Of a stretch of 64,000 nucleotides of DNA, positions 1 to 64,000 are shown in pieces. Numbering within the stretch: position 1 is the first letter of the stretch; the number at the start of each line of letters is the position of its first letter. Below the pieces are notes generated by a model. The model had not been told where the DNA came from. It worked only from the letters and a program-made list of their open reading frames with translations, and ran no database searches. This DNA comes from an uncultured Elusimicrobia bacterium (GTDB lineage: Bacteria > Elusimicrobiota > Elusimicrobia > FEN-1173): the NCBI GenBank assembly GCA_964482515.1, contig CAYZXT010000006.1, positions 28,521 through 92,520 on the forward strand, read 5' to 3'. Made by a program: the position numbers and the translations under genes.

Positions 1-1889
1 TCGTCGCCCGAACGCGAATAGACCGCGTAAAGCTTGTCCGACGCGGACGAGAGCGTGAGGTAGAAGAGCGTTTTCTCCTCGTCGTAGCCCGCCAGCTTTT
101 GGGAGATCCAATAGCCGGCCGGCTGCTGCATCAGCGCGCGCAGGCCGTCGCGCAGCAGCGGGTCTTCGTGCGACGAGCGAGGGAAAAGCCCTTCCTGCAG
201 CCCGACGAGGAACAACACTTTAAAGGAATCACCGCGGGCGTCCATGACCGACGCCACCCGCACGCCCTGTCCCATGCGCTCCGGCTCCAGCGACGCGCGC
301 TCCAGCCGTTCTTCCAGCGCTTCCAGAAACGACGTCCAGCCCGGCGGCTCGTTCAACGCGTCGAACAGCGCCAGGCTCTCGAGCGATGCGACGGTCTTCG
401 CCCATGCCTTTCCCTCCACTCCGTCGTGAGGCGGCGCCAAATACTCCCGCAGGATTTCCATGGCATGGGACACGAGGCCGCGCCAATTTTCAAAACGGCG
501 CGTGGGGTCCAAACGCTCATGGAGTCCCGACAGCCACGGCCAGAGAACGACGGCGCTCGCCGTGAGATCGCGGGCGTCTCCGGCGGACAGGGCCGACGGG
601 ACTTTCCCCTCCGCGCAGGCGGCCAATTTTCCCTGCCACTGGATCCAGCCCGAGTGGATACCCAAACGCTCCACGAGCGCGCGGGTTTCCGCCGGCACTT
701 TCTGCGCGCGGGAAAAATTGAGATAGGGAGACTCCGCCAGGTCGAGCAAAGCGCGGGCCGGCACGTCGCGGCGCCGCAGGGTCAAAAGGGCCAGCGCGGT
801 CTTGGCGATGGGGTGGCGGAGCAGCGGCTCGGAAGCCGCGAGGTGGAACGGGATGCCGTTCTCGCGGAAGACGTCTTCGACCGCCGCGCGATAGGGTTCC
901 AGCGAACGGGCCGTCACGCCGATCTGGGAATAGGGAACGGGATTGGACGGGTCCTCGCGCAGCCGCAGGATTTCCTTCGCCACGCGCCATATCTCGTCCC
1001 GCGCGCCCGAAGCGCTGATGATGTGAAAGGCATCCGCCTTCGGCCGGACGCCGGCCTTGTCCGGCGCGAAAAGACCGTCGAGCGCGCCGCCGACGGCCCG
1101 CGACGCCGCCCCCGGAGCAAGATGCTCGGGCGCCACGCCGCCCTGATGGAGTTTCAACTTGTAGAAACGCTCCGAGAAGGAGAAGGCCGGGTGCCCGTGG
1201 CGATAGGGAAAGAACACGCTCACGGGGCAGACTTCGCCGACGGACTGGAAGAAATCCGCCTGCACGCCGGTCAAGTCGTAGAACCCATAGTAAAGGACTT
1301 CCGCATAGGGAAATTTACCCGACGGGTTTTCCCGGAGGGACTGTGAAGCCCGGCGGGCCAGCGCGTGGAACGGCAGCAGGTCCAACTCCTTCAACCGCGC
1401 CGACAGTCTTTTCTGCAGGTGCAGCAGTTCTTTCAATCGCGCGCGGTCGTTCTCGTCCCGGACGAGTTCTTCAAAGTGGAATTCCAGGAATTGATCGGGG
1501 TCGACGCCGGCCTCCTCCAGGTCGCGAAGGGTTTCGCGGAAGGCCGAAGACAGGCGCCGAGAAAGGTTCTCATGCCGCGAGGCGAAATGGTCGCGCAGCA
1601 GCCCGTCGATCAATTTATCGAGGAAGAAATCATCCGTCAGCACCGTCCCGAACGAACGCCCTCCCGCCGACAGCACGTCGAGGGCCAGCGTGTAGAAGGT
1701 GTGGAAACGAACGTTGAGGAAGGTGCGGTTGTTTTCAACCGTGAGCAGGCGCTGCAGGCGTGAGGAAAGCTCTTTGGAGGGCGTGACGACGGAAATGGTC
1801 CGGCCTGGACCGGGCGATAAATCCTCCAGGCGTTTCAGGAACGCCGTTTCAAGCGAAGGCTGGAAGGGACCGCAGAAAACCTGAAACAC
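1..1889 (-). CDS. AddB/RexB-like helicase-nuclease subunit (PD-(D/E)XK superfamily), 3' end runs off the window
   Basis: Absent from the ORF track because it has no stop in the window. My hand translation of the minus strand from GTG at 1889 (overlapping the upstream TAG by 1 nt) stays open to nt 1: VFQVFCGPFQPSLETAFLKRLEDL...ISVVTPSKELSSRLQRLL...GVRVASVMDARGDSFKVLFLVGLQEGLFPR... The layout recalls AddB-type proteins. The + ORF 99..1346 is its antisense shadow. Confidence 0.5.
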   Translation of the reverse strand, partial: MFQVFCGPFQPSLETAFLKRLEDLSPGPGRTISVVTPSKELSSRLQRLLTVENNRTFLNVRFHTFYTLALDVLSAGGRSFGTVLTDDFFLDKLIDGLLRDHFASRHENLSRRLSSAFRETLRDLEEAGVDPDQFLEFHFEELVRDENDRARLKELLHLQKRLSARLKELDLLPFHALARRASQSLRENPSGKFPYAEVLYYGFYDLTGVQADFFQSVGEVCPVSVFFPYRHGHPAFSFSERFYKLKLHQGGVAPEHLAPGAASRAVGGALDGLFAPDKAGVRPKADAFHIISASGARDEIWRVAKEILRLREDPSNPVPYSQIGVTARSLEPYRAAVEDVFRENGIPFHLAASEPLLRHPIAKTALALLTLRRRDVPARALLDLAESPYLNFSRAQKVPAETRALVERLGIHSGWIQWQGKLAACAEGKVPSALSAGDARDLTASAVVLWPWLSGLHERLDPTRRFENWRGLVSHAMEILREYLAPPHDGVEGKAWAKTVASLESLALFDALNEPPGWTSFLEALEERLERASLEPERMGQGVRVASVMDARGDSFKVLFLVGLQEGLFPRSSHEDPLLRDGLRALMQQPAGYWISQKLAGYDEEKTLFYLTLSSASDKLYAVYSRSGD

Positions 1890-2212
1890 TATTCCGGCTT
1901 CGACGGCGGCTGGAAGCCGAACCCTCCGCCGCCTTCCGAGAGGCGGCTCGTCATTTTTTCAACCTCGCGCAGGAGCTCCGTCGGGCGCGTCTGCGCTTCC
2001 CCCGAGGCCCAGGCGAGGATGTTGAACATCAGCATCGCGATGGAAGCGAAGGCGGGGTTGGGCTTTTCCGCGGCTTCCTTGCGGATGGCGTTCATCTCGC
2101 CGTTGATCTCCGCGTAGTCGCGGGACACCTTGAAGATGCGCTCGCCGCAGCCGCGGCAGAACTTGTCCTCCGCGCTGTAGACCCAACCGCAGGTATGCGT
2201 CAATGGGGACAT
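1889..2212 (-). CDS. hypothetical small protein with a Cys-rich (zinc-ribbon-like) N-terminus
   Basis: 107-aa ORF with protein-like composition. It has THTCGW...CRGCGERIF cysteines followed by a hydrophobic stretch, and its stop overlaps the start of the downstream gene. Confidence 0.45.
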   Translation of the reverse strand: MSPLTHTCGWVYSAEDKFCRGCGERIFKVSRDYAEINGEMNAIRKEAAEKPNPAFASIAMLMFNILAWASGEAQTRPTELLREVEKMTSRLSEGGGGFGFQPPSKPE

Positions 2213-2228
2213 GGAACGCTCCTTTGGA

Positions 2229-2738
2229 CTATTTTTTTCGCCGGTTCTGGCGGACCGCTTCCGCCAGGACGATACCCGACGACGTCGAGAGGTTGAAGGA
2301 CCGGATCGACCCCGTGGCCGGGATCCGGAAGAACCGTCCGGGATACCGCTTCCAGAGGGATTTCGGAAGCCCGCGCGTCTCGGCGCCGAGGACCATGTAG
2401 GCGCCCTTCGGGATCCTCGCGTCCCAGAGGATTTTCTTCGCGTGGGTCGAGAAGAAGAAAATCTTTTCCTTCGGGATGCCGTGGAAGAAATAATCGACGT
2501 CCGGATGGACCTGGACGCGCACGTTGGGCCAATAGTCTAGGCCGGCGCGCTTCAGATATCTGTCGTCCAGGGAAAACCCCAGCTTGCCGACCAGGTGGAG
2601 TTCCGCGCCGAAACCCAGGCAGGTGCGGCCCACGTTCCCCGTGTTCCAGGGGATTTCGGGCTCCACCAGCACGACGCGGAAGGGGTTCGCCTTCGCGGCG
2701 GACGCTCTTTTGGTCATTTTAGTTTTTCCATTTTCCAT
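2229..2738 (-). CDS. trmL: SpoU-family tRNA 2'-O-methyltransferase (TrmL-like)
   Basis: FRVVLVEPEIPWNTGNVGRTC...YMVLGAETRGLP...IRIPATGSIRSFNLSTSSGIVLAEA matches the TrmL/SpoU motif order. The start is ambiguous (2747 TTG, 2738 ATG or 2717 ATG). Confidence 0.8.
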   Translation of the reverse strand: MENGKTKMTKRASAAKANPFRVVLVEPEIPWNTGNVGRTCLGFGAELHLVGKLGFSLDDRYLKRAGLDYWPNVRVQVHPDVDYFFHGIPKEKIFFFSTHAKKILWDARIPKGAYMVLGAETRGLPKSLWKRYPGRFFRIPATGSIRSFNLSTSSGIVLAEAVRQNRRKK

Positions 2739-2802
2739 AAACAACAATCCCGCCCTGAAGTTTCCTTCAAGACGGGACCATGGAGAGTGAATGTACGGCC
2801 GG

Positions 2803-3167
2803 CTAACCTTTTTCCCAGAGCTTCTTGCCTTTGAAGCCGTCGCCGGGGGCGTCGTCCGACGGCGGGATCCTCCGCTTGAGCTCCGCGTCGTCCGCGGCGG
2901 CCACGAAACGGAACTCGATCTCCTCGGGACGGATCAGGCCGAGGTTCCGCCTGGCTTCCTGCTCGAGGAATTCGTCGTCCCTCTGGGCACGCGCCAGTTC
3001 AAGCTGTTTGTTCGCCAACCGCGCCTGGGCCTCCTGCAGTTTGGCCGCCAGCCGGCTGTATTCCCGCCGGCGCGAAATGTAACCGCGCACGCCGCTGCTG
3101 GAGGCCAGCATCACCAGGACGAAGGCCCCGATGGACAGCCAGAGGACGTTCGTCTGGACGAATTTTT

Positions 3168-3171
<4 letters not shown>
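2803..3171 (-). CDS. ftsB: FtsB/DivIC-like septum formation initiator (coiled-coil, single TM)
   Basis: It lies immediately downstream of eno, the classic eno-ftsB synteny. The coiled coil is [38 protein letters not shown]. The TM helix ([15 protein letters not shown]) is encoded upstream of the first canonical start (GTG 3114), so I extend to CTG 3171. This start is uncertain. Confidence 0.6.
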
Positions 3172-4529
<1,358 letters not shown>

Positions 4530-4560
4530 GGAAATTTCTCCTTAAGGTTATCTTGTTGTC

Positions 4561-4613
4561 ACCCCGGCGGAAGCCGGGGTCCAGATGAACTGGATTCCGG
4601 CTTGCGCCGGAAT
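4561..4613 (-). terminator. two tandem 8-bp GC-rich hairpins between the phosphohexomutase gene and eno
   Basis: The first hairpin is ACCCCGGC-GGAA-GCCGGGGT (4561-4580). The second is ATTCCGGC-TTGC-GCCGGAAT (4594-4613). Both share the core CCGGC-N4-GCCGG. There is no clear U-tract, so an intercistronic stabiliser or attenuator is equally possible. Confidence 0.35.
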
Positions 4614-4627
4614 GACTGCTTAAAAAT

Positions 4628-6082
4628 TTACGCCTTCAATCCGGCCAGGATTTGCCCTTCTTTGGCCAGGGACTTCAACTTGTCCTTGTCGTCGCTTTCC
4701 AAATAGATCCGGACCACGGGTTCCGTGCCGGACAAGCGGATGCCCAGCCAGCTGCCGTCGGCGAGGATGAATTTGTGACCGTCGGTCTCCACGATGCGGC
4801 GGACGTTCATCTTGCCGAACTTGGTGGGAGGGTTTTCGCGCAGCTTCTCCCGCAGGGCGATCATCTTTTCCGTCGTAACGTGGAAATTCAGCCGCTCCGT
4901 GACGAAGGGCCCGACCTGCTTTTGCAGCGCCGCCAGGGACTTCCGCAAGGGCTGCTTGGTGACGGCCACAATCTCCGCCGCCAGGAGACAGGCGAGCACG
5001 CCGTCCTTCTCGGGCACATGTCCGCGAATCGAAAGCCCGCCGGACTCTTCCCCGCCCAGGATGAAATGGCCGCCCTTCGAGGGATAGACGGAACTCTCGT
5101 GCACCATCACGTCGCCGATGAACTTGAACCCCACCGGGGTTTCCTTCACGGAGAGCCCGTGAAACTTGGCCACCGCGTCGATGAAATGGGACGTCATGAC
5201 GCTGCGCGCCACCACGCCTTTCCACCCGCGCGTCTTGACCAGGTGGTCCAGGAGGAGAGGCAAGAATTCGTTGGGCGAGATCAGGCTGCCGTCCACGTCC
5301 ATGATGCCGAAACGGTCCGCGTCGCCGTCCGTCGCCAGTCCCAGGTGCGCTTTTTCCTTTTGGATGGCCTTGTGCATCGCTTCGAGGTTCTCCGGTTCGG
5401 GGGAAGGGCCTCCGCCGTTGTACAGCACGTCGCGGTCCTGCCTCAGGGAGATGACTTCGGCGCCGCAGCGCTCCAGAAATTCGTTCAGGTATCCGCGGCC
5501 GGCGCCCCAGATGGCGTCCACCACGACCTTGAGCTTGCCCTTCTTGATGGCCTTCACGTCCACCAAGCGCTCCAGTTGCTTGAAATATTCGGGTTTGGGG
5601 TTCAGCGGAACGATCAGGCGCTTCTTGATGCCCGTGGCCTCGCGGCCGGTCTTGGGCGCGGCTTCGCCCGAGAGGTAAACGTCGCAGCCGGACTCGATCC
5701 GCTGGGTGATCATCGGCAGGGCCGGACCGCCCCAGTCGGAATTGAACTTCAGTCCGGAATAGGCGAAGGGGTTGTGGCTCGCGGTGATGATGATGCCGCC
5801 CGCGGCCCTGGAACGAAGGATTTCGTAGGCCACCACCGGCGTGGGGATGTCCCTGTCCGAGAGGTGGACCTCAATGCCGTTGGCCGCGAAGACGTTGGCC
5901 ACGGTCTGGGAAAATTGTTCGGAAAGGAAGCGGGTGTCGTAGCCGATGACGACGGAGCGGTTGTGGAGGCCTTCCTGCTTCAGGTAATCGGCGATGGATT
6001 GGGTGACGATGCGGACGTTGGCAAAAGTGAATTCGTCGGCGATGATGGCTCGCCAACCGGACGTACCGAACTTGATCTTCAT
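4628..6082 (-). CDS. alpha-D-phosphohexomutase family protein (phosphoglucomutase/phosphomannomutase)
   Basis: MKIKFGTSGWRA..., active-site TASHNPFAYSGLKF, metal loop ATDGDADRFG, and GEESGG. The start is taken at the MKIKFGTSGWR Met rather than the track's upstream 6121. Confidence 0.85.
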   Translation of the reverse strand: MKIKFGTSGWRAIIADEFTFANVRIVTQSIADYLKQEGLHNRSVVIGYDTRFLSEQFSQTVANVFAANGIEVHLSDRDIPTPVVAYEILRSRAAGGIIITASHNPFAYSGLKFNSDWGGPALPMITQRIESGCDVYLSGEAAPKTGREATGIKKRLIVPLNPKPEYFKQLERLVDVKAIKKGKLKVVVDAIWGAGRGYLNEFLERCGAEVISLRQDRDVLYNGGGPSPEPENLEAMHKAIQKEKAHLGLATDGDADRFGIMDVDGSLISPNEFLPLLLDHLVKTRGWKGVVARSVMTSHFIDAVAKFHGLSVKETPVGFKFIGDVMVHESSVYPSKGGHFILGGEESGGLSIRGHVPEKDGVLACLLAAEIVAVTKQPLRKSLAALQKQVGPFVTERLNFHVTTEKMIALREKLRENPPTKFGKMNVRRIVETDGHKFILADGSWLGIRLSGTEPVVRIYLESDDKDKLKSLAKEGQILAGLKA

Positions 6083-6284
6083 GGGGCGCAAGTCTCCTCG
6101 GAGCCTCGAGGGACTCCGCAACAGGTTTGAGCCGCTATCCTATCACAAGGTCAAAAAGCTGTCAACGGCGGTCTGAGAGGGAAAAACGATGTGAAATCCT
6201 GACCTTAACAGTCATTTTTTGGGCGAATGGAGGACAGAAACTCGGCCGGATGGTAGGATTGATTTTTTGCCGGATGCAAACAGC

Positions 6285-9200
6285 TTAAGCGGAGGTCAAG
6301 AAAAGGCCAAGAGCCTTCAGTCCTTCTTGCAGGCTCTCAACCAGGCGGAAAATCGGCACCAGGACCACAACGTCCTTGTAGACGCCCAATTCGACCTGGT
6401 CCGAAGCGAAAATCACCGCATTTTTGGGATCCAATTGCCCCGCCTTTTCCAAGGCCGACAACAGCCTGTCCATCCTCAAGATCGCTCCGTCCAGAAGCGA
6501 CACTTCCGCGCGGGCCGAAGCAATGAGCGAGGGTCTCTCGCCGGCCAGGATGATCCGGATGTTGCCTTGGCGCAACAGGACGTCGTAGTCGCGCATGAAT
6601 TCCTCCCGGTCCCTGCCCGCATTGAAGGCTGCGTCCGCCGACATGCCTTGCCAGAAATCCGGAGAGGCTTGGCGCGGATCGCGCACGATCAGGGTCAAGG
6701 TGTTCGCCGTATCCCCGGCCGTTCCCGCATTATTGGCGACGAAGGCCGCCAGCAGTCCCGACACGGAGGCGCGCGCCGCGCCCTTCTTCATCACATCCGC
6801 CGGAACTTCAGCGAAGACGTCTTTGCCGCCCCTCATCCGCGCGGAAACTTTCGTGAAGACGACGCGTCCGGCGTATGCGGCCAGAATGTCACTCCGGAAG
6901 GTTTCATGGCCCCGCGGCGACCAAGCATCGCCCGGCGCGTTGTCGCCCAAAGACTCCAAAGCCCGCCCCAGGACATAAGCGGCCCCCCGGTCCCCGCCCC
7001 TTGCCGATTCCCGCGCCAAACCCTTGGTCAAGGCCCCGCGCAGAGCCGCCGGGTCGGGCGTTCCGTCCACAAAAGCGTTGCTGGCCAGTCTGATGTGAAT
7101 CCGCGGCAGGCCCAGGGCGTCCACCCCGAAATTCCGCGCCGGAGCGATGCCGCGCAGCCAGACGCGGGCCCGGTCGCGGAACCCCGACTCCTTCACATGC
7201 CAAGAATCATCGACGGCCACAGGGACCGGAACAACGGAAACCTCCGAAACCGAATCTTGCCGGGCGGATAGGATCGCGCGGAACGCCGCGGACAGAAGAG
7301 CGGAGAAGACCATCGCCAGAACAATCCCGCCGGCCACGCCGCCCGCAAGAGACCCCGCAAGGAAACCCAAAGATACCGGCAGGACCTGCGCCGCGAAATA
7401 GGCCCACCGCTCGCTCACCACGCCCAAGCCGTGCAGCGCCTCGTGCCCGGGCACGCCCAGGATATAAAGGCCGGCGCGGGACAACACCTTGAAAACGGGG
7501 TTTGAATGATAGACGAAATGGGCGAGGGAAGGATTCAGGACTAGCGCGTGTGTGTTCTTTTCAAATTCCAATAAATCGACGCCGGGCTCAACGCGGACCG
7601 AGCGGAACCCGAACAGGGGCGGCGCGCGACCGTCGGGGGTTTCATAGGCCGCTCCCGAACGCGCAGCCGCCGCCAAAACCAATCGGAGAATCCCCATCAG
7701 GACCAGCCCCGCCAGGGGCCAAGCCGCCGCCGCGCCCAGAGAGCTGGCCGCAAAACCGAAGGACGCGGCCAAAAACTGGGCGGACACCAGGAACGCCGCG
7801 GCCGCCACGCCGAACAACGCCGCCGCCCACAGCCCCTGCCGCCAGGTTTCCCGGGACACGGCCCTGCGCTCGATGTCCTCAAACAGCCTGTCATAAGCAT
7901 CCGACTCTCCTTCCGCTTCGAACCAATCGCGAACTTTTTTCAACGCGGCGGAACGATCCACCAGCGTTTCCAAAAGCCTATTCAGCAATTCGCTCCTTGG
8001 TCCATGGGCCGTCGGTTCCGATTGAGCGTCCCTCTCGCGCGATGAATACGCCTTCGCGGCGTCCTCATAACCCATTATGTCCGAAACTTTCCCATCATCG
8101 CCCACGAAGTACACTTGCACATACTCCGGAACCCGACATTTCAAAATAAAGTCCAACATGGCCTTTTTGGGAAACGCAGCATTCACTTTAATCGTGCACG
8201 GGACCGTGATCCCCGTGGTCAACTCGTTTAGGACGCGATGGATTATCAACCATTCCGATAGACCTTCTAAATTTATACTAATTACGGATGAATTATCCTC
8301 GACCCGCGTTTCCTCCTTCGACAACGATCTCATAAGGCCGCGAAGAGTTCCCATCATCTCCTCTGTAGGATTGGTTGGTTCACCAAATTTTCCGGACAAC
8401 GCCCAGGCATGGTCGTATTGCTTGGACCCGCTATCAACTATCAAGTCCTTTGGATTCGGATGGTGGAGGAACAAATTGACGATCATCGCCTCGGGAAATT
8501 GGCCGTCAGAGACAAAGACTTTATGCAGGGCCCGCAACCCAAAAAGAGGAGACAAATCCTTCACCCGGCTGGCCTCCAAGTGAAGTATCCCCAGACTGGG
8601 CAAGGACCCCATGCCTTCGAGGGGTTCCTGTCTTTGTCCCACATTGACCAGCAACCCGAATACATTTTTTTCCACCGTGGCTGAAGGGCCAAACAGGTCC
8701 CTCGCCCGCGTTACTTGGCTTTCGAGAGTGGGGAAGCGATCCTCAGCGGCCGGGGCCGGCGTCGCAATGGGCCCCATATCGGCGAACTCTTCCGGGTGCG
8801 CGCGGCGATAAGCGACAGCCTCGGGATAGGCTATTGTTCTGAACGATTTAAAAAATCCGATCTTGACGGCCTCGGGTCGAGGGGAACTTAAAATGATCCT
8901 CGACAGCACGGCTTCGGAAAATTGCCCTTCTTCGATAACTATTTTTAAATTCCTTACGTTAAGGTATTGAACCATTTTCAGCATGTCGGAACCCTTTATG
9001 CTCGCTCCGACAAAAAAAGTAAATTCCCCGAAGGATGACGGGTGAATGCTGCTCTCATTGGCGGCTGCGGGCCCGACTATTGCTTTCAGGTCATTCGACA
9101 ATTCCGCCGCAATCACAGAATCATTGTATGACGGAAAGATATGATCCATGCGATACGTCTTCTTACCTTTTCCCGATCTGGAAATTTCAGCAATAAAAGC

Positions 9201-12200
9201 CTTCGGCGCAGGACTATAATCCTGATAAAAACTCCTGATATCCTTTTTACGAAATTTCCCCTCTGGAATACTCATGGTTTTCAGCCCTCGTAATCCACTG
9301 AAAACCCTCAAGTCGGAAGGGCCATCCTCCTTAATAATGATCGATTCGATGCTCGGGCACTTCCTCCAAAGGACGTCCCAGGAAACCGCATAGTCCCGGT
9401 CAAGCATTAACTCCAGGGGACCATCATCACGCAAATGAACTTGATTTTCGCCGAAGGTGTCAACGAGAATCCGCCGCTGCTCCTCGATCGTGGGGAAGGG
9501 GTCCGGCGTATCTGCAGGCTGGACAGTCCGCTGCGCGGCGGGCGGCGTTGTCCCGGGCAACGCCATGAGGGAGAACTGCTTTGGGTGCGCGCGGTAATAC
9601 GCGACAGCCTCGGAATAACTCATTGAACGAGACTCCCCCTCATCGGATGAAAAGATAAAATGAACGTTCTCGGGCACGGGGGAAGTTAAAATAAAAAAGG
9701 TCATGAAAAATTCGTCGATTTGAAATCCTTCAGACATCAGAAAGACTTCTCTCATTTCAGAAAAGCCCGTCAGTACCCTCAATTCATCGACGCCCAGCCC
9801 TTGAGAAAGGCGAATGCGTAATTGCCACATATCCTGCATAAACTCCGCTGTCACAGAACTCATCATGTTGTGTCGCCCGAGTTTTTCCCTGATTATCGCC
9901 CTGACTTCCTTGAAGCCGGACCCTGGAATGAAGTCCGCCGCCGAAAACCATTTCATGCCTCCAGACGGATTGTCTGAATAAATACGGATCCTTCCAGAGT
10001 TTTCAGCTTCGCGATAAAACCTTTCAAGTTCCACTCGATGAAACCTCCCGGCTGGAAGCTGGATATTGCGCAGACCCCTTATCCCTTCATAAAAGTTAAT
10101 ACTGAGGGTGCCGTTTTCCCCGACAATTATCGTCCTAATGCTCGGGCAATGCTTCCAAAGGGATTCACACTCCCTATAAGGAAATAAATCTCTATCATCC
10201 ACAGTTAACTCCAAATCCCCGTTCCTATCCACCTTCACTTTTTCGGGCCCGAAGATATCAATGAGCGCTTCACGCTGCTCCTCGATCGCGGGGAAGGGGT
10301 CCGGCGTATCAGCAGGCTGGACAGTCCGCTGCGCGGCGGGCGGCGTTGCCCCGGGCAACGTGACGGTGAACTCCTCCGGGTGCGCGCGGCAATAGGCGAC
10401 AGCCTTGGAATAATCCATAAAACGGGGGGTCTCCCCTTGCATTATAATCTCCTGAATCTCCTCAATCGAGACGCCCTCGGGAAAAGGAGCGCTCAGAACG
10501 ATTCGGGCCATGTCGGCATCCGTAAATTGATCATGATCCACAAATATCAGGATACTCGCTCGACGAGAGTATTCCGTCATTTTCATTAAGTCGGGAACCG
10601 TCGCAACCTTCGTAGGTTTAATCTCATACTTACGAGATACCCCCAGACGAACATAAATATCACGCGTCAAGTGGGGCGGGACGAATTCTCGGCACGCCTC
10701 TTCCATCTCGGATATTAAATTTTCGTTGCTCAATCCAGGGGTGAAGGTGCTCGCCGAATAACTTTGTCTTACTATTTCTTCATCCCACACATGAACGACA
10801 ATTCGCATGGGATCATTTTCATTCCCAAAAAAAAGGCCGACGTCGTCATCAGAAAATTTTCCCGGTGGAATAAAAATGGTTCTCAGCCCTCTTAATCCAT
10901 TGAAAATCCTCAAGTCGGAAGGGCCATCCTCCCTGATAATGATCGATTCGATGCTCGGGCACTTCTTCCAAAGGGCGTCCCAAGAAACCTCGTAGTCCCG
11001 GTCAAGCGTTAGCCCCAGGTTACCGTGGAGAAGCAAACGAACTTGATTTTCGCCGAAGGTCTCAACAAGAATCCGCCGCTGCTCCTCGATCGTGGGGAAG
11101 TGACCGGAGGCATCCAATACATTATCGGGATAAACAGAATCAACCGGCGCCTCCTTCAAAACGGGCGCCCGTTCCCTGTCGCGGCGGGCGACGGCGTAAA
11201 TGTAAGCCGCTTCCACGCGGGACTGCAGTTCCCGCGCGCTCATGATGATGTAAGGCGCTTCTTTCAGATAGGCGGCCGCCTGGGGCTCGTCCAATGTCCC
11301 GGAAACAACAACCACCTCGAACCCCCTGTCCTTGAGGAAATGGACGAACTCGCCGGCGATGAGATTGCCCCCGTTGGCCGGCAGGCCGTGAACGAGCAAC
11401 GGCGGCCGGGTCGAAGCGGTGGGCATGCCACCGCGGCGGAACCCCCGCAAGGGATTGCGCAGGAACTTGGGGAGATAGAGCGTTCCGGTCCCGGGCGGGC
11501 CGAACTCCCGGCCCGGAGTCGCACGCCGCTGCACGAAAGCGGAAGCTTCCGCGTCAAGGAGGGATGAAACCGTCGTGCTTAATTCCTTCATTTTTGAATA
11601 TCGGGACTCCTCACTCAGAACGCTGGGGACAGGACGCGCCGATACGGATTCAGAGATCTGGACATCGTTATTGTCGTCGCGAGCCTTCGATTCATGAGCT
11701 CCCTCAATTCCATCGTATCGGGAGCCGACCGTTTCCGAGGCAACCCGACCAAACAATCCCGCCAGCCGACCCATTTGCGATATCCGGATCCGCCCAAGGA
11801 ACCCCAAAAATCGGGTCAACCGAGAATCTTCGGTTGAGACCCCTTCTGCCCTGGCCGCCGACAACTTGATCCCGCCATAAACCATGGACGCCAATAAACT
11901 GAGTCCGACAATAATAACCAGCGGAAGATAATTCGGCATTCCACGCAACAGCTCGGGTTCAGGAATTCTGGGAATCATTGCCGGAAGCGCCGAAGATCCC
12001 GAATTCGCGTGAACAACAAGAAGAGCCAGGATTCCCGAAGCCAAAAGGACCCCCGCGGCCAATGCCAGCCGCCTCATCCGAAATCGCGACCCGGCCGGCG
12101 CTTTATTCGATTTCAATTTAGCTTGCGCGATGGCCAATATCTTCGCTTTCCTCGCCGTCAAATCCTTGTCTCCGAGAAATCCCAGGGCCGTCAGAATCGA

Positions 12201-15200
12201 CCGGGGCGCCTTATTGTCGGTGAGCTGCGCGATTATTTCCCGAAGGCGCTCTTCGGAGGCCAGGGGCAAGTCATCTTCCATCAAACCGAGCTCATCGCTC
12301 AAACTCTTTAATATTTCGTTGCGCTGATCCTGCAAATCCTCAACGACGTCCTCCAGCGGCTCCTCTGGAACCGCCCGTTCCTCCATCTCGCGCGGCGGGC
12401 CGGACAGGTCCACCTCCCCGATACGACCAAGGACTTTCCCAACGTCAACACTCCCCGGCCGTGGCAAAACCGATTTTTCCTTGGGAGAACGAACCGGGAC
12501 GGCACCAAGGCTTAGGAACTCACCGTCCAATTTGATCCTCTGCATGGCTTTCAGGGCAAGGTATTGCCGGTAAAGAATTTCATCCTCCTCCAGGGTCTCC
12601 GGGATACCGTTTTGAAAAATCTCATCCACAACGTCCAAATGCCGCAGGGCCAAGGCAAACGGGTTGAGGTTTACTTCCCCATACCGCTCCAACCAAGCCG
12701 ACGCGGCCGCTTCCAATTGCGTTCGCGATATTTCCTTCCTTCCGTAGGCGATCAGGGCCAGTTGGAATATTTTCTTCGGCGCCAGGGAAAACAGCCCCTT
12801 CCAGTCACCGGCAATCCCCCTCTCCAAGTCGCGCTGAAAATAGACCGACTCATGGTCATTGTCTTGCGTTATGCTTCCGGGGAAATGTTGCCGCATTGCC
12901 CTTTTGTGACGCAGATCCTCCAAATCTTGATACACATCCTCAAAGGGGTCCGCCGGGGCCTGCAACCCCGCGAGCGAAAGAAAAAAATCCGGCGCCGAAG
13001 TGGGGGTAAGCCCCGCGAAATCCCGAGTGAATAACCCATGTCCGGCTTCATGCTCCAGGGTGTTCAACCAATCTTGGCCATCGAACTGGTCCTCCCTAAA
13101 AGCGATGTCCACCTTCTGCGCTTTGTAGGTCCCAGCTGCGGACTGCCCCGCGGGCTTGAGGCTGATTGTCACCGGCCGTTGGTGGACAGGAAGGATGAAT
13201 TGGGCGATGCGGCCGATGGCCTTCACTTTGTCCAGGCCGCTTCTGAACTCCAGGGAAGCAAGCGCCTTCCGGCCGGGCAATTCTTGCCCCCTCAGCATCC
13301 TCCGCAGATAGATGGGGCCGTACACCCTCTCCACGGCCTCTTCCGCCGAAACGCCCGACGCCGCCACGAGCAGGGCCCGCTTGAATTCCCGCGGCGTGGG
13401 CCGCTCCCGAGACCGCGGCAGGGCGTTCTGTATCCAAAGGTGCGCGCGGACGATGTAAGCCATGTCCTCGTCCGACAGGGCCGGGGCCTTCGTCCCGAAT
13501 TCCGTGACGATGTCCAAAGCGTATTCCGATAAGTCATCCTTGTCGTAATCCATCTCGCGGCGGAAGATCACCCGGTTCTGCAAGGCCGTGGAAAGCCTTT
13601 CGCGGCCGCTGAAGTCGGCCCCGTTGATCGTGGCGATGAACGCAAAACCCTTCGCGTCGGTGTTATCGTCGGTCAGCACGTCGTTCAGCTTCCCTTCCAA
13701 ATAGCCGCTGGGCAATACATCCAACTCGCTGACCACTAGAACGACCCCGTTCTCCTTGGCCCAAACTATGGCCTTCTCAAGCTCGTCGAACCGCGGCGAG
13801 GCGTTGATGTGGCAAAAGCTGCGCGGGCCCGGCGCGGCCGCCCCCGCCTTGACCGCCTCATAACCGCTCGACTCCAGAACCCGCACCACGGTCACGTCCT
13901 TGCCGCGGCCGGAGGCTCCCTCCAAAATCATTCCCCGCTTTCCCGCCGCAAGCCCGTTCCGTTTCATACGATATTCCCGCATGATGAGGAAATCTCCCAC
14001 CGCCGCGGCCAACCTCATCGTGGTGCGCGATAGGGTAAGGGCCCTCGACCTATACAATTGGGCCCCCTCGTTGCGCAGATCCTCTATCCAGGCGTTTTGG
14101 AGAGCCTCCGCGTCCACCGCGAATTTCAGGCGGAGCGCGTGCCGGAGCGCGACGCGGCCCTCCGGACTCAAGCTCGGCGAGAACATTTCCCACGCCGCAA
14201 GGAGCGCTTCTTCCACGATATTGCCGGATCCGCTCAGCACCTGCGCCCGGGCGGACAGTTCCTGGAGGTCGCGCAAAGAAATTCCCTGTCCCTCCTCCCA
14301 CCCCGCCACCCGGCGAACGGTCTCAAATACCCCGAGCAGCAGGGCCCGCAAGGCCGCCGCGTTCGGCGCATCCGGCGACACGTATTCTTCGAGCCTTTGC
14401 CGGAAAAACGCCTCGTCGAATTCAGGGAAGGCGACGGTGGGGACGTGCGGGGCGAGGAAATCCTGATACTTTCTGTCCTGCAGGGTTTCCTGGTTCCCGG
14501 TGAAAACGACCTTCTTGCCCTCCATATCGATCTTGCGCCCTTCGATCCACATGTAGGGGGTTTCCCCTTCTCCCACGAACAGCCCCCCGAAGAACCGCCA
14601 AAAATCCGGCCGCGCCAGGTTCGCTTCGTCCAGGACCAGCAGCGCCGGCCCATCGTGCAAAGCCCAGCGCGTGATGTCGGCGAACGCGGAGGCCCTGCCG
14701 GTCTCATCGTCGTTCGAGTCCTGTTCCTGGGCGTCCACCCCGATCGTCACGGGCCCGAACATCCGCAGCCCCAGCGCGTCCGCCAAACCTTTTGCCGCAA
14801 AGCTTTTTCCCGTCCCGGGAGACCCTTTCAGGAACACCGCCGGGGATTTTGCCAATATTCTCCGCACCCGCCCCAAACGTTTATCCCAACTTTCCTCGAC
14901 CGGGCCGGCCTTGTCGTTGATGGAAGGAGCTTGATCAACGGACGCGTTCGCCTTTCGGAAAAGGGCGCGGTAGAAACCCTCCCGGTCATCGCCCAGGTGC
15001 GCCGCGATCAGCGCGTCCTGAATCAGCTCGAGCGCCCTCCCGGCGCCCGCGCGATCAAAACTTTCGGGCACGCCGGCTTCGTCCAACAAATCCAGGCTGA
15101 GGGTATCCGCGAATTCCCAAAAACGGTCCTTCCATGTGGCGGGAGCGACGATCTTGTTCATCGCCGCTTTCAGTTTCGGCCCATGAATGCTCCTCCCAGT

Positions 15201-18200
15201 CAGCCCCGCCTCCTTCGGCCGAAATGTCCGCCGCGCCGCCGTCCGCAGAAACGCGGCCACGTTCGGATCGTCCGCGTAATCGTCAAGATAAACGTCCTCA
15301 AAGGCCCGCATCCAATCCAGCGTGCCATCGGGGTTTCGAGCCTGGCGGCACAGGAGCCGGAGGCGTCCCAGGCTGAAATCCGCCCGAGCCGGATAGAGCC
15401 CGCGCCGCGCCGGCGGAGGGACCGTCTCGAAAGCCCTTCTCAAGGAGAGCACCTTCTCAATATCGCTTTCCGTGAGAGCTCCACTGAATTCGCGCTTCAA
15501 TTCCTCCACTATGTCCCGCACGGAAATGTCCAACACGGCGCGGTGAAGAACCGAGACGCCGGCGCCGCTCCCGATATGAGAAAGAAGGATCAAGCGTCCC
15601 GTTAAAACGTTTTCCCCTTTGCCGGCGAAGGGACGGACCTCGCCGTTCACCACGAGATAGGGATTTTCATGCAAAGCCGTTTCCAACTGGCGCAGGAGAT
15701 CCGGATTGGATTCCATCCCCGCCAAAACGACGGTTTCTCCCCGTTCCAAGGCCTCCAACACCTGCCTCTTGACCGCCCGCAAACGCCCCCCCGGCAACAG
15801 CTCGCTCGCCATCGATAGATCGTCCAGGATGGTCGCCGGCGTGACCGGATAAACAAGGGGGGGCTGGCCGTTCCGTTCGGAGACGTCCCGCATGATCCGC
15901 GCCAACAGGCCGGACGGGTCCGATCCTTCAACGAGCGACACCCGCCGGTCCCGCGCCATTTCCCACGACTCCGGATCCGGGGCCCTGGTCCGGCGGACCG
16001 CCGGCAGCATTCCACGATAACGCAACGGGACCTCCACGCCGACGCCCAATTCAATTTCCAATTCGCCGCCCATATGCAAAAGACGGTGCCACAGCGACTC
16101 CGGAATTTCCGGATCGGTTATAAGGACCCGGAGACGCCCTCCGTCCGCGCCCATCCGCTCCAGCAATCCCGCGCCCTGGGACAACGTCCCCTGGGAATCG
16201 ATGCGGGTGAACTCAAACAGCTGGTGCTGCGTTTCCCGGTTCAAGACCCACGCGCGCTCCGCCGGCCAGGCGGTCTCGCCCGCCGGCACGACCCGTTTAT
16301 TCTCCAAGGCGCGCCGCCCGTAGCCGCCCTCCGCCCAATGGACGGAAAAACCTTCCCGCGCCGCCACCCATTTTCCGTTGGAAAGGATCCCGCCGTTCAA
16401 GAGGGCCTGCCGGACCATGTGGGACAACCGGGTGTTGGGGATTCCCTGCTCATCTCGCCACACGCCCCCTTGGATCAAGAGGGGCCGCCCTTCCCTCATG
16501 GCCCGGACGAGTGCGCCCTCTTCCCAGCGCACGCTTCCGTTGGGCAGAAGCCGGTAGCGCGCGACCAGCGCATCCTTAATATCGATGTCGTCGGACTCGA
16601 AAAGTTCCGCGCGCAGGCCGTTGAAAGCCTCCGGATCGTCGACCTGGGACAAACCTTCCAGCGGATCCGCGTAATCCGCGTCCGCTTGGAATTCCCCGGT
16701 CAGGGAGCGTGAATAAAAATCAACCGAAAATTCACGCAGCTGGTCCTCCCGCACCGCCCCAACGATGCGGAGCGACGGAGAGGCCTTAACGCCCAAATAC
16801 TCCGGAGAGTCCCCGAACAGCTGATTGAATCCCGCCACGGTCTTTGGGTCGGAATTCGTGTAGTCCAGGAACAACACGCCGCCCCGCTCGATCAATTGAA
16901 GCAAGGGGCTTTTCGCCTCCCCAAACCGGCCGTTTATCACGCGCGCGGGATTGAGCAAATCATCCAAATCGGTGTCATCCCGCAGGGTCAGCCGCAAATA
17001 CGGAATGTTTCCGTTCGCGGCCACGATTTCCCTTAGCCGCACATCCAATGCCTCCACATCCCGGGGCGTATTCACGAAGGTCAACCCGCGACCTTCGTTC
17101 AATAGATCGGTCAGGCTCGGATCGGCCCACGGCGAACCCATCGTCATCGGGAAACGGCGGAATATTTTGTTCCACCCCGTGTGGACGGCAACGGCCAGAA
17201 CAAAGCCGATCACCATGGCCAGGAGGGAGTAAAGCGGTCCATCGAACCCGGACAGGAACAACCGGGGCGCGGCGAGGGCGGCGAGGTTGAATAAGACAAC
17301 GGCGAAAAGGCGGACGGCGAAATCAACGGGGGATTTATTTTCATGGCGGAAAACGAAAGACGCCTGGTGCGCGGCGTAATAAACCGCCGCCACCAGCCAG
17401 AACGACATGACTATCGCCAAAAGCAGCGGATTCGCCTCCAGCAACACAGCCTTCAAATTCCATGCCGCCATCAGGATGAGGCCAGGCGCGCGGCCCATCC
17501 AAAAGGCGCGCCAGCGCGTCAACGTCGGCTGCCCCCGCGCTTCGATTTCCTTCCGCGCCGAAGCGGCGGGAGCCAGGCCCGCTTCTTCAATCACGGAATA
17601 GCCAAGCAGCTTGTGACTGATCATAGGATTCCTCAGCCACTCCGGCGCATGCTTGACCGCATTTTCGTAATAGGCCTTCGTGCTCGACAGGATCAGCGAG
17701 CGGCTTCCCCACAGGTTTTTCCACCAAGGAACGCTCAACCTCCGCGGCGGACTGAACCTCACCGACTGAAAGGAATCAGCGCCTCCCACGGGGAATTCGG
17801 CGACCACCGACGGCGCGCCCGGTCGCGCAATCAACAAGCCGTTCTCTCCGAACCCGATACTCCACCCCCACCACGCCTTGGCTTTCTCAATCAGCGCGCG
17901 AAGATTTTTACGCCTTTCACCTGAGGGAAGTTTGTTTTCCCTCCACCGCGCCTGGCTGCCCTCAACAGTGGCGGCCAAGGCGTTCGCCTTCACGGCGAAA
18001 TCATGGGCCTGGATCCTTCGCTGGAAGGGTTCGGCCAACCGCCGAATCAGCCCCGGCGAGGTAAACCGTGCGAAGATCAGGGAGATGGGTTCTCCGGCGA
18101 AAATTTTCTCGATGGGGAGTGGATCGCGGGAGAAGATGTCCATGTAATTTTTGGCCTGATCGATGTTTTCCACCTTTGGCGTGACGACGACGTAAGACGC

Positions 18201-19853
18201 ATTCTTCCGCCGCCAAAGCGCCGTCATACCCTCGGTGTGGAACCCGCCGGTCACCAGGACGGCGGAGGTTTGCTTTTCTTCTTTCATTTTCCTGAGCAGG
18301 TTTTCGGTGAGGGCTTCATTGCGGGCCAAAGCCAGACGGCAGAAATCTTCGAACGGTTTCAGCAATTCCGCGCGTATGGCGGGAAAAGCCGGAGAGCCCG
18401 ACGACAGAGAGCGGGCCCGGTCCGCCATGTTGAGGATCAACGGGCGTCGTTCCGTATAATCGGCCCAATGCCGCGGCGTCATTTCCGTGCGGAGCAATTT
18501 CGTCAGCAGGGCCTGGTCGCGTCCCAACCCCGCCAGTTCCTTTTGCGCCGGCTCAAAAGTGAGCCCGGCTTCGACTGTTTTTTCCATCCGTTCCAACTCG
18601 TCCAACAACTTGTCCCGGTTTATGCGCTCCGCGGACTGGACGTAGGTCATATAATCGGACAACTGCGGATAGCCGGTCAGGTCGATGTTCTTTTCCCGGC
18701 AAAGATCGCGCATATACGCGTAATATTCCCCGTAGCTCCTTTGACCGGCGCGGTACTCGACGCTCGCCCGCACCAGTTCATCCAGGGACTCCCGGCTCAG
18801 TCGCGATACCAGGCGATCGATCAAATCAAGCCGCTCGCGTTCCACCTTTTTGAAATCCAGTTTTTTCTCCCACCGGATCGCCCGGGACAACAGGGCCACG
18901 TTGGGATAGGCCCCGGCATCCGCGCGGGAGGAAAGAAAATCCACGTAAGCGCCCAGCCCTGTTTTACCCGCCTGGAAAGTTTGATAGAAGCGGTCGAACT
19001 CCTTGAGCCCGGGCGAATAAATTTTTTCTTTCAGACCGCTCACGGCCTCGGCCAGACCCGAGAGGAACTCCTCCGCTTCCCTCCGGCGGTCCTGGGCCGA
19101 GAGCACCGCGCGGGTGTTGTCGGCGTAAAGGTCGCCCGTCTCCACGCCCCAGAGGAGCGGCGCGACCTCCGACACCAACCCCAAATATTCCGCACCGCCC
19201 ACGTATCCTTCCTCCAGGAAATAGTCCGCGAGCTGTTGGTTCATTTCTTTCCCGGCCTCGGGCAGGGCCTTGTATTTTTCCATCTCGAAGTAGCCCTCGG
19301 CGCCCTCCAACCCCACGAGCTTCACCCCGCGCCCATCCTTCAGTCCCTGCAGGATGCGGGCGATGTTCTTTTGCGCGTCGTAGGCGCCATGGATGTCTTG
19401 AATGTGGATGATGAGGGGCGAATCCGATTTAGCCAAATGGATTTCCCGGACGCTTCCATAGGGCAAGACCAATCGGGAAAGCCAAGCGGGAACAATCCCG
19501 TTCTTGGCCCACTTCACGTTTTCAGAGAGGTCATGGGCGGACAAGGGAGCCAGAGATGGGGCGAGGGTGGATCCGTTCAGGGTTTCGGGAAGTCCCAGCG
19601 GGATTTGGCCGGTGGGAAGCTGGGCGAGGAGTTGATAGTCCCGGGATGAAAGACTGTTCGCGCGGCCCGGGTTATTTTGCGCCGAAGAGCGGGATACGGA
19701 TCTTCGTTCCTCCCAAAAGTTCGCCTCGGCCAAGGGCGATGCGACCGTTGAATAAAATAACAAGGCGCAGAGGGCGGCGGCGAGGCTCTTTTTGCTCGGT
19801 CCTTGCGCGCTGAAAGGCCTGAAAATCGAGCGGGTTCGGCGGATTATATCCAT
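6285..19853 (-). CDS. giant (4,522 aa) polytopic membrane protein: conserved N-domain, multi-AAA+ block, two HExxH motifs, 4 tandem modules, C-terminal domain
   Basis: ATG 19853 to TAA 6285-6287, uninterrupted. Composition is protein-like throughout, while overlapping ORFs are R/P/G/A-rich shadows. Motifs read directly: GSPGTGKS (14802-14825) with LLVLDEANLA (~14611-14645); GASGRGKD (13896-13919) with VVLVVSELD (~13715-13750); IATINGADFSGRERLSTALQNRVIF (~13560-13640); HEAGH (13038-13052); HEALH (7431-7445). Hydrophobic clusters lie near 17150-17480, 11860-12075 and 7270-7850. Confidence 0.9.
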   Translation of the reverse strand: MDIIRRTRSIFRPFSAQGPSKKSLAAALCALLFYSTVASPLAEANFWEERRSVSRSSAQNNPGRANSLSSRDYQLLAQLPTGQIPLGLPETLNGSTLAPSLAPLSAHDLSENVKWAKNGIVPAWLSRLVLPYGSVREIHLAKSDSPLIIHIQDIHGAYDAQKNIARILQGLKDGRGVKLVGLEGAEGYFEMEKYKALPEAGKEMNQQLADYFLEEGYVGGAEYLGLVSEVAPLLWGVETGDLYADNTRAVLSAQDRRREAEEFLSGLAEAVSGLKEKIYSPGLKEFDRFYQTFQAGKTGLGAYVDFLSSRADAGAYPNVALLSRAIRWEKKLDFKKVERERLDLIDRLVSRLSRESLDELVRASVEYRAGQRSYGEYYAYMRDLCREKNIDLTGYPQLSDYMTYVQSAERINRDKLLDELERMEKTVEAGLTFEPAQKELAGLGRDQALLTKLLRTEMTPRHWADYTERRPLILNMADRARSLSSGSPAFPAIRAELLKPFEDFCRLALARNEALTENLLRKMKEEKQTSAVLVTGGFHTEGMTALWRRKNASYVVVTPKVENIDQAKNYMDIFSRDPLPIEKIFAGEPISLIFARFTSPGLIRRLAEPFQRRIQAHDFAVKANALAATVEGSQARWRENKLPSGERRKNLRALIEKAKAWWGWSIGFGENGLLIARPGAPSVVAEFPVGGADSFQSVRFSPPRRLSVPWWKNLWGSRSLILSSTKAYYENAVKHAPEWLRNPMISHKLLGYSVIEEAGLAPAASARKEIEARGQPTLTRWRAFWMGRAPGLILMAAWNLKAVLLEANPLLLAIVMSFWLVAAVYYAAHQASFVFRHENKSPVDFAVRLFAVVLFNLAALAAPRLFLSGFDGPLYSLLAMVIGFVLAVAVHTGWNKIFRRFPMTMGSPWADPSLTDLLNEGRGLTFVNTPRDVEALDVRLREIVAANGNIPYLRLTLRDDTDLDDLLNPARVINGRFGEAKSPLLQLIERGGVLFLDYTNSDPKTVAGFNQLFGDSPEYLGVKASPSLRIVGAVREDQLREFSVDFYSRSLTGEFQADADYADPLEGLSQVDDPEAFNGLRAELFESDDIDIKDALVARYRLLPNGSVRWEEGALVRAMREGRPLLIQGGVWRDEQGIPNTRLSHMVRQALLNGGILSNGKWVAAREGFSVHWAEGGYGRRALENKRVVPAGETAWPAERAWVLNRETQHQLFEFTRIDSQGTLSQGAGLLERMGADGGRLRVLITDPEIPESLWHRLLHMGGELEIELGVGVEVPLRYRGMLPAVRRTRAPDPESWEMARDRRVSLVEGSDPSGLLARIMRDVSERNGQPPLVYPVTPATILDDLSMASELLPGGRLRAVKRQVLEALERGETVVLAGMESNPDLLRQLETALHENPYLVVNGEVRPFAGKGENVLTGRLILLSHIGSGAGVSVLHRAVLDISVRDIVEELKREFSGALTESDIEKVLSLRRAFETVPPPARRGLYPARADFSLGRLRLLCRQARNPDGTLDWMRAFEDVYLDDYADDPNVAAFLRTAARRTFRPKEAGLTGRSIHGPKLKAAMNKIVAPATWKDRFWEFADTLSLDLLDEAGVPESFDRAGAGRALELIQDALIAAHLGDDREGFYRALFRKANASVDQAPSINDKAGPVEESWDKRLGRVRRILAKSPAVFLKGSPGTGKSFAAKGLADALGLRMFGPVTIGVDAQEQDSNDDETGRASAFADITRWALHDGPALLVLDEANLARPDFWRFFGGLFVGEGETPYMWIEGRKIDMEGKKVVFTGNQETLQDRKYQDFLAPHVPTVAFPEFDEAFFRQRLEEYVSPDAPNAAALRALLLGVFETVRRVAGWEEGQGISLRDLQELSARAQVLSGSGNIVEEALLAAWEMFSPSLSPEGRVALRHALRLKFAVDAEALQNAWIEDLRNEGAQLYRSRALTLSRTTMRLAAAVGDFLIMREYRMKRNGLAAGKRGMILEGASGRGKDVTVVRVLESSGYEAVKAGAAAPGPRSFCHINASPRFDELEKAIVWAKENGVVLVVSELDVLPSGYLEGKLNDVLTDDNTDAKGFAFIATINGADFSGRERLSTALQNRVIFRREMDYDKDDLSEYALDIVTEFGTKAPALSDEDMAYIVRAHLWIQNALPRSRERPTPREFKRALLVAASGVSAEEAVERVYGPIYLRRMLRGQELPGRKALASLEFRSGLDKVKAIGRIAQFILPVHQRPVTISLKPAGQSAAGTYKAQKVDIAFREDQFDGQDWLNTLEHEAGHGLFTRDFAGLTPTSAPDFFLSLAGLQAPADPFEDVYQDLEDLRHKRAMRQHFPGSITQDNDHESVYFQRDLERGIAGDWKGLFSLAPKKIFQLALIAYGRKEISRTQLEAAASAWLERYGEVNLNPFALALRHLDVVDEIFQNGIPETLEEDEILYRQYLALKAMQRIKLDGEFLSLGAVPVRSPKEKSVLPRPGSVDVGKVLGRIGEVDLSGPPREMEERAVPEEPLEDVVEDLQDQRNEILKSLSDELGLMEDDLPLASEERLREIIAQLTDNKAPRSILTALGFLGDKDLTARKAKILAIAQAKLKSNKAPAGSRFRMRRLALAAGVLLASGILALLVVHANSGSSALPAMIPRIPEPELLRGMPNYLPLVIIVGLSLLASMVYGGIKLSAARAEGVSTEDSRLTRFLGFLGRIRISQMGRLAGLFGRVASETVGSRYDGIEGAHESKARDDNNDVQISESVSARPVPSVLSEESRYSKMKELSTTVSSLLDAEASAFVQRRATPGREFGPPGTGTLYLPKFLRNPLRGFRRGGMPTASTRPPLLVHGLPANGGNLIAGEFVHFLKDRGFEVVVVSGTLDEPQAAAYLKEAPYIIMSARELQSRVEAAYIYAVARRDRERAPVLKEAPVDSVYPDNVLDASGHFPTIEEQRRILVETFGENQVRLLLHGNLGLTLDRDYEVSWDALWKKCPSIESIIIREDGPSDLRIFNGLRGLRTIFIPPGKFSDDDVGLFFGNENDPMRIVVHVWDEEIVRQSYSASTFTPGLSNENLISEMEEACREFVPPHLTRDIYVRLGVSRKYEIKPTKVATVPDLMKMTEYSRRASILIFVDHDQFTDADMARIVLSAPFPEGVSIEEIQEIIMQGETPRFMDYSKAVAYCRAHPEEFTVTLPGATPPAAQRTVQPADTPDPFPAIEEQREALIDIFGPEKVKVDRNGDLELTVDDRDLFPYRECESLWKHCPSIRTIIVGENGTLSINFYEGIRGLRNIQLPAGRFHRVELERFYREAENSGRIRIYSDNPSGGMKWFSAADFIPGSGFKEVRAIIREKLGRHNMMSSVTAEFMQDMWQLRIRLSQGLGVDELRVLTGFSEMREVFLMSEGFQIDEFFMTFFILTSPVPENVHFIFSSDEGESRSMSYSEAVAYYRAHPKQFSLMALPGTTPPAAQRTVQPADTPDPFPTIEEQRRILVDTFGENQVHLRDDGPLELMLDRDYAVSWDVLWRKCPSIESIIIKEDGPSDLRVFSGLRGLKTMSIPEGKFRKKDIRSFYQDYSPAPKAFIAEISRSGKGKKTYRMDHIFPSYNDSVIAAELSNDLKAIVGPAAANESSIHPSSFGEFTFFVGASIKGSDMLKMVQYLNVRNLKIVIEEGQFSEAVLSRIILSSPRPEAVKIGFFKSFRTIAYPEAVAYRRAHPEEFADMGPIATPAPAAEDRFPTLESQVTRARDLFGPSATVEKNVFGLLVNVGQRQEPLEGMGSLPSLGILHLEASRVKDLSPLFGLRALHKVFVSDGQFPEAMIVNLFLHHPNPKDLIVDSGSKQYDHAWALSGKFGEPTNPTEEMMGTLRGLMRSLSKEETRVEDNSSVISINLEGLSEWLIIHRVLNELTTGITVPCTIKVNAAFPKKAMLDFILKCRVPEYVQVYFVGDDGKVSDIMGYEDAAKAYSSRERDAQSEPTAHGPRSELLNRLLETLVDRSAALKKVRDWFEAEGESDAYDRLFEDIERRAVSRETWRQGLWAAALFGVAAAAFLVSAQFLAASFGFAASSLGAAAAWPLAGLVLMGILRLVLAAAARSGAAYETPDGRAPPLFGFRSVRVEPGVDLLEFEKNTHALVLNPSLAHFVYHSNPVFKVLSRAGLYILGVPGHEALHGLGVVSERWAYFAAQVLPVSLGFLAGSLAGGVAGGIVLAMVFSALLSAAFRAILSARQDSVSEVSVVPVPVAVDDSWHVKESGFRDRARVWLRGIAPARNFGVDALGLPRIHIRLASNAFVDGTPDPAALRGALTKGLARESARGGDRGAAYVLGRALESLGDNAPGDAWSPRGHETFRSDILAAYAGRVVFTKVSARMRGGKDVFAEVPADVMKKGAARASVSGLLAAFVANNAGTAGDTANTLTLIVRDPRQASPDFWQGMSADAAFNAGRDREEFMRDYDVLLRQGNIRIILAGERPSLIASARAEVSLLDGAILRMDRLLSALEKAGQLDPKNAVIFASDQVELGVYKDVVVLVPIFRLVESLQEGLKALGLFLTSA
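8040..11100 (-). repeat. four in-frame tandem protein modules (~805, 798, 762 and ~700 nt) inside giant ORF 1
   Basis: Module starts are marked by (P/H/R)FPT(I/L)E(E/S)Q at nt ~11100, 10295, 9497 and 8735. Each has two LRR-like halves and ends in (Y/M)xEAVAYxRAHPEEF-type linkers. Hand-counted DNA identity between copies: 85/88 (9475-9562 vs 10273-10360), 58/60 (9439-9498 vs 11041-11100), 115/125 (9281-9405 vs 10883-11007). Confidence 0.85.
13560..17150 (-). other. multi-AAA+ (AAA_5/MoxR/midasin-like) block, two units with intact Walker A/B and upstream degenerate units
   Basis: There are two P-loop/Walker-B pairs (see the CDS entry), each followed by an ATxN...GR..L..AL.NR-type segment. Upstream units lack the P-loop Lys but keep Walker-B-like strands (GGVLFLDYTNSDPKTVAGFNQLF; GETVVLAGMESNPDLLRQLETAL). 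Confidence 0.6.
18085..19722 (-). other. conserved N-terminal domain of giant ORF 1 (paralogous to 44230-45870)
   Basis: Alignable by eye block by block with giant ORF 2: FWEERR/FWQDRR; IHIQDIHGAYDAQKNI/VLVQDAHEIYSAQLNI; LVGLEGAEG/LIGLEGAAG; LWGVETGDLY/MLGVETPTLY; LDFKKVERERLDLIDRLVSRL/LDFKAVESERLQLVKILSHRL; VLVTGGFHTEG...VVVTPKV/VIVVGGFHAPA...VTVTPKV; PLPIEKIFAGE/VPLEKMFLGE. Confidence 0.85.
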
Positions 19854-19935
19854 GCCAACAAGTATATAGGGGGTGGATAAAATCCGCCTTATTCATTAGT
19901 AACATATGTGTAAATTTTATAATGACGTTACCGTC
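19854..19935 (-). promoter_or_regulatory. upstream region of giant ORF 1 carrying motifs shared with the giant ORF 2 upstream region
   Basis: Minus-strand reading: ...AATTTACAcatATgTTACtAAT...ATCCaCccCCTATATActtgttggcATG. There is no Shine-Dalgarno sequence before the ATG. Confidence 0.45.
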
Positions 19936-19994
19936 GGAGACAGTCCCGACCGCCCTCTGGGACCGGATGAAAATGTCTCTATTTTATAGCTCGT

Positions 19995-21299
19995 TTATTG
20001 TTTGGTTCGCGGGGAAAGATATTCGGCCAAATGAAGGGTCTTAATTTTGGATTTAGCGCGGCGCAGGCCGAACCGGACCTGGAGCAGGCAGGAGATGCTG
20101 GAGGTGAGAACGTAGTCCGCCCCAGTCGAAAGGATGTTCTTGGTCTTGCGGTCCAGCACCGCGCGGGAAATCTCCGGGTGGACGAAACTGTAGGTCCCCC
20201 CGCCGCCGCAGCATTGCTCCGCTTCGGGCAACTCCCGGTAATCGATGTTCGCGGACCGGGCGAGGATCTGCCGCGGCGGATCGACGATCTTCTGGGCGTA
20301 GCGCGCCTTGCAGGGGTCGTGGTAGGTGACTTTGTTGTTTTGTTCAAGCGCCGGCGACCGAAGGCCTTTTTCCAAAAACCATTCGCTGAGGTCGCGCGTG
20401 CGCCGTGAAACGGTTTCCGCCCGGCGCAGCCAGTCGGGTTCGCCGTCGAACAACTGCGGATATTCTTTGATTGTCGAGGAGCAGGAGGAATCATCCACCA
20501 GGATGATCGCTTTCGGATATTTCTCCAACTCGACGATGTTCTTGCGGGCCATGGCCCGCGCCGCGTCGAGGTCGCCGTAGCTGACGCCCGGCATGCCGCA
20601 GCAAACGTTGTCGGCGCAGCCGGACTTGAAACCCGCCGAGCGTATGATCCGCGCGGTGGCCTCGCCCACCTGCGGCATGATGAAGTTCGATCCGCAGGCG
20701 ACGAACTGAATGATTTCCGCGTCCGGCGGAGGCGTTGCGTCGCCAAGCCTGTCGCGTAAGAACGTCGAAGGGACTTCCTCCGCCAGTTCTTCCGCGTCCG
20801 CGAGTTTGGGGCTGATCATCCGCAGCAAACCGGCGCGGTTCATCCAGCGGCTGACGCCCAGGCGCTTGCCGATAAACAGAATTTTCAGGAACGGCTCGAA
20901 CACCTTCGGCCGCGGCAGCAGGACGCGCAGGACGAACTTCAGGAACAGCGGCTGGCCGTGCTTCTCCGTGATCTTTTCCCGGGCCGCCACCATCAGCTTC
21001 GCCGTGGGAACCTCGGAAAAACACACCGACGTGCAGATGCCGCAGAGCAAACAGGTGGAGAAAAGCTTTTCCGCCTCGGCCGGGTCCGCGAGGCGGCCTT
21101 CCAGCACCGCGCGAAACGCCTGGTTCCGCCCGCGCGGCGACAGACCCTCGTCGCCCGTGGCCAGATAGGTCGGGCAGAACGACGTGCAGAAGCCGCAGCG
21201 GTTGCAGTGCATCGCGTCCGCGTAGTAGGCCTTGTCGGCCGGGCGGTTCAAAGCCGCCGGGCGGGAGATGAGGTCGATCTTTGACGGTTCGTCGGGCAT
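19995..21299 (-). CDS. glcF: glycolate oxidase-type Fe-S subunit (GlcF-like, 2x 4Fe-4S + 2x CCG domains)
   Basis: CNRCGFCTSFCPTY and CLLCGICTSVC ferredoxin motifs; CCGMPG and QCCGGGGTY cysteine-rich CCG motifs. Confidence 0.8.
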   Translation of the reverse strand: MPDEPSKIDLISRPAALNRPADKAYYADAMHCNRCGFCTSFCPTYLATGDEGLSPRGRNQAFRAVLEGRLADPAEAEKLFSTCLLCGICTSVCFSEVPTAKLMVAAREKITEKHGQPLFLKFVLRVLLPRPKVFEPFLKILFIGKRLGVSRWMNRAGLLRMISPKLADAEELAEEVPSTFLRDRLGDATPPPDAEIIQFVACGSNFIMPQVGEATARIIRSAGFKSGCADNVCCGMPGVSYGDLDAARAMARKNIVELEKYPKAIILVDDSSCSSTIKEYPQLFDGEPDWLRRAETVSRRTRDLSEWFLEKGLRSPALEQNNKVTYHDPCKARYAQKIVDPPRQILARSANIDYRELPEAEQCCGGGGTYSFVHPEISRAVLDRKTKNILSTGADYVLTSSISCLLQVRFGLRRAKSKIKTLHLAEYLSPRTKQ

Positions 21300-21300
21300 A

Positions 21301-23319
21301 TCAGGCGAAGATCGTCGGATTCAGGATGTTCCCGGGATCGCAGACGGCCTTCACGCGGCGGTGCAGTTCCGTCGGAACGAAGGGCCTCGGGTGGGGATCC
21401 AGTTCGAGCTTGTCCGCCGGAAAGGGCCAGAGGCGGAGCGTGACTTGGACGATGACGCCCAGGGTCCCCCAGGCGCCGAGGAAAAGCTTTTGCGCGTCGT
21501 ATCCCGCCACGTTCTTCATGACCTTGGCGCCCAGGTCGAGCAGTTCCCCTCCGGGCAGGACGACCTTCAGGCCGATGACCTGGTCCCGCAGGGACGGCGC
21601 GCGGCTTGAGCGCGTGGACAGGATTCCGCCCAGCGATCCGTGTCCGCCCAGGTGGAGATATTGCCCGGCGGATTTCAGGACGGCGGCCAGCTCGACGGGC
21701 GAAGCGCCCGCCTCCACGGTCAGAGTGAAATTGGATCTGTCGTGGTCGACGACCCGCGTCAGCGCGTCCGTCTTGAGCGTGAAGGCCCCCTCCGGGACGA
21801 GGAGCTTCTTGGTGCCGACGCCTTGGACGTAGAGGGGACGCTTTTGCTTCTCCGCGGTGAAAAGGATGTCGCGCAGGTCGTCCAGCTTCACGGGCCGCAG
21901 GCCCCCGCGCTCGGGAAGGGGTCCGGATTTCCAGGGAACCGATTTTTCCCCCTTCGCGTCGGGGATCAGTTTCTCGGGGTTGCAAAAATTATCCGGATCG
22001 AAGGCGCGTTTCAAGCCGCGGAAGAAATGCAGCGTGCTCGGCGTGAATAGCCAGCGCATGGCCTCGCGCTTGTCGATGCCGATGCCGTGTTCCCCGGAGA
22101 TGCTGCCGCCCAGGTCCACGCAGACCTTGAGCATTTCATACCCCGCGGCCTTGACCCGCCGCGTCTCCTCGACGTCGCGCTCGTCGAAAACGATGTTGGG
22201 ATGGAGGTTGCCGTCGCCGGCGTGGGCGATCAGGCCCATGCGCAATTTCTCCCGCGCCGCGATGGCGCGGATGCGCCGCACCGCTTCGGGCAGGAGCTGC
22301 CGCGGCACCACGCCGTCCTCGACCAGGACGTTGGGGCCGAGGCGCGCCATGGCCGGGTAGGAGCCGCGCCGACCCTCCCAGAGTTTCTCGCGTTCCGCCT
22401 CGTCTTTGGCCTGGCGGATTTCCCCGCAATCGTTCTTCCGGCAGATCTCCCGGATTTTCTCCACGGCGCGGGCCGTCGCCGCTTTGTCGCCGTCCACTTC
22501 AATCAACAACACCGCTTCGGCGTCCAGCGGATATCCGGCGTGGACAAAAGCTTCCACCGCCGCGATGGTCGTCCGGTCCATGATCTCCAACGTGGTCGGG
22601 ATGATCCCGGCGGTCACGATGTCCGTCACGGTCTGCACCGCGGCCTCCATCATGAAAAATGAAACCAGCAGCGTTTGCACGTCTTCCGGAACGGGAAGGA
22701 GCTTCACTTCGATCTTCGTGACGATCCCCAGCGTGCCCTCGGAGCCGACGAATAGCCCCGTCAAGTCGGGCCCGGGATCGTCGATCGACACTTTCACCAT
22801 TTCCCCGTCGGGAAGGACGACCTCAAGGCCGGTAACGTGGTGTGTGGTGACGCCGTACTTCAGGCAATGGGGGCCGCCCGCATTGGTGCCGACGTTGCCG
22901 CCGAGGGTCGAGGCTTTCTGGCTGGCGGGGTCCGGCGCGTAGAACAACCCCAGCGGCGCCAGTTCCTTCTGCAAATGGAGGTTGATCACGCCCGGCTCCA
23001 CCCAGGCGCGACGCCGCTCTTTGTCGATGGAGATGATTTTATTCAGCCGCGCCAAGTGGATGACCACGCCGTTCTCTTTCGGGATCGCGCCGCCGCAAAG
23101 GTTTGTGCCCGCGCCGCGCGCCACGAAGGGGACGCCCGCGTCGTGGGCCGCCTTCACCACAGCCGCGACCTGCTCCGCGCTGCGCGGCAGGGCCACGGCG
23201 CCTGGCAGGGTCTTGTCCACCGCGCCATCGTAGGAATAGACGAACATCGAGGCGGGATCGGTCAGGAGGCCGTCGGGGTCCAGAATGCTTTTGAGTTGTT
23301 TGAGCAGCGCGTCATTCAC
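21301..23319 (-). CDS. glcD: FAD-linked oxidase, apparent GlcD-GlcE fusion
   Basis: The N-terminal ~460 aa have an FAD_binding_4/GlcD-like order (ARGAGTNLCGGAIP..., HAGDGNLHPN, SGEHGIGIDK). The C-terminal ~200 aa look like a second, GlcE-like FAD-binding module (LYVQGVGTK...VVDHDRSNFTLTVEAG). The gene ends 1 nt before glcF. Confidence 0.8.
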   Translation of the reverse strand: MNDALLKQLKSILDPDGLLTDPASMFVYSYDGAVDKTLPGAVALPRSAEQVAAVVKAAHDAGVPFVARGAGTNLCGGAIPKENGVVIHLARLNKIISIDKERRRAWVEPGVINLHLQKELAPLGLFYAPDPASQKASTLGGNVGTNAGGPHCLKYGVTTHHVTGLEVVLPDGEMVKVSIDDPGPDLTGLFVGSEGTLGIVTKIEVKLLPVPEDVQTLLVSFFMMEAAVQTVTDIVTAGIIPTTLEIMDRTTIAAVEAFVHAGYPLDAEAVLLIEVDGDKAATARAVEKIREICRKNDCGEIRQAKDEAEREKLWEGRRGSYPAMARLGPNVLVEDGVVPRQLLPEAVRRIRAIAAREKLRMGLIAHAGDGNLHPNIVFDERDVEETRRVKAAGYEMLKVCVDLGGSISGEHGIGIDKREAMRWLFTPSTLHFFRGLKRAFDPDNFCNPEKLIPDAKGEKSVPWKSGPLPERGGLRPVKLDDLRDILFTAEKQKRPLYVQGVGTKKLLVPEGAFTLKTDALTRVVDHDRSNFTLTVEAGASPVELAAVLKSAGQYLHLGGHGSLGGILSTRSSRAPSLRDQVIGLKVVLPGGELLDLGAKVMKNVAGYDAQKLFLGAWGTLGVIVQVTLRLWPFPADKLELDPHPRPFVPTELHRRVKAVCDPGNILNPTIFA

Positions 23320-25516
23320 GAGGGGGATATTCTAGCGGTTTTGCGAGCAAATTACATTCGGCGGTTTTACCGTCGGTCCGCCATTCGACGGAGCCGTCGC
23401 GGCCCGTCACGAAAACCCGCGACCCGGGGAGCGCCGCCCCCGCCTCCCGGGACAACTCTTTCGAGGACGAAACGATCCAACGGGGATTCGCGTCGGCCAG
23501 GAAATTCTCGTCCACCTCGCCCGCGCCGTGTCCCGGCGACTGGAGGACGGACAGCGGCTCCAGCAGAAGGGCCGCTATTTTCTTTTGCGCGCGCGGCGAA
23601 AGATCGTTGGCGAAGAGGGCCGTTTGGCCGCCGAGCGTGGCGGTCAAAGCGATCGACGGCAGGGCGCGCCACTCGACGGAATCTTCGATCCACGCCTTTC
23701 CCGTCGCAAGGAAGCGGACCGGGATTTTCTTTTTCTGGAGGACCTTCCTAAGTTCCTTCATTTGGAAATTCTCCCAAACGGACTCCGGGCAAAGGAACTC
23801 GTCCACGGGAAATTCGCCCAGGACAGCGGACAATCCCGGCGCGTGGCGTGCATCCGCCCGCGTCAGGATGACGCGATGCAGCATGGCCACGGCGCGGCGG
23901 CGCAGGAACGGAACCAGTTTATAGGTCCCGAAGTTCGCGCCCCCGCCGTTCACCAGCGTCACCCGCCCCGCCGGGCTGGTGACGACCTGCGCGTCGCCCG
24001 CGCCCGCGTCCAGCCAGACGACGGAGAGGCGGCCCGCTTCGGGCTTCGACCGCGCCGCGTACAGCGCGGGCAAGCCGCAGGCCCAAATCGCGACGACCAA
24101 AAGCCAATGCCGCCGGAAATCGGGGCGCGGCGATGCGCTTTCCTCCGACCGCGGATGGATCGCGCCCCACACCAGGAACGTCGCGACCACGATCACTGAG
24201 AGAAGGGCGGTCTGCAGGCCGTTCCAGGGCGGCGTCCATTCCGCGCCGGGGACCTTCGCGAACAGCTCCACCGCGCGCCAGAGGCCCAGCGCGGATTTGT
24301 CCGTCAGCCACGCGGTCCCCGCGGCCAGCCAGCCGAGTCCCGACAAGTTCATCAGGGCCAGAATGACGCCGAGCGCCAAACAAAATCCCGCCCAGGGAGC
24401 GGCCACCAGGTTCGCCAGCAAGCCGATCCAGCTGAAGCGGTGGAAATAATAGAGCAGCATGGGAGACAGGGCCAGCTGCGCCGCGAACCCGGTGAAGAAG
24501 ATCGCCGCGGTCCAACGAACCCAAAGGCTGCGGTGGCGGACCAGGGATTCCAGGGCCGGCAGGCCAAGCAGGATCCCGAGCGTTGCCGAATAGGACATCT
24601 GAAATCCGGCCTCGAACAGCGCCGAGGGCCGGAGCGCCAGCAGGAGTCCCGCGGAAAGCGCCAACGCCTGGGCCAGCCGGTCCTCCCGCTCGATCAGCAG
24701 CGCGATCAAACCGAAGGTGACCATGACCGCGGCGCGGGTCACCGGGGGGTCCATGCCCGCCATGCCGGTGTAGATCCAGGCGCAGGGGATCGCGCCGACC
24801 AGGACCACCGCGCGCGGCAGACCCAGCATCCACCAGGCCGCCAGCGCCCAGAGCCCGATGATGAATCCCACGTTGGAGCCAGAGGCGACCAACAAGTGGT
24901 AGGTCCCGCTGCGGCGGAAGTCCCGGTCCATGTCCGGAAAACCCGCGGGCTTTTTACCGAGCACCAAACCTGAAACCAGTTCCGCGGCCGGGCGGCTCAA
25001 GCGGCGGCGGTAGACCTTCAAACAATTTCGGCGTAAGAAACTCAGCCAGCGTTTGGGAGACGACGCCGGCGCCTTCTCCAGCAGCCACCCCTTCTCCCGG
25101 GCCGCCAGCTTGGAAAAAATCCCGCGGCGCGCCCAGAAAGTCCGCGCGTCGAAGGACCCGGGGACCGTCGCCTGGGGGAACGGCGAGAGTTTTCCCCGCA
25201 GGACAATCCGGTCTCCCCAGCCCGCGCCGTAGGGAAGCCGCTGAGCCTGGACGAGAATCCTTCCCGACACCTCCGCGGGAACGCCGTATTCGGGCGTTAT
25301 CTTCTCCGCCCGGAGGACGAAGCGGATGAAGCCGCGGCCGTAATCCGGGTCCCGATCCAGGCGGCCGACGACCCGCACGTTTTGTCCGGCGGCGAAGCGG
25401 TGCGGATCGCGCGGGCCGGGCGCGGGTTCCCATCCGCGGAAACGGCTGAAGGACAGAAAGGCCATGTAGAGGAGGACCAGCCCGATGAGCGGGCGGCGGA
25501 GAACGTAGGGACGCAA
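23312..25516 (-). CDS. comEC: ComEC/Rec2 DNA internalisation competence protein with C-terminal metallo-beta-lactamase-like domain
   Basis: The N-terminal OB-like region is followed by a multi-TM competence domain (YHLLVASGSNVGFI...) and a C-terminal LSVVWLDAGAGDAQVV... lactamase_B-like segment. It overlaps glcD by 8 nt. Confidence 0.85.
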   Translation of the reverse strand: MRPYVLRRPLIGLVLLYMAFLSFSRFRGWEPAPGPRDPHRFAAGQNVRVVGRLDRDPDYGRGFIRFVLRAEKITPEYGVPAEVSGRILVQAQRLPYGAGWGDRIVLRGKLSPFPQATVPGSFDARTFWARRGIFSKLAAREKGWLLEKAPASSPKRWLSFLRRNCLKVYRRRLSRPAAELVSGLVLGKKPAGFPDMDRDFRRSGTYHLLVASGSNVGFIIGLWALAAWWMLGLPRAVVLVGAIPCAWIYTGMAGMDPPVTRAAVMVTFGLIALLIEREDRLAQALALSAGLLLALRPSALFEAGFQMSYSATLGILLGLPALESLVRHRSLWVRWTAAIFFTGFAAQLALSPMLLYYFHRFSWIGLLANLVAAPWAGFCLALGVILALMNLSGLGWLAAGTAWLTDKSALGLWRAVELFAKVPGAEWTPPWNGLQTALLSVIVVATFLVWGAIHPRSEESASPRPDFRRHWLLVVAIWACGLPALYAARSKPEAGRLSVVWLDAGAGDAQVVTSPAGRVTLVNGGGANFGTYKLVPFLRRRAVAMLHRVILTRADARHAPGLSAVLGEFPVDEFLCPESVWENFQMKELRKVLQKKKIPVRFLATGKAWIEDSVEWRALPSIALTATLGGQTALFANDLSPRAQKKIAALLLEPLSVLQSPGHGAGEVDENFLADANPRWIVSSSKELSREAGAALPGSRVFVTGRDGSVEWRTDGKTAECNLLAKPLEYPPRE

Positions 25517-25614
25517 AGCGAACCTCTCGGCGGGGGTGAGGATGAAATTCGTCCTCCCGGTTTTCGCCGGAATGACGGATTAGTTTTGGGGTGTTGGGGT
25601 GGAACTGCGGAAAA

Positions 25615-26202
25615 TCAGGCTTTGAAACTGTTGGTGATGGAATCCACTTCCGTTTTGATTTCTTTCAAGCGGCTGACAAGCTCCGGCGAGACGGACTTTC
25701 CCTGCACGAGCTCGTTCAATGCCCTGGAAATCTTCTCCGCCAAGTGGCGGTCCTTGACGACGCGGCCCTGAAGCGATTCCAGCATGCGGTTGAATTCATC
25801 CTGTAAATCCATGAGTTCGTCGCCCTTGCGCAGGTGTACGCGGTAGGTCAGGTCGCCGCCGCCCACGACTTTGGCGGACTGTTCGAAGCGGTAGATGGGT
25901 CCGGCGAGTTTGTGAGAGAGGAAGACCGTCACCACGCCGACCACCACCAGATAGATCACCAGTTTGGCGAGGAGGACCTTGTTGTTATTGAGGAAGAGCT
26001 CGTAGAGCCCTGGGTCCATCAGGTCGCTGACGACGTCCCGGCCGAACAAATAGTAAATGTCCCCCATGATGAGGCAGACGGCCAGGAGGATGGAGATCAT
26101 GACGAGCAAAATGAACTTGGATTGAAGGCCCTTTTTGATGATCAGGGTGCCGCGTTTGATGCGTTTCATTTGGGTGAGCGGACGGACCTGGACGGATTCC
26201 AT
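25615..26202 (-). CDS. membrane protein with two TM helices and a HAMP domain, no recognisable output domain
   Basis: HAMP-like HKLAGPIYRFEQSAKVVGGGDLTYRVHLRKGDELMDLQDEFNRMLESL follows two hydrophobic helices. Confidence 0.6.
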   Translation of the reverse strand: MESVQVRPLTQMKRIKRGTLIIKKGLQSKFILLVMISILLAVCLIMGDIYYLFGRDVVSDLMDPGLYELFLNNNKVLLAKLVIYLVVVGVVTVFLSHKLAGPIYRFEQSAKVVGGGDLTYRVHLRKGDELMDLQDEFNRMLESLQGRVVKDRHLAEKISRALNELVQGKSVSPELVSRLKEIKTEVDSITNSFKA

Positions 26203-26239
26203 AGAGTAAAACTAACAGAGGAACGGCGGTTTGTCAACG

Positions 26240-27253
26240 TCAAAACTTCCAGCGCGCCTGGACGCCGCCGACATCCCCCCGCATGAGAGGGGCGAGCTCA
26301 AGCTGAGCCTGTTTTCCTTCCGGGCGCGGAGCGCGGCCCCGGTTCACCGCGATCTTGGCGAACAAATATCCCATATAGATGGAAAGCGGGTAATCGCTGT
26401 ACCAATGGACGCCGTTGTTCACCATCTCATAGGCCAGGCCGGCCATCAGCGTGTACCCCACGGGGCGGATGAATTTATATTCGGGATAATTTTCCGCGAT
26501 CACCGTGGTGGTGATCAGGGCCGTGGGAAGATGTCCTGACGGGAAGGCGTCGTAATAGTTGGTGCGTTTGGCGTATTTCCGCTGGTTCGGGAAGAAACGC
26601 CAGCGCCCGCGCTTCTTCGACAGCGTGTTGGGATTTTCACGCCCGGTGGAATGCTTCAACGCCTGAACAACGATGCCGTTGGCGATGATGGCTTCGACCA
26701 ACTGGCTGGACGTCTGGAGCGCGCGGTAGTCGTCCTTCAACCACCCGTAGGTCAGGAAACTGCCCGCGATGGTGAAATGGGTGATGCCGTCTCCGAGGAA
26801 ATACAGCGCTGTCCCCAAGTTATAGGGGCCGCTGAGGCGGATCTTATAATCGACGCCGGGGACGGTCGTTTTAAAAAAAGGTTTTTGCACGCCGCTGTGG
26901 GAAACGCTCCATTTGTCCCCCAACTTCCAGCTGTTCTCAAACAGGTATTGGTCGTAGGAGATGAGCAGCACCGTGCTTGCCGTCACCGCGGCCAGGGGCC
27001 AGAGGCTGTCCTTGCTGACGGTGAACCTCCAGAACTTTTTCTGGTCGTCCACCTGGTACTTCAGCCAGGAAAAGACGCGGGGCTTTTCGTAGACATAACC
27101 GCCGTGGACTTGCGTGGCCGTCGATGAAAAAACGCCGGCCGCCGCTCCAGTGGAAGAAGACAGGTCGGACGGGACCGTTTCCTCCGCACGCAACGGGAGG
27201 CGCATCCGTCCTAACAAAAGCCCCATGAAGAGGAACGTCATTTTCCTGTTCAT
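26240..27253 (-). CDS. PAP2-family (type 2 phosphatidic acid phosphatase-like) secreted/membrane phosphatase
   Basis: The three PAP2 motifs are KHSTGRENPN, FPSGH and GVHWYSDYP. The start is taken at MNRKMTFLF... (signal peptide); its ATG overlaps the upstream TGA by 1 nt. Confidence 0.75.
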   Translation of the reverse strand: MNRKMTFLFMGLLLGRMRLPLRAEETVPSDLSSSTGAAAGVFSSTATQVHGGYVYEKPRVFSWLKYQVDDQKKFWRFTVSKDSLWPLAAVTASTVLLISYDQYLFENSWKLGDKWSVSHSGVQKPFFKTTVPGVDYKIRLSGPYNLGTALYFLGDGITHFTIAGSFLTYGWLKDDYRALQTSSQLVEAIIANGIVVQALKHSTGRENPNTLSKKRGRWRFFPNQRKYAKRTNYYDAFPSGHLPTALITTTVIAENYPEYKFIRPVGYTLMAGLAYEMVNNGVHWYSDYPLSIYMGYLFAKIAVNRGRAPRPEGKQAQLELAPLMRGDVGGVQARWKF

Positions 27254-28029
27254 CAGAAACTCTGCGCGAAGTAAATCCCGCGACCGTCCGTATAAAGGCT
27301 CCTCATCCTGCCCGACCGCTTCTCCCATCGGGACACGCTTTTCCCCACCCACGTCCCGAGCAGCGCGCCCGCCACCACGTCGCTGGCCCAGTGGTTGTTT
27401 TGATAGATGCGGCCCACGCCCACCGTGGCGGCATAGCCGTAACTCAAGAAATCCACCCAGAAATTATCGTATTCGTCGGCGACGACCGAAGCCATGGCGA
27501 AGGCCGTGGTGGCGTGACCGGAGGGAAAAGACGCCCGGGAAGTCTTGCTGCCCCGGAAAGGCCGGTACTCGTCGGCGTCATCCCCGGTGTAGGGCCGGTT
27601 GCGGCCGACAAGCCCTTTCACGGCGAGGACCAGGAGCCCGCTCGCCACCGCGGCCTCGACGCCCGCCACGCCAACGCGTTTCGCCCGCTCGGAACCGGCG
27701 ATGGCGCCACCGGCGTAAATCAACCCGGACATGCCGATGGTGACGTGCGGTTCCCCTATCAGTTCCCCGATGGTTCCGCGCCGGCCGAAACGTCCGGTAC
27801 CTAGGATTTTGTCGATGCTGTTATTACCGTGCGTGCTGACTTCCCTGTGAACGGACCGATCGACCAGGAGCGTCGCCCCTACCAATCCGCCCGCCGCGGC
27901 CCAGGGAACCCAGGAAGGAACGGCCTTCGCCGGCGCGGGTTCCTCCGCGCGCAGCCCCGCCGATGAAATGAAAAGCGCGGCACATAAAACCATCGCCGCG
28001 CGATGCTGAAACCTGTTCCCATCCCCCAT
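27253..28029 (-). CDS. PAP2-family phosphatase (tandem paralog)
   Basis: The PAP2 motifs are KGLVGRNRPY, FPSGHATTAFAMA and NNHWASDVVAGALLG. The start is taken at MGDGNRF..., preceding the signal peptide. Confidence 0.75.
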   Translation of the reverse strand: MGDGNRFQHRAAMVLCAALFISSAGLRAEEPAPAKAVPSWVPWAAAGGLVGATLLVDRSVHREVSTHGNNSIDKILGTGRFGRRGTIGELIGEPHVTIGMSGLIYAGGAIAGSERAKRVGVAGVEAAVASGLLVLAVKGLVGRNRPYTGDDADEYRPFRGSKTSRASFPSGHATTAFAMASVVADEYDNFWVDFLSYGYAATVGVGRIYQNNHWASDVVAGALLGTWVGKSVSRWEKRSGRMRSLYTDGRGIYFAQSF

Positions 28030-28031
28030 TA

Positions 28032-28652
28032 TTATTTCCCCCTGCGGTCCCTCGCCCAATCCCGCAGGGCATGGAAGGTGCTGCGGAAAGCCAGGCCCTC
28101 CCACGGGATCTCCTCCGGATAAAAAGCCTTTACGCTCATGGTTTCGTGTCCCGCCCGGGGCGCCGGGCCAAACACTTCACCGCGGTAGACCACCGTCACC
28201 ACGCCCGCGTCCTTATAGGAATAGACGCCGTGCAGCCCCGCCAGCCGGACTTTGGCGCGGATTTCCTCCCGGGTTTCGCGAACGGCGCCCTGCTCGACGG
28301 TCTCGCCCAGTTCCAGGTACCCGCCGGGGATGGCCCATTTCCCCCGCGCCGGCTCGATGTCGCGGCGGAGCAGATAAACTTTTTCGCCCCGCGTCGGGAT
28401 CACGGCCACGACGATGTGCGGGTTTTGATAGGCCACGAACTTGCACGTTTGGCAGACCAACCGGTTGTTGCGCTCGGCTTTCAGATAGGTGGCGACCAGC
28501 GGGCCGGCGCATTTGTGGCAGAACTTCACGCGGGCCACGGCGTATTTGTACCAAGTCGGGGGCATGGGGCGCGCGCGGAACCTCTCCATGATCTTCCGCT
28601 CCAGGGCGGGCGTGAGGAGGAAGGCGGACTTAACGCGCGGGCGCTTGGTCAT
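28032..28652 (-). CDS. NUDIX hydrolase with N-terminal Zn-ribbon
   Basis: Nudix box GGYLELGETVEQGAVRETREEI; N-terminal CHKC...CQTC cysteine pairs. Confidence 0.8.
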   Translation of the reverse strand: MTKRPRVKSAFLLTPALERKIMERFRARPMPPTWYKYAVARVKFCHKCAGPLVATYLKAERNNRLVCQTCKFVAYQNPHIVVAVIPTRGEKVYLLRRDIEPARGKWAIPGGYLELGETVEQGAVRETREEIRAKVRLAGLHGVYSYKDAGVVTVVYRGEVFGPAPRAGHETMSVKAFYPEEIPWEGLAFRSTFHALRDWARDRRGK

Positions 28653-29046
28653 GGAGTTGGATTAGGAAAATGCGGTCCGGCGTGAAGGGGACCTTGACCG
28701 GGCCCGGGTGGCCGCGGCCGTCCAGGTCGTCCAGGTCGGCGGCGACGATCTCCCGCAAACTATGATTAAAGTTATCGCGAAGTTGTTTCAAATCGATCCC
28801 CTGGAAAAAATCGCCGTAGGGCGACAACAGCTGGATCCCTGTGTCGTGGAGGATGCGCGCGCCGCGCAGGTTGCCGTTCCGGAAATGGTGCAGCGACGAC
28901 GTCACCTGGATGAGCCCCCGGTAAAAATCCTTGGACGAATCGTGGGTGTCGTGCCAAAGCGCTTCCCAATCTTCGTGCGCCTCGAAGTAATCCTGCCGGT
29001 TGAAATACTCGATGCCCTTGAGATAGCGTGGATCGTAATCGGCCAC
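28630..29046 (-). CDS. DUF309 domain protein
   Basis: GIEYFNRQDYFEAHEDWEALWHD...YRGLIQVTSSLHHFRNGNLRGA matches my memory of the DUF309 signature. Confidence 0.65.
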   Translation of the reverse strand: MADYDPRYLKGIEYFNRQDYFEAHEDWEALWHDTHDSSKDFYRGLIQVTSSLHHFRNGNLRGARILHDTGIQLLSPYGDFFQGIDLKQLRDNFNHSLREIVAADLDDLDGRGHPGPVKVPFTPDRIFLIQLHDQAPAR

Positions 29047-29047
29047 T

Positions 29048-29698
29048 TTATTTCTTCTTGGCGAAGGCGGGGAATTTGAAGGCCGCCGGGCATAATTTGT
29101 TCACCGGGCATTCCGGGCAAAGCGGCGTCGGGGCCTTGCAGATTTGCCGCCCATGGGTGATGATGGCGTGGGAATACCAGATCCAATCTTTCTGCGGGAC
29201 GACCTTCATCAGGTCCTGCTCGATCTTCACCGGGTCCGAATGCTTGGTGAACCCCAGCCGGCCGGAAACGCGCCGCACGTGCGTATCCACCACCACGCCG
29301 AGCGCGATGCCGTAGGCCACTCCCAGAACAACGTTGGCGGTCTTGCGGGCGACGCCACGCAGCTTCAGCAATTCCTCCATGGTCTTGGGCACCCGGCCGC
29401 CGTGGGTCTCCGCGACCGCGCGGCTCGTCAGCACGACGGACATGGCCTTGCTGTGATAGAAACCCGTTGAGCGGATGATGTTTTCCACGTCGGGCAGAGG
29501 CGCCGTGCCGAGGGCCTTGGGCGTGGGATATTTTTTGAAGAGGGCGGGAGTCACCATGTTGACGCGGACGTCGGTGCATTGGGCGGACAGGATCGTGGCG
29601 ACCAGCAGCTCCCAGGCGTTGCGGTGCGTCAGCGCGCATTCCGCACCGGGATAGGCCTTCTTGAGGATCGACAGAATCTTGGCGGCGTTGGTCGACAT
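29048..29698 (-). CDS. nth: endonuclease III (DNA-(apurinic/apyrimidinic site) lyase)
   Basis: AWELLVATILSAQCTD, an HhH-GPD region, and the C-terminal Fe-S cluster motif CKAPTPLCPECPVNKLC (C-x6-C-x2-C-x5-C). The start is taken at MSTNAAKILSILKK by analogy with Nth N-termini; the track start is 29740. Confidence 0.9.
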   Translation of the reverse strand: MSTNAAKILSILKKAYPGAECALTHRNAWELLVATILSAQCTDVRVNMVTPALFKKYPTPKALGTAPLPDVENIIRSTGFYHSKAMSVVLTSRAVAETHGGRVPKTMEELLKLRGVARKTANVVLGVAYGIALGVVVDTHVRRVSGRLGFTKHSDPVKIEQDLMKVVPQKDWIWYSHAIITHGRQICKAPTPLCPECPVNKLCPAAFKFPAFAKKK

Positions 29699-29738
29699 GG
29701 TCTGGGAACACTTCACCTGGGTTTTGTACAATGCTTCC

Positions 29739-30287
29739 ATGAAAATCTACACCAAAGTCGGCGACGGCGGGAACACGTTCCTGTTCGGCGGCAAGAAAGT
29801 CGCGAAGAACGACCCGCGGGTGGAAAGCTACGGCGACGTGGACGAGCTCAATTGTTTCCTGGGCTGGGCCAAGACGCAGATCAAAGGGCCGGACCTGATC
29901 GAAAAGTTGGATGTCGTGCAGGACGAACTGTTCGTCCTGGGCGCGGACCTGGCGACGCCGGCCGGAACGAAATCACCGAAGAAGGTCCCGCGCATCACGC
30001 GCCGCAACGTGGCGCGGTTGGAAAAAGAAATCGACGAACTTGAAATGACCCTGCCGCCCCTGCGGACCTTCATCCTGCCGGGCGGACATCCCGGCGGAGC
30101 GTCCCTGCACTTGGCCCGCGCCGTCTGCCGGCGGGCCGAGCGCGCCTGCATTCCGCTCCTGAAGGCCGGCGCCGTCAGCCTCAACGCGCAAATCTACTTG
30201 AACCGCCTGTCCGATTACCTTTTCGTCCTGGCCCGCGCCGTCAACCACCGCGAGCGCTGGCCGGAAACCCCCTGGCACCCGAAGTAA
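29739..30287 (+). CDS. PduO-type ATP:cob(I)alamin adenosyltransferase
   Basis: MKIYTKVGDGGNTFLFGGKKVAKNDPRVESYGDVDELN... then RRAERA...YLNRLSDYLFVLAR; start at the internal ATG 29739. Confidence 0.85.
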   Translation: MKIYTKVGDGGNTFLFGGKKVAKNDPRVESYGDVDELNCFLGWAKTQIKGPDLIEKLDVVQDELFVLGADLATPAGTKSPKKVPRITRRNVARLEKEIDELEMTLPPLRTFILPGGHPGGASLHLARAVCRRAERACIPLLKAGAVSLNAQIYLNRLSDYLFVLARAVNHRERWPETPWHPK

Positions 30288-30297
30288 ACCCGTCTTT

Positions 30298-31581
30298 TTA
30301 TTCTTTCACCGTCGCCGTGAAAAGAAGGTTTTTCCCTTTGACCATCTTTGAATAGACGACCCTGCTTCCGTCCGGCGAAAAGGACACGGTCGTCCAATTT
30401 TCGCTTTTCGGGACCACGAGCCTGAGCGGCTTTCCCGACGCGTATTTATACAGCTTGATGGGAGCGTAGGACTTATACGGCATGTGGGTGTAAACGTACA
30501 GAATGTCCTCCCGCTGCGTGTCCGCGAACCGGATGATCGGCCCGGAGATATCGAAGAGGTGCTCGACGGAATTTTCCCAGATCCGGTCGACCGAATAGGC
30601 TGCATCGTCGCCCTTGGGATAATAAATGAGCGGGCGGGGGCCCATGCCCCCGAAACCTGGATCGGTCACCAGCCCGGCCCAAGGGGCCGAAGCGCGCGAT
30701 ACCCAGAACGGGATCGACGAAACGGACCGGTCATCATTCTTCATGACGCGTATCTCCGGGATGAACTGGCGCCCTGAGGCGCGATCATCGTAATAGCAGG
30801 CGTAAAACCGCCGGTTGTAATTGCTAAAGACAAACCGGCTCGAGATATGTTCCGGATAGTCCGATATTTCCCTAAGGATCCTCAATACGTCCGGGTCCTT
30901 CCGGTACATATGTTCCAAACGTTTGATGTCTCCGCCGGGATCCCCGCGGCCCCACGCATTATCGGTGACGGCAAGCCCGGCCGATCCGTCAAACGCGTAT
31001 TCAATCTGATAGGACCGGTCGACCCCGTTGTGCATGTTGATGAAGAGGAGGTTGTTTGATTTCCATCCAAGGCCGGCGAAATGCGGCCCCACCAAAAACC
31101 GCGTGGACAAGAAGGCCTTGGATTTTTTTGTCTTCGTGTCGTACACGAGCAGGTCATGGGCCCTGACTCCGGAGGACGGATTGGATTCCGCGTAGGCCAC
31201 CTTGGTCATGTCCGGAGAGATAGCGGGAGTAAACACTTCCTTCGAACCGTCGGTGATCTGCTGTACGTCGACGAGCGTGAACCCCGCGGCGCTGGTCTCG
31301 AAGGTCAGCTTTCCGCCGAAAACCCAGCCCGTCAGGCCGGTGGACGTTTGGATGAAATACCAGCGGCCCTCCAGGCCGTCCATGGTCGCGGTGTAGGTGG
31401 TCTTGTTGAAAATCTCCGCCCGCTCGCCCTTGGACAGGTAGCCCCGGACTTCCGGCTTCTCGCTGATGTAGGTTTGGATCACCACCTTGTCCGCCTTTGA
31501 CACGACCGAATCGGCCCGCAGGACGCCGGCGCAGGAAAGGACGAGCGCCGCCGCCAGGATGAAATGTTTTTTTTGAGTCAT
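30298..31581 (-). CDS. secreted hypothetical protein, SH3b-like N-domain plus TolB-like beta-propeller region
   Basis: Signal peptide MTQKKHFILAAALVLSCAGVLRA; GRWYFIQTSTGLTGWVFGGKL (SH3b-like); repeated SPDxxxVAY/YS-type propeller strands (ISPDMTKVAY, FSPDGSRVVYS). Confidence 0.5.
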   Translation of the reverse strand: MTQKKHFILAAALVLSCAGVLRADSVVSKADKVVIQTYISEKPEVRGYLSKGERAEIFNKTTYTATMDGLEGRWYFIQTSTGLTGWVFGGKLTFETSAAGFTLVDVQQITDGSKEVFTPAISPDMTKVAYAESNPSSGVRAHDLLVYDTKTKKSKAFLSTRFLVGPHFAGLGWKSNNLLFINMHNGVDRSYQIEYAFDGSAGLAVTDNAWGRGDPGGDIKRLEHMYRKDPDVLRILREISDYPEHISSRFVFSNYNRRFYACYYDDRASGRQFIPEIRVMKNDDRSVSSIPFWVSRASAPWAGLVTDPGFGGMGPRPLIYYPKGDDAAYSVDRIWENSVEHLFDISGPIIRFADTQREDILYVYTHMPYKSYAPIKLYKYASGKPLRLVVPKSENWTTVSFSPDGSRVVYSKMVKGKNLLFTATVKE

Positions 31582-31641
31582 TGTTTCTCGTCCCCTTCAA
31601 TCCTATCGATGATCTTCTGATCGCCCTTCATGGAATCCCTC

Positions 31642-32013
31642 CTAGAACCTCGCTAGGATGAATTCGTGGAATTCTCCCATCCCATTCACAGCTTTCATTG
31701 CCTCCCGTTTATCGGCCTCTTCCCCCGGATAGCGGAATCGAACCGAATACTGATTAAGGAAATTTAAAACATCTTTTATCAATGCGAATGAACCATCAAC
31801 CTTTTCAGCTAAAACCTGCAAATCCATCAGATCATGCGTCTTTGGAAAACGCACGTTCTTCGAGGTGAGATAAGCTTTCAGATATTTTTCCGCGGATTGC
31901 TGGCAATGGAAGCAAACGACATCGTGAAGTTGTTTTTTGTTCTTGAGATATTGAACTGCCCGGTAATCCTGGTCGGCTTTCTCCAACCATTCCTTAACGA
32001 TCTTACCGTTCAT
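31642..32013 (-). CDS. HEPN domain protein (toxin of HEPN/MNT pair)
   Basis: WLEKADQDYRAVQYL...FHCQQSAEKYLKAYL...THDL, with an R-x4-H-like end. It overlaps the upstream nucleotidyltransferase gene by 11 nt and is low-GC. Confidence 0.75.
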   Translation of the reverse strand: MNGKIVKEWLEKADQDYRAVQYLKNKKQLHDVVCFHCQQSAEKYLKAYLTSKNVRFPKTHDLMDLQVLAEKVDGSFALIKDVLNFLNQYSVRFRYPGEEADKREAMKAVNGMGEFHEFILARF

Positions 32014-32335
32014 AAAGGATATGGCCCTTCTCCATTATATCCTGAAGGAAGTAATCACCGTGTTTGATTCGCTCTTCAACCTCATCGGAATGACGGACGA
32101 TGATGTCCACGGGGAAAGGCCGGGGATCAAGCGCCTTAGAAGCCGCCAAGTAAGTCTGCTGGCGTTTCTCTTTGCTCTTCTCATCACAAATCAGCAGAAA
32201 ATCCACGTCGCTATCGGGCGTGGGCTTCCCATAGGCGTAGGAACCGAATAGCACGATCCGCTTAGGATGTACCGCCTCGGCCATCTTCTTGGCGGCCTGC
32301 TTTATTTTCTGACGAGTGATTGAATTATGTTTCAT
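32003..32335 (-). CDS. minimal nucleotidyltransferase (MNT antitoxin of HEPN/MNT pair)
   Basis: RIVLFGSYAYGKPTPDSDVDFLLI is the GS-x10-DxD Pol-beta-type NTase motif. Confidence 0.8.
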   Translation of the reverse strand: MKHNSITRQKIKQAAKKMAEAVHPKRIVLFGSYAYGKPTPDSDVDFLLICDEKSKEKRQQTYLAASKALDPRPFPVDIIVRHSDEVEERIKHGDYFLQDIMEKGHILYER

Positions 32336-32351
32336 GGGTTTAGTTTAGAAT

Positions 32352-32801
32352 TTAATGATTAAATGAAACATAGAGATGCCCCGGACTTCCTGGAAAGCTT
32401 GCGTCATCATAAAATTCTTTAATGAATGACGGAAGAGCCATTAGTGTATCTACTCTTCCTTTAAACCATTCATTAAAAAGATTACCGCCACGAACAATCA
32501 CTGCTTTTGAAATATGAGAATCGGGAGCTTTTACAAAAGCGTTTATGAGGATTTCCGCATAGGGCGGAGTTACTGAAATTCGATCAAATAGTATACGGCA
32601 AAGAATTCCAAATTCTTGATCAGAAAGCCCATGAACTTGGCTGCTACAATCTGCAGAACCAAGAAGACAAAGATGTAGGGCGAGGGCGCCTTTTTCAGTC
32701 TTAAACATTGGATCATTATTTGTAAACAACTCACTCGCTTCAATAAACAGCAACAGACGTTCTTTTGCCGCTTCTAATGCGCTCGGCTTTTGTTCAAACA
32801 T
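32352..32801 (-). CDS. hypothetical protein (AT-rich, no recognisable motif)
   Basis: 149-aa ORF with protein-like composition, the only long ORF here. It is co-oriented and adjacent to the HEPN/MNT pair inside the same low-GC islet. Confidence 0.5.
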   Translation of the reverse strand: MFEQKPSALEAAKERLLLFIEASELFTNNDPMFKTEKGALALHLCLLGSADCSSQVHGLSDQEFGILCRILFDRISVTPPYAEILINAFVKAPDSHISKAVIVRGGNLFNEWFKGRVDTLMALPSFIKEFYDDASFPGSPGHLYVSFNH

Positions 32802-32822
32802 TTTTCCTCTCTTATATTGTGT

Positions 32823-33110
32823 CTACCCCGCCACCGCCTCGGATTCACCGACTTGCGCTTCCGCCGTCCTCCACCCCTTGGTCAGACACCAAAGGCCGTA
32901 GCCGCCGAGGATGGCGATGGGGCTGAACAACGAGAGGACGCACCACACGATCCCCGCGGTGCGCGCCCAGGGTTTGTGCTTCAGGATCGCGTTTCCCAGG
33001 ACGATATGGAACGCCGCGCTGAGCAGAAACAAAGTCACCAGGACCGGCCGGACGTTCGGCAATTGTTTCCAGACCAGCACCGGGGTGACGAACACCGCGA
33101 CCGCGCCCAT
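32823..33110 (-). CDS. small hydrophobic membrane protein, hypothetical
   Basis: Three hydrophobic segments. The first helix continues upstream of the ATG (WIIIV-MGAVAV), so the start is uncertain. Confidence 0.4.
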   Translation of the reverse strand: MGAVAVFVTPVLVWKQLPNVRPVLVTLFLLSAAFHIVLGNAILKHKPWARTAGIVWCVLSLFSPIAILGGYGLWCLTKGWRTAEAQVGESEAVAG

Positions 33111-33184
33111 GACGATGATGATCCATCCGGCGTGCCTGTAGGGCCGGCTTTCCTCCGCCGTTTTCGGTCTGCGTTCCGTGAAAA

Positions 33185-34882
33185 TTATTTCGGCACCCGA
33201 AGCACCGCGCCCTCGCTGGCCGACGTTACCATCGCCGCGTAGCGGGCCAGCCAGCCGGTCGTGTACTTCGGCTTGAGCGGCTTCCAGCTCTTGCGGCGCT
33301 TGGCCAGTTCCTTGGGCGTCAGATCCACGCTCAGGGTTTTCTTGTCCGCGTCGATGGTGATCATGTCGCCGTTCTTCAGCAGGCCGATGACGCCGCCCAC
33401 CGCCGCTTCGGGCGCGATGTGCCCCACCACCAAACCGTGGGTGCCGCCGGAGAAGCGTCCGTCCGTGATCAGGCCGACGGACTCCCCCATCCCCTTGCCG
33501 CTAATGATGGCCGTGAGGGACAGCATCTCCCGCATGCCCGGCCCGCCCTTGGGCCCCTCGTTGCGCACCACCACCACGTCGCCGTCCTTCACCTTGCCGT
33601 TCAGCGCCGCGGCCGTGGCCGCCTCTTCCGATTCATAAACTTTCGCCGGGCCCGTGATCTTGGTGCGCTTCAGGCCGGAGATCTTCGCCACCGCGCCTTC
33701 GGACGCCAGGTTGCCGTGGAGGATCACGATGGGGCTGGAGCCGCGCAGAGGGTTCTTCAAGTCGTTGATGATAGGCTGGCCCGCCTCGAGGTCGGGAAAC
33801 TCCGCCAGGTTCTCGGCGAGGGTCTTTCCCGTCACGGTCATGGCGCTGCCATCCAGCAAACCCGCGGCCAAAAGGATCTTCATCACGCCGGGCACGCCTC
33901 CGACCTTGTGCAGGTCGAACATGGAATATTTTCCGCTGGGCTTCAGGTCCGCCAGGTGCGGGACCTTCTTCCCGATGCGTTCGAAGTCCGACAGGCTCAG
34001 CTTCACGTTGAACGCGTCGGCGATGGCCATCAAATGGAGCACCGCGTTGGTGGAACCGCCGAGCGCCATCACCAGCGCGATGGCGTTCTCGAAGGAGTTC
34101 TTCTTCACGATGTCCCGCGGCCGGAGGTTCTTCTCCAAAAGCTTCACCACGGCCTCGCCCGCCTCGCCGCACTCCAGCTTCTTCTCCTCGGACTCCGCCG
34201 GGAACGACGAGCTGCCGGGCAGGCTCATGCCCATCACTTCGATGGCGCTGGCCATGGTGTTGGCCGTGTACATGCCGCCGCAGGAACCCGCGCCCGGGCA
34301 GGCGGTGCACTCGATGCGCTTCACCTGCGCCGCGTCCATGGCGCCCGCGTTGAACTGCCCCACCGCCTCGAACACGCTGACGATGTCCACGTCCTTGCCG
34401 TCGGTGTGGCCCGGCTTGATGCTCCCGCCGTAGCAGAACACGGCGGGCACGTTGATGCGGCCCATGCTCATCATGCAGCCCGGCATGTTCTTGTCGCAGC
34501 CGCCGATGGCCACGTAGCCGTCCATGCGCATGGCGTTGACCACGGTCTCGATGGAGTCCGCGATGATCTCGCGGCTCGGCAGCGAGTATCGCATGCCTTC
34601 GGTGCCCATGGAAATCCCGTCGGAGACCGTGATGGTGTTGAATATCTGCGGCGCGCCGCCCGCCCGGATGGCGCCGGCCTTGGCGTGGACGGCCAGGTGG
34701 TTGATGTGCACGTTGCAGGGCGTGATTTCGCTCCAGGTGCTGGCGATGCCGATCATGGGCTTGGTGAAATCATCGTCGCGAAAGCCGACGTCGCGCAGCA
34801 TGGCGCGGTTGGGCGAGCGGTTGATCCCGTCGGTCAGCTCGCCGCTACGGATTTTGAGATTGTTCTTGGTTTCGTTGGACAT
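33185..34882 (-). CDS. ilvD: dihydroxy-acid dehydratase
   Basis: Full IlvD signature ([44 protein letters not shown]). The start is taken at MSNETKNN..., preceded by AGGAGAA. Confidence 0.95.
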
Positions 34883-34902
34883 TTTATTCTCCTCGTTATG
34901 CT

Positions 34903-35220
34903 TTAAATCTTGATTTGCCAAAAAACACATGCAGCCGCTACAAACCAATATGCGGCGAATCCTGCCCACACGATCAGAACGCTCCAAAACGCCAAGGGGA
35001 AATCCTTGCGCTCAAAACTCACCTCGCGTATCCAATGCATATAATTCATCCTTCCAGTGATCAGGCCATGCGCGATCATGGCCAAACCGGCGCAGCCCAA
35101 TAAAAGAAACAGGGCTGCCAATTGGTTGGGATTGTCGGAATTGAATTTATAATAAAAAATTAACCCGAGGGTTATACCTGCCGCCAACGCACCCAGATTG
35201 ATTAAGAAACGTTTTATCAA
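34903..35220 (-). CDS. small membrane protein, hypothetical (AT-rich)
   Basis: 105-aa ORF with three predicted TM helices. Its composition is distinctly AT-richer than the flanking ilvD and HAD genes. Confidence 0.45.
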
Positions 35221-35228
35221 GCTTCTCC

Positions 35229-35909
35229 TTATTTAAACAGCTCCGCCAGGGACGCCGCGCGGACCGCGGTCAACGCCGGGACAATGAGGTCCGCCGCTTT
35301 CAGTTCTTCCGCCGAATAGGAATTACAGACCGCCGCGCATTTCATGCCCGCGGCATGGGCCGAATCGACGCCGTGTTTGGAATCCTCGATCACCAGGCAT
35401 TCCGCGGGCTGGATCTTCTTCGCCGGATATTTTTTGTTCAGCAGTTCCAACGCCAGCAGGAAAGCGTCCGGCGCCGGTTTGCCGTTCTTCACGTCTTCGG
35501 CGGACACAACCACATCGAAATATTGCGTGATGGCCGCCGTGTCGAGGGCCATGCGGACTTCTTCCTTCAGGGCCCCCGATGCCACGGCAAGCGGGTACTT
35601 CTGCGAGAGCGCCATCACCAGCTCCACCACGCCGGGCAGGATGACGAGGTTGCCCGACGCCTTTTCCTTGTACAGGACGGACTTCCGCGCGCGGAGCTCT
35701 TGGAGCTGTTCAGCTGTAGCCGATTTCCCGTGGTCGGAGAGGACGGCGTTGAAGGATTTCTTGTCGTCCATGGCGAGGTATTTGTCCAGATATTGTTCCT
35801 TGGTGAGCGTGACGCCGAGCTCGCCGACCAAGTCGCGCAATAGGGAAAAGTGCAGCTCTTCGGAATCGGCGATGACGCCGTCACAGTCGAAAATCACGAC
35901 CTTCAGCAT
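35229..35909 (-). CDS. HAD-superfamily hydrolase (beta-phosphoglucomutase-like subfamily)
   Basis: MLKVVIFDCDGVIADSE (DxDGxxxD motif I), ...ASGA..., KNGKPAPD, IEDSKHGVDSAHAAG. Only the C-terminal 226 aa of track ORF 35229..36827 are real. Confidence 0.8.
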   Translation of the reverse strand: MLKVVIFDCDGVIADSEELHFSLLRDLVGELGVTLTKEQYLDKYLAMDDKKSFNAVLSDHGKSATAEQLQELRARKSVLYKEKASGNLVILPGVVELVMALSQKYPLAVASGALKEEVRMALDTAAITQYFDVVVSAEDVKNGKPAPDAFLLALELLNKKYPAKKIQPAECLVIEDSKHGVDSAHAAGMKCAAVCNSYSAEELKAADLIVPALTAVRAASLAELFK

Positions 35910-37276
35910 GGTGTCTCCTGGAGAACATGTTTTTGCATGAATTCGTGCGCGAGCGCCCCGGCGCGGTGGCCGCTGCGGCAGGCGGCTTCGATCGTCGGCG
36001 GCAGTCCTGAGTCGACCCAGTCGCCCGCGAGGAAGAAGTTTTTCAGCGCGGTCTCGGACTTCGGCCGGTTCTTCCAGAATTCCGGCGTCGGAGAAGGCGT
36101 GGCCTGGCGCTCCCAAAGCACCGAGGAATGCTTCAGGCTTTTCTTGTCCGCGGCCGGAAAACATTTTTTCAAATCCTTCAGGGCGAAGTGGATGACTTCC
36201 TCGTTCGTCATCTTCGTGAAGTCCGGCCCGTAGCCCGTGGGATTGGCCCCGCTCAACACCAGCGACACGTAACCCGGCGTGGCGGCCTTTCCGTTCCACA
36301 GGCGGTGGCGGTTGAAGATCCAATGGAAATGTCCGTCCAACAGACCGGCGAAAGGTTCGGCGAAAAGCGCCGGGTCGAACCAGAGGTTCACGGACAGGAT
36401 GGCCGAGTGGGACGCCGGGTCCAGGCCCCGGTAGTAGTCTTTGATCTCCGCAGGACAGATCTTGGTGAAGGCGGCCAGGGGCACGGCGCAGACCACCGCG
36501 TCCGCCTCCACCGTCTCGCCGCTCTGTAATATAATCTTCTGGATCCGGTCGCTCTCCACCTTGAAGCCCGTCACGACCTGGCGGTAGCTCACCACTCCTT
36601 CGCGCGCCTTCAAATAACCGGGCAGCTCCATGGGCCAAAGCTTGCTGAGGCTGAGGGCCGAATACCCCAACCGCATGTCGGCGGATTTCCGCAGGAAGCC
36701 TTCGCGCAGGACCACGGCCAGCGCCGCCATGGACGCGCGATCCGGGTGCTCGTTCAGCGTGGCGAGGCAAAGCGGCGTCCAGAAGGCCCGCCGGACACCC
36801 GCGGTCTGTTTCTTGCGCGCCAGCCACTGGGAAACGGTCAGGTCTGCGAAATCTTCGCGACGCCGGAACCTGAAACCCGCCAGGGCGCGGATAAGGGAAA
36901 GCCGCTCGCCCAAACGCATCGCGCCGAAACCCAGGAACCCGGCGGCGAAGCCGGCCGCGCCGGAAAAAAGGGCGGGCTTCAACGTGTGGACGCGGCCCGC
37001 GCCGTTGTAGAAGGGGATGCGCAGGGACGGAAAGAACTTGAGCCGCTCCTCCACGCCCAGGCGGCGGAGAAACGAGATGGTGTCGCGATAGCAGCCGAGG
37101 AACAAGTGCTGGCCGTTGTCCACCTCGTCGCCGACGGTCCCGTCGCGGAGCGAGAACGTTCGCCCGCCCAGGGTCCCTCGCTGTTCGATCAGGGTGACGG
37201 GCAGGCCCAACTCGGCCAGCGCCGACGCCGCGGCCGCGCCCGCAAAACCGCCGCCGATGACGATCACGTGTCTCAT
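35903..37276 (-). CDS. hpnE: FAD-dependent amine-oxidase-family oxidoreductase, HpnE-like hydroxysqualene dehydroxylase
   Basis: Rossmann N-terminus VIVIGGGFAGAAAASALAELGLPVTLIEQRGTLGGR. It is the third gene after two squalene/phytoene-synthase paralogs, which is the hpnCDE order. Confidence 0.7.
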   Translation of the reverse strand: MRHVIVIGGGFAGAAAASALAELGLPVTLIEQRGTLGGRTFSLRDGTVGDEVDNGQHLFLGCYRDTISFLRRLGVEERLKFFPSLRIPFYNGAGRVHTLKPALFSGAAGFAAGFLGFGAMRLGERLSLIRALAGFRFRRREDFADLTVSQWLARKKQTAGVRRAFWTPLCLATLNEHPDRASMAALAVVLREGFLRKSADMRLGYSALSLSKLWPMELPGYLKAREGVVSYRQVVTGFKVESDRIQKIILQSGETVEADAVVCAVPLAAFTKICPAEIKDYYRGLDPASHSAILSVNLWFDPALFAEPFAGLLDGHFHWIFNRHRLWNGKAATPGYVSLVLSGANPTGYGPDFTKMTNEEVIHFALKDLKKCFPAADKKSLKHSSVLWERQATPSPTPEFWKNRPKSETALKNFFLAGDWVDSGLPPTIEAACRSGHRAGALAHEFMQKHVLQETPC

Positions 37277-37277
37277 C

Positions 37278-38147
37278 TCATGAAACCCACTCTTTCCATA
37301 ATACGCCGCCCACGCTTTTTAATTTCTGAAATGCCGTCAACCGGACGCGCCCGCCTCCGAAAACGGGAAACCCGGCGCGCTCGATTTTTTCCAAAAGGGA
37401 CCGGTACACCGCGCCCATGATCAGGGCGGGCCGGGCCGCGCGGAGGCTCGAGGCGGGCAAATCCGCCAGGGCGCGGGCGTACATCTCCCGGGCGCGGTTC
37501 GCCTCGAAGCGCAGCAACCGCTGAAGCGCCGGCGACATCCTTCCCGCGAGAATGTCCTCCTCCGAACAGTTGAAGCGTTTGATGTCTTCTCCGGGGATAT
37601 AAATTCTTCCGACGGCGGCGTCCGCGCCCACGTCCCGGAGGATGTTGGTGAGCTGGACCGCGTAGCCCAGGTGGATGGCGAAGGAGCAATGCCTGGTTTC
37701 GTCCAAGCCGAAGACCGGCAGGCACGCCAGCCCCACGGTCGACGCCACGCCGTAGCAGTATTTCAAAAGCCCGTCGAAGGTCTCGTAGCGCCGCCGCGAC
37801 AGGTCCATCTCTACCCCGTCGATCAAGTCCAAAAGGTGCCGGACGCTGATGTCGTACTCGTCGAGCGCCGCGCTGAGCGCCTCCCAGGTGCGCCGGTCGA
37901 TACGCGCGCTCGGCTCTTTTTCGGGGTTCTGGAGCAGATCCCGCCATTCGTCGAGCGCGTCCTTGGCCCGCGCCGGATCATGCTCATGATCGACGGAATC
38001 GTCCACCGCGCGGCAAAAAGCGTAAACGGCCTGCAGCGCCAGCCGCCGCTCCGCGGGCAGAAAGAAAAAAGCGGGCGCGAAGTTGCTGGCGCGGAAAACG
38101 CTCAGGGGAGACGGGGTCAACCGGGGCAAAGCGGCGGAGGGTGTCAT
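37278..38147 (-). CDS. hpnD: squalene/phytoene-synthase family, HpnD-like presqualene diphosphate synthase
   Basis: SNFAPAFFFLPAERRLALQAVYAFCRAVDDSVD and a second Asp-rich region NILRDVGADA. Confidence 0.75.
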   Translation of the reverse strand: MTPSAALPRLTPSPLSVFRASNFAPAFFFLPAERRLALQAVYAFCRAVDDSVDHEHDPARAKDALDEWRDLLQNPEKEPSARIDRRTWEALSAALDEYDISVRHLLDLIDGVEMDLSRRRYETFDGLLKYCYGVASTVGLACLPVFGLDETRHCSFAIHLGYAVQLTNILRDVGADAAVGRIYIPGEDIKRFNCSEEDILAGRMSPALQRLLRFEANRAREMYARALADLPASSLRAARPALIMGAVYRSLLEKIERAGFPVFGGGRVRLTAFQKLKSVGGVLWKEWVS

Positions 38148-38148
38148 A

Positions 38149-39117
38149 TCAACGGGAAACCGCTGAAGCGGGAGACGGGGAGGAACGCCAAAACAGCCAG
38201 CGCTTCATCAGCCGGGCCCAATCGAAAACCTTGATGCGGGGGCGCGACGACCAGACGTTCCATTGCGCGGCGTCGATTTTTTCCAGGATATGGGTCCCGC
38301 CCAGCCAAACGAGACGCAGTTCCTTCCGCAGGCGGGGAGACACGTCGTCGCAGAGCGGGCGGCCGGAAAGGAAAAGCGCCCAGGTGCGGTCGGACTGCGC
38401 CGCCATGAGCTCGCGCAGCGCCGGCGTGACGGGCCCGTACATCACCTGCTCCTCGGTCACGTCGAACATGTCCATGTCCTGCTGTGGAATGTATATCCGG
38501 TCCTTCTTCGCGTCCACGGTCACGTCCTGCCAGAAGTTCGCCAGCTGGAGCGCGGTGCAGATGTCGTCGGACCAGCGGCCGCGCTCTTCCGTCCACTCGC
38601 CGAAGATCCGCAGCACCAGTTCCCCCACCGGGTTGGCCGAATGGCGGCAATAGTAAAGGAGGTCATCGAAGGACTTGTGTCGGTTCTTCGTGACGTCCAT
38701 CTCGAAAGCCGTGATCAGCCGTTCAAAGGGATCGAGCGGCAGGCCGAAGCGCGCGATCGTATCGGCGAGGGCCCAGAACACGGGGTGGCGGCGGTGGTCG
38801 GTGGAACAGGCCCGCAACCGTTCGCGCCAATCCGCCAGCCGGTTCAGCCTCTCCGAGGGCTCCAGCGCGCCTTCATCGGCGAAGTCGTCGGCCAAACGGG
38901 CAAAAGCATAAACCGCGGCGATGGGCCCGCGCAGGCCGGCGGGGATGAACCGCGAGGCCACGGGGAAGTTCTCGTAATGGGAGCGGCTGAGGGCGAGGCA
39001 GGAGGCGTAGGATTCGGCTAAGGACCCGGCGCGTTCCGTTGTTTCACCCGCCGGGATAGCAGCGGCAAAATTCATAAATTGGAGGCTCGCATGGGAAAAG
39101 GTTTGAACGGGTTTCAT
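38149..39117 (-). CDS. hpnC: squalene/phytoene-synthase family, HpnC-like hydroxysqualene synthase
   Basis: HYENFPVASRFIPAGLRGPIAAVYAFARLADDFADE, ...NFWQDVTVDAKKDRIYIP. The start is moved downstream of the SWIB-gene terminator hairpin (39117 or 39075). Confidence 0.75.
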   Translation of the reverse strand: MKPVQTFSHASLQFMNFAAAIPAGETTERAGSLAESYASCLALSRSHYENFPVASRFIPAGLRGPIAAVYAFARLADDFADEGALEPSERLNRLADWRERLRACSTDHRRHPVFWALADTIARFGLPLDPFERLITAFEMDVTKNRHKSFDDLLYYCRHSANPVGELVLRIFGEWTEERGRWSDDICTALQLANFWQDVTVDAKKDRIYIPQQDMDMFDVTEEQVMYGPVTPALRELMAAQSDRTWALFLSGRPLCDDVSPRLRKELRLVWLGGTHILEKIDAAQWNVWSSRPRIKVFDWARLMKRWLFWRSSPSPASAVSR

Positions 39118-39159
39118 TATAGCAAAAAAGGCCGGAGGGGCCCTGCGGGGAGGATAGGC

Positions 39160-39200
39160 AAAAAAACGCGGGTGGACCCCCGTTAAGGGACCCACCCGCG
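39160..39200 (-). terminator. rho-independent terminator after the SWIB gene
   Basis: The 9-bp outer stem is CGCGGGTGG (39167-39175) / CCACCCGCG (39192-39200), with inner CCC/GGG pairing. On the minus strand it is followed by a 7-U tract (A-run 39160-39166 on plus). Confidence 0.65.
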
Positions 39201-39212
39201 GAGAGAGATATC

Positions 39213-39470
39213 TTATTTCGCGTGCTTGGCGACCAGCTTGGTCATCTCGAACATGTTGACCGTTTTTTTGCCGCCGAAAATGGCCAAAAGGGCATCGTCA
39301 GCGTTGATGTTGCGGCGGTTCTTTTTGTCCTGAAGACCGTTCTTCTTGATGTACGCCCACAATTTCTTGGTGATCTCCGTGCGCGGAAGCGCTTTGGATC
39401 CCACGACAACCGCCAATTTATCGTCCGGTTGGATGGGTTTCATGAAAGCTGCATTTGCTTTTCTGACCAT
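39213..39470 (-). CDS. SWIB/MDM2 domain protein
   Basis: PDDKLAVVVGSKALPRTEITKKLWAYIKKNGLQDKKNRRNINADDALLAIFGGKKTVNMFEMTKLV is a typical SWIB fold signature. The start at MVRK is preceded by AGGAGGA. Confidence 0.8.
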   Translation of the reverse strand: MVRKANAAFMKPIQPDDKLAVVVGSKALPRTEITKKLWAYIKKNGLQDKKNRRNINADDALLAIFGGKKTVNMFEMTKLVAKHAK

Positions 39471-39559
39471 GGTTCCTCCTGGAAATTTATGCTCAACGTC
39501 CTCAAAGTAGCAAATTCCCTGCATCTATCGCCAGAAGAATCTTCTGGCGATGCCGCCGA

Positions 39560-39841
39560 TCAGCCGCCGGAGCCGGAGTTCGAGGAGCCGGTGGACGCCT
39601 TCCGCGCGCCCGGCCCGCCCGCCACCTTGCCGATCACGTTCTTCAGCCAGCTTTTCTTCGCGCCGCCCGCGTCGGGCTTATGGGACTGGGATTTCTTTTC
39701 GTCCGGCGCATCGGCCCGCGGCGCGAACTGCGCCTTCGCCAGGGCCTTGCTCTCCTTGACCTGGTCTTCGGCCAGGTGACATTTCTTATACTTCTTCCCC
39801 GAACCGCAATGGCAGGGGTCGTTCCGTCCGATGTCGTTCAT
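39560..39841 (-). CDS. small SEC-C-motif protein with Lys/Ala/Gly-rich basic tail
   Basis: The N-terminal metal-binding motif NDPCHCGSGKKYKKCH is followed by a low-complexity basic tail. Confidence 0.65.
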   Translation of the reverse strand: MNDIGRNDPCHCGSGKKYKKCHLAEDQVKESKALAKAQFAPRADAPDEKKSQSHKPDAGGAKKSWLKNVIGKVAGGPGARKASTGSSNSGSGG

Positions 39842-39845
39842 GATT

Positions 39846-40250
39846 TCACTCCCAAATGGGCGCGTGCCACAGCGCCTCCATGAGCCAGCGCACCTCGGAA
39901 TCGCACAGCACCATCTCCGAGTAATCCGGCTTTCCCTCATCGTTCATGTAAGAAAGCGCCACGGTGACGTCCCGGTGTTTTTCCGCGTTCTTGTTCTTGG
40001 ACCAATCCGCGGACACGCACAGCAGGCCGTAGGGGACGTCCAAATGGGACCGCCACGCGGCTTCCTGGCAGGGGCCCTGGCAGGTCAGGCCCTTATGACG
40101 GGCCGACTCTTGGCCCTTCCGCGGGGCCTTGCCGGTCATCCCGGCGGCCTCGCAGATGGAAGCCAAAAAACTGTCCAGTTTCTTTTTGCTGATACGGGGA
40201 CCGACTTTCCGCTTTCCTTTGTTCTTTCGGTCTTCGTGTTCCTGTTCCAT
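39846..40250 (-). CDS. hypothetical protein
   Basis: 134-aa ORF with protein-like composition, 4 nt upstream of the SEC-C gene. No motif recognised. Confidence 0.4.
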   Translation of the reverse strand: MEQEHEDRKNKGKRKVGPRISKKKLDSFLASICEAAGMTGKAPRKGQESARHKGLTCQGPCQEAAWRSHLDVPYGLLCVSADWSKNKNAEKHRDVTVALSYMNDEGKPDYSEMVLCDSEVRWLMEALWHAPIWE

Positions 40251-40283
40251 GAGAGGAGTCTCCTTTGGAAGTTATACGGAAAT

Positions 40284-40568
40284 CTAATTGCCCTTCAGGT
40301 CGAACCAGGGGACCCGCTGCGCCCCGTGAGGATGGCCGTCCGACGCGAAGACCTGCACGCCCTTGATCTCGTACCAAACCGAATCTTGCGGCGCGCGCTG
40401 CGGATGGTGCTCCGTGGGGAAGAATTTCTTGTCCTGCACGCGGTACCACGGCTGCGCGTCCGGGCCGTCGGGATGGTGGACGGTGGTGAACACCAGCCCT
40501 TCGCGGATCTCGAAGGTCGGAAGTTTCTGGAAGCCCTTGGGATGGAAGACTGTATTGAAGAGTTTCAT
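40284..40568 (-). CDS. hypothetical small protein (His/Pro-rich beta-type)
   Basis: 94-aa ORF with repeated HHP/GHPHG segments and protein-like composition. Confidence 0.45.
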   Translation of the reverse strand: MKLFNTVFHPKGFQKLPTFEIREGLVFTTVHHPDGPDAQPWYRVQDKKFFPTEHHPQRAPQDSVWYEIKGVQVFASDGHPHGAQRVPWFDLKGN

Positions 40569-40605
40569 AGAGGGTTCACCCGTATTTTAGCAAATTGGTT
40601 GGCTT

Positions 40606-41505
40606 TTAGTTCCGTCGAGCGTCGGCCTTGGCGGGGACGAGGCTGCGTTCGGCCGAGAGGACCGTGTTCCAGAGCAGCATGGCCACGGTCATCTTCCCCA
40701 CGCCGCCGGGAACGGGCGTGATCAGGCGCGTCACTTCCTTGACCGCGTCGAAATCCACGTCGCCGCAAAGCCCCGTGGCGAGCCGGTTCATCCCGACGTC
40801 CACCACGACCGAGCCCGCCTTCACCATATGGGCCTTGATGAAGCGCGCGGAGCCGATGGCCGCCACCAGGATGTCCGCTTGGCGGCAGATCTGTCCGATG
40901 TCCTTGGTCCGGGAATGGCAGAGGGTCACGGTGGCGTCCGCGGCCAGCAGCATCAGAGCCAGCGGTTTTCCCACCAGCTGGGAGCGCCCGACCACCACGG
41001 CGTGGGTGCCGCTGATCGACACGTTGTTCTGCTCGAGGAGCTCCATGATGCCCCAGGGCGTGCAGGGGAGCGGCAGCTTCGAGGCGAGGACGTCGTTCCA
41101 GCTCTTCAGCTGGGCCCAGCGCCCCTGGTTCGACGGATGCAGACCGTCGGCGTCTTTCGACGGGTCGAGGGCGAGGAGGATTTTTTCCGGGTTTAAATGT
41201 TTCGGCAAGGGGAGCTGCACGATGATGCCGTGGACCTGGGGATCGGCGTTCAGCGCGCGGATTTTTTCCAGCAGGGCCTCCTCGCTGACGCCCGACGGAA
41301 GCGGAACGTGGATGGACTTTATCCCGTTCTGCTCGCAGGTCTTGATCTTTTGTCCCACGTAAACGGCCGAGGCCGGATCGTCGCCAACCAGCACGGTGGC
41401 CAAACCCGGCACGATGCCCTTGGCGGACAGTTCCTGGGCCTTGGCCTTCACCCGCTCAAGGACTTTTCCCGCCGCCATTTTCCCATCCAGCAAACTTGCG
41501 CTCAT
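40606..41505 (-). CDS. folD: bifunctional methylenetetrahydrofolate dehydrogenase/methenyl-THF cyclohydrolase
   Basis: LATVLVGDDPASAVYVGQKIK...GIIVQLPLP...VVVGRSQLVGKPLALML...TPVPGGVGKMT. Confidence 0.95.
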   Translation of the reverse strand: MSASLLDGKMAAGKVLERVKAKAQELSAKGIVPGLATVLVGDDPASAVYVGQKIKTCEQNGIKSIHVPLPSGVSEEALLEKIRALNADPQVHGIIVQLPLPKHLNPEKILLALDPSKDADGLHPSNQGRWAQLKSWNDVLASKLPLPCTPWGIMELLEQNNVSISGTHAVVVGRSQLVGKPLALMLLAADATVTLCHSRTKDIGQICRQADILVAAIGSARFIKAHMVKAGSVVVDVGMNRLATGLCGDVDFDAVKEVTRLITPVPGGVGKMTVAMLLWNTVLSAERSLVPAKADARRN

Positions 41506-42095
41506 ACTTGACCTCCATCGATGATCCCGCCGCCGAACACCAGCTGAACCGGTTCGTCCCCATGCACCAAGCCGAACCGGAGGGCCAGGCTCTCTAAATT
41601 CTCCACGTCCTCGCGATTGTATTTCAGCAAAAGATCCAGGGCTCCCTTATCGCCGGAATTCCGGAAACGGCCCCAAAGGCGGATGGCTTCCAACCCGTCC
41701 ACGCCGTCCGTGTCCCGTTGGATGCCCAGCGTCCGCTCCACTTTCTTCAGCCCGCCGTACAGGTTCCGCGCCCAGCAGTCATGCATCAGGTCGCGGTGGA
41801 AAAATTCCTTGGCCAGGTCGGCCCGCAGCTGGGTATGGATGATCGGCAGATCGAAGCGCGCGCCGTTGTAGGTGAACAAAACGTCGATCCCGCTGAGGAA
41901 TTCACGGATCTCCCGCGCGTGCAGCGCCGGATGGGTCCATTGGCGCGTGCCCTGGTCCGGGCGATGGATCCCCACGACGGTGATGTTCTGGGACCAGTCC
42001 GTCTCGATGTCCAGATAGGCCCGGACCTTGTAGCGCTCTTCCGGCGGGAGGAAAGTCTTCCGCTTGGAAAAGCGCCGCGGCCGGCCCCTACTCAT
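41502..42095 (-). CDS. RNase H-fold DEDD-type 3'-5' exonuclease (YprB/PolB-exo-like)
   Basis: YLDIETD (Exo I), FTYNGARFDLP (Exo II), HRDLMHD (Exo III-like). Confidence 0.6.
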   Translation of the reverse strand: MSRGRPRRFSKRKTFLPPEERYKVRAYLDIETDWSQNITVVGIHRPDQGTRQWTHPALHAREIREFLSGIDVLFTYNGARFDLPIIHTQLRADLAKEFFHRDLMHDCWARNLYGGLKKVERTLGIQRDTDGVDGLEAIRLWGRFRNSGDKGALDLLLKYNREDVENLESLALRFGLVHGDEPVQLVFGGGIIDGGQV

Positions 42096-42966
42096 TGGGA
42101 CACCAGACGCGCGCCTTCTCCGGGAGCCGCCGGATCTGGATTTTTTTCGTGCCGTTCACGGGAGGGTCCTCGCCGTCCGCCTGGGGCCAAACCGGCGTAT
42201 CGGTTTCCAGTGTCACCTGGTCCGCCTCTACCTTGCTGACTTTTGCGTCAAAAAGCGGCATGCCCATTTTCCCGCGCAACAAGCGGAGGCCCAGCCGCAG
42301 CTTCGACGTGGCCGGGACGAGGTACAACCGGAACGTGTCGTTTTCCGGCGATTGGTCTTTCTCGAAATAGAGCCCGCCGGAAAAATAGGGGCCGCTGCAG
42401 GCCAGCGACATATAATAGTTGCCCGTCAATTCGCCGCCCGGCCAGCGCGCCGTCACATGGATCGGTTGAAAAGACTTCAGGACGCCCCAGGAACCCTCCT
42501 TTTTTTCGAAGGATGAACGCGGCCGGCCGAAACCCGCGTTGTTGATGAAGATATCCGAAGCCGCTCCACCGTCCGCATCCCAGGAAATTTCATAGAGGGA
42601 GAAATCCACCAGCCGGCTCACTTCCGGCGCGTCCGCTTCCCATCGCCGCCAAAAATATTTCGACAGGTTCATCCGCCGCGCCAGGTCGTTGCACGTTCCG
42701 GACGGTATCAGGGCCAGTTCCACGCGGTCCAGGGCCTTTTGTTTCCACACGCGCCGCGCCACTCGGTGGAAGCTCCCGTCCCCGCCCCAAACGACGATGC
42801 GGTCGACGCCTTCCTTCAGAGCCCAATCCACCAGGGTCTCGATGTGCTCCGGATGCTCCTTGGAGACCCAGCCCCAGGGATTATGGCTGGCGTTGCCGTC
42901 GGTGGTGGCCTTCACCCAGCTGTAGGCGGACGACGAAGGATTTAAGATATGGAAAACGCTTTTCAT
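42088..42966 (-). CDS. diacylglycerol-kinase-family lipid kinase (YegS/BmrU-like)
   Basis: RIVVWGGDGSFHRVA, ALIPSGTCNDLAR. Only the C-terminal 292 aa of track ORF 42088..43716 are real; the ATG overlaps the panE stop (ATGA). Confidence 0.75.
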   Translation of the reverse strand: MKSVFHILNPSSSAYSWVKATTDGNASHNPWGWVSKEHPEHIETLVDWALKEGVDRIVVWGGDGSFHRVARRVWKQKALDRVELALIPSGTCNDLARRMNLSKYFWRRWEADAPEVSRLVDFSLYEISWDADGGAASDIFINNAGFGRPRSSFEKKEGSWGVLKSFQPIHVTARWPGGELTGNYYMSLACSGPYFSGGLYFEKDQSPENDTFRLYLVPATSKLRLGLRLLRGKMGMPLFDAKVSKVEADQVTLETDTPVWPQADGEDPPVNGTKKIQIRRLPEKARVWCPNE

Positions 42967-43907
42967 GACAGAGATATCTCCTCGACGCTTTTCAACAGCC
43001 GGTCCAGCGCGATCAGCGTGGGCGCGGGCTTCCGGCTTTTCTTCGCCGCGTCCAGGAACGGCCCGAGGATGACGCCGCGTTCCGTCGCCCGGCCGCGGGC
43101 CAGATCCTGGGCCATGGAATTGCGGTTGGCCGCGGTGGCGCGCAGGACTTCCTCCAAGTGCTTCCGGGCCTCCTTGATCGAAATGGGATGCTTCAGGACC
43201 GCGGAAAGTTGCACGCATTCTCCCAGGGATTGTTCCAGCAACGGAAGCAGGGGGGCCTCCAACAGCCGCCCGTTGGTGACGTCGGCCAGGGCGCCGATGG
43301 GGTTGGCCGTGGCGTTGACGATCAGCTTCAGCCAGCTCACGTGATCGAAATTTTTCTCCACCTTGATTCGGAACCCCGCGGTGGACATGATCTTGGCGAT
43401 CCGGGCGGCCTCGGGGCAATGGGCGTTGAGGATCGTCGTGCCCGCCGCGGCCTGGAACGCGCGCCCCACGTTGACCAGGGTCACCGCCTCGTGGGTGATC
43501 CCGCGCACGATCTGGCGCGGCGGCCATTTCTTCGTCAAAAGTTTTTCGATCCCCCAGCCGTTCTGGAGGGCCACCATCACGGTCTTCGAGCCGGACAGGG
43601 ACGCGACCGCGCGGGCCACGGCCGGGATCGCCGGGGACTTCACCATCAAAAAGATCACGTCCATCTTGGGCCAGCCGCGCGTTTCCGATGAAACCCGGCC
43701 GTCCTGCGCCACCCAATCCAGCACCGACGCCCCGGACACGTGGAAGCCGCGGTCCTGCAGTTCCTTCGCCCGCGCCGGCCGATGGTCCAACACCCAGAGC
43801 TTGCGGAATTTCTGCCCCAACCGCGCGGCGAAATAGGATCCCAGAGCGCCGGGACCCACTATCAGGAAATTTGGTTCGAGGGGAGCTGCGGAGGCCATCA
43901 ACCGCAA
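42963..43907 (-). CDS. panE: 2-dehydropantoate 2-reductase (ApbA/PanE family)
   Basis: Rossmann N-terminus FLIVGPGALGSYFAARL, ...KSPA..., and a C-terminal SMAQDLARGRATE-type motif. Confidence 0.75.
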   Translation of the reverse strand: MRLMASAAPLEPNFLIVGPGALGSYFAARLGQKFRKLWVLDHRPARAKELQDRGFHVSGASVLDWVAQDGRVSSETRGWPKMDVIFLMVKSPAIPAVARAVASLSGSKTVMVALQNGWGIEKLLTKKWPPRQIVRGITHEAVTLVNVGRAFQAAAGTTILNAHCPEAARIAKIMSTAGFRIKVEKNFDHVSWLKLIVNATANPIGALADVTNGRLLEAPLLPLLEQSLGECVQLSAVLKHPISIKEARKHLEEVLRATAANRNSMAQDLARGRATERGVILGPFLDAAKKSRKPAPTLIALDRLLKSVEEISLS

Positions 43908-43990
43908 ATTAACATTTTCGACACCTTATCGCTAGGGCTCGACGCCAGTCGTGACCCCGGCATGCAATCTTATCGATGACGAAGCGGATT

Positions 43991-44083
43991 AATTTACATT
44001 ATTGTTACAATCACTTAACGCCCCGTTAAGACGGTCCCGCTACAATGACGGCTCATCCGCAACCTATATAACCTTCTCAACCA
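43991..44083 (+). promoter_or_regulatory. upstream region of giant ORF 2 with motifs shared with giant ORF 1 plus a 7-bp-arm palindrome
   Basis: AATTTACAttATtgTTACAAT (43991-44011); palindrome CTTAACG-ccc-CGTTAAG (44014-44030); ATCCgCaaCCTATATA (44055-44070). Confidence 0.45.
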
Positions 44084-44116
44084 TTGCACATCCAACTCAG
44101 CAAGGGGAATGAACCA

Positions 44117-47100
44117 ATGGCATCAAAACCGGTTTTCAACGCACGCAAATCCTGTTTGACCCGCTCGGTCGCCGCCGGGACGGCGCTCCTGTTCCTGGGA
44201 TCGACCGTCCTCTCCCCTTGGGCCGAAGCGAGTTTCTGGCAGGACCGGCGGAAAGCCGTCGAGTCATCGCAGCGTGACCCCGAAGCCGCGCAACAGTTCG
44301 CCCAACTCCCCCGGGCGCTTTCCGATTTGAACGGCGCCCTCCCGCGGGTCGCGAATTCCTTCCCCGACCGCCAAGCCCTCACCGACATTCCCTCCGTCCA
44401 AACGGACGGCATTTCCCGCAAAGACGTAGAACATCTGCCGTCGTGGCTGACCTCCCTTCCCGCGACCTACGGCGACATCCAGAAAATACGCCTGGTTACC
44501 CGGCCGGAAGAACATCCCCTCGTCGTCTTGGTGCAGGACGCCCATGAAATTTATTCCGCCCAGCTCAACATCTCGCACGTTCTGGAACACCTGGATAAAA
44601 ATTCCCAGGGCCAACGGCTGCTGATCGGGCTGGAAGGCGCCGCGGGGCCGCTCGATCTTAAAACTTACCGCCGATCCGCCGACCGCCGCCGCCAGGCCAT
44701 CGTTTCGGACGTCCTGCTCGAGACGAAACTGCTGAGCGGACCGGAACATTTCGGCTTCACGGCGGAGCGCGAACCCCGGATGCTGGGCGTCGAAACGCCT
44801 ACGCTCTACATCGAAAACGTCCAGGCCTATCAGGAATTGCTCCCCAGGAAAGACGCGTTCAAGGAACAGCTCTCCGCCTTCGATTTTTCCCTGAAACCGG
44901 CCAAAGATAAATTCTTCAGCCTCACGCTCTGGGCCCTGGACGAAAACATCGCCTCCTACCACAAAGGGTCCCTCGACCTCCTGCATTACGTGAAGTTTCT
45001 GTCCAAACAGGTCGAGCTCGGAAAGGATTTCCCGGAAACCCGCCAATTGCTGGACGTCCTGGCGCTCGAGGATTCCCTGGATTTCAAGGCCGTGGAAAGC
45101 GAGCGCCTCCAGCTCGTTAAAATACTCTCCCACCGCCTGGACAAGGCGGCGCTCAACGGTTTATTGCAGGCCAGCCTCGCCTACAAAATGGGGCGCATAT
45201 CCTACGGCGCGTACCACGAACACCTCCGCATCCTGACCCGGAACGCCGGCGTCGACCTCTCCCGCTTCCCCGGGTTCAACGTCTACATCCAGTACGTTCT
45301 GCTGTCGGAAAAAATCGACAAGTACACGTTGTTCGACGAAGTCAACGCTCTCAAAGAAACCGTCGTGGACCGTCTGGGGTCCAGCCAGGGCCAAAAAGAA
45401 CTGCTTCGCCTTTCCGAGGACATCCGCCTGCTGGAAAGTTTGTCGGAACAACAGTTCGGCCCCACCGAGTGGGAGCGATACTCGGCGCGGCGCGATGAAA
45501 TCCTGCGCATCCCGCAGCGCATCGCCGCGTTGTCCCATGACGCGCAGCCGTCGCCTTCGGCGGTCGCGTCGTTCCAGGAAACGCTCCCCCTGTTTGAACG
45601 TTTCTACCGCGCGGCCGACGCCCGCAACGGCGCCCTGATCGGGAACCTTCTCGAAGGCATGCAGCCCGCCGCGTCCGGACAAACGGCGGCCGTGATCGTG
45701 GTCGGCGGTTTCCACGCGCCCGCGATCGAAAAACTCCTGGGCGACAAAAACATTTCCGTCGTCACGGTCACGCCCAAGGTCGGCCCCGTCGACAAAGCGT
45801 CCCGCTATCTGGACGTTTTCGCGCTGAAGCACGTCCCGTTGGAGAAAATGTTCCTGGGCGAAAAGCTTTACATGGCGCCCGTGCGATTGACGGGCACGAA
45901 CGAGGCGATGGCGGCGATCCAACCAGCGAGAACAACCGATGATTTGAAGCGGGTCTATCTGACCTACGATTATATTCTCGACCAGCTGGGAGAGACCGGG
46001 AGAAAAATCAAGGCGTTCGGGGATCTCGACAAACACATCGAGTCAACTTTTGATCGCGCCCACGGCGTATGGTTCTTCAAGGTCCTAATGCCGGATGGGA
46101 GCAACCCAATTTATCTTTGCGGAGCGGAAACGGCAGGCGCCCGCGAAAAAGTAATCTCCGCTCTTGGTTATGCCCCAAGCGGTTTGAAATGGAAAATCGA
46201 CAAGCAGGAAGACGATATTGCGCTCGTCATCATTTCCGATCGAGCGGCCGAGAAATACCCCTTCTTACAGGCAAAACCATCCCTGACTTCCTGGGTCAAG
46301 GACGCGGTGGATTTCCTGCGCCAGCCGCCCACGGTCGCCGTGGCGGGTTTTGTCGCCGTCACCGCTTTAGTCGCTCAATACGCCATTGTCATTCTCGGCT
46401 TGGGAGTTCCGGCAGCTTTGATGATGGGAATGGCGTGGGGCGTCATTGTTCCCGTCCTTATCATTCTTATGGGCCAGTTGCCGCGATTCGCGCGAATGCC
46501 GGCTTTCGCTCCGGCAATGATGCGCGCCTCGAACAACTCACAACAACCGGAGGAGGTTTCCCCGAGCGCCCCGCTTTTCATGCAGTCCACCTCCCAGGGC
46601 GGAAAATCGGCAGTTAACGCTAATTCAACGGAAGAAACCCGCGCCATCAAGGCCTGGATCAGGGAGCAATTGGATTTAATGTCGGAGGAATTAGGCAAAA
46701 CCCCGGACACCTATGAGGAGATCCTGCGTCACAGCGACGAGGCTCTGACGGCTATCGCCCAACGGATCATCGACGGTACGTTAAACCGGCATGCAGCCAT
46801 CAACGTGGACCCAGACGCGCCCCCGGTCAAGACGACGGACGAGGAACTGAACATCGGCGTTTACGCGGTGGCCGCAAACCCTCTGCACTGGGGCCATATC
46901 CTGCTCGCTCTCGACGCCGTCGCCTATCACGGCGTGGACCAGGTAGTGTTCATCCCGCAGGGCGAAGACGAACGCAAACCCGACCTCGACAAGCTGAACA
47001 CCGAGCAGCGGCACGAAATCGTTCCGGCCGTCTTGGCCAATTTCGCGCCATTCTTTAAATATTCCCCCCTCGGGCTCGGTAACAAATACGACGGCGAAAC

Positions 47101-49825
47101 GAACGTTTTCCGCCTTTTCAAAATGAATCCTAATCAGAGGATGCGCCTGCATTATATGGTCGGCGCCGATCACTTCAACGTGTTCGTCCTCAACAAAGCC
47201 GGGCGATGGGTGGAAGACACGGTGGCGAAACTTTCCAAGAACCTCTTGGACCCAGCGCGCATCGCCGCATTGGACAACGTTTACCAAAACAATCCCCTCC
47301 ACAGACTCACGGCCCTTTTCATCGCCAGGATTGAAAAAGGTCGGGCGCTTATGCCGCGGTTCGATCAATTGGAAGCCGAGATCCGAGAAGCCTCACTAAC
47401 AAATATTTCCTTCGCTGATCAAGAAAGCGGGGGAAGCATTGCGCACGAGCAACTGACCATTCACGTCATGAAAGGCGTCCAATTCGAAGCCTCCTCCACC
47501 ATGGTGCGGAACGGCGATTACTCCCTGGTCCCTTACCACTATTACATGTACGCCAAAGCGCGCGGCATGTATAAAATCCCGCCGACGCCCCGGTGGAAAA
47601 TGGAAAAAAAACCCACGATGAGGCGCCTCGACAAAATCACCGGATTTTTACCCGACGGCGTGGCACCGCAGGGCATTTACTCGATGGAATGGCACCTCCG
47701 GTGGACGGCCAACATCACCCAGGCGGCCGCCAAGGAATTGCAGGTCAGCACCAACTGGGCGGAGTTCTTGGCGATGGTCCACGACCTCAGCGACTGGCCC
47801 TTCCGCCACTTTGGCCGGACAGGAGACTTCGCGCGGGTCATCGATGCCGCGCAAAGAGCCGGGTACAACCAGAAAGTCCAAACAGTGGAGCTGCTTGCCC
47901 AGGATGGGGTTTATCTGACCCCCGAAATGGTCAAAGACATTATACACTTCGACATAAGCAACCCGAACCCCACCAGCCCGGAGCAACAAGCCGCTTTGAT
48001 CGTGGATTCGCTCATGAGCGTTATGTCGGATATCGTCTTCGGACTAACGTATAGAGTCAGCGCTTCCAGCCAGGACACCCTCATTACGTACGACCAAATT
48101 CCGGAGGACCTTAGAACCCTCTTTAATTTGCGGGAAACGACACTCACGACTCTAAACGAGCAAAGCGACAACAACATCGGCGAGATGGTCCAGGTCGCCG
48201 TTTTAAACGCAGTCAGCAACCTGTACCGCGAGGTCGAGAGCTCCCAGGAGACCATTGAGGAGCTGGAACGTGTCATTCGGGAAATTGAAGCGGAAAAGGG
48301 TCCGCTTGATGACAAAGCCAAAGCGGACGTTCGCATCAAGGTTGTTAGGTTCGGGATTTACAAGCGAGCCGGTCAGGTCAAACAACAGGCCCGGGCAAAT
48401 TTTATCAGCGATCTCCTCTACAAACCCATGACGGCGGAATATTCCGCCGCAGCCTCCGATTACCTCATGCGGGCCTATGAAAAAACCTTCGGCGTCCCCT
48501 TCATCGGCGACGGTTCCGACGATGAAAAAGCCCGCGAATTCCTGGTAATACTCAGCCGCATGTCGGAAGACGAAGTCATCGCCTTGGCGGACGACGAGCC
48601 TGCGCGGAGCATGATGTACTTCGGTGGCGCGGCGGTGACGGGCGCCCTTGGCTTAATGGCCGCGTTTGGATCGATTCTCTTGGTTAATCGCTGGATCAAA
48701 AATCAAAATCCGGACTTCCGCCTTCCCTCATGGAACAACAAAGGGACCGCGGCCTATTTTGCTTTCAGCGTCCTTATGGGAATCCTTTTGTCCTCGTTCA
48801 TCCATGCATTGGGCGCCCCGCTTTGGATTGCCGACATGCTGACGGCGCTGTTCGTCATCTCCCCCCAGATTATCCTGACCGCCCGAATGAACTTGGCCCC
48901 GGCGACACATCAAACCCTTACGGACGAACACGTCGCGGAGGAAATCATTCCCAGTATTCGGATTACAACGACGAGCCTCGAGAAACAGCAATCTGAGATC
49001 CTGGCGCTGCTCACCGGCGACGCATCGAAATCCCCCGCCCGGAAACGGCAGCTGGCGGGCCGCGTCGCGGCGTTCGTGTCGACCTACGCCGCCCTGGACC
49101 GCGCCGCCGAGCAGCCCGGCCGGTCGGAAGCCGTGATTCAAGGCCTGGCGGATTCAGTCAGGCTAGCGCTCTCCTCGCTGAACGGATCCTTCAACGAGAC
49201 CCTGGCGTCCCTCTATAACGGCCTCATCGCGGCCGGGGTCCAATTGTTCCAGGGAAGCATCCCGAGCGGCCTGCAGATCGTCGTCGTCAACGCCGCCGAC
49301 CTGAAGGGTTTGAGCGCTTCCGAGCAGGACGTCTATCTCGCCCGCTACGTCGCGCCCGTGTTGGATTCCGCGCAGCGCGTCCTGGTCATCGGCGACGCGG
49401 CGTCTTACGGAGACGCTTCCATCGCCAAGATAAAGTCCGTCATCGACAACGCGAACGGCGGAAACGGCCTGCCCTACAGCTACGCGGAGGCGAAACGTCT
49501 GGACCCGGCCGATCCGGAATCGCCGGTCGACCTCATGGCGACGCTGAAACAAAGGGACGGCGCGGCGCTGAACGAGCTGACGGAAACAGGACTGCAGTTG
49601 AGCGGGTTCGTCACGGCCCTGGAACTCGCGAGCGTCGCGCCGCTGTCGAGCGACGACATCCGCGAGCTGTCGGACGCCGGCCTGCTCGCCCCCGACGGAA
49701 ACCTCTGGTTCCTGTGGGTCAGCATCGCCCTCAACCAGGCGTTCTCCGCGCAGAACGCGGCGCAGGCGATCCAGGGCATCGTCAACGACATCAACGGCAT
49801 CATCCAAACGCTGATCGCCGCCTAA
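44117..49825 (+). CDS. giant (~1,900 aa) polytopic membrane protein: conserved N-domain, NadD-like nucleotidyltransferase + HD-like core, C-terminal domain
   Basis: The frame is open from TTG 44084. ATG 44117 has a good SD (AAGGGGA, 8-nt spacing). Motifs: N-domain as in giant ORF 1; TM cluster ~46330-46490; AANPLHWGH (H at 46886) and SSTMVR (47492-47509); H-x28-HD (47693 / 47780-47785); coiled coil ~48240-48330; TM cluster ~48610-48890. TAA at 49823-49825. Confidence 0.9.
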   Translation: MASKPVFNARKSCLTRSVAAGTALLFLGSTVLSPWAEASFWQDRRKAVESSQRDPEAAQQFAQLPRALSDLNGALPRVANSFPDRQALTDIPSVQTDGISRKDVEHLPSWLTSLPATYGDIQKIRLVTRPEEHPLVVLVQDAHEIYSAQLNISHVLEHLDKNSQGQRLLIGLEGAAGPLDLKTYRRSADRRRQAIVSDVLLETKLLSGPEHFGFTAEREPRMLGVETPTLYIENVQAYQELLPRKDAFKEQLSAFDFSLKPAKDKFFSLTLWALDENIASYHKGSLDLLHYVKFLSKQVELGKDFPETRQLLDVLALEDSLDFKAVESERLQLVKILSHRLDKAALNGLLQASLAYKMGRISYGAYHEHLRILTRNAGVDLSRFPGFNVYIQYVLLSEKIDKYTLFDEVNALKETVVDRLGSSQGQKELLRLSEDIRLLESLSEQQFGPTEWERYSARRDEILRIPQRIAALSHDAQPSPSAVASFQETLPLFERFYRAADARNGALIGNLLEGMQPAASGQTAAVIVVGGFHAPAIEKLLGDKNISVVTVTPKVGPVDKASRYLDVFALKHVPLEKMFLGEKLYMAPVRLTGTNEAMAAIQPARTTDDLKRVYLTYDYILDQLGETGRKIKAFGDLDKHIESTFDRAHGVWFFKVLMPDGSNPIYLCGAETAGAREKVISALGYAPSGLKWKIDKQEDDIALVIISDRAAEKYPFLQAKPSLTSWVKDAVDFLRQPPTVAVAGFVAVTALVAQYAIVILGLGVPAALMMGMAWGVIVPVLIILMGQLPRFARMPAFAPAMMRASNNSQQPEEVSPSAPLFMQSTSQGGKSAVNANSTEETRAIKAWIREQLDLMSEELGKTPDTYEEILRHSDEALTAIAQRIIDGTLNRHAAINVDPDAPPVKTTDEELNIGVYAVAANPLHWGHILLALDAVAYHGVDQVVFIPQGEDERKPDLDKLNTEQRHEIVPAVLANFAPFFKYSPLGLGNKYDGETNVFRLFKMNPNQRMRLHYMVGADHFNVFVLNKAGRWVEDTVAKLSKNLLDPARIAALDNVYQNNPLHRLTALFIARIEKGRALMPRFDQLEAEIREASLTNISFADQESGGSIAHEQLTIHVMKGVQFEASSTMVRNGDYSLVPYHYYMYAKARGMYKIPPTPRWKMEKKPTMRRLDKITGFLPDGVAPQGIYSMEWHLRWTANITQAAAKELQVSTNWAEFLAMVHDLSDWPFRHFGRTGDFARVIDAAQRAGYNQKVQTVELLAQDGVYLTPEMVKDIIHFDISNPNPTSPEQQAALIVDSLMSVMSDIVFGLTYRVSASSQDTLITYDQIPEDLRTLFNLRETTLTTLNEQSDNNIGEMVQVAVLNAVSNLYREVESSQETIEELERVIREIEAEKGPLDDKAKADVRIKVVRFGIYKRAGQVKQQARANFISDLLYKPMTAEYSAAASDYLMRAYEKTFGVPFIGDGSDDEKAREFLVILSRMSEDEVIALADDEPARSMMYFGGAAVTGALGLMAAFGSILLVNRWIKNQNPDFRLPSWNNKGTAAYFAFSVLMGILLSSFIHALGAPLWIADMLTALFVISPQIILTARMNLAPATHQTLTDEHVAEEIIPSIRITTTSLEKQQSEILALLTGDASKSPARKRQLAGRVAAFVSTYAALDRAAEQPGRSEAVIQGLADSVRLALSSLNGSFNETLASLYNGLIAAGVQLFQGSIPSGLQIVVVNAADLKGLSASEQDVYLARYVAPVLDSAQRVLVIGDAASYGDASIAKIKSVIDNANGGNGLPYSYAEAKRLDPADPESPVDLMATLKQRDGAALNELTETGLQLSGFVTALELASVAPLSSDDIRELSDAGLLAPDGNLWFLWVSIALNQAFSAQNAAQAIQGIVNDINGIIQTLIAA
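44230..45870 (+). other. conserved N-terminal domain of giant ORF 2 (paralogous to 18085-19722)
   Basis: See the block-by-block alignment listed for 18085-19722. Confidence 0.85.
46840..47560 (+). other. NadD/NMNAT-like cytidylyltransferase-fold nucleotidyltransferase domain
   Basis: IGVYAVAANPLHWGHILLA is the (H/T)xGH motif in NadD-like context. FEASSTMVRNG is the ISSTxxR-type C-terminal motif. Their spacing of ~200 aa is appropriate for the fold. Confidence 0.65.
47690..48100 (+). other. HD-like phosphohydrolase domain (YqeK-like position after NadD-like domain)
   Basis: EWHLRWTANITQAAAKELQVSTNWAEFLAMVHDLSD gives H-x28-HD, the spacing typical of HD domains. I could not place the downstream metal ligands confidently. 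Confidence 0.4.
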
Positions 49826-49850
49826 CAAAGCATCCAATATTCGCTTAAAT

Positions 49851-49890
49851 AAAACACCCGCCCTTCAACAAGGCGGGTGTTTTATTTTTG
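49851..49890. terminator. bidirectional rho-independent terminator between convergent genes
   Basis: The 12-bp stem is AAAACACCCGCC (49851-49862) / GGCGGGTGTTTT (49872-49883) with a 9-nt loop. It is followed by ATTTTTG on plus, and the stem ends in a T-run on minus. Confidence 0.8.
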
Positions 49891-49903
49891 GATCGGAATT
49901 TGT

Positions 49904-50902
49904 TTATCCGCGGATTTTTTTGAAGACTTTCTCCACCTCGTCCCATACTTTTTTTGGGTCCTCGGCCAGGACGGTGTCCAGCAGTTCCCCTCCATCGTAG
50001 CTCCAGGCCGCCAGGTGGGTGACGCCGGCCTTGACCGCGGCGTCGCAGGCCGCCTCGATTTCATTCTCCCGGCCCTTCGACAGGCGCATCGCCTGGACCC
50101 AGATCTGGCTCCCTTTTCCCGCGGCGGAGCGCACGGTCTTTTCCGCGAAACGCGTCACGGTCGGCCCGGGCGGTTCGTTCCGCCGGGGCGGCCAGCGCCA
50201 GTAGGGATCGCTGCCGAAAATATCCAGCGCGGGGATGGCCGAAAGGTTGTTCCAGATCTGCTCGTATCCCGCGTATCCTTCGAAAGCGTAGAGGCAGAGC
50301 GCGTTGCGGACGCGCCGGCGATGGGTATAATCCATCAAACCCTCCAGGAAGCCGCGAAGCGTGCGAAGGCGGAACGTGCGGGCGTCTTCGTCCATGCGCT
50401 GCGGCATGACGCGCCCGAAGTCCGCCTTGAACAGTTCCTGGCACGCCGGGCAGATGCAGGAGTAAATCCCTTCCCACTCCAGGTCCCAATGAAAATAGAC
50501 GTGGGGCTCGTCCCAGAAAATCACCTGCGCGCCCTGGTCCGCGACGTGGGAAACCCACTGCCGGACGAAGGTCTGGAACGCCGGGCTGTTGAGGCAGGCC
50601 GCCGGAACGCGTTTCCCGTTGGAGAGGACTTGCCAGGTTTCGGGATGGTCCAATAAAAACTTGGAGAGGGCCTCGCCGCCGAAAACGCCGCCGAGCCCCC
50701 AGGGGTCCACCCAAAGCTCCAGGCCGCGCTTGCGCGTGTCCTCGAAGATCCGGGAGAGCGACGCTTTGTGAAATTGGAAATCGTTTTCGCTGTAGGTGTG
50801 GACGACGTAGTCGCAGCAATCGGCCAGGCGGGCCTGGTCGCGGCGGGCATGCTCCAGATAACGGTTGCCGAAATAGGAAACGCCGGTGAGCAAGATTTTC
50901 AC
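49904..50902 (-). CDS. uncharacterised TIM-barrel-like protein, possibly clan GH-A-type glycoside hydrolase
   Basis: GTG start with a GGGAGG SD. VIFWDEPHV resembles the (N/D)EP acid/base strand of clan GH-A enzymes. The assignment is weak. Confidence 0.35.
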   Translation of the reverse strand: MKILLTGVSYFGNRYLEHARRDQARLADCCDYVVHTYSENDFQFHKASLSRIFEDTRKRGLELWVDPWGLGGVFGGEALSKFLLDHPETWQVLSNGKRVPAACLNSPAFQTFVRQWVSHVADQGAQVIFWDEPHVYFHWDLEWEGIYSCICPACQELFKADFGRVMPQRMDEDARTFRLRTLRGFLEGLMDYTHRRRVRNALCLYAFEGYAGYEQIWNNLSAIPALDIFGSDPYWRWPPRRNEPPGPTVTRFAEKTVRSAAGKGSQIWVQAMRLSKGRENEIEAACDAAVKAGVTHLAAWSYDGGELLDTVLAEDPKKVWDEVEKVFKKIRG

Positions 50903-50956
50903 CTCCCTTTCACAACAAGAATACGCCGGCAGCGGGCGGCGTCAAGGGTCGAAAAA

Positions 50957-53197
50957 TCATTCCCCTTCCCGCAGAAAAGCCTCCGGGATCCAGTAGCCGT
51001 TCTGGGGACGCCAGCCGTTCTCGCGGGAAAGCGTCCGGAAGAAGACGTCCCGCAGGTCCTGGACGCGCTTCGCGCCTTCCCGCATGACGGCGAAGTCCGT
51101 CTCGCCGTTGGAATCCGCCCCGAAGTGGTACAGCTCGTAACGAACGGACGGGCGCGTGGGGACATAGACCAAGCGCTCCTGGCCCAGCTGCACCATGCGG
51201 TGCCGGGCCATCATGACGATGTCCGCGTATTCCGGCTTCAACCGCAGATAGCCGCCGCGCCAAAAATCAAATTCCACCATGAGCGGGACCGGCGGATAGG
51301 GCAGGCGCTGCTTTTGATAGAAGCCGCCGTCGAAAGGCGACGCCCAAATCCCGGTCTCCGAATAGGCCGCGAAATATTCGTCCGCCTCGCCGCCGAAATC
51401 CCGCTCCGTGAGCGGATATCCCTCCATCTCCAGCGGCGCGGCCAGGTTCAGCAGGGAGAGGAGCGTCGGCGCCGCGTCCACGCCGCGCACCGGCTCGGAG
51501 ACGACCCGCGCCGGCATGCGGTGCCTCGGGTCCTGGAAGACCAGCGGCGCCTCGACCACTTCCCGCCCGCGCAGATGGTTGCCGTGGCCCTGACCGAGAC
51601 CCCGTTCAAAGAGCTGCTCGCCATAGGGAGACCATAGAACCACGATGGTCTTATCGGTCATTCCGTTTTTTTTCAGAGCGTCCAAAACCCGGCCCACGGC
51701 CGCGTCCACGGCGCGGACGTTGTTCTCGTAAAGCTCCCGCACGCGCTCCCGGTCCGCGGGAGAAAAACGCGCCCGCGCGCCGGCGGCCATGGGCATCATG
51801 TAGCGGCATGACCCTCTATAACGGTTGTGCATCACGTCGCCCGCCAGGGACGAGGACAGGGCGTAGGGCTCCCGCAGCGCGGAGAAATAGACCGTGAGGA
51901 AAAATTTGTCCTTGAACCGCAGCCTCGCCAGACGTGCTTCGGCCTCCTGAGCCAGCAACATCGGGTCGGACAATTCGGCCAACCCCCGCAAGGACGGGAA
52001 TGCCTGCCGCCCCCAATACCCGGAAAAATAGGGCAGCAAATGGACCTGCCGCTTGAAGGCGCGCTGGCGGAACAGCGAGCCGGCCCGCGCGTCCGGCGCC
52101 CGCACGCGGTGGAACGATTCCCGGACGCGCCCGAAGAAATTCCCCCCGAAGTCCGCCACCGCCTCCGTCCAATAACCTTCTTTGTTCAAACGGACGGGGA
52201 TCCCTTCGGCGCCCAGGCCCAGTTCGTCCGGCGAGGGGAACGCGTCGCGCACGCCGTGGGTGAAGGGCGAAAGCCCGGTGAAGAACGTCATCAGCGAGGG
52301 ATAGTTCCGCGCCAGCGGCGGCACGCAGGACGTGAAGGTCCGGCTCTGCGCGGCCAGTTCCGCGATGCGCGGCGCCAGCGGTTTTCCGTCCCGCTGCGCG
52401 GAGATCATATCGGAACGGAATGAATCCACCATCAGGACCAATACGTTGGACCCCTGGTTGCGGCGGGCCTGCAGGCGGAACACACCCCACACCCCTCCGA
52501 TGAAAACCGCCAGGAAAACCACCGCCACCAACCCGCCGAAACGCACGGGCGGGCGGAGCGCCTTCAGCCAGCGGACGAAACGCCGGACGATTTCCACGCA
52601 GGCCGCGGCCAGGAAGAGATACGCCGTCCATGTGTAGGCGGACAGCATCCAAACCGGGCAGATGTCCGTCACAAATATCTGCTGGAAGCGGAAGAAAAAG
52701 CCCCGCTCTAAAAAAGCTTCCTGATAAAGCGCCGGATGGCGGAACATGTCCCCCGTGAGGAAAGCGCCGTGGAGCCAGAATATCCCGAGGGCCGTGGCCG
52801 CGATGCGGGCGCCCCGCGAAAGGCGGTGGCGGTCCGCCGCGGGCCAGAACTCCCCGAGCAGGATCCAGACGTTCCGCCAAACGACGCCCCAGAACATCCC
52901 CAGCAGGACGTGCAAGACAAACAGGACGAAGTGGAACAGCGCGCGCTGAAGGAGGAACATGTCCTCGGGCAGCGGGACATAACTCAATCCCTCAAAACCG
53001 AAGAGTCGCCCGGGCCCCGACTGCCACCGGGAGAAAAGATAAAGCGCCACGCCGACGCCGGCGCCGACGCGGGACTCCAGGGAGCGGGCCGACTCCTTCT
53101 CGATCCATTGCGCGGCTTCCCATCCGCCGGAGACGATCCAGCGGCTGAAGATTTCGCGCAGGATTTTTCGGGCGCGCGGCCAGCGGTCAGGGTTCAT
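50957..53197 (-). CDS. membrane-anchored sulfatase/alkaline-phosphatase-superfamily protein (LtaS/phosphoglycerol-transferase-like)
   Basis: The ~260-aa multi-TM N-terminus is followed by NVLVLMVDSFRSDMIS (metal-binding/nucleophile strand) and ...GHGNHL... Confidence 0.7.
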   Translation of the reverse strand: MNPDRWPRARKILREIFSRWIVSGGWEAAQWIEKESARSLESRVGAGVGVALYLFSRWQSGPGRLFGFEGLSYVPLPEDMFLLQRALFHFVLFVLHVLLGMFWGVVWRNVWILLGEFWPAADRHRLSRGARIAATALGIFWLHGAFLTGDMFRHPALYQEAFLERGFFFRFQQIFVTDICPVWMLSAYTWTAYLFLAAACVEIVRRFVRWLKALRPPVRFGGLVAVVFLAVFIGGVWGVFRLQARRNQGSNVLVLMVDSFRSDMISAQRDGKPLAPRIAELAAQSRTFTSCVPPLARNYPSLMTFFTGLSPFTHGVRDAFPSPDELGLGAEGIPVRLNKEGYWTEAVADFGGNFFGRVRESFHRVRAPDARAGSLFRQRAFKRQVHLLPYFSGYWGRQAFPSLRGLAELSDPMLLAQEAEARLARLRFKDKFFLTVYFSALREPYALSSSLAGDVMHNRYRGSCRYMMPMAAGARARFSPADRERVRELYENNVRAVDAAVGRVLDALKKNGMTDKTIVVLWSPYGEQLFERGLGQGHGNHLRGREVVEAPLVFQDPRHRMPARVVSEPVRGVDAAPTLLSLLNLAAPLEMEGYPLTERDFGGEADEYFAAYSETGIWASPFDGGFYQKQRLPYPPVPLMVEFDFWRGGYLRLKPEYADIVMMARHRMVQLGQERLVYVPTRPSVRYELYHFGADSNGETDFAVMREGAKRVQDLRDVFFRTLSRENGWRPQNGYWIPEAFLREGE

Positions 53198-55643
53198 CGA
53201 GCGGGTCCCCCTTTCCTTGCCGTTGGCCGGCCTCCGTGGTCTTCAAGAGGGGGTCGGCCCAGAGCGTCCGGTCCGCGGCCGACGACGGATTTTCCCACAC
53301 GGTGGGGCTCGCGGACGAAGGGCGGCGCCCGATGAACAACAGCGGCCCCTCGTCCCCGGGAGACGGCGACGCGGAGCCTTCCATCCACGGGAAATTGTTG
53401 TAGTCGTACCATTCCACGCCGCGGCGCTCCAGGAAAGGCAGCCGGTACCGGGAGAAAAGCAGCTGGTCATTGGAGAGATATTTTTCGTTCACGCGCACCT
53501 GCATGACGTAGGAAATGGACGGTGGCCAAGTTTCAAAGCGGACCTCGCCCGTCGACGCGTTCAGCGTGAAAGAATATTCATAGGCGCCGGTGCGCGCGGA
53601 CTCCCCTGAGGAATGGAAGGAGCGGAACTGTCCGCCCGGAAGGCGGATGGAGCCGCGGACCGGCTGTCCCTTCAGGTCCCAAAAAACCAGTCTCGTCTCC
53701 AGCGGATCCGGATCGACTTCGTCCATCACGCGCCGCGTCAGGCTCAGCAGGTTGCGCTCCCGGTAGATAAGGTTGCGCGTTTCGCCCGGGTCCGCCCAAA
53801 TATCATACAGCTCTTCCCGGCCGTCGGGCATCCGCAAAATCTCCTCGCCCCATAATCCGCGCAGCTCCGTTTCGGCGGAACGTTCGCGCCGGACGTATTT
53901 ATAATGCCCTTCCGTCAGCAGGGACTTGGCGCCGTGGGCGTAGGTCAGGATCGGAAGGGCCTGCTCCTGGTCCGTGGGCTTCAGCGACAGGGAAAACGTC
54001 GAGCCTTGGAAGGTCCCCGGCGACGGCAATCCGAGGAGGGCCAGGAAAGTCGGGGCCGCGTCCAGGAGCTGCGTCGGCTTGTGAAAAATCCGCCCGGGCG
54101 GCAAATTGCGGTGCTTCAAAATCCAGACGGCGTGAATTTCTTCCTCCGTCAAATGGATCCCCTCCGCCGGGACGAAGCGCCAAAGCGCGCGGCCCGTGGA
54201 CGCCGAAACCATGGGACGCGGCGAGAAAACGGCGCCCCGGGTCGACATCGCCGAGACAAGACTGCGTTCGCCCAGATTGAAATCCTGCAAAAACTGGAGG
54301 AAGCGTCCGAGATATTCGTCAATGTATGACAGCTGCGCGCGCCGGCGCCATAAATCCAGATCCCCCCGGTCCCGCGGGAATCCATCGAACCCGCGGCCCC
54401 AATAGCGGAGCGGGGGTGGAGAATCCGGCGCGGCCTCTCCCGCATAGACCAAGAGGAAAAACGGCTCTTCCCCCTCATGCGCGGCCAACCAATTCTCCGC
54501 GGCCTGAAAGGTCTGGGCCGTGTCGTAGCCGGACGGCGCGAAAGCGTGGACTTCGTCGAAATTCCAGTCCACGCCCGGGCCGGGGTTGTCCGTCATGAAC
54601 CCCAAGGGACCCATGGCCACGGTGCGATAACCCGCCTCCCGCAAGACGGTCACCAGGCTCGCGGGCGCGTTCGCGTAAAAACGGTCGCGCTCCGCAGCGC
54701 CGGGGCTGGACGCCCGCGCCGCTTCGCCGATCTGGCTGATCCGGCGCGACGTCAACAGGCTCGGCAGGGCGAAGCGCGGCGATACGGCGTTGGTGTAGAA
54801 CCGTTGGTAGTCGACCCCCTGGCGGGCCAGGGAATCGAAAGACGCGAGAGTATGCCGCGCGGCGCCGTGGGCCCCCATTTCGTCCGCGCGCAACGAATTC
54901 AAAACGATCAGTACGACGGAGTCACGCGGAGGATTTTTCTTCGGCCGGGGGACCCAAAGGAGGGGCTCCGCCCAAAAGGCGTGGACTGAATCCGCCGAAA
55001 CGCCGTCGTCCCCCGCGGCCTCCGCGTGGAAACGCAGTTTCACGGAGCGTCCGCTGATCTTTTTAAGGTCGATCTCCGCGGCGGGCCAATGGGCCTCGGC
55101 TTCGCGCTGCGACAAGGCGGGCGACGGCGGCAGCCATTTTTTCCAGCGGGGGTCCTGGAACGGTTCGTGGGAAAATATTTCCTGGTCGAACAATCTCTCC
55201 ACGCCGCCGCCCGCCACGACCGCGTCCACGGTGAAACGCAACCGGCCGGGGACCGGCCCTTCGGCAAGCACTCCGCAATGGAACGTCAATACAGCCGAAG
55301 TGGGAACGAAGACGTCGAATTCGTAGGTCGAAGGAGCGGGAGCGTAGAGCGCGCGACGGCGGATGAAGCTTTCGGGAGGGTGGCCCAGGGACACCTGGAC
55401 GACGCGGGGAGATTGGTTGGCGGAAGGACGGGCGTTGGCCCAGGGATTCTTCGCCAACCGCGACGCGGACGCGCTGAAATCGTCCGTCGAAAGCCGGGCT
55501 TCGGAAGCCCTCTGCAGGAAATCATAGGCGGCCGTTCGGCGGGGCTTTGCCAGGGGTTCCGGAGAATGGGCCGGCAGCCGCTTATCGTTGGGCCAGAGGA
55601 CCGCCAGTCCGTAAGCCAGTCCGAGGGCCGCGGCCACGCTCAA
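53187..55643 (-). CDS. sulfatase/alkaline-phosphatase-superfamily protein, N-terminally anchored, with extra beta-rich domains
   Basis: SVVLIVLNSLRADEMGAHGAARHTLASFDSLARQGV is a sulfatase N-terminal strand. TTG start; the TM helix continues upstream, so the start is uncertain. It overlaps the downstream paralog by 11 nt. Confidence 0.7.
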   Translation of the reverse strand: MSVAAALGLAYGLAVLWPNDKRLPAHSPEPLAKPRRTAAYDFLQRASEARLSTDDFSASASRLAKNPWANARPSANQSPRVVQVSLGHPPESFIRRRALYAPAPSTYEFDVFVPTSAVLTFHCGVLAEGPVPGRLRFTVDAVVAGGGVERLFDQEIFSHEPFQDPRWKKWLPPSPALSQREAEAHWPAAEIDLKKISGRSVKLRFHAEAAGDDGVSADSVHAFWAEPLLWVPRPKKNPPRDSVVLIVLNSLRADEMGAHGAARHTLASFDSLARQGVDYQRFYTNAVSPRFALPSLLTSRRISQIGEAARASSPGAAERDRFYANAPASLVTVLREAGYRTVAMGPLGFMTDNPGPGVDWNFDEVHAFAPSGYDTAQTFQAAENWLAAHEGEEPFFLLVYAGEAAPDSPPPLRYWGRGFDGFPRDRGDLDLWRRRAQLSYIDEYLGRFLQFLQDFNLGERSLVSAMSTRGAVFSPRPMVSASTGRALWRFVPAEGIHLTEEEIHAVWILKHRNLPPGRIFHKPTQLLDAAPTFLALLGLPSPGTFQGSTFSLSLKPTDQEQALPILTYAHGAKSLLTEGHYKYVRRERSAETELRGLWGEEILRMPDGREELYDIWADPGETRNLIYRERNLLSLTRRVMDEVDPDPLETRLVFWDLKGQPVRGSIRLPGGQFRSFHSSGESARTGAYEYSFTLNASTGEVRFETWPPSISYVMQVRVNEKYLSNDQLLFSRYRLPFLERRGVEWYDYNNFPWMEGSASPSPGDEGPLLFIGRRPSSASPTVWENPSSAADRTLWADPLLKTTEAGQRQGKGDPLDEP

Positions 55644-55714
55644 GAACGCGGCGATCCGCCAGCCCCAGCGGGCCGGCGAAACTGCGGGTCGGGAGGCGGA
55701 GCGGGACGATGGTT

Positions 55715-56212
55715 TCAGCGGAAGTTGGTGAACTGAAGGGCCACGCCGAAATCGCCGCTCCGGAGCACGTTCATCGCGGCCTGGAGGTCGTCCTTGGACC
55801 GGCTCGTCACGCGCACCTGGTCCGCCTGGATGGAAGGCGTCACTTTGATTTTCGAATCCTTGATCGCCTTGACCATCTCCTTCGCCTTCTCCGATGAGAT
55901 GCCCTGCGTGATCTTGGCGACCTGCCGGACCGTGGCGCCGAGGGCGACCTCGAGCTTCTGGAAATCGAAGGACTTCAGGGAGATCCCCTGCTTCACGGAG
56001 CGGGACTGGAAGATGTCGATCACGCTTTTGAGCTTGCCTTCGTTGTCCGAGTAAAAGGTGACGGTGTTTTCTTTTTTATCCAATTCCAGCCGGCTGACGC
56101 TTCCTTTGAAATCGAAGCGCGTGGTGATCTCCCGGTTCGCCGTGTTGACCGCGTTGTCCACCGCCTGCAAATCCACTTTTGAAGTAACGTCGAACGAAAA
56201 TTCCTGCGCCAT
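55715..56212 (-). CDS. yajQ: YajQ-family (UPF0234) nucleotide-binding protein
   Basis: MAQEFSFDVTSKVDLQAVDNAVNTANREITTRFDFKG...VQADQVRVTSRSKDDLQ. The start at MAQEF is preceded by AAGGAGGA. Confidence 0.85.
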   Translation of the reverse strand: MAQEFSFDVTSKVDLQAVDNAVNTANREITTRFDFKGSVSRLELDKKENTVTFYSDNEGKLKSVIDIFQSRSVKQGISLKSFDFQKLEVALGATVRQVAKITQGISSEKAKEMVKAIKDSKIKVTPSIQADQVRVTSRSKDDLQAAMNVLRSGDFGVALQFTNFR

Positions 56213-56322
56213 TCCATCCTCCTTTGTTCGCCATCCAATAATCAATCATTGATTTTATTTTAACTTGTTTGCTCGCGCCTGCCTACCTGGACGCCCGCTC
56301 AGCCAATAGATATCATCTTCCC

Positions 56323-56577
56323 ATGCCGGACATCCCACTCAAGCAACCGGAACCCGTCGTCCTGCGGATTGAAAAGCGCGTCGGCAAAACCGTCACGATC
56401 ATCGACGGACTTCGCATGCACCCTGACGGTAAATTGGAGCTGTTGTCCAAATTCAAAAAACGCTGCGGCGCCGGCGGGACGCTCAAAGAAGGCAAACCGG
56501 AAATACAGGGCGACCAAAGAACCATCCTCAAAGCCGAGCTGGAAAAACTTGGCTACCGCGTCAAAATCGGAAACTGA
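56323..56577 (+). CDS. yciH: SUI1/YciH-family translation initiation factor
   Basis: VVLRIEKRVGKTVTIIDGL...LLSKFKKRCGAGGTLKEGKPEIQGDQRTILKAELEKLGYRVK. Confidence 0.85.
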   Translation: MPDIPLKQPEPVVLRIEKRVGKTVTIIDGLRMHPDGKLELLSKFKKRCGAGGTLKEGKPEIQGDQRTILKAELEKLGYRVKIGN

Positions 56578-56668
56578 TTCCCCGTAAAATCAATATCCTG
56601 ACCCTCGCCAAAACACGAGGGCGAATGCACTCGGCTGGTCCAGTGGGCCGGCCTCCGTGCATACGACA

Positions 56669-56720
56669 AGAACCCCGTTCTCCCCATGCACGAAATCGTG
56701 GCAGGGAAGAACAGGGTTCT
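56669..56720. other. long imperfect hairpin in a 233-nt convergent intergenic region
   Basis: AGAACCCCGTTCTCCCC (56669-56685) pairs with GGGAAGAACAGGGTTCT (56704-56720) at 15 of 17 positions. The loop contains a nested CACG-AAAT-CGTG hairpin. Confidence 0.5.
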
Positions 56721-56810
56721 GTGTTTAAAGCGGCGCGGAATCGAATCTTCGGCGGCGTGAAGTGAAACGGGTTGCGCGAAGACGCCGGTCCCGACGCTAG
56801 GGGGCTAAAA

Positions 56811-57032
56811 TTAACGGCGGACCATTTTAGCGCGAGAGATATCCCCTTGCTTATCGAGGAAATACAGGAAGCCTTCCTCTTTCTTGATCCCCGCTTTGGA
56901 GACCTTCTGAGGCTTGCCACCTTTCTTCCCCCCGCGGGCCATCTTCGCCCGGGAGACATCGCCCTGCTTATCAATGAAGTAGAGGAACCCTTCTTCGCGT
57001 TTCACTCCGACTTTAGCGACTTTCTGTGCCAT
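56811..57032 (-). CDS. small basic protein made of two tandem ~30-aa repeats
   Basis: KVAKVGVKREEGFLYFIDKQGDVSRAKMAR / KVSKAGIKKEEGFLYFLDKQGDISRAKMVR, joined by GGKKGGKPQ. Confidence 0.6.
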   Translation of the reverse strand: MAQKVAKVGVKREEGFLYFIDKQGDVSRAKMARGGKKGGKPQKVSKAGIKKEEGFLYFLDKQGDISRAKMVRR

Positions 57033-57122
57033 TTTGTTTCACCCCCTTTCATTAATGGGTCTACCGACGTAAATCTGCAGACACTTTATTTATTTTGTGA
57101 CGGAAAAGCAAGCAACGGAAAA

Positions 57123-57371
57123 TTATTTTCCGTTGGAGACGGTTTTTCCTCCGTCGAAAAGCGGCATCTGGGCTTCCTGCGGCAGCGTGATCAGTTGTTC
57201 CCGCAGCCATGAGTCGACGACTTCCTTGGAGAAACGATACTGGCGGCCAATGCGAGAGGCGGGAATTTTCCGCTGACGGATCAATCCATATATCTTGGAC
57301 TTGCCGATGCCCAAATAGTCGGCGAGCTCCTTGATGTCCATCACTTCCTTGAACTTTCCGTCTTGTGCCAT
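57123..57371 (-). CDS. excisionase/MerR-type helix-turn-helix DNA-binding protein (HTH_17-like)
   Basis: MDIKELADYLGIGKSKIYGLIRQRKIPASRIGRQYRFSKEVVDSWL. Confidence 0.7.
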   Translation of the reverse strand: MAQDGKFKEVMDIKELADYLGIGKSKIYGLIRQRKIPASRIGRQYRFSKEVVDSWLREQLITLPQEAQMPLFDGGKTVSNGK

Positions 57372-57580
57372 GTTTTATCACCAACAGCTTTCTGTAGCCA
57401 TCGATCTTCATACTATCTAAACATCCTTTTCCTGTCAAGCAAACCGGAATGATTCGTAAAAATACTTTCTTGATCCTCCCCCTGTCGCCGTCCGTGAATT
57501 AATTGTAATATCAATAATTATAATTATTGCTTACGTTCAGACGTTTAGCGGACGATGGGCGATCTTCGAAAGGGACTACA

Positions 57581-58528
57581 ATGCGAAAAAAAATCACGGT
57601 GGTAGGGGCCGGCAACGTCGGCGCCACATTGGCCCAGCGGTTGGCTGAAATGGACTTGGCGGACGTCGTCATGGTGGACATTCCGCAAACGGAAGGGATG
57701 CCCGCCGGCAAGGCGCTGGACATCTCAGAGTCCGCCCCCATTTATGGGTACGACGCGCGTGTGACCGGCGCCACGAATTATGGTCCGACCGAAAATTCCG
57801 ACATCGTGGTGATCACCGCCGGCATCCCCCGCAAACCCGGGATGAGCCGCGACGATTTGCTTAACACCAATGCGGGGATCGTGAAATCCGTGTCCGAGCA
57901 GATCGCCAAGACGTCCCCGAAAGCCATTCTCATCATCGTCTCCAACCCATTGGACGCCATGGCTTACGTGGCCTTAAAAACCACGGGTTTTCCGCGCGAA
58001 CGCGTCATCGGGATGGCCGGCGTGCTGGATTCGGCCCGCATGGCCACCTTTGTGGCTGAAGCATTGCAGGTGTCCGTTGAAGACGTTCAGCCGACTGTTT
58101 TGGGCGGCCACGGCGACACAATGGTCCCCGTGACGCGATACACGACCGTCGCAGGAGTTCCGGTGACGGAATTGATCCCGAAAGACAAACTGGACGCCAT
58201 CGTCCAACGAACCCGGGACGGCGGCGCCGAGATCGTCAAGCTGCTTAAAACCGGTTCTGCCTATTACGCTCCGTCGGCCAGCGTCGCCGCCATGGTTGAG
58301 TCGATCTTGAAGGACAAGAAACGCATCCTCCCCTGCGCCGTGTATCTGGACGGCGAGTACGGCATGAAGGGGGTTTTCCTCGGGGTTCCGACGAAGTTGG
58401 GCGCCAAGGGGATCGAACAGGTCGTCCAGATTTCTCTTAACGCCGACGAGAAAACCGCGTTGCAGAAATCGGGGGACGCGGTAAACGAATTGGTTGAAGC
58501 GATGCGCCGACTCGGCGTCGTCGCCTAA
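57581..58528 (+). CDS. mdh: malate dehydrogenase (LDH-like MDH family)
   Basis: [15 protein letters not shown]...[26 protein letters not shown]...SNPLDAM...GGHGDTMVP. Start at MRKK. Confidence 0.93.
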
Positions 58529-58670
58529 GGATCGGTCTTTTTTTCAATTCGTACTCCTTCGCGGTCTTGAATCGCGCGAAGGGGCGGGTGAAGCGGCGGG
58601 AACAAGGGCCATGGCGTTCGTCATTTATGTTCGTCGCGAGCGCTCTGCGGCCTCAACATGGCGGGGGGAA

Positions 58671-58886
58671 ATGCCAATGACCACCGAACGGTTGCAATGT
58701 GGTAAACGGGAATACATCCTGGAATCCAGGATCACCAAGAACGGCCATCGTTACATCATGATCACGGAAAAGAGCTCGGGACGATCATCCAAAGTCATCG
58801 TCTTTCACGACCATTATGAAGTGTTCCGTGAAGCGATTGAACGCACCATGGTCGCGGAGCCGCTGCCGGCGGATTCATCCGTCTAA
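58671..58886 (+). CDS. small PUR-alpha-like (DUF3276-type) nucleic-acid-binding protein, tentative
   Basis: ERLQCGKREYILESRITKNGHRYIMITEKSSGRSSKVIVFHDHYEVFREAIE follows the PUR repeat pattern (GKRxYxxD/E...G.YxxITE...xxIxxxxxxxxxF). GGGGGA precedes the ATG at 58671. Confidence 0.4.
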   Translation: MPMTTERLQCGKREYILESRITKNGHRYIMITEKSSGRSSKVIVFHDHYEVFREAIERTMVAEPLPADSSV

Positions 58887-58970
58887 GCGCCGTATTTGCG
58901 GATCATCCCCGCGGCGGCCGGCCGTGGGGATGGGGTTTCTTTCACCGACGATTTGATCGTTTTTCCTTTT

Positions 58971-59762
58971 ATGCTCCTCACCATTGATATCGGCAATACA
59001 AACATCGTGCTGGGCGTCTTTCAATTTTCACAGGGACGGCCCAAAAAAGATCTGACGGCATCCTGGCGTCTTTCCACGGCGCCGCGGTGCACGGCGGACG
59101 ATTACGCCTCCCCGCTTTTGACCCTCATGCGGAACACCGGATTGAATCCTTCCCTCGTCCGGGGAGTCTGCGTCGCCAGCGTGGTTCCTTCCCTGGACTT
59201 CGCCTTCCAAAAACTTTCCGAGAAATACTTCGACATCCACCCGCTCATGGTCGGGCCGGACACGCGAACGGGAATCAAAATCCTCTATGCCAACCCGGCC
59301 GAAGTCGGCGCCGACCGGATCGTGAACGCGGTCGCCGCCTACGAGCGGGTCCACGGCTCCTGCATCGTGGTGGATTTCGGAACGGCGACGACTTTCGACT
59401 GCCTGGGGCGTCGGGGAGAGTATTTGGGCGGAGCCATCGCCCCCGGACCTTTCATGGCGGCCGAAGCCCTGGCCCAAAAAACAGCCAAACTGCCCCAGTT
59501 GGGAATCCTCCAAAAACCGCGGAAAGCCGTAGGGCGGACCACCCTTGACAGTCTTCGATCCGGGTTATACCACGGCTATATTGGCCTCACGGAGGGCATC
59601 CTGAGGCAGCTTGTGAAAGAAATGGGCACGCGTCCCAGGGTCCTTGCCACCGGCGGATTGGCGGGTCTTCTCTCCCCGGCCGTTCCGATTATAAAAGAAG
59701 TCCACCCCGACCTAACCCTGGAAGGATTACGGCTTATTTGGATGCGCAATCAACACTCATAA
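58971..59762 (+). CDS. coaX: type III pantothenate kinase
   Basis: MLLTIDIGNTNIVLGVF, ...EVGADRIVNAVAA..., VVDFGTATTFD, ...GG... Confidence 0.9.
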   Translation: MLLTIDIGNTNIVLGVFQFSQGRPKKDLTASWRLSTAPRCTADDYASPLLTLMRNTGLNPSLVRGVCVASVVPSLDFAFQKLSEKYFDIHPLMVGPDTRTGIKILYANPAEVGADRIVNAVAAYERVHGSCIVVDFGTATTFDCLGRRGEYLGGAIAPGPFMAAEALAQKTAKLPQLGILQKPRKAVGRTTLDSLRSGLYHGYIGLTEGILRQLVKEMGTRPRVLATGGLAGLLSPAVPIIKEVHPDLTLEGLRLIWMRNQHS

Positions 59763-59855
59763 GGAATTAAAATCGCTGTTAATCAATTATTTCTTGGATC
59801 TTACCTTTCTATTTTCATCAAAAATCAACTATTTGATCGGTTAATATGTGTATTT

Positions 59856-59921
59856 TGTGGGCAACTCTGTGGGCAACTGGGACAAATTAATCGTTTCCTG
59901 CATTATAATGCATTTATAATG
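59856..59921 (+). promoter_or_regulatory. direct-repeat operator-like elements and duplicated TATAAT boxes upstream of the DUF523/DUF1722 gene
   Basis: TGTGGGCAACT occurs twice in tandem (59856-59866 and 59868-59878). CATTATAATG / CATTTATAATG lie at 59901-59921, ~25 nt before the ATG at 59945. Confidence 0.4.
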
Positions 59922-59944
59922 TCAAATAGAGGCAAAAGCACCCG

Positions 59945-60934
59945 ATGGCTCCCGCCAAACCCGTTCCTGTCTCCAAATCCTTCCCCACCCCCCATGTGGT
60001 GGTCAGTCGGTGTCTCGGATTCGATGCCTGCCGATACAATGGAGAGCGCATTCCGGATGATTTCGTTGAAAAATTGCGCCCTCACGTCAAATTCACCACG
60101 GTTTGCCCGGAAATCCAAATCGGCCTCGGAGTTCCCCGCGATCCGATCCATTTGGAACTGATTGAAGGACGCACGCGTCTCGTTCAACCCGCGACCGGGA
60201 AGGACGTCACTGAGGACATGAAGGGCTTCGCCGATTCATTCTTTTCGTCCTTACAGGAGTGCGATGGGTTCATCCTCAAAAGCCGTTCCCCTTCCTGCGG
60301 CCTGCGGGACGTCAAACTGCGGCGGGCGAAGGGCGGACAATCCATCGGCCGGGGATCCGGAATGTTCGGCGAAGAAGTGCTGAAAAGGTTTCCCGCCTGC
60401 GCGATCGAGGATGAGGCCCGGCTCAGCAACAAGCGGATCCGGGAAGATTTCCTCACGCGCCTTTTTCTGTGGGCCCGCTTCCGGCAAGTCCGGAAAAGCG
60501 GCTCCATGCGTGCGCTCATTCACTTTCACGCCGACCACAAACTTCTGCTGATGGCTTATCATCCGAAGGAGCTTTCCCTCCTCGGGAACATCGTCGCCAA
60601 CCGGGAAAAGCAAAATCCCGCGGAGGTTATCGCCGCGTATGGATCCCGTCTCGGGACCGCCGTGTCAGCGCCGCCCACAACCGGACGCAACGTGAACGTT
60701 CTCATGCACGCATTCGGGTACGTTTCCAACGACCTGAAACCCGCCGAAAGGATCCATTTCCTCTCGGCCCTGGAAGAATACCGTCGCCGGCGTTTGCCGC
60801 TCTCCGCGCTCCTGGGTATTTTCCAGTCCTGGCTGGCCCGATTCGAACCGGCTTACCTGCAGACCCAGGCTTTCTTTTTTCCTTTTCCCTCCGAACTTGC
60901 GGACATTCAGGATTCGGGCAAAGACCGCCTGTAA
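59945..60934 (+). CDS. DUF523 (TudS-like) + DUF1722 (YbgA-like) fusion protein
   Basis: The N-terminus VVVSRCLGFDACRYNGE...KSRSPSCG is DUF523-like. The C-terminal half with HFHADHKLLLMAYHP...NVLMHAFGY is DUF1722-like. Confidence 0.75.
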   Translation: MAPAKPVPVSKSFPTPHVVVSRCLGFDACRYNGERIPDDFVEKLRPHVKFTTVCPEIQIGLGVPRDPIHLELIEGRTRLVQPATGKDVTEDMKGFADSFFSSLQECDGFILKSRSPSCGLRDVKLRRAKGGQSIGRGSGMFGEEVLKRFPACAIEDEARLSNKRIREDFLTRLFLWARFRQVRKSGSMRALIHFHADHKLLLMAYHPKELSLLGNIVANREKQNPAEVIAAYGSRLGTAVSAPPTTGRNVNVLMHAFGYVSNDLKPAERIHFLSALEEYRRRRLPLSALLGIFQSWLARFEPAYLQTQAFFFPFPSELADIQDSGKDRL

Positions 60935-60989
60935 TTTCCCGGGCCCGAGGCGCGACTCTGCCTTTGAATTTCTCCGGCTTCCAGTTTGA

Positions 60990-61250
60990 CGTCCCGTACC
61001 CCAAGAATACGCCGAGGAACACCTGCTACAATTGCCGGACACAAAGAACCGGATCATCCTGCTGGGCGAGGATGAACCTTCCGTCAAGCCTTGCGCGCGT
61101 ATTTAAACGCGGAGCATCCGGAGATCAACTTGAACCATGCCAATATCCAGTGGGCCACCCTGAGCGACATGGAAGACGTCATGCTGATCGAGTCGCAACG
61201 AATAACGGTGAAGATCACCGAGGCCTACCGGCAGAGCGCCGGATCCCTAC
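60990..61250 (+). pseudogene. possible decayed gene fragment: protein-like reading split across two frames
   Basis: Frame A, 60990-61103: RPVPQEYAEEHLLQLPDTKNRIILLGEDEPSVKPCARI*. Frame B from 61091: ..AYLNAEHPEINLNHANIQWATLSDMEDVMLIESQRITVKITEAYRQ. There is no convincing start, and frame B runs into the antisense of the next gene. Confidence 0.2.
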
Positions 61251-62470
61251 CAACTCCGCTCGACCGTCAGACAAATCCTCCTCACCGCCTCATCCACCCG
61301 CCATCCCGCGGGGTAGAAAATTCCGTCGCCGATGAAATCCCTCTTCGCGATGGAGCCCGCCAAGAACCAGTGCCAGCGTTCGTCGGGCCGGTAACCCGCG
61401 CCCAGGCTGAAGCGCGTCGTCTCCGCCCGCCGGTCCGCGTAAAAGGGCGCGTAATGGAACCCATACTGCAAACTCCACTTCTCCCCGAGCCGCTGATTGA
61501 CTCCCACGCCGACCTCCGTCACGTCGCGCAGGCGCAACGATGAAATCGCGGCCGTTCCGGTCGATGAAATAACCTCGCGGAAGATCGGCTTTAGAGCGGC
61601 GACGCCCGAAGGGATTTTTCCGTTGACCGCGGCCTGTTGCCAAAAAACATGTTTCACATCCACCGCCAGCTCGACCGTTTTTCCATCATTGGGATGAAAA
61701 TTGAACCCGAGGATGCCCTGGGAAGGCAATTGCCACTGTTCCCCGGAACTCTTCCCTTCGCCCACCGGCGAATCCGCCAACTGGAAACTCCTCTCCACCG
61801 CGACCGCCGGACGATACACCGCGCCGACGTTCAGACTGGCGGACGGACGCCAGCGCACGCCGACCTCGCCGGAAAAACCCCTGTAGCGCGCCGTCTCCTT
61901 CACGTCGAGCGAAGGCGCGCCGTTTAGCGGATATTTTCCGAACCGCAGCGTTTCGCGTCCGATCAATTGATAGGCGTTCAGCTTGACGGACAATTTCGAC
62001 CCGAGCGGGACCGAAATCCCGCTTCCGAGTTTCAAGATTTCGCCGGAACCGGTGAAACGGTTTTCCCCGGCAGGCAGGCCCGTGCTGTTGTAGATCCGAT
62101 AGGATGACCGGGCGTTGAAATCCATGACCGGCGCGGCAAACAGCCGCCATTCCCATTTTCTTTTTTTGAAAGGGAGGACCAACGAGACATTCTCCAGCCG
62201 AAAGCGGCTCTCATCGGCCAAGCGCGTTTGCGCCGCGGACTCCGACCACATCTGGCTCGTACCGACATTCGCCGCCGTCAGCGACAGTATCCGCCGCGGA
62301 CCTTCGGGGTGATAATCCGCAACGCCCGCGCCGCCCATGGCCGCGCTCTTGGCGTTCCCCGGTTCCATCGGGTCGCCGAAGACCCTGACCGCGAAATAGC
62401 TGTCGGCGCGAAGCGCCACGAGTCCCACATAGAAAAATAACCCGGATAGAATGAACCTTTTCATGCGCAT
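61247..62470 (-). CDS. outer-membrane beta-barrel protein, family unassigned (FadL/porin-like?)
   Basis: Signal peptide MRMKRFILSGLFFYVGLVALRA, alternating beta-strand pattern, and a C-terminal aromatic residue (..LTVERSW). The ATG overlaps the upstream TGA by 1 nt. Confidence 0.55.
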   Translation of the reverse strand: MRMKRFILSGLFFYVGLVALRADSYFAVRVFGDPMEPGNAKSAAMGGAGVADYHPEGPRRILSLTAANVGTSQMWSESAAQTRLADESRFRLENVSLVLPFKKRKWEWRLFAAPVMDFNARSSYRIYNSTGLPAGENRFTGSGEILKLGSGISVPLGSKLSVKLNAYQLIGRETLRFGKYPLNGAPSLDVKETARYRGFSGEVGVRWRPSASLNVGAVYRPAVAVERSFQLADSPVGEGKSSGEQWQLPSQGILGFNFHPNDGKTVELAVDVKHVFWQQAAVNGKIPSGVAALKPIFREVISSTGTAAISSLRLRDVTEVGVGVNQRLGEKWSLQYGFHYAPFYADRRAETTRFSLGAGYRPDERWHWFLAGSIAKRDFIGDGIFYPAGWRVDEAVRRICLTVERSW

Positions 62471-64000
62471 CACCCTCCCCACTTGCAGTCCAGCTGGAGG
62501 TGGAATCCCTGCCGGACCGCACCGAAGGCCGACTGTTCCCGGTCCGCCCTGGACGAGCCCGCGGAAAAAAACCTGGATTCTCTCCGGTTGACGTCGTACT
62601 TCAGCCAAAGGTTCCAACTCTTGCCGATCTTCTGTTCGACGATCAAATAGAACCGCGTGCCCGGCGCGCCGCGCAGATCGTTCATGGCGCCGGCCAGGCG
62701 GTTGTAGATCACGCCGTCCCAGATTTCTTCCACGCCCGTGGTCAGGTTCGCGTCGGGCGAATCGAAAGCGTAGAACCGCGCTTTCAAAGTCAGGCCCTCC
62801 GTGGGTTTGTAAAAAGCATCGCCCATCAGGAGCTGCCCGACCGCGCGGGAACCGTCGTCCACGTTTTCCTCCTCCCGCGTTTCATAGCGGAAACGAAGCC
62901 CGGCGGCTTCGCTCCGCCACGACAGCTCGCCGCGGTTGCGGACGGTCCGCTGGCGCGTCGTCAGCATGACGCCGTCCGGGACCGGCGTGCCGAGGCGGTC
63001 TTCCTCCGTGATGAACGTCCGCAGGGTCAAGGCCAGCTCCCGCGTCAAAGCCCAGGTGCCCCGCAGAAAAATCTCCCGCCCCGCGGAAGACGCCACCGGA
63101 AGGCTGCCGTCGCCGCCGCCCAGGCTTTCCGGGAACGACACGGCGCCGTAGTTCGCCTCGCCTTCGAAACGGGGGCCCTGATATTGGAGCCCCGCGGAAC
63201 CGCCGCGCTGGTTGCGCGTCGAATCCGGCAAGAACGCGACGCCCTGGCCGTGCCGCGTAAAAAAATCCGGGTCGTAATCGTAGAAACTCAGCCAAATCTT
63301 CCAGGGGTTCAAATCCAATAACGGCGTCGCGGTCACCGCGCGGGACGCGGTTTCGTTCGCGCCTTCTCCCGAGGGACGAGAGAGCCCCGCCTCGCCGAAC
63401 AGGTTCAACAGGCCAGTGAACAAATCCCAATCGACCCCGGCCATGTCGTTCCGGTTCCCGCGAAAACTTTGCGCCGAGGCGAAGGCGTCGCCGTTGGGAT
63501 CGATCGCGCGGTCGTAGCGGCTGCCGTAGGCCGTCATCCCCATTTTCTGTTTTTGGCCGAACAATAACTCCGCCCGCGCGCCCGCCAATCGCTCGTGTAC
63601 CGCAAGGATGTTCTTCCCTTCGGGGACGTAGCCGTCGCCCGTGAAGGCCCGCAACGAATCCAAATCCTGGGCGACGCGGCCCGTCACGGGATCGACCCGT
63701 AAATCCAAAGGCCTGTCCGAGGCGAAGAAGGAAATCCCCATCCGGCCGAACCGAAGCTCCAGCGCCGCGCCGCGGAGATAGGAATTGAACGAGCTCGTGA
63801 AATCCGGCTCCGAGCCGACGGTCTTCACCTTGACCGGGCGGATGAGCTCGCCCAGCCCGTCGTAAAAAAGCAGCCCCTGCCCGTAGGAGAGCGTGTAGTT
63901 CCCCGCGATGCATTTTTCCAGCGGGCCGAGCCGCGAAAGCTCCAGGGAGCTTTTCGTCATGTGCCGGTCGCCGAGAGACGCAACCGTGACGGGCGGACCG
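62470..64000 (-). CDS. large outer-membrane beta-barrel-like protein, 5' end beyond the window
   Basis: The frame stays open upstream of the track start at 63960 to nt 64000. It is Gly/aromatic-rich with alternating strands (GNYTLSYGQGLLFYDG..., FYLIVEQKIGKSWNLWLKYD). Confidence 0.5.
   Translation of the reverse strand, partial: GPPVTVASLGDRHMTKSSLELSRLGPLEKCIAGNYTLSYGQGLLFYDGLGELIRPVKVKTVGSEPDFTSSFNSYLRGAALELRFGRMGISFFASDRPLDLRVDPVTGRVAQDLDSLRAFTGDGYVPEGKNILAVHERLAGARAELLFGQKQKMGMTAYGSRYDRAIDPNGDAFASAQSFRGNRNDMAGVDWDLFTGLLNLFGEAGLSRPSGEGANETASRAVTATPLLDLNPWKIWLSFYDYDPDFFTRHGQGVAFLPDSTRNQRGGSAGLQYQGPRFEGEANYGAVSFPESLGGGDGSLPVASSAGREIFLRGTWALTRELALTLRTFITEEDRLGTPVPDGVMLTTRQRTVRNRGELSWRSEAAGLRFRYETREEENVDDGSRAVGQLLMGDAFYKPTEGLTLKARFYAFDSPDANLTTGVEEIWDGVIYNRLAGAMNDLRGAPGTRFYLIVEQKIGKSWNLWLKYDVNRRESRFFSAGSSRADREQSAFGAVRQGFHLQLDCKWGG

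Follow-up and report, generated by a model that had tools for sequence, protein, structure and literature searches.

A TIKI-like module as the probable N-terminal head of giant membrane proteins in Elusimicrobia

Two giant ORFs in a 64-kb stretch of Elusimicrobia DNA (the window, by which we mean the whole of the sequence analysed) share an N-terminal module that, judged from its sequence and from a structural model, is probably a new and diverged hydrolase head of the TIKI/TraB/PrgY/ChaN/Ere superfamily. The module would be membrane-tethered and extracytoplasmic and would form the constant N-terminus of a class of giant multi-pass proteins essentially restricted to Elusimicrobia. The fold and the likely chemistry are already known; what appears to be new is the family itself, the helical expansion of its core, a Q-D-x-H variant of the first candidate active-site motif and the use of such a domain as the head of giant proteins. 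A literature search found no paper on the family in the library covered, and searching for Elusimicrobia together with Tiki or TraB returned nothing relevant.

The first of the two ORFs, A (6285..19853, minus strand), encodes 4522 aa and is identical to database protein P0002. The second, B (44117..49825, plus strand), encodes 1902 aa from the ATG at 44117 and is identical to database protein P0003. In the program-made listing of ORFs, B begins at a TTG at position 44084 (1913 aa), whereas the public gene call starts it at the ATG. P0002 and P0003 both lie on a 116-kb NCBI contig. The window is from an Elusimicrobia genome, as all close relatives of its enolase with an organism name belong to that phylum (62-79% identity). 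Together A and B make up 30% of the window, and a six-frame HMM scan found exactly two copies of the domain within its 64 kb, those of A and B. BLASTP with compositional adjustment aligned the two N-termini in a single collinear HSP with 208 identities over 589 positions (35%, E=3e-97). This is far beyond chance and bears out the original prediction that the N-terminal ~550 aa of the two ORFs are paralogous. When the full-length proteins were compared by BLASTP, the sole HSP joined A 22-598 to B 16-592 (E=7e-86), and no further A/B similarity was detected beyond this N-terminal match. The conserved span measured in A runs from E43 to E588, in agreement with the limits proposed earlier (18085-19722 in A and 44230-45870 in B, corresponding to aa ~45-590 of A and the equivalent part of B), and translation recovered all of the previously listed motifs at their coordinates in both ORFs. 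Since A and B have closer relatives elsewhere (49% and 45%, respectively, compared with 35% to each other) and rank 141st and 60th in each other's match lists, the sequence comparisons indicate that they are old paralogs.

Profile searching, which had been suggested as the means of defining the family and its phyletic range, gave about 8,000 clusters at 50% identity for a family nearly confined to Elusimicrobia. When 1.84 billion representative proteins were scanned exhaustively with HMMER and a profile of three sequences, 9186 clusters matched at E<=1e-3, 7966 at E<=1e-10 and 5506 at E<=1e-30. This exhaustive approach was needed, as word-indexed protein searches with the domain or with a 30-sequence profile returned only one or two matches. 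The domain occupied residues ~1-600 in all of the 150 best matches, which were proteins of 445-7623 aa (median 2402). A pattern-seeded scan of one genome per species yielded 50 loci, 47 of which are labelled Elusimicrobia or Elusimicrobiota, and one 3.6-kb Omnitrophota contig bears a genuine partial family member. An apparent archaeal member (L039, labelled 'Nanoarchaeia') was rejected as a case of misbinning because 11.3 kb of its contig match an Elusimicrobia contig at 100% identity. We regard the family as essentially restricted to Elusimicrobia. Individual MAGs carry at least 5-9 copies each, and at five loci a second copy lies less than 10 kb away. The complete genes in the locus scan encode 1409-3901 aa, and several exceed 4000 aa at the edge of the locus. 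A candidate stand-alone form of 613 aa (P0001) was set aside: the complete genes seen all encode at least 1409 aa, and this gene ends only 42 nt from the end of its contig and therefore provides no evidence for a stand-alone domain.

The statement that the module belongs to no named family holds at the level of family models, since neither Pfam nor NCBIfam contains a model that matches the shared N-terminal region at threshold, but it gives way at the level of superfamily, where the fold, the PF04187 matches and the motifs provide a place. The only Pfam model to recur among family members was PF04187 ('Haem-binding uptake, Tiki superfamily, ChaN'), with matches in 6 of the 30 full domains (best E 6e-6) and in 11 of the 31 sequences from which the insert had been removed. 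All of these matches fell below the gathering score of 27.7 bits, with A itself scoring 17.3-17.5 bits, and all lay on the region from R511 to GGFH539, where profile positions ~158-205 of 213 were aligned. PF01963 matched a single member of 31 (E 0.11, below the gathering threshold), phmmer and profile searches against PDB sequences, using the full domain or a core-only profile, returned no TIKI protein, and hhalign against the single sequence of Escherichia coli YbaP aligned the RN…GxxH part with a non-significant E of 0.32. AlphaFold2 modelling with 25 and then 49 family sequences gave a mean pLDDT of 75.8 and then 81.9, with values mostly above 85-90 across aa 120-565. The predicted core is of the alpha/beta type, with a central parallel beta-sheet flanked by helices, and matches the superfamily fold. 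Foldseek searches with the whole model against PDB and BFVD gave nothing significant, the results being swamped by long-helix noise. A separate fold search, the recurrent sub-threshold PF04187 matches and the pattern of catalytic motifs together lead us to place the module as a probable diverged member of the TIKI/TraB/ChaN/Ere superfamily, at the superfamily level only. It falls outside the ChaN family proper, with scores below 27.7 bits and no contiguous domain of ~210 residues, and it does not map cleanly onto a characterised Pfam family, given that its placement is at the superfamily level, its match is below the gathering score and its core carries a helical expansion of ~255 aa.

BLASTP, the family HMM and conservation delimit the whole conserved module in A to aa 43-590 (18084..19727, minus strand, as are all features of A below), and its counterpart in B runs from E37 to K583, numbered from the M12 start (44225..45865, plus strand). 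The leader of A (aa 1-44; 19722..19853) has an n-region with a net charge of ~+3 (the n-region is positive in 99% of family members), followed by an h-region of ~21 aa that carries no charge and has a conserved Asn in mid-helix, and by small-x-small sites (PLAEA). In the family the h-region is followed by the consensus A-[H/P/Y]-A-A-E-A-N-F-W-x-E-R-R, and AlphaFold2 models aa 19-59 of A as a single helix. The FWEERR motif of A (aa 46-51; 19701..19718), in which W47 and R50 are invariant, corresponds to FWQDRR in B (44234..44251, plus strand), and the linker after the leader (~60 aa) is modelled with low confidence and contains a LAQLP motif. The N-terminal half of the TIKI-like core (aa 122-239; 19137..19490) has predicted strands at 133-139, 147-153, 179-182, 186-188 and 233-237, and E222, E238 and Y243 are conserved as well. 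Inserted in the core is an all-helical subdomain of ~12 helices (aa 240-494; 18372..19136), recognised from the AlphaFold2 model and from conservation, which has conserved motifs of its own (LDFKxVExER, YRxG..YGxY, YxxYV, E419 and W463). The C-terminal half of the core (aa 495-566; 18156..18371), to which the weak PF04187 match maps, consists of a helix at 495-525, a strand at 530-536, a further helix and a strand at 553-559 that carries the TPK motif. Beyond the core lies a conserved tail motif that is predicted to be unstructured (DPLPIEKIFAGE in A, aa 577-588; 18090..18125), whose family form, YLDxFAxDPxPLEKLFxGE, ends at residue 588 in A numbering.

The D/E-x-H, GLEG and GGFH motifs, whose conservation the original prediction had singled out for inspection, appear to be the active-site motifs of a TIKI-type hydrolase, because they occur in the same order, with the same spacing and at the same strand ends as in RRSP and Bcr135 and are conserved in 142 of 142 representatives. 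The first acid and the first His lie in Q152-D153-I-H155 of A (QDIH; 19389..19400) and in Q-D-A-H of B (44534..44545, plus strand), at the end of strand 147-153, and compare with E3900/H3902 of RRSP. The candidate catalytic Glu follows 28 residues past H155 in G-L-E183-G (GLEG; 19302..19313; in B, G-L-E-G at 44627..44638, plus strand), a spacing equal to that of H3902-E3930 in RRSP and of H85-E113 in Bcr135. R511-N512 (18318..18323; R-N in B, 45623..45628, plus strand) would supply the superfamily's conserved basic residue, as do R4001 in RRSP and R228-N229 in E. coli YbaP. The second GxxH is G-G-F-H539 (GGFH; 18237..18248; in B, G-G-F-H at 45704..45715, plus strand), which ends strand 530-536 and places the second His 28 residues past R511, compared with 29 in RRSP (R4001-H4030). 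Thus D153-x-H155, E183 and H539 sit at the ends of predicted strands 147-153, 179-182 and 530-536, respectively, and the set formed by D153, H155, E183, R511 and H539 is intact in every representative, one of which has Glu in place of Asp. We infer the equivalence of these five residues to the superfamily's catalytic set from motif order, spacing and strand positions rather than from a three-dimensional superposition.

In RRSP the experimentally defined catalytic set comprises E3900, H3902, E3930 and H4030 together with the essential R4001, which is required for activity and has been proposed to act in substrate recognition; the corresponding His-Glu pair of Bcr135 is H85/E113. In Ere enzymes, and by extension in the active TIKI proteins, the His-Glu pair activates the water that attacks an ester or peptide carbonyl, and a metal is needed by Tiki and not by RRSP. 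By analogy, the module would use its His-Glu pair to activate water against the carbonyl of an ester or peptide, whether or not a metal takes part, and the helical subdomain (~255 aa) would serve as a substrate-binding lid. Since the five residues are absolutely conserved across paralogs that are only ~30% identical, the module resembles an enzyme and not a scaffold.

The charge and hydrophobicity pattern of the leader is Sec-like and includes plausible signal-peptidase sites, which suggests that the head is probably exported, with either the downstream TM cluster or a leader that stays uncleaved keeping it at the membrane. The leader of A may be either a signal peptide or a signal anchor; its earlier description as a signal anchor is plausible, and its conservation (the mid-helix Asn, a Glu at -4 and the invariant Trp and Arg) exceeds what a generic signal peptide needs. 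Across the family the cluster of TM helices begins at a median residue of 761, past a variable stretch of ~170 aa after the module. Since the module thus lies behind a Sec-type leader and ~170 aa ahead of the TM cluster, it is most likely membrane-tethered and extracytoplasmic, and a periplasmic location would fit this layout. The arrangement may be likened to that of PrgY/TraB and Tiki, in which the TIKI domain is extracellular and tethered by transmembrane segments. Crude hydrophobicity-based counts of TM helices over the family are a mixture of odd and even. ORF A can be read as having its head outside, three TM helices and its AAA+ domain inside. In B an apparent two-helix hairpin behind the domain would leave the nucleotide-dependent cargo and the head on one and the same side of the membrane, and ATP-dependent cargo so placed sits uneasily with an exported head.

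Beyond the head the proteins are mosaics, of which a median of 39% has any BLAST relative among 126 other representatives. The cargo domains vary from protein to protein and include GT2, protein kinase, alpha-amylase, GH26, HATPase_c, DnaJ and SpoIIE domains; A carries AAA_5, and B carries a NadD-like nucleotidyltransferase together with an HD domain. No neighbouring gene (immunity protein, chaperone or secretion partner) is conserved at the 50 loci, and neither the PADLOC defence-system models nor toxin families gave a match. The largest cluster of flanking ORFs proved to be an artefact of antisense ORFs. As a separate observation, the members of the second flanking-ORF cluster are neighbouring proteins that have a ~120-aa domain in common and are otherwise different.

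Comparison with known members of the superfamily brings out the differences. ChaN (PF04187; PDB 2G5G) is a stand-alone haem binder of ~255 aa, whereas the module spans ~450 aa, has its core split by the 255-aa helical subdomain, retains every residue of the catalytic set and forms part of giant proteins. The enzymes of the Ere family (EreA/B/C, Bcr135/136; PDB 6XCQ, 2RAD, 2QGM, 3B55) are soluble and cytoplasmic and have ~400 aa; the module has no HMM-detectable sequence similarity to them, and its first acid is an Asp within Q-D-x-H. TraB/PrgY/GumN and Tiki proteins (PF01963; YbaP; PDB 8BQS chain DQ) have the same order of motifs as the module, namely strand-GxxH, strand-E, R-N and strand-GxxH (GSIH41, E67, R228-N229 and GALH252 in YbaP), but the known proteins of this group have 250-500 aa, whereas the module heads proteins of 1,400 to >7,000 aa. 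Between the Glu strand and the Arg helix lie ~70 aa in RRSP and ~160 in YbaP, a region of variable length in the superfamily that has here expanded into the 255-aa helical subdomain. In RRSP (DUF5), PMT C1-C2 and HopBA1 the TIKI domain is a variable effector cargo, whereas here it forms the invariant head at the N-terminus. Not all TIKI members are enzymes: ChaN binds haem, and PMT is without the catalytic set.

The similarity between the two ORFs could in principle be an artefact of low complexity or composition, of a chimeric assembly or of spurious ORFs, since the window has a GC content of ~0.6 and long spurious antisense ORFs do occur in it, such as 18003-19649 on the plus strand opposite the domain. 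We give this explanation next to no credence, and it is excluded by the E-value of 3e-97 obtained with compositional adjustment, by thousands of homologues from independent assemblies that have the domain at the same position, and by a confidently predicted fold with position-specific conservation. The module is rather unlikely to be a non-catalytic ectodomain for ligand binding or sensing, in the manner of ChaN and with the helical subdomain as a sensor of the four-helix-bundle type, so that the giants would be receptor-like proteins signalling to cytoplasmic output enzymes. The layout of the proteins and part of their cargo agree with such a role, but an invariant pentad (142 of 142) is expected of an enzyme and unneeded by a binder, the matches to sensor domains are non-significant long-helix similarities, and most of the cargo (GT2, amylase, GH26, AAA+, NadD-like and HD domains) is not of a signalling type.

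A further alternative is that the module is a constant head that serves to traffic or translocate polymorphic effectors or toxins; the giant protein would then be exported as a whole, and its variable C-terminal enzymes would act in another cell. A conserved N-terminus followed by a hypervariable mosaic of C-terminal enzymes, with many paralogs per genome and tandem copies, is what such proteins would look like, and cytoplasm-type enzymes (kinase, DnaJ, AAA+ and HD) behind a Sec-like leader also fit. The TIKI superfamily also includes several domains of toxins or effectors (RRSP, PMT and HopBA1), and according to a proposal in one paper, phyla with many huge proteins, including Elusimicrobia, tend to be associated with hosts. 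Polymorphic toxin systems likewise combine a constant head with variable cargo, but known polymorphic toxins vary in a short C-terminal tip and not over thousands of residues, and here the 50 loci contain no conserved adjacent gene that could encode an immunity protein, chaperone or secretion partner. The internal TM clusters along the proteins favour integral membrane proteins over secreted toxins, and PADLOC and toxin-family matches are absent. We consider secreted effectors quite unlikely.

Under the reading that we prefer, that of a membrane-tethered TIKI-type hydrolase head, the fact that every paralog keeps the full catalytic set suggests that each giant protein probably needs an active head of its own, and it makes a role on the head's own polypeptide attractive. 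More speculatively, the head could act in cis in self-processing or self-anchoring, with the conserved unstructured tail motif as a candidate site. Such activity might take the form of self-cleavage at the DPxPLEKLFxGE tail or at the leader/FWxERR junction, or of covalent attachment to the envelope. We think it unlikely, if appealing, that the TIKI-like head is indeed a cis-acting processing or sorting device and so defines a class of giant modular membrane proteins that is specific to the phylum and new to the literature.

Huge proteins that have no functional assignment are enriched in Elusimicrobiota (PMC11573180), and our results show that a large share of the huge unannotated proteins of Elusimicrobia belong to one family with a common N-terminal module. 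With a predicted fold, a probable active site and specific residues that can be mutated, this module turns a set of anonymous giant ORFs into a testable system, and the analysis can directly seed a new Pfam/InterPro family for the TIKI clan. The known architectures of the TIKI superfamily would be extended by one in which variable, multi-enzyme membrane giants carry a constant hydrolase head. If the head does act in cis, much of the lineage-specific proteome of Elusimicrobia would be organised by a new system for protein maturation or anchoring.

Two loci carrying genes of the family that shares the approximately 550-residue, TIKI-like N-terminal head domain are labeled as lying outside the Elusimicrobia. 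The first, on a MAG contig assigned to Nanoarchaeia (DATDTA010000086.1), is 100% identical over 11,287 bp to an Elusimicrobia contig (MGUU01000016.1), and this identity led us to reject it as an archaeal member, since the contig is almost certainly misbinned or contaminating Elusimicrobia sequence. The second, on a 3.6-kb contig of an Omnitrophota MAG (L046, positions 3072-3613; 67 bits), reads ILIQDAHGIYGAQ … VALEGGKG, with no FWxERR motif in its leader. This partial sequence is a genuine member of the family, placed outside the Elusimicrobia by its label: either the family truly extends beyond the phylum here, or this contig has been misbinned as well.

Some family genes appear broken or degenerate. 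At L011 (positions 9950-14400), a locus from a long-read MAG with contig names of the form "tig…", the gene is split across three reading frames, probably because of a frameshift sequencing error or because it is a pseudogene; its counterpart in the close relative L037 is intact and encodes 2313 aa. In addition, one neighbor of P0001, a 613-aa database protein with the head domain, is a 2650-aa protein with a kinase-like APH domain (L052, positions 414-8495), of which residues 45-162 match positions 479-595 of the head-domain profile, the C-terminal quarter only, and which may carry a truncated or degenerate head.

Directly upstream of the giant gene ORF A, genes for a GlcF-like CCG/4Fe-4S protein, a GlcD-like FAD oxidase and ComEC occupy positions 19995-25516 (minus strand) of the window, and the ordinary nature of these genes suggests that ORF A lacks a dedicated operon partner. 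The largest cluster of apparent neighbors consists of homologous ORFs antisense to the head domain (18 loci plus the window). The ATG-initiated ORF of 548 aa opposite this domain of ORF A (18003-19649, plus strand) is read as no gene but as an artefact that arises from the GC-rich codon usage of the sense strand.

Downstream of the head, the cargo of ORF A contains four internal repeats of about 265 aa each (aa 2919-3960; window positions ~7974-11099, minus strand), all of which begin with FP(T/A)(I/L)E(E/S)Q and two of which are preceded by the identical stretch PPAAQRTVQPADTPDPFP. GC content is lower across this region (0.51-0.55 versus ~0.62 elsewhere), and TRF identified no DNA tandem repeat there at periods up to 500. 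The cargo of the second giant gene, ORF B, weakly matches a NadD-like nucleotidyltransferase (46841-47188, plus strand; NCBIfam E 2.5e-8) followed by an HD/dGTPase-like region (47708-48274, plus strand; E 1.9e-6), both scoring far under the equivalog cut-offs. Finally, ORF A cargo includes a MoxR/dynein-like AAA_5 domain (14619-14837, minus strand; Pfam E 3.4e-10) with the P-loop GSPGTGKS at aa 1677, as well as two HExxH motifs that are possible zinc-protease sites, LEHEAGHG (aa 2268) and GHEALHG (aa 4137).

Follow-up and report, generated by a model that had tools for sequence, protein, structure and literature searches.

The two giant genes and their genomic setting

The window, i.e., the whole 64-kb stretch of DNA analysed here, carries two giant genes:

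6285..19853, minus strand: ORF1, 4522 aa from an ATG start, with a signal peptide and a conserved N-terminal family domain of ~600 aa
44117..49825, plus strand: ORF2, 1902 aa from ATG 44117, its N-terminal ~600 aa 35% identical to ORF1

Their products have in common the signal peptide, an AEA(N/S)FW motif and the ~600-aa N-terminal domain, are unrelated in sequence beyond this domain and, as judged from their sequences, are paralogs. No other gene of the window codes for the domain. The remaining genes are those of an ordinary chromosome (among them enolase, phosphoglucomutase, ComEC, glycolate-oxidase-like subunits, squalene/phytoene synthases, IlvD, FolD and MDH), and a search for a regulator gene across the 64 kb found none. 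The ORF2 contig is also present in run SRR14787578. An Rfam search of the window and of representative loci identified no RNA family. The “tRNA-His” with anticodon atg called by ARAGORN at 40065-40137 (+), opposite the ORF at 39846-40250 (-), has no Rfam tRNA match at the gathering score and is probably a false positive.

The sole domain found by Pfam in ORF1 is an AAA_5 segment, and a search of solved structures with a profile of the N-terminal domain gave no match. A word-indexed protein search with the ORF1 amino terminus recovered one homolog only, and the exhaustive HMMER search with the domain recovered 7936 cluster representatives at E<=0.001. Many proteins of 2000-7600 aa are found among the 150 best of these 7936 matches that were listed, and the named proteins of the family are Elusimicrobia MAG proteins. 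Several members (P0153, P0157, P0166, P0169, P0171, P0173 and P0174) join the N-terminal domain to domains of housekeeping enzymes. The partners fused to the family amino terminus are aminotransferase, Glu/Leu dehydrogenase, inositol monophosphatase, NUDIX, glycogen synthase, phosphoglucomutase, SecA and response-regulator receiver domains. On their predicted domain composition, the giant proteins are enzyme mosaics with a common head.

Residues ~2900-3530 of ORF1 (roughly 9260-11150, minus strand) contain internal repeats of ~265 aa, detected in BLAST alignments, with the motif AQRTVQPADTPDPFP(A/T)IEEQR...LWKKCPSIESIII(K/R)EDGPSDLR seen at least three times. In locus L001 (250-700), the 2650-aa gene (543-8495) that adjoins the ORF1 homolog begins, by eye, midway through the family N-terminal domain (..AVLVAGGFH..) and is immediately preceded by a transposase-like ORF of the opposite strand, as if an insertion sequence had truncated a family gene.

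A shared module upstream of ORF1 and ORF2

The same 60-nt module, a predicted promoter, precedes both giant genes, each gene having its own copy. Its general form is (G/T)TTACA-5-(G/T)TTACA-5-TTAAGG-5-TTAAGr-9-TAnnnT. The elements assigned to the two copies are the following.

ORF1, minus strand:
19937..19979: hairpin between the glcF-like gene and the module (-23.6 kcal/mol, z -2.17), possible terminator without a U-run
19909..19914: site 1, TTTACA, predicted at ~-61..-56 from the A of the ATG, read from the sequence and the module alignment
19898..19903: site 2, GTTACT, 11 bp after site 1
19887..19892: site 3, ATAAGG (consensus TTAAGG), 11 bp after site 2
19876..19881: site 4, TTTATC (consensus TTAAGr), degenerate, the 5' part of the proximal block described below
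19861..19866: predicted -10 box TATACT, from the module geometry, 9 nt after site 4 and 7 nt before the ATG
19851..19853: start codon ATG without a Shine-Dalgarno sequence (SD); predicted transcription start at its A or 1 nt before (C at -1)

ORF2, plus strand:
43993..43998: site 1, TTTACA, from the module alignment
44004..44009: site 2, GTTACA, from the module alignment
44015..44020: site 3, TTAACG, from the module alignment
44026..44031: site 4, TTAAGA, from the module alignment
44041..44046: predicted -10 box TACAAT, from the module geometry, 9 nt after site 4; predicted transcription start at ~44053-44055
44055..44070: proximal block, at the 5' end of the predicted 5'UTR, a chance resemblance or a vestige
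44102..44108: Shine-Dalgarno sequence AAGGGGA, 8 nt before the ATG

The nhmmer model of the module matches the window at 43990-44047 (+) with E 9e-10 and at 19917-19860 (-) with E 1.4e-7, and gives no further match in it at E<=10. Sites 3 and 4 of ORF1 are degenerate (ATAAGG and TTTATC); site 4 has the same degenerate form, ATTATC, in locus L066. Neutral DNA would keep no similarity between genes whose N-terminal domains are 35% identical, yet the two promoters match the model at these E-values.

The preliminary description of this DNA had proposed that a distal and a proximal block lie in the same order upstream of both genes. The sequences that it quoted were all found in place: for ORF1 (-), AATTTACAcatatGTTACtaat at 19916-19895 and ATCCACCCCCTATATA at 19878-19863, then 9 nt and the ATG at 19853; for ORF2, AATTTACAttattGTTACAAT at 43991-44011 and ATCCGCAACCTATATA at 44055-44070, then 13 nt and the TTG at 44084. 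The distal-to-proximal spacings of 46 and 72 nt, with their difference of 26 nt, are also correct. The degenerate patterns of the two blocks each match only two sites in the 64-kb window, a result that is partly circular as the patterns were derived from these sites. The distal block, AATTTACA..GTTAC, is the core of the module, i.e., sites 1 and 2, and its sharing by the two genes goes far beyond chance according to the E-values above, but the proximal block is a weak match (p ~0.02).

The proximal block and the start of ORF2

The proximal block, ATCC.C..CCTATATA, pairs a segment of the ORF2 leader with the region upstream of ORF1, and a 13/16 match turns up in 1.9% of shuffled sequences and in 1.6% of the 70-nt segments taken from the window itself. 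In ORF1 it is made of site 4, the following spacer and the -10 box. The module geometry, which places the ORF2 -10 box at TACAAT, assigns to ORF2 a different equivalent of this stretch, TTAAGAcggtcccgcTACAAT, so that the alignment of the proximal blocks between the genes is not supported. The two spacings differ by 26 nt because ATCCGCAACCTATATA sits 26 nt downstream of the module-equivalent stretch, within the predicted ORF2 5'UTR. On this comparison, the proximal block is regarded as chance or vestige.

The reading that follows from the preliminary description takes this block as a functional shared element, TATATA as the -10 box of both genes and ORF2 as a near-leaderless gene starting at TTG 44084. 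In its favour, the 13/16 match runs collinear with the distal block and would be somewhat unlikely by chance (p ~0.02), and TTG 44084 is in frame with ORF2. This reading is nevertheless very unlikely: the block occupies non-equivalent module positions (41 in ORF1, 67 in ORF2), does not recur in any other family promoter across 1.01 Mb of related loci, and ends in ORF2 with TATATA/TATAAC, both lacking the conserved final T of TAnnnT, whereas TACAAT is correctly placed 9 nt after site 4. Orthologs of ORF2 closer than 42% identity, sought as a test of the block, were not found. The start codon argues in the same direction. The program-made ORF list gives ORF2 as 44084-49825 (+) with a TTG start, but ATG 44117 has a good SD and is also the start in an independent gene prediction, made on a different assembly of this sequence, that gives a protein of 1902 aa; the codons 44084-44116 would add 11 residues (LHIQLSKGNEP) before the methionine that opens the predicted signal peptide. 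TTG 44084 is thus not the likely start, and ORF2 is better described as a leadered gene with the SD AAGGGGA and a predicted leader of ~63 nt. Folding of this 5'UTR revealed no structure beyond that of shuffled sequences (z +0.87).

A reading of the proximal block as the DnaA box TTATNCACA, to which ORF1 TTATCCACC corresponds at 8/9 and ORF2 TCATCCGCA at 7/9 positions, was rejected, the block being present in no other family promoter.

Conservation and distribution of the module

A protein-first scan of species-representative genomes, based on an 8-sequence alignment, provided 80 loci. A regular expression and then the nhmmer model detected the same arrangement before many of them, always on the gene strand; the region upstream of the close homolog in L001, from an Elusimicrobia MAG, reads AATTTACAgtttgTTTACAagtttTTAAGGcaaccTTAAGAaggtgaatgTATACTttttgcATG. 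The repeat pair of sites 1 and 2 lies on the gene strand <=420 nt upstream of the family gene in 36 of the 46 Elusimicrobia loci with usable upstream sequence, and in none of the 26 loci from Omnitrophota, Planctomycetia or unclassified bacteria. Counted as KTTACN-N5-KTTACN over 459 kb of related loci, the pair has 38 occurrences on the gene strand <=420 nt upstream of a family gene, in 36 loci, and 15 occurrences elsewhere; the chance expectation is ~3.2 for both strands of all 523 kb scanned. Several of the ten Elusimicrobia loci scored as misses have a pair with one mismatch, or a pair ~900-1050 nt upstream before an intervening gene. In L066, L067, L077 and L081 the repeat pair is likewise found ~900-1050 nt upstream, before an intervening ORF.

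The consensus of 50 non-identical modules is a.a.(T/G)TTACAa.aaa(T/G)TTACAA.tT.TTAAGG..a.cTTAAG(g/a)-N9-TAnaaT. Half of these modules come from a pattern-based search in which the core bases were fixed, and the consensus is unchanged when the protein-first subset is used alone. The four upstream hexamers keep an exact 11-bp phase in the 50 modules. Bases T6, T7, A8, C9, T17, T18, A19, C20, A29, A30 and T39 show no or almost no variation, while the spacers are free in sequence. TAnnnT is found at module positions 53-58 in 33/50 modules, as opposed to 0-1 at offsets 44-52, and the gap between site 4 and this box is always 9 nt. Conservation confined to the hexamer cores constitutes a phylogenetic footprint. 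Among the position pairs of sites 3 and 4, only 33/44 agree beyond shuffles (p 0.0004), in a test that shared ancestry confounds; the agreement of the other pairs is not above shuffles.

Two further readings of these elements were discarded. A palindrome TTAAGG..CCTTAA finds no conservation in its flanking CC (position 36 is C in 10/50 modules), and inspection by eye of TGGCAT/TTGCA near the start codons, as a possible sigma-54 promoter, showed no consistent GG-N10-GC.

The footprint bears on the possibility that the two upstream regions resemble each other without function, as a remnant of a duplication or a gene conversion involving the 5' ends of paralogs. The paralogs do share their 5' coding region, but its identity is just 35%, conservation is limited to hexamers at fixed spacing while the spacers vary, and the pattern extends across many genomes. 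Paralogs with ~28% N-terminal identity in low-GC genomes retain GTTACA-N5-GTTACA. A remnant is scarcely tenable, as the footprint pattern effectively refutes it.

In several genomes, 3-6 paralogs have the full module. The suggestion of the preliminary description that shared cis elements co-regulate ORF1 and ORF2 is supported; co-regulation is probable, and would extend to the whole paralogous family in many Elusimicrobia genomes. A motif-first scan of metagenomes gave 73 matches, ~28 of them of the Elusimicrobia type. A family gene is demonstrably downstream in 20 of these ~28, the rest being mostly on contigs too short to tell or ahead of other genes. The few modules found before genes outside the family precede a MiaB-like gene (L093) and a PilZ gene (L114). 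In L114 the module is followed by an ORF of 122 aa with a PilZ domain (Pfam E 3.6e-8) and then, ~490 nt downstream, by a family gene. Note that pilZ genes are also reported to be conserved near giant genes (West-Roberts et al. 2023, bioRxiv 10.1101/2023.11.21.568195).

The giant genes of Omnitrophota and related phyla described in that study resemble the present family in having AAA_5 and other enzyme domains, with pilZ nearby. They differ in that the Omnitrophota and Planctomycetia homologs of the N-terminal domain are without the module; the word “promoter” has 0 occurrences in West-Roberts et al. (2023).

About 45 of the 73 metagenome matches to TTACA-N6-TTACA-N5-TTAAG-N6-TTAAG form a second class that looks unrelated, aATTACAnnnnnATTACAAATnTTTAAGnnnnnnTTAAGg, and derive from GC-rich (~62%) bacteria, many of them of human-gut origin (L082-L154; e.g., L097 2800-2836 on the minus strand, L142 6069-6105, L144 and L131). 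The array is inverted here and lies ~22 nt upstream of a TATAAT box, before an HlyD-adaptor/ABC-transporter operon adjoining glyA, and several variants have a reverse-strand GGAAC-N16/17-CGTCTA (ECF-like) motif nearby. It may be bound by a related DNA-binding protein or be a coincidence of low-complexity patterns.

Predicted leaderless and leadered members of the family

The distance from the -10 box to the start codon was measured after the reading frames of the family had been set with the domain HMM. The first in-frame start codon is found 6-7 nt after the box in 16/44 family promoters and 9-17 nt after it in a further 8 of the 44. In the 17 promoters with a start codon at 6-7 nt, ORF1 included, the preceding base is a pyrimidine in 12/17, which is the usual context of a transcription start. 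These start codons open normal signal peptides and leave no room for an SD. In contrast, most members with leaders of 24-170 nt have an SD.

The absence of an SD from ORF1, as given in the preliminary description, is borne out: the 18 nt upstream of ATG 19853, ccctatatacttgttggc, hold no SD-like run. The next start in frame, a TTG, is codon 31 and falls within the signal peptide's hydrophobic core. The lack of an SD is by itself not unusual, because only ~46% of genes in the class Elusimicrobia carry one (PMC10783764). A TANNNT box ~12 nt upstream of the start codon is an accepted signature of leaderless genes (PMC3160421). By the criterion of Zheng et al. (2011), ORF1 has both the box (TATACT at 19866-19861, its first T 13 nt before A 19853) and an AUG start without SD, and ORF2 lacks the box, its -10 box being 70 nt before the ATG. 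The earlier proposal that a -10-like box next to the ATG sets the ORF1 transcription start at or beside the codon is supported by the recurrence of this geometry in the family, the functional -10 box being better read as TATACT than as TATATA. These features support ORF1 as a predicted leaderless gene, or one with a 1-nt leader because the start codon follows the -10 box by 7 nt.

ORF1 lies 141 nt after the glcF-like gene of the same strand, and a terminator scan found no canonical terminator between them, where only the U-less hairpin is present; read-through transcripts with SD-independent internal initiation at ORF1 are for these reasons possible.

A perfect TATAAT is present at 19843-19848 (-), 2 nt past the start codon and inside codons 2-4 of ORF1 (ATG GAT ATA ATC). 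Transcription from it would start within the ORF with no usable start codon, and it is probably a coincidence of codons. Elsewhere in the window, at 31642-32335 (-), a toxin-antitoxin-like gene pair codes for a HEPN protein (31642-32013) and an MNT nucleotidyltransferase (32003-32335). Its third-codon-position GC is below that of its neighbours, and the MNT gene, with TAAACT 6 nt before the ATG and no SD, is another leaderless candidate.

In the combination of TAnnnT 6-7 nt before ATG/GTG and a missing SD, ORF1 and ~1/3 of the family are like the leaderless genes of Actinobacteria and Deinococcus-Thermus. Unlike there, the arrangement is tied to one promoter module and one gene family, leaderless paralogs alternate with leadered, SD-bearing versions of the same promoter, and the products are giant secreted proteins.

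Nature of the module

A scan for sigma-70 -35/-10 pairs at 19700-20100 and 43850-44200 found 0 promoter-like pairs. The -10 box is present alone, without a -35 hexamer 16-18 bp upstream as in a canonical sigma-70 promoter. The hexamers themselves could in principle supply both elements, with (G/T)TTACA as -35 and TAAGrn, 17 nt downstream, as -10, giving two overlapping sigma-70-like promoters 11 bp apart; the ORF1 leader would then be 14-25 nt long without an SD, and TAnnnT would lie inside the transcript. TTTACA is identical to TTGACA at 5/6 positions, and sites 3 and 4 follow sites 1 and 2 at a constant 16-17 nt. The sixth base of such -10 boxes (positions 33 and 44) is however T in just 10/50 and 19/50 modules, and start codons pile up 6-7 nt after TAnnnT and not after TAAGrn. 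This promoter reading is disfavoured because the sixth base is unconserved and the start codons track TAnnnT, a box sharply positioned 9 nt downstream of the array in 33/50 modules; the negative sigma-70 scan also speaks against it, and we hold it to be decidedly unlikely.

The absence of a -35 hexamer at normal spacing can also be accounted for without a separate factor, if the array or part of it were read by a dedicated alternative sigma factor or, as an UP-like element, by the alpha subunits of RNA polymerase. Sites 1 and 2 would occupy ~-60 to -44, the usual place of UP elements, in A/T-rich surroundings, and the spacing to the -10 box is rigid. Yet four base-specific hexamers over 39 bp exceed the contacts of a sigma factor, the invariant TTAC and TTAA cores suggest reading in the major groove, whereas UP elements are A-tract, minor-groove signals, and the -10 box is of the housekeeping TAnnnT type. 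This account is rather unlikely. MerR-type promoters, which have a 19-20-bp spacer with the operator between -35 and -10, offer another comparison: with TTAAGG of site 3 as -35 the spacer would measure 20 bp and hold site 4. Their operators are palindromic, whereas sites 3 and 4 are direct repeats and the bases needed for an inverted repeat are unconserved.

A close likeness is to the Pho-box. In its geometry the promoter-proximal repeats end 9 bp before the -10 box and the -35 hexamer is missing; the proximal pair of the module likewise ends 9 bp before the -10 box with no -35. The module also resembles the operators of PhoB at pstS and the multi-repeat sites of ArcA in having direct repeats at 11 bp, four of them in exact phase across the 50 modules. 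OmpR/PhoB-family regulators bind 2-5 direct repeats spaced 11 bp centre-to-centre (PMC4173790). Several traits set the module apart. Its hexamers KTTACA and TTAAGr are not the known boxes of ArcA (TGTTA) or PhoB (CTGTCAT), GTTAC being only loosely like TGTTA; two repeat types occur in one array; ArcA sites are spaced much less rigidly; and the host phylum is uncultured. Since the two hexamer types differ within the array, one protein may not bind all four sites.

The best explanation, which we consider probable from the sequence patterns gathered here, is that ORF1 and ORF2 are each served by a separate copy of a family-specific, factor-dependent promoter module without a -35 element. RNA polymerase would read the -10 box, while initiation would be controlled by a dedicated factor that binds the phased direct repeats head-to-tail and replaces the -35 contact as in Pho-box/OmpR-type promoters; the sign could be activation or repression. 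With transcription starting 7 nt after the -10 box, the hexamers would lie on one helix face at ~-60, -49, -38 and -27, and the proximal pair would fill the place of the -35. All family paralogs of one genome would form one regulon. The ORF1 mRNA would be leaderless or have a 1-nt leader and be translated without an SD, and in ORF2 the same module would drive a transcript with a ~63-nt leader and a normal SD. The sequence comparison shows the module itself, the rigidity of its spacing, its confinement to this gene family and the distance from -10 box to start codon; where transcription starts, whether a factor exists and of which type, and the co-regulation are inferred.

Significance for the giant-gene family

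The function of giant genes in uncultured phyla is opaque, and no literature on promoters of Elusimicrobia or of giant genes was found. Regulon-specific direct-repeat promoters and leaderless transcripts are well known. The novelty lies in this particular module, in the rigid bipartite array that it contains and in its link to a giant-gene family across a single phylum. It is a conventional regulatory signal that brings no new principle of regulation.

A more far-reaching and rather improbable idea is that the module is the operator of a dedicated, lineage-specific Elusimicrobia regulator, or sigma/regulator pair, which co-evolved with the giant “enzyme-mosaic” secreted proteins, the paralog set being a switchable repertoire of which some or one would be expressed at a time. 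If so, leaderless and leadered versions would confer different translational behaviour, and the similarly spaced array before the HlyD/ABC operons of gut bacteria would point to a wider, undescribed family of tandem-repeat-binding regulators.

The module lets the regulon be listed in any Elusimicrobia genome and can serve as bait for the regulator, by DNA pull-down or by phylogenetic profiling for a co-occurring factor. It improves the annotation of start codons, predicting a leaderless ATG for ORF1 and ATG 44117, not TTG 44084, for ORF2. The family also provides a natural comparison, since transcripts from one type of promoter would be translated in some paralogs as leaderless mRNAs and in others with an SD.

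What the first reader, a model, noticed from the sequence alone, without database searches (positions are those of the whole stretch)
44084..49825. Second giant membrane ORF built on the same frame but with a different enzymatic core
This ~1,900-aa ORF starts with the same conserved N-domain as the 4,522-aa ORF. It has the same gross layout of N-domain, TM cluster, soluble core, TM cluster and C-terminal domain. Its core is a NadD-like nucleotidyltransferase plus an HD-like domain instead of AAA+/HExxH/tandem modules. Two paralogous frames with swapped cores 24 kb apart suggest a modular family, not a one-off assembly artefact.
Basis: partly seen in the sequence, partly recalled or inferred. 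Interest (0 to 1): 0.8.

Follow-up and report, generated by a model that had tools for sequence, protein, structure and literature searches.

The report
Modular giant protein, TIKI-like chassis
This 1,902-residue gene of an Elusimicrobiota genome belongs to a huge, unnamed family of giant envelope proteins that keep the same hydrolase-like front end and the same tail but swap the enzymes carried in between. Here the cargo is a NadD-like nucleotidyltransferase plus an HD phosphohydrolase.

Summary
ORF2 (ATG 44117 to stop 49825, 1,902 aa) is intact, and a second assembly encodes the identical protein. Its N-terminal ~565 aa match the 4,522-aa ORF1 at 35% identity (E 3e-84).

A profile of the domain finds 10,330 protein clusters. 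They are 0.5–7.6 kaa long and almost all from Elusimicrobiota and Omnitrophota, with 5–8 or more copies per genome.

Members also share a signal peptide followed by an [F/L]WxxRR motif, and a C-terminal module ending in an alanine. ORF1 and ORF2 both score as members of that module.

Close relatives keep both ends but have unalignable middles, so the "same frame, swapped core" reading is supported.

ORF2's core is NadD-like (HxGH, SSTxxR) and dGTPase-like HD at superfamily level only. It is not an orthologue of either.

Membrane topology and mechanism remain unresolved. My working model is an exported carrier matured by its TIKI-like hydrolase.

The parts
44117..49825 (+). ORF2 coding sequence: 1,902 aa plus stop.
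   Evidence: The 1,902-aa product is identical in NCBI and in the Logan assembly SRR14787578.
44117..44230 (+). Signal-peptide-like N-terminus, aa 1-38: a K/R-rich n-region, a hydrophobic h-region, then P-W-A-E-A (an AxA site).
   Evidence: Read from the sequence. The same arrangement is seen across the family: 119 of 151 members have an h-region.
44234..44251 (+). [F/L]WxxRR motif (F40-W-Q-D-R-R45), directly after the AxA site.
   Evidence: 136 of 151 members carry it. It lies a median of 23 aa (IQR 23-24) after the start of the h-region.
44417..45916 (+). Conserved N-domain, aa 101-600: TIKI/TraB/ChaN/erythromycin-esterase-fold α/β core with a large helical insertion.
44537..44635 (+). First half of the putative active site: Q140-D141-x-H143, Q149, E173.
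   Evidence: H143, Q149 and E173 are invariant in 165 of 165 members; D141 in 163. They correspond to E3900-x-H3902 and E3930 of RRSP (PMC6254334).
44798..45661 (+). Helical insertion of about 290 aa (aa 228-515) inside the TIKI-like core.
   Evidence: Secondary structure of the AF2 model: helices at model residues 128-415.
45623..45715 (+). Second half of the putative active site: R503 and G530-G-x-H533.
   Evidence: R503 and H533 are kept in 164 of 165 members. They correspond to R4001 and H4030 of RRSP, with the same spacing of about 30 residues.
46331..46492 (+). Hydrophobic hairpin, aa 739-792: two predicted membrane helices joined by a G-L-G-V-P turn.
   Evidence: Kyte-Doolittle scan.
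46829..47611 (+). NadD-like (HIGH-motif) nucleotidyltransferase module, aa 905-1165, with H924-W-G-H927 and S1126-S-T-M-V-R1131.
   Evidence: Homologous modules occur in P0033 (E 3e-17) and twice in P0125 (E 2e-16 and 1e-15).
47684..48274 (+). dGTPase-like HD phosphohydrolase module, about aa 1190-1386, with H1193, H1222-D1223 and H1231.
   Evidence: NCBIfam NF002327 E 1.9e-6. Alignment to 2dqb. Pfam HD E 0.14.
48626..48883 (+). Second hydrophobic cluster, aa 1504-1589: one helix, a K/R-rich loop, then a probable hairpin.
   Evidence: Kyte-Doolittle scan.
48884..49822 (+). C-terminal region, aa 1590-1902: a helical stretch followed by an α/β-patterned region.
   Evidence: Sequence pattern and alignment A4. 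The AF2 model was poor (pLDDT 59), so the fold is unassigned.
49727..49822 (+). Family C-terminal module: the last 32 aa, an amphipathic helix ending …TLIAA-COOH.
   Evidence: +18.7 bits against a right-justified family matrix built without ORF1 and ORF2. 88 of 118 further members of ≥1,000 aa end in Ala.
6285..19853 (-). ORF1, the 4,522-aa paralogue. N-domain at 18045-19502; C-terminal module at 6288-6383.
   Evidence: +21.7 bits. AAA_5 E 3.4e-10.

Best explanation
**What is shown.** ORF2 is a real, intact gene of an Elusimicrobiota genome. It belongs to a very large, unnamed family of modular giant proteins.

The family has a constant chassis:
- a Sec-type signal peptide with an AxA site, followed at fixed spacing by an [F/L]WxxRR motif;
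- an N-domain of about 500 aa with the TIKI/TraB/ChaN/erythromycin-esterase fold. It keeps a near-invariant D-x-H…E…R…H site split by a helical insertion of about 290 aa;
- hydrophobic hairpins;
- a C-terminal region ending in an amphipathic helix and a terminal alanine in about three quarters of long members.

Between these ends the family carries interchangeable, strongly diverged enzyme modules. In ORF2 these are a NadD-like nucleotidyltransferase and a dGTPase-like HD phosphohydrolase.

**Working mechanism (inferred, about 45% likely).**
- The signal peptide exports the N-domain, and the hairpins anchor the chain in the envelope.
- The TIKI-like domain is an active hydrolase, a peptidase or esterase as in Tiki, RRSP or Ere. 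It matures or processes the carrier, acting on its own or its paralogues' conserved termini or linkers.
- The cargo works at the membrane or outside the producer's cytoplasm, at the cell surface or in a partner cell.
- For ORF2, the cargo would form and hydrolyse an adenylylated or dinucleotide product.
For: **Gene and organism**
- The gene is real: the identical ORF occurs in a second assembly.
- The window's enolase lies on the same 116-kb contig, and all named relatives but one are Elusimicrobia.

**N-domain**
- Homology to ORF1: E 3e-84.
- Active site: H143, Q149 and E173 are kept in 165 of 165 members, D141 in 163, R503 and H533 in 164. Their order and spacing match the residues shown by mutagenesis to be essential in RRSP (PMC6254334).

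**Family**
- Size and distribution.
- Conserved termini.
- Core swapping between close frames.
- The same cargo type in another frame.

**Cargo identity**.

**Export**
- A canonical AxA site precedes the motif in most members.
- 9 of 114 complete members have no predicted membrane helix after the N-domain.
- The analogous giant proteins of Omnitrophota are predicted to carry a signal peptide plus membrane helices.
Against: - No activity, localisation or processing has been measured.
- The cargo modules are enzymes that need ATP, NTPs or other cytoplasmic cofactors. A bacterial periplasm holds no ATP, which argues against function outside a cytoplasm.
- Topology is unresolved. My crude hydropathy count gives 54 members with an even and 60 with an odd number of helices between the ends. 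Charge bias around the hairpins is at background level.
- ORF1's count (3+2+3 helices) would fit cytoplasmic cores.
- Nothing shows that the TIKI-like domain acts on its own protein.
- The fold of the C-terminal region could not be modelled.
- All matches of the core to NadD and dGTPase are far below curated cut-offs.
Confidence: 0.55

Rival explanations
1. Same family and chassis, but a different topology. Only the N-domain, and perhaps the C-terminal module, face the periplasm. The membrane segments thread the enzyme cores back into the producer's cytoplasm. The protein would then be a membrane-tethered cytoplasmic enzyme or regulator whose periplasmic TIKI-like domain senses or controls it.
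For: - The cores are cytoplasm-type and cofactor-dependent: AAA+, SecA-DEAD, Lon, kinase, receiver, NTase.
- The nucleotide-binding motifs of ORF2's NTase are intact.
- ORF1's predicted 3+2+3 helices give N-domain out, cores in, C-terminus out.
- ORF2's second hydrophobic cluster has three helices with a K/R-rich first loop.
Against: - ORF2's first cluster reads as a two-helix hairpin, which would return the chain to the outside.
- Members with no helix after the N-domain exist, and these too carry ATP-dependent modules.
- Helix-number parity across the family shows no preference for even counts: 54 even against 60 odd.
Confidence: 0.3
2. A polymorphic toxin or effector of inter-bacterial conflict. 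A constant trafficking part delivers a variable toxic enzyme, and a cognate immunity gene protects the producer.
For: - The architecture is constant ends with variable enzymatic content, in many paralogues per genome.
- The TIKI fold occurs in secreted effectors such as HopBA1 and RRSP.
Against: - The variable part is central, not C-terminal.
- No gene family recurs next to the 78 loci examined; the most frequent is present in 5 loci.
- The flanks in the window are housekeeping genes.
- No PADLOC or PHROGs hit for ORF2, and no relatives in 2.9 million viral contigs.
- The cores resemble metabolic enzymes, not known toxins.
Confidence: 0.07
3. ORF2 is simply the organism's NAD-biosynthesis enzyme, NadD, possibly together with a YqeK-like HD hydrolase, fused to a membrane anchor.
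For: - The best matches of aa 905-1165 are NadD families and structures.
- NadD-HD fusions exist; NCBIfam NF005519 is matched weakly.
Against: - Scores are far below the equivalog cut-offs: 33.7 bits against 150, and 27.4 against 315.
- The HD part resembles dGTPases rather than YqeK.
- The module's only close relatives are P0033 and the two copies in another giant frame.
- 1,250 further residues belong to the family chassis.
Confidence: 0.05
4. Not a functional gene: an assembly chimera, a run of fused ORFs, or a decaying pseudogene.
For: About half of the members examined have cores with no recognisable domain, and ORF2's core has almost no relatives.
Against: - A 5.7-kb open frame is found identically in a second assembly.
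- The N-domain's catalytic set (H143, Q149, E173 in 165 of 165; D141 in 163; R503, H533 in 164) and the C-terminal module imply purifying selection at both ends.
- The NTase motifs are intact.
Confidence: 0.03

Closest known systems
TIKI superfamily: Tiki1/2, TraB/PrgY, ChaN, GumN, erythromycin esterases EreA/B/C and Bcr135/136, the MARTX effector RRSP, the type III effector HopBA1
   Same: - It has the same ordered acidic-x-His … Glu … Arg … His constellation, with the same spacings of about 30 residues as in RRSP, where those residues are essential (PMC6254334).
- Weak Pfam PF04187 matches are found.
   Different: - A helical insertion of about 290 aa splits the core.
- The first acidic residue is Asp, within a Q-D-x-H motif, instead of E-x-H or GTxH.
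- No Pfam or NCBIfam model reaches its threshold.
- The domain is always the N-terminal module of giant multi-enzyme proteins that also carry a conserved C-terminal module.
- Neither substrate nor activity is known.
Giant 'multi-enzyme' signal-peptide-plus-transmembrane proteins of Omnitrophota, including Archaeovorins (West-Roberts et al. 2023, bioRxiv 10.1101/2023.11.21.568195; bioRxiv 10.64898/2026.06.07.730766)
   Same: - Both have a predicted signal peptide, interspersed membrane helices and highly diverged copies of cytoplasm-type enzymes.
- The repertoires overlap: starch synthase, phosphoglucomutase, receiver, NUDIX, HD, SecA-DEAD, AAA_5.
- The N-domain also occurs in Omnitrophota. In two loci it is a separate gene directly upstream of an ORF of ≥3,100 aa.
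   Different: - ORF2 is 1.9 kaa and ORF1 4.5 kaa, not ≥10-147 kaa.
- The host here is Elusimicrobiota.
- A text search of those two papers found no mention of a TIKI/TraB/ChaN-type N-domain, and the sections I read describe no shared C-terminal module.
- Whether the ≥10-kaa proteins start with this domain was not tested.
MARTX toxins
   Same: Conserved N- and C-terminal parts frame a variable array of enzymatic modules. A protease module processes the protein. One known MARTX effector (RRSP) has the TIKI fold.
   Different: - No RTX or glycine-rich repeats and no cysteine protease domain were detected by Pfam.
- No type I secretion genes were seen next to the gene.
- A Sec signal peptide and membrane hairpins are present instead.
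- The resemblance is one of logic only, not of homology.
NadD (nicotinate-nucleotide adenylyltransferase) and NadD-HD (YqeK) fusions; Dgt/SAMHD1-type dGTPases
   Same: - The HxGH and SSTxxR motifs are present, and the best sequence matches are to NadD.
- The H…HD…H pattern aligns to a dGTPase.
- The pairing of nucleotidyltransferase with HD hydrolase has precedents.
   Different: - Scores are far below orthologue cut-offs.
- The substrate-binding residues were not examined.
- The modules are embedded in a membrane-associated giant protein.
- The nearest relatives are a standalone 687-aa NTase with a weak, sub-threshold P-loop NTPase signature (P0033) and two modules in another frame (P0125).

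Membership tests
TIKI/TraB/ChaN/erythromycin-esterase superfamily (N-domain) | α/β fold with a central parallel β-sheet flanked by helices | tested here: met
   [not shown]
TIKI/TraB/ChaN/erythromycin-esterase superfamily (N-domain) | Catalytic 2His/2Glu constellation (E-x-H, E, H) plus a substrate-contacting Arg, as defined for RRSP and Ere | tested here: met
   D141-x-H143, E173, R503 and H533 are kept in 163-165 of 165 members, in the same order and spacing. The first acidic residue is Asp, not Glu.
TIKI/TraB/ChaN/erythromycin-esterase superfamily (N-domain) | Significant match to a Pfam family of the clan | tested here: inconclusive
   PF04187 is matched by 10 of 29 members, best E 8.7e-7. 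The two whole-protein scores shown (20.3 and 20.5 bits) are below the gathering score of 27.7. ORF2's own N-domain gives no hit.
TIKI/TraB/ChaN/erythromycin-esterase superfamily (N-domain) | Hydrolase activity (peptidase or esterase) | not testable with these tools
   Requires biochemistry.
NadD (nicotinate-nucleotide adenylyltransferase) | (H/T)xGH and ISSTxxR nucleotide-binding motifs | tested here: met
   H924-W-G-H927 and S1126-S-T-M-V-R1131. Both align to NadD structures.
NadD (nicotinate-nucleotide adenylyltransferase) | Score above the curated equivalog cut-off | tested here: not met
   NF000840: 33.7 bits against 150. TIGR00482: 27.7 against 112.45. Pfam PF01467: 15.9 against 21.
Dgt/SAMHD1-type HD phosphohydrolase | H…HD…D metal-binding motif | tested here: inconclusive
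   H1193, H1222-D1223 and H1231 align to 2dqb. The distal Asp was not identified.
Dgt/SAMHD1-type HD phosphohydrolase | Score above the curated cut-off | tested here: not met
   NF002327: 27.2 bits against 393. Pfam HD: 12.9 against 22.
Omnitrophota giant multi-enzyme proteins / Archaeovorins | Length ≥10 kaa (2026 catalogue) or gene >90 kb (2023 definition) | tested here: not met
   ORF2 is 1,902 aa and ORF1 is 4,522 aa.
Omnitrophota giant multi-enzyme proteins / Archaeovorins | Signal peptide and/or many membrane helices, with several diverged enzyme domains | tested here: met
   This rests on hydropathy and motif reading only, not on a trained predictor.
MARTX toxins | RTX-type repeats, a cysteine protease domain, and type I secretion genes | tested here: not met
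   No such Pfam hits. No such neighbours.
Polymorphic toxin systems | Variable C-terminal toxin domain with an adjacent immunity gene | tested here: not met
   The variable part is central and the C-terminus is conserved. No neighbour family recurs.

The most novel reading that the evidence does not exclude
The signal peptide with its [F/L]WxxRR motif, the TIKI-like domain and the C-terminal alanine module together form a self-contained, previously unrecognised chassis for export and auto-processing. It carries arbitrary enzymes to the cell surface or into neighbouring cells. It would be shared by Elusimicrobiota and Omnitrophota and would underlie the enigmatic giant proteins of the latter. 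In this reading the TIKI-like hydrolase recognises the conserved termini and releases or activates the cargo.
Probability: 0.15. Interest if true: 0.9.

Novelty: new variant of a known kind. Interest (0 to 1): 0.65.

Why it matters
- Giant, membrane-interleaved, multi-enzyme proteins of Omnitrophota have been catalogued, but no unifying element or mechanism is known for them.
- This window gives a tractable handle. A chassis defined at both ends, with a near-invariant hydrolase site, is present in more than 10,000 protein clusters. It comes in sizes of 1-5 kaa that can be cloned, and the modules it carries visibly change between close relatives.
- If the chassis turns out to be an export or processing device, it would be a new way for bacteria to display or deliver enzymes. 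It would also explain why cytoplasm-type enzymes sit behind signal peptides in these phyla.
- Even without a mechanism, the family is a large gap in current domain libraries: neither Pfam nor NCBIfam has a model for it.

Tried and rejected
**C-terminal region**
- Pairwise and iterative sequence searches (phmmer, jackhmmer) on the last 300-330 aa link only sub-groups and never ORF1 or ORF2. Only a right-justified position matrix worked.
- The AF2 model of ORF2's last 200 aa, built on a 20-sequence alignment, was poor (pLDDT 59, pTM 0.38). I therefore ran no fold search on it.
- I considered modelling a chimera of the N-domain and the C-terminal region to test docking. I dropped the idea because the tool returns no coordinates or contact information.

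**Fold and structure searches**
- The AlphaFold-database fold library was unavailable.
- A two-sequence NTase profile found nothing in the PDB. The four-sequence profile did.

**ORF2's core**
- A homologue search with the core alone found a single protein, P0033.

**Genomic context**
- No gene family recurs beside the 78 loci.
- No relatives in viral contigs.
- No PADLOC hit for either ORF and no PHROGs hit for ORF2.
- No Rfam family in the window, and only one dubious tRNA.
- ORF1's contig is not on record for a context look-up, and cluster look-ups returned no names.

**Topology**
- Counts of K+R around the hairpins and around the N-terminal h-region were at background level or symmetrical, so they say nothing about topology.
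- Helix-number parity was also uninformative.

**Search set-up**
A 10-sequence alignment worked.

Full report
**1. The observation**

The window holds an open frame at 44084..49825 (+) of 1,913 codons from a TTG, and a 4,522-codon frame at 6285..19853 (-). An ATG at 44117 gives a 1,902-aa product. That exact protein is on record in NCBI (on a 116-kb contig) and in a separate Logan assembly of run SRR14787578, where the gene is uninterrupted. The ORF is therefore not split in an independent assembly, although both assemblies may derive from the same sample.

The window's enolase lies on the same 116-kb contig. All named relatives but one, at 64-79% identity, are from Elusimicrobia MAGs. The flanking genes are ordinary chromosomal ones:
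- FolD, an RNase H-like gene, DAGK_cat and ApbA upstream;
- two sulfatase-family membrane proteins downstream;
- enolase, phosphoglucomutase, GlcD/GlcF-like genes and ComEC near ORF1.

**2. The shared N-domain**

BLASTP of ORF2 against ORF1 gives one significant pair: aa 40-603 against 35-598, 35% identity over 576 aa, E 3e-84. Nothing else is better than E 0.31.

A homologue search with ORF2 found 31 other proteins of 1,246-3,295 aa. All match only through this N-terminal part, and those named by a source are from Elusimicrobia. The domain, about 490 aa, was recovered in all 33 proteins.

In RRSP the residues E3900, H3902, E3930 and H4030 are essential, and R4001 is needed for activity (PMC6254334). 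The family has D141-x-H143, E173, R503 and H533 in the same order. The spacings are also the same: 30 and 30 residues, against 28 and 29 in RRSP. H143, Q149 and E173 are present in 165 of 165 members, D141 in 163, and R503 and H533 in 164.

The fold and the conserved site are shown. Activity is inferred from the conservation.

**3. The family**

A full HMMER scan of 1.84 billion cluster representatives with the N-domain profile returns 10,330 proteins at E≤1e-3 and 7,253 at E≤1e-30. In the best 150 the domain always lies at about residues 100-600, in proteins of 532-7,623 aa.

In one genome per species (GTDB), at least 434 loci encode a relative:
- Single Elusimicrobiota MAGs hold 5-8 or more copies.
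- Omnitrophota also carry it.
- A few MAGs are labelled Clostridia, Planctomycetia or Nanoarchaeia.

Many ORFs in these loci run beyond the 10-kb flank (>3,900 aa), and paralogues are often in tandem. The window itself holds exactly two copies.

ORF1 and ORF2 are not recent duplicates. ORF2's N-domain is 38-46% identical to proteins of other genomes, but only 35% identical to ORF1.

**4. Both ends are conserved**

*N-terminus.* Of 151 members complete at the N-terminus, 136 have an [F/L]WxxRR motif. It lies a median of 23 aa (IQR 23-24) after the start of a hydrophobic stretch. In the sequences read, the motif directly follows a P-x-A-E-A type signal-peptidase site: SPWAEA|SFWQDRR in ORF2 and SPLAEA|NFWEERR in ORF1.

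*C-terminus.* Pairwise and iterative searches fail for ORF1 and ORF2. When tails are aligned by their last residue, a module of about 32 aa appears: a hydrophobic strand, G, a strand, then an amphipathic helix.
- 48 of 65 tails in the first set end in alanine, as do 88 of 118 in an independent set (QA 31, AA 18, SA 12).
- I built a matrix from 109 tails, leaving out ORF1 and ORF2. It scores ORF2 at +18.7 bits and ORF1 at +21.7 bits.
- For comparison: held-out members score 12.1±11.5, C-termini of neighbouring proteins -23.5±12, and the maximum among all 6,350 internal windows of the two ORFs is 9.5.

So both ORFs carry the family tail. The fold of the wider C-terminal region is unknown, because the model was poor.

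**5. Swapped cores**

The middles carry very different content:
- Pfam hits: aminotransferase, glutamate dehydrogenase, IMPase+NUDIX, starch synthase, TPR, phosphoglucomutase, VTC, SecA-DEAD+HTH_8, metallophosphatase, Lon/AAA+ and M48+ABC1.
- Names given by JGI or NCBI: PrpC phosphatase and α/β-hydrolase.
- Eleven further members have no Pfam domain outside the N-domain.

In the subfamily P0006/P0048/P0067/P0071/P0097/P0128, the first 600-750 aa are 47-66% identical and the last 200-420 aa are 23-54% identical. The 600-2,100 aa between them mostly do not align. A few modules are shared by only some pairs. This shows directly that the frame is kept while the core changes.

**6. ORF2's core**

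*Nucleotidyltransferase, aa 905-1165.*
- It matches NadD models (NF000840 E 2.5e-8; TIGR00482 E 2.4e-6) and six NadD structures (E 0.003-0.016).
- The HxGH motif (H924-W-G-H927) and the SSTxxR motif (1126-1131) are intact.
- In 5.8 billion proteins, the core's only relative found by the word-indexed search is P0033. This is a standalone 687-aa protein (NTase plus a weak, sub-threshold P-loop NTPase signature) encoded next to ligA.
- Among the family members fetched later, P0125 carries a phosphoglucomutase and two copies of the same NTase type: 26-28% identity to ORF2, E 2e-16 and 1e-15. P0125 is a frame protein of another Elusimicrobia species.
- A profile of the four modules hits almost only NadD structures (14 of 16 hits, best E 3.8e-4), and the SSTxxR motif is aligned.

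*HD module, about aa 1190-1386.*
- It matches dGTPase models (NF002327 E 1.9e-6).
- WH1193…VH1222D1223LSDWPFRH1231FG aligns to H…HDLGHPPFGHTG of Thermus dGTPase 2dqb.

All scores are far below the curated cut-offs. The modules are NadD-like and Dgt-like by superfamily, not orthologues.

**7. How it may work**

*Shown:* a constant, selected chassis at both ends, a hydrolase-type site, changing cargo, many paralogues, no conserved partner gene, no link to phages or defence systems.

*Inferred:* the signal peptide exports the N-domain.

The position of the cores is open.

For an outside location:
- ORF2's first hydrophobic cluster reads as a two-helix hairpin.
- 9 of 114 complete members have no helix after the N-domain.
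- The comparable Omnitrophota proteins are predicted to carry a signal peptide plus membrane helices.

For a cytoplasmic location:
- The cores need cytoplasmic cofactors.
- ORF1's 3+2+3 helices fit that topology.

My crude counts give no parity signal (54 even, 60 odd), and charge bias is uninformative.

I commit, at about 45%, to an exported and anchored carrier. In this model the TIKI-like domain processes the protein, and the NTase/HD pair acts at or beyond the membrane. The cytoplasmic-core variant gets about 30%.

**8. Comparison with what is known**

- The N-domain is a new, insertion-bearing branch of the TIKI superfamily.
- The whole protein resembles, in logic and in domain repertoire, the giant multi-enzyme proteins of Omnitrophota. 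It is 10-70 times shorter than the largest of those and comes from another phylum.
- In two Omnitrophota loci the N-domain is a separate gene of 594 or 623 aa directly upstream of an ORF of ≥3,128 or ≥3,285 aa. Those ORFs carry Hexapep, or SIS and DUF4954 domains. This ties the two phenomena together.
- A text search of the two Omnitrophota papers found no mention of a TIKI/TraB/ChaN-type domain, and the sections I read describe no shared C-terminal module.
- MARTX toxins are an analogy only.

**9. Verdict**

The family-level picture is the interesting result; the mechanism remains open.

Noticed in passing
L075:9821-21400 and L078:9680-21406 (Omnitrophota MAGs): The N-domain is a separate gene of 594 or 623 aa, followed after 414 nt (L075) or 3 nt (L078) by an ORF of ≥3,128 or ≥3,285 aa that runs off the locus. 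Those ORFs carry Hexapep, or SIS and DUF4954 domains. This looks like a split version of the frame and links the family to the Omnitrophota giant genes.
   Followed up: partly
L010:9623-17971 (= P0125), Elusimicrobia MAG SRP342105_co1_313: A frame protein with a phosphoglucomutase (aa 834-1380) and two NadD-like modules (aa ~1580-1770 and 2076-2290) homologous to ORF2's. A second family gene follows directly in the same locus (17998-21600).
   Followed up: yes
Loci L010, L013, L023, L041, L042, L047, L049; ORFs in L011, L017, L042, L049, L069; P0087, P0098, P0166: Family genes often sit in tandem. Some single ORFs contain two N-domain matches, as if neighbouring paralogues had fused or the chassis can be repeated internally.
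   Followed up: no
window 42088-42966 (-), 50957-53197 (-), 53187-55643 (-): ORF2 is flanked by a DAGK_cat diacylglycerol kinase-type gene and two consecutive sulfatase-family membrane proteins of 746 and 818 aa. From general knowledge, this combination recalls the transfer and recycling of lipid head-groups in envelope synthesis. Whether it relates to ORF2's nucleotidyltransferase is unknown.
   Followed up: no
window 6285-19853 (-), ORF1: ORF1 carries a MoxR/CobS-like AAA_5 ATPase region (Pfam E 3.4e-10; PHROG 249 E 1.2e-14) and two HExxH motifs (aa 2268 and 4137). The second lies between predicted membrane helices. The DNA at about 8-12 kb, inside ORF1, has a lower G+C content (0.51-0.55 against about 0.62 elsewhere).
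   Followed up: partly
Family members P0003, P0009-P0011, P0022, P0024, P0029, P0030, P0032: Many members, though not ORF2, contain one or two HExxH zinc-peptidase-type motifs in their variable part. A second protease type is therefore a frequent cargo.
   Followed up: no
window 49904-50902 (-): A 329-332-aa ORF convergent with ORF2 has no Pfam hit. It is called as a gene in the Logan assembly.
   Followed up: partly
window 40065-40137 (+): ARAGORN calls a tRNA-His with anticodon ATG inside the 296-aa ORF at 39831-40721. No Rfam tRNA match reaches threshold, so the call is probably spurious.
   Followed up: partly
L080:1395-3458 (P0033): The nearest relative of ORF2's nucleotidyltransferase outside the family is a standalone 687-aa protein with a weak, sub-threshold P-loop NTPase signature at aa 446-505. 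It is encoded two genes upstream of an NAD-dependent DNA ligase.
   Followed up: partly
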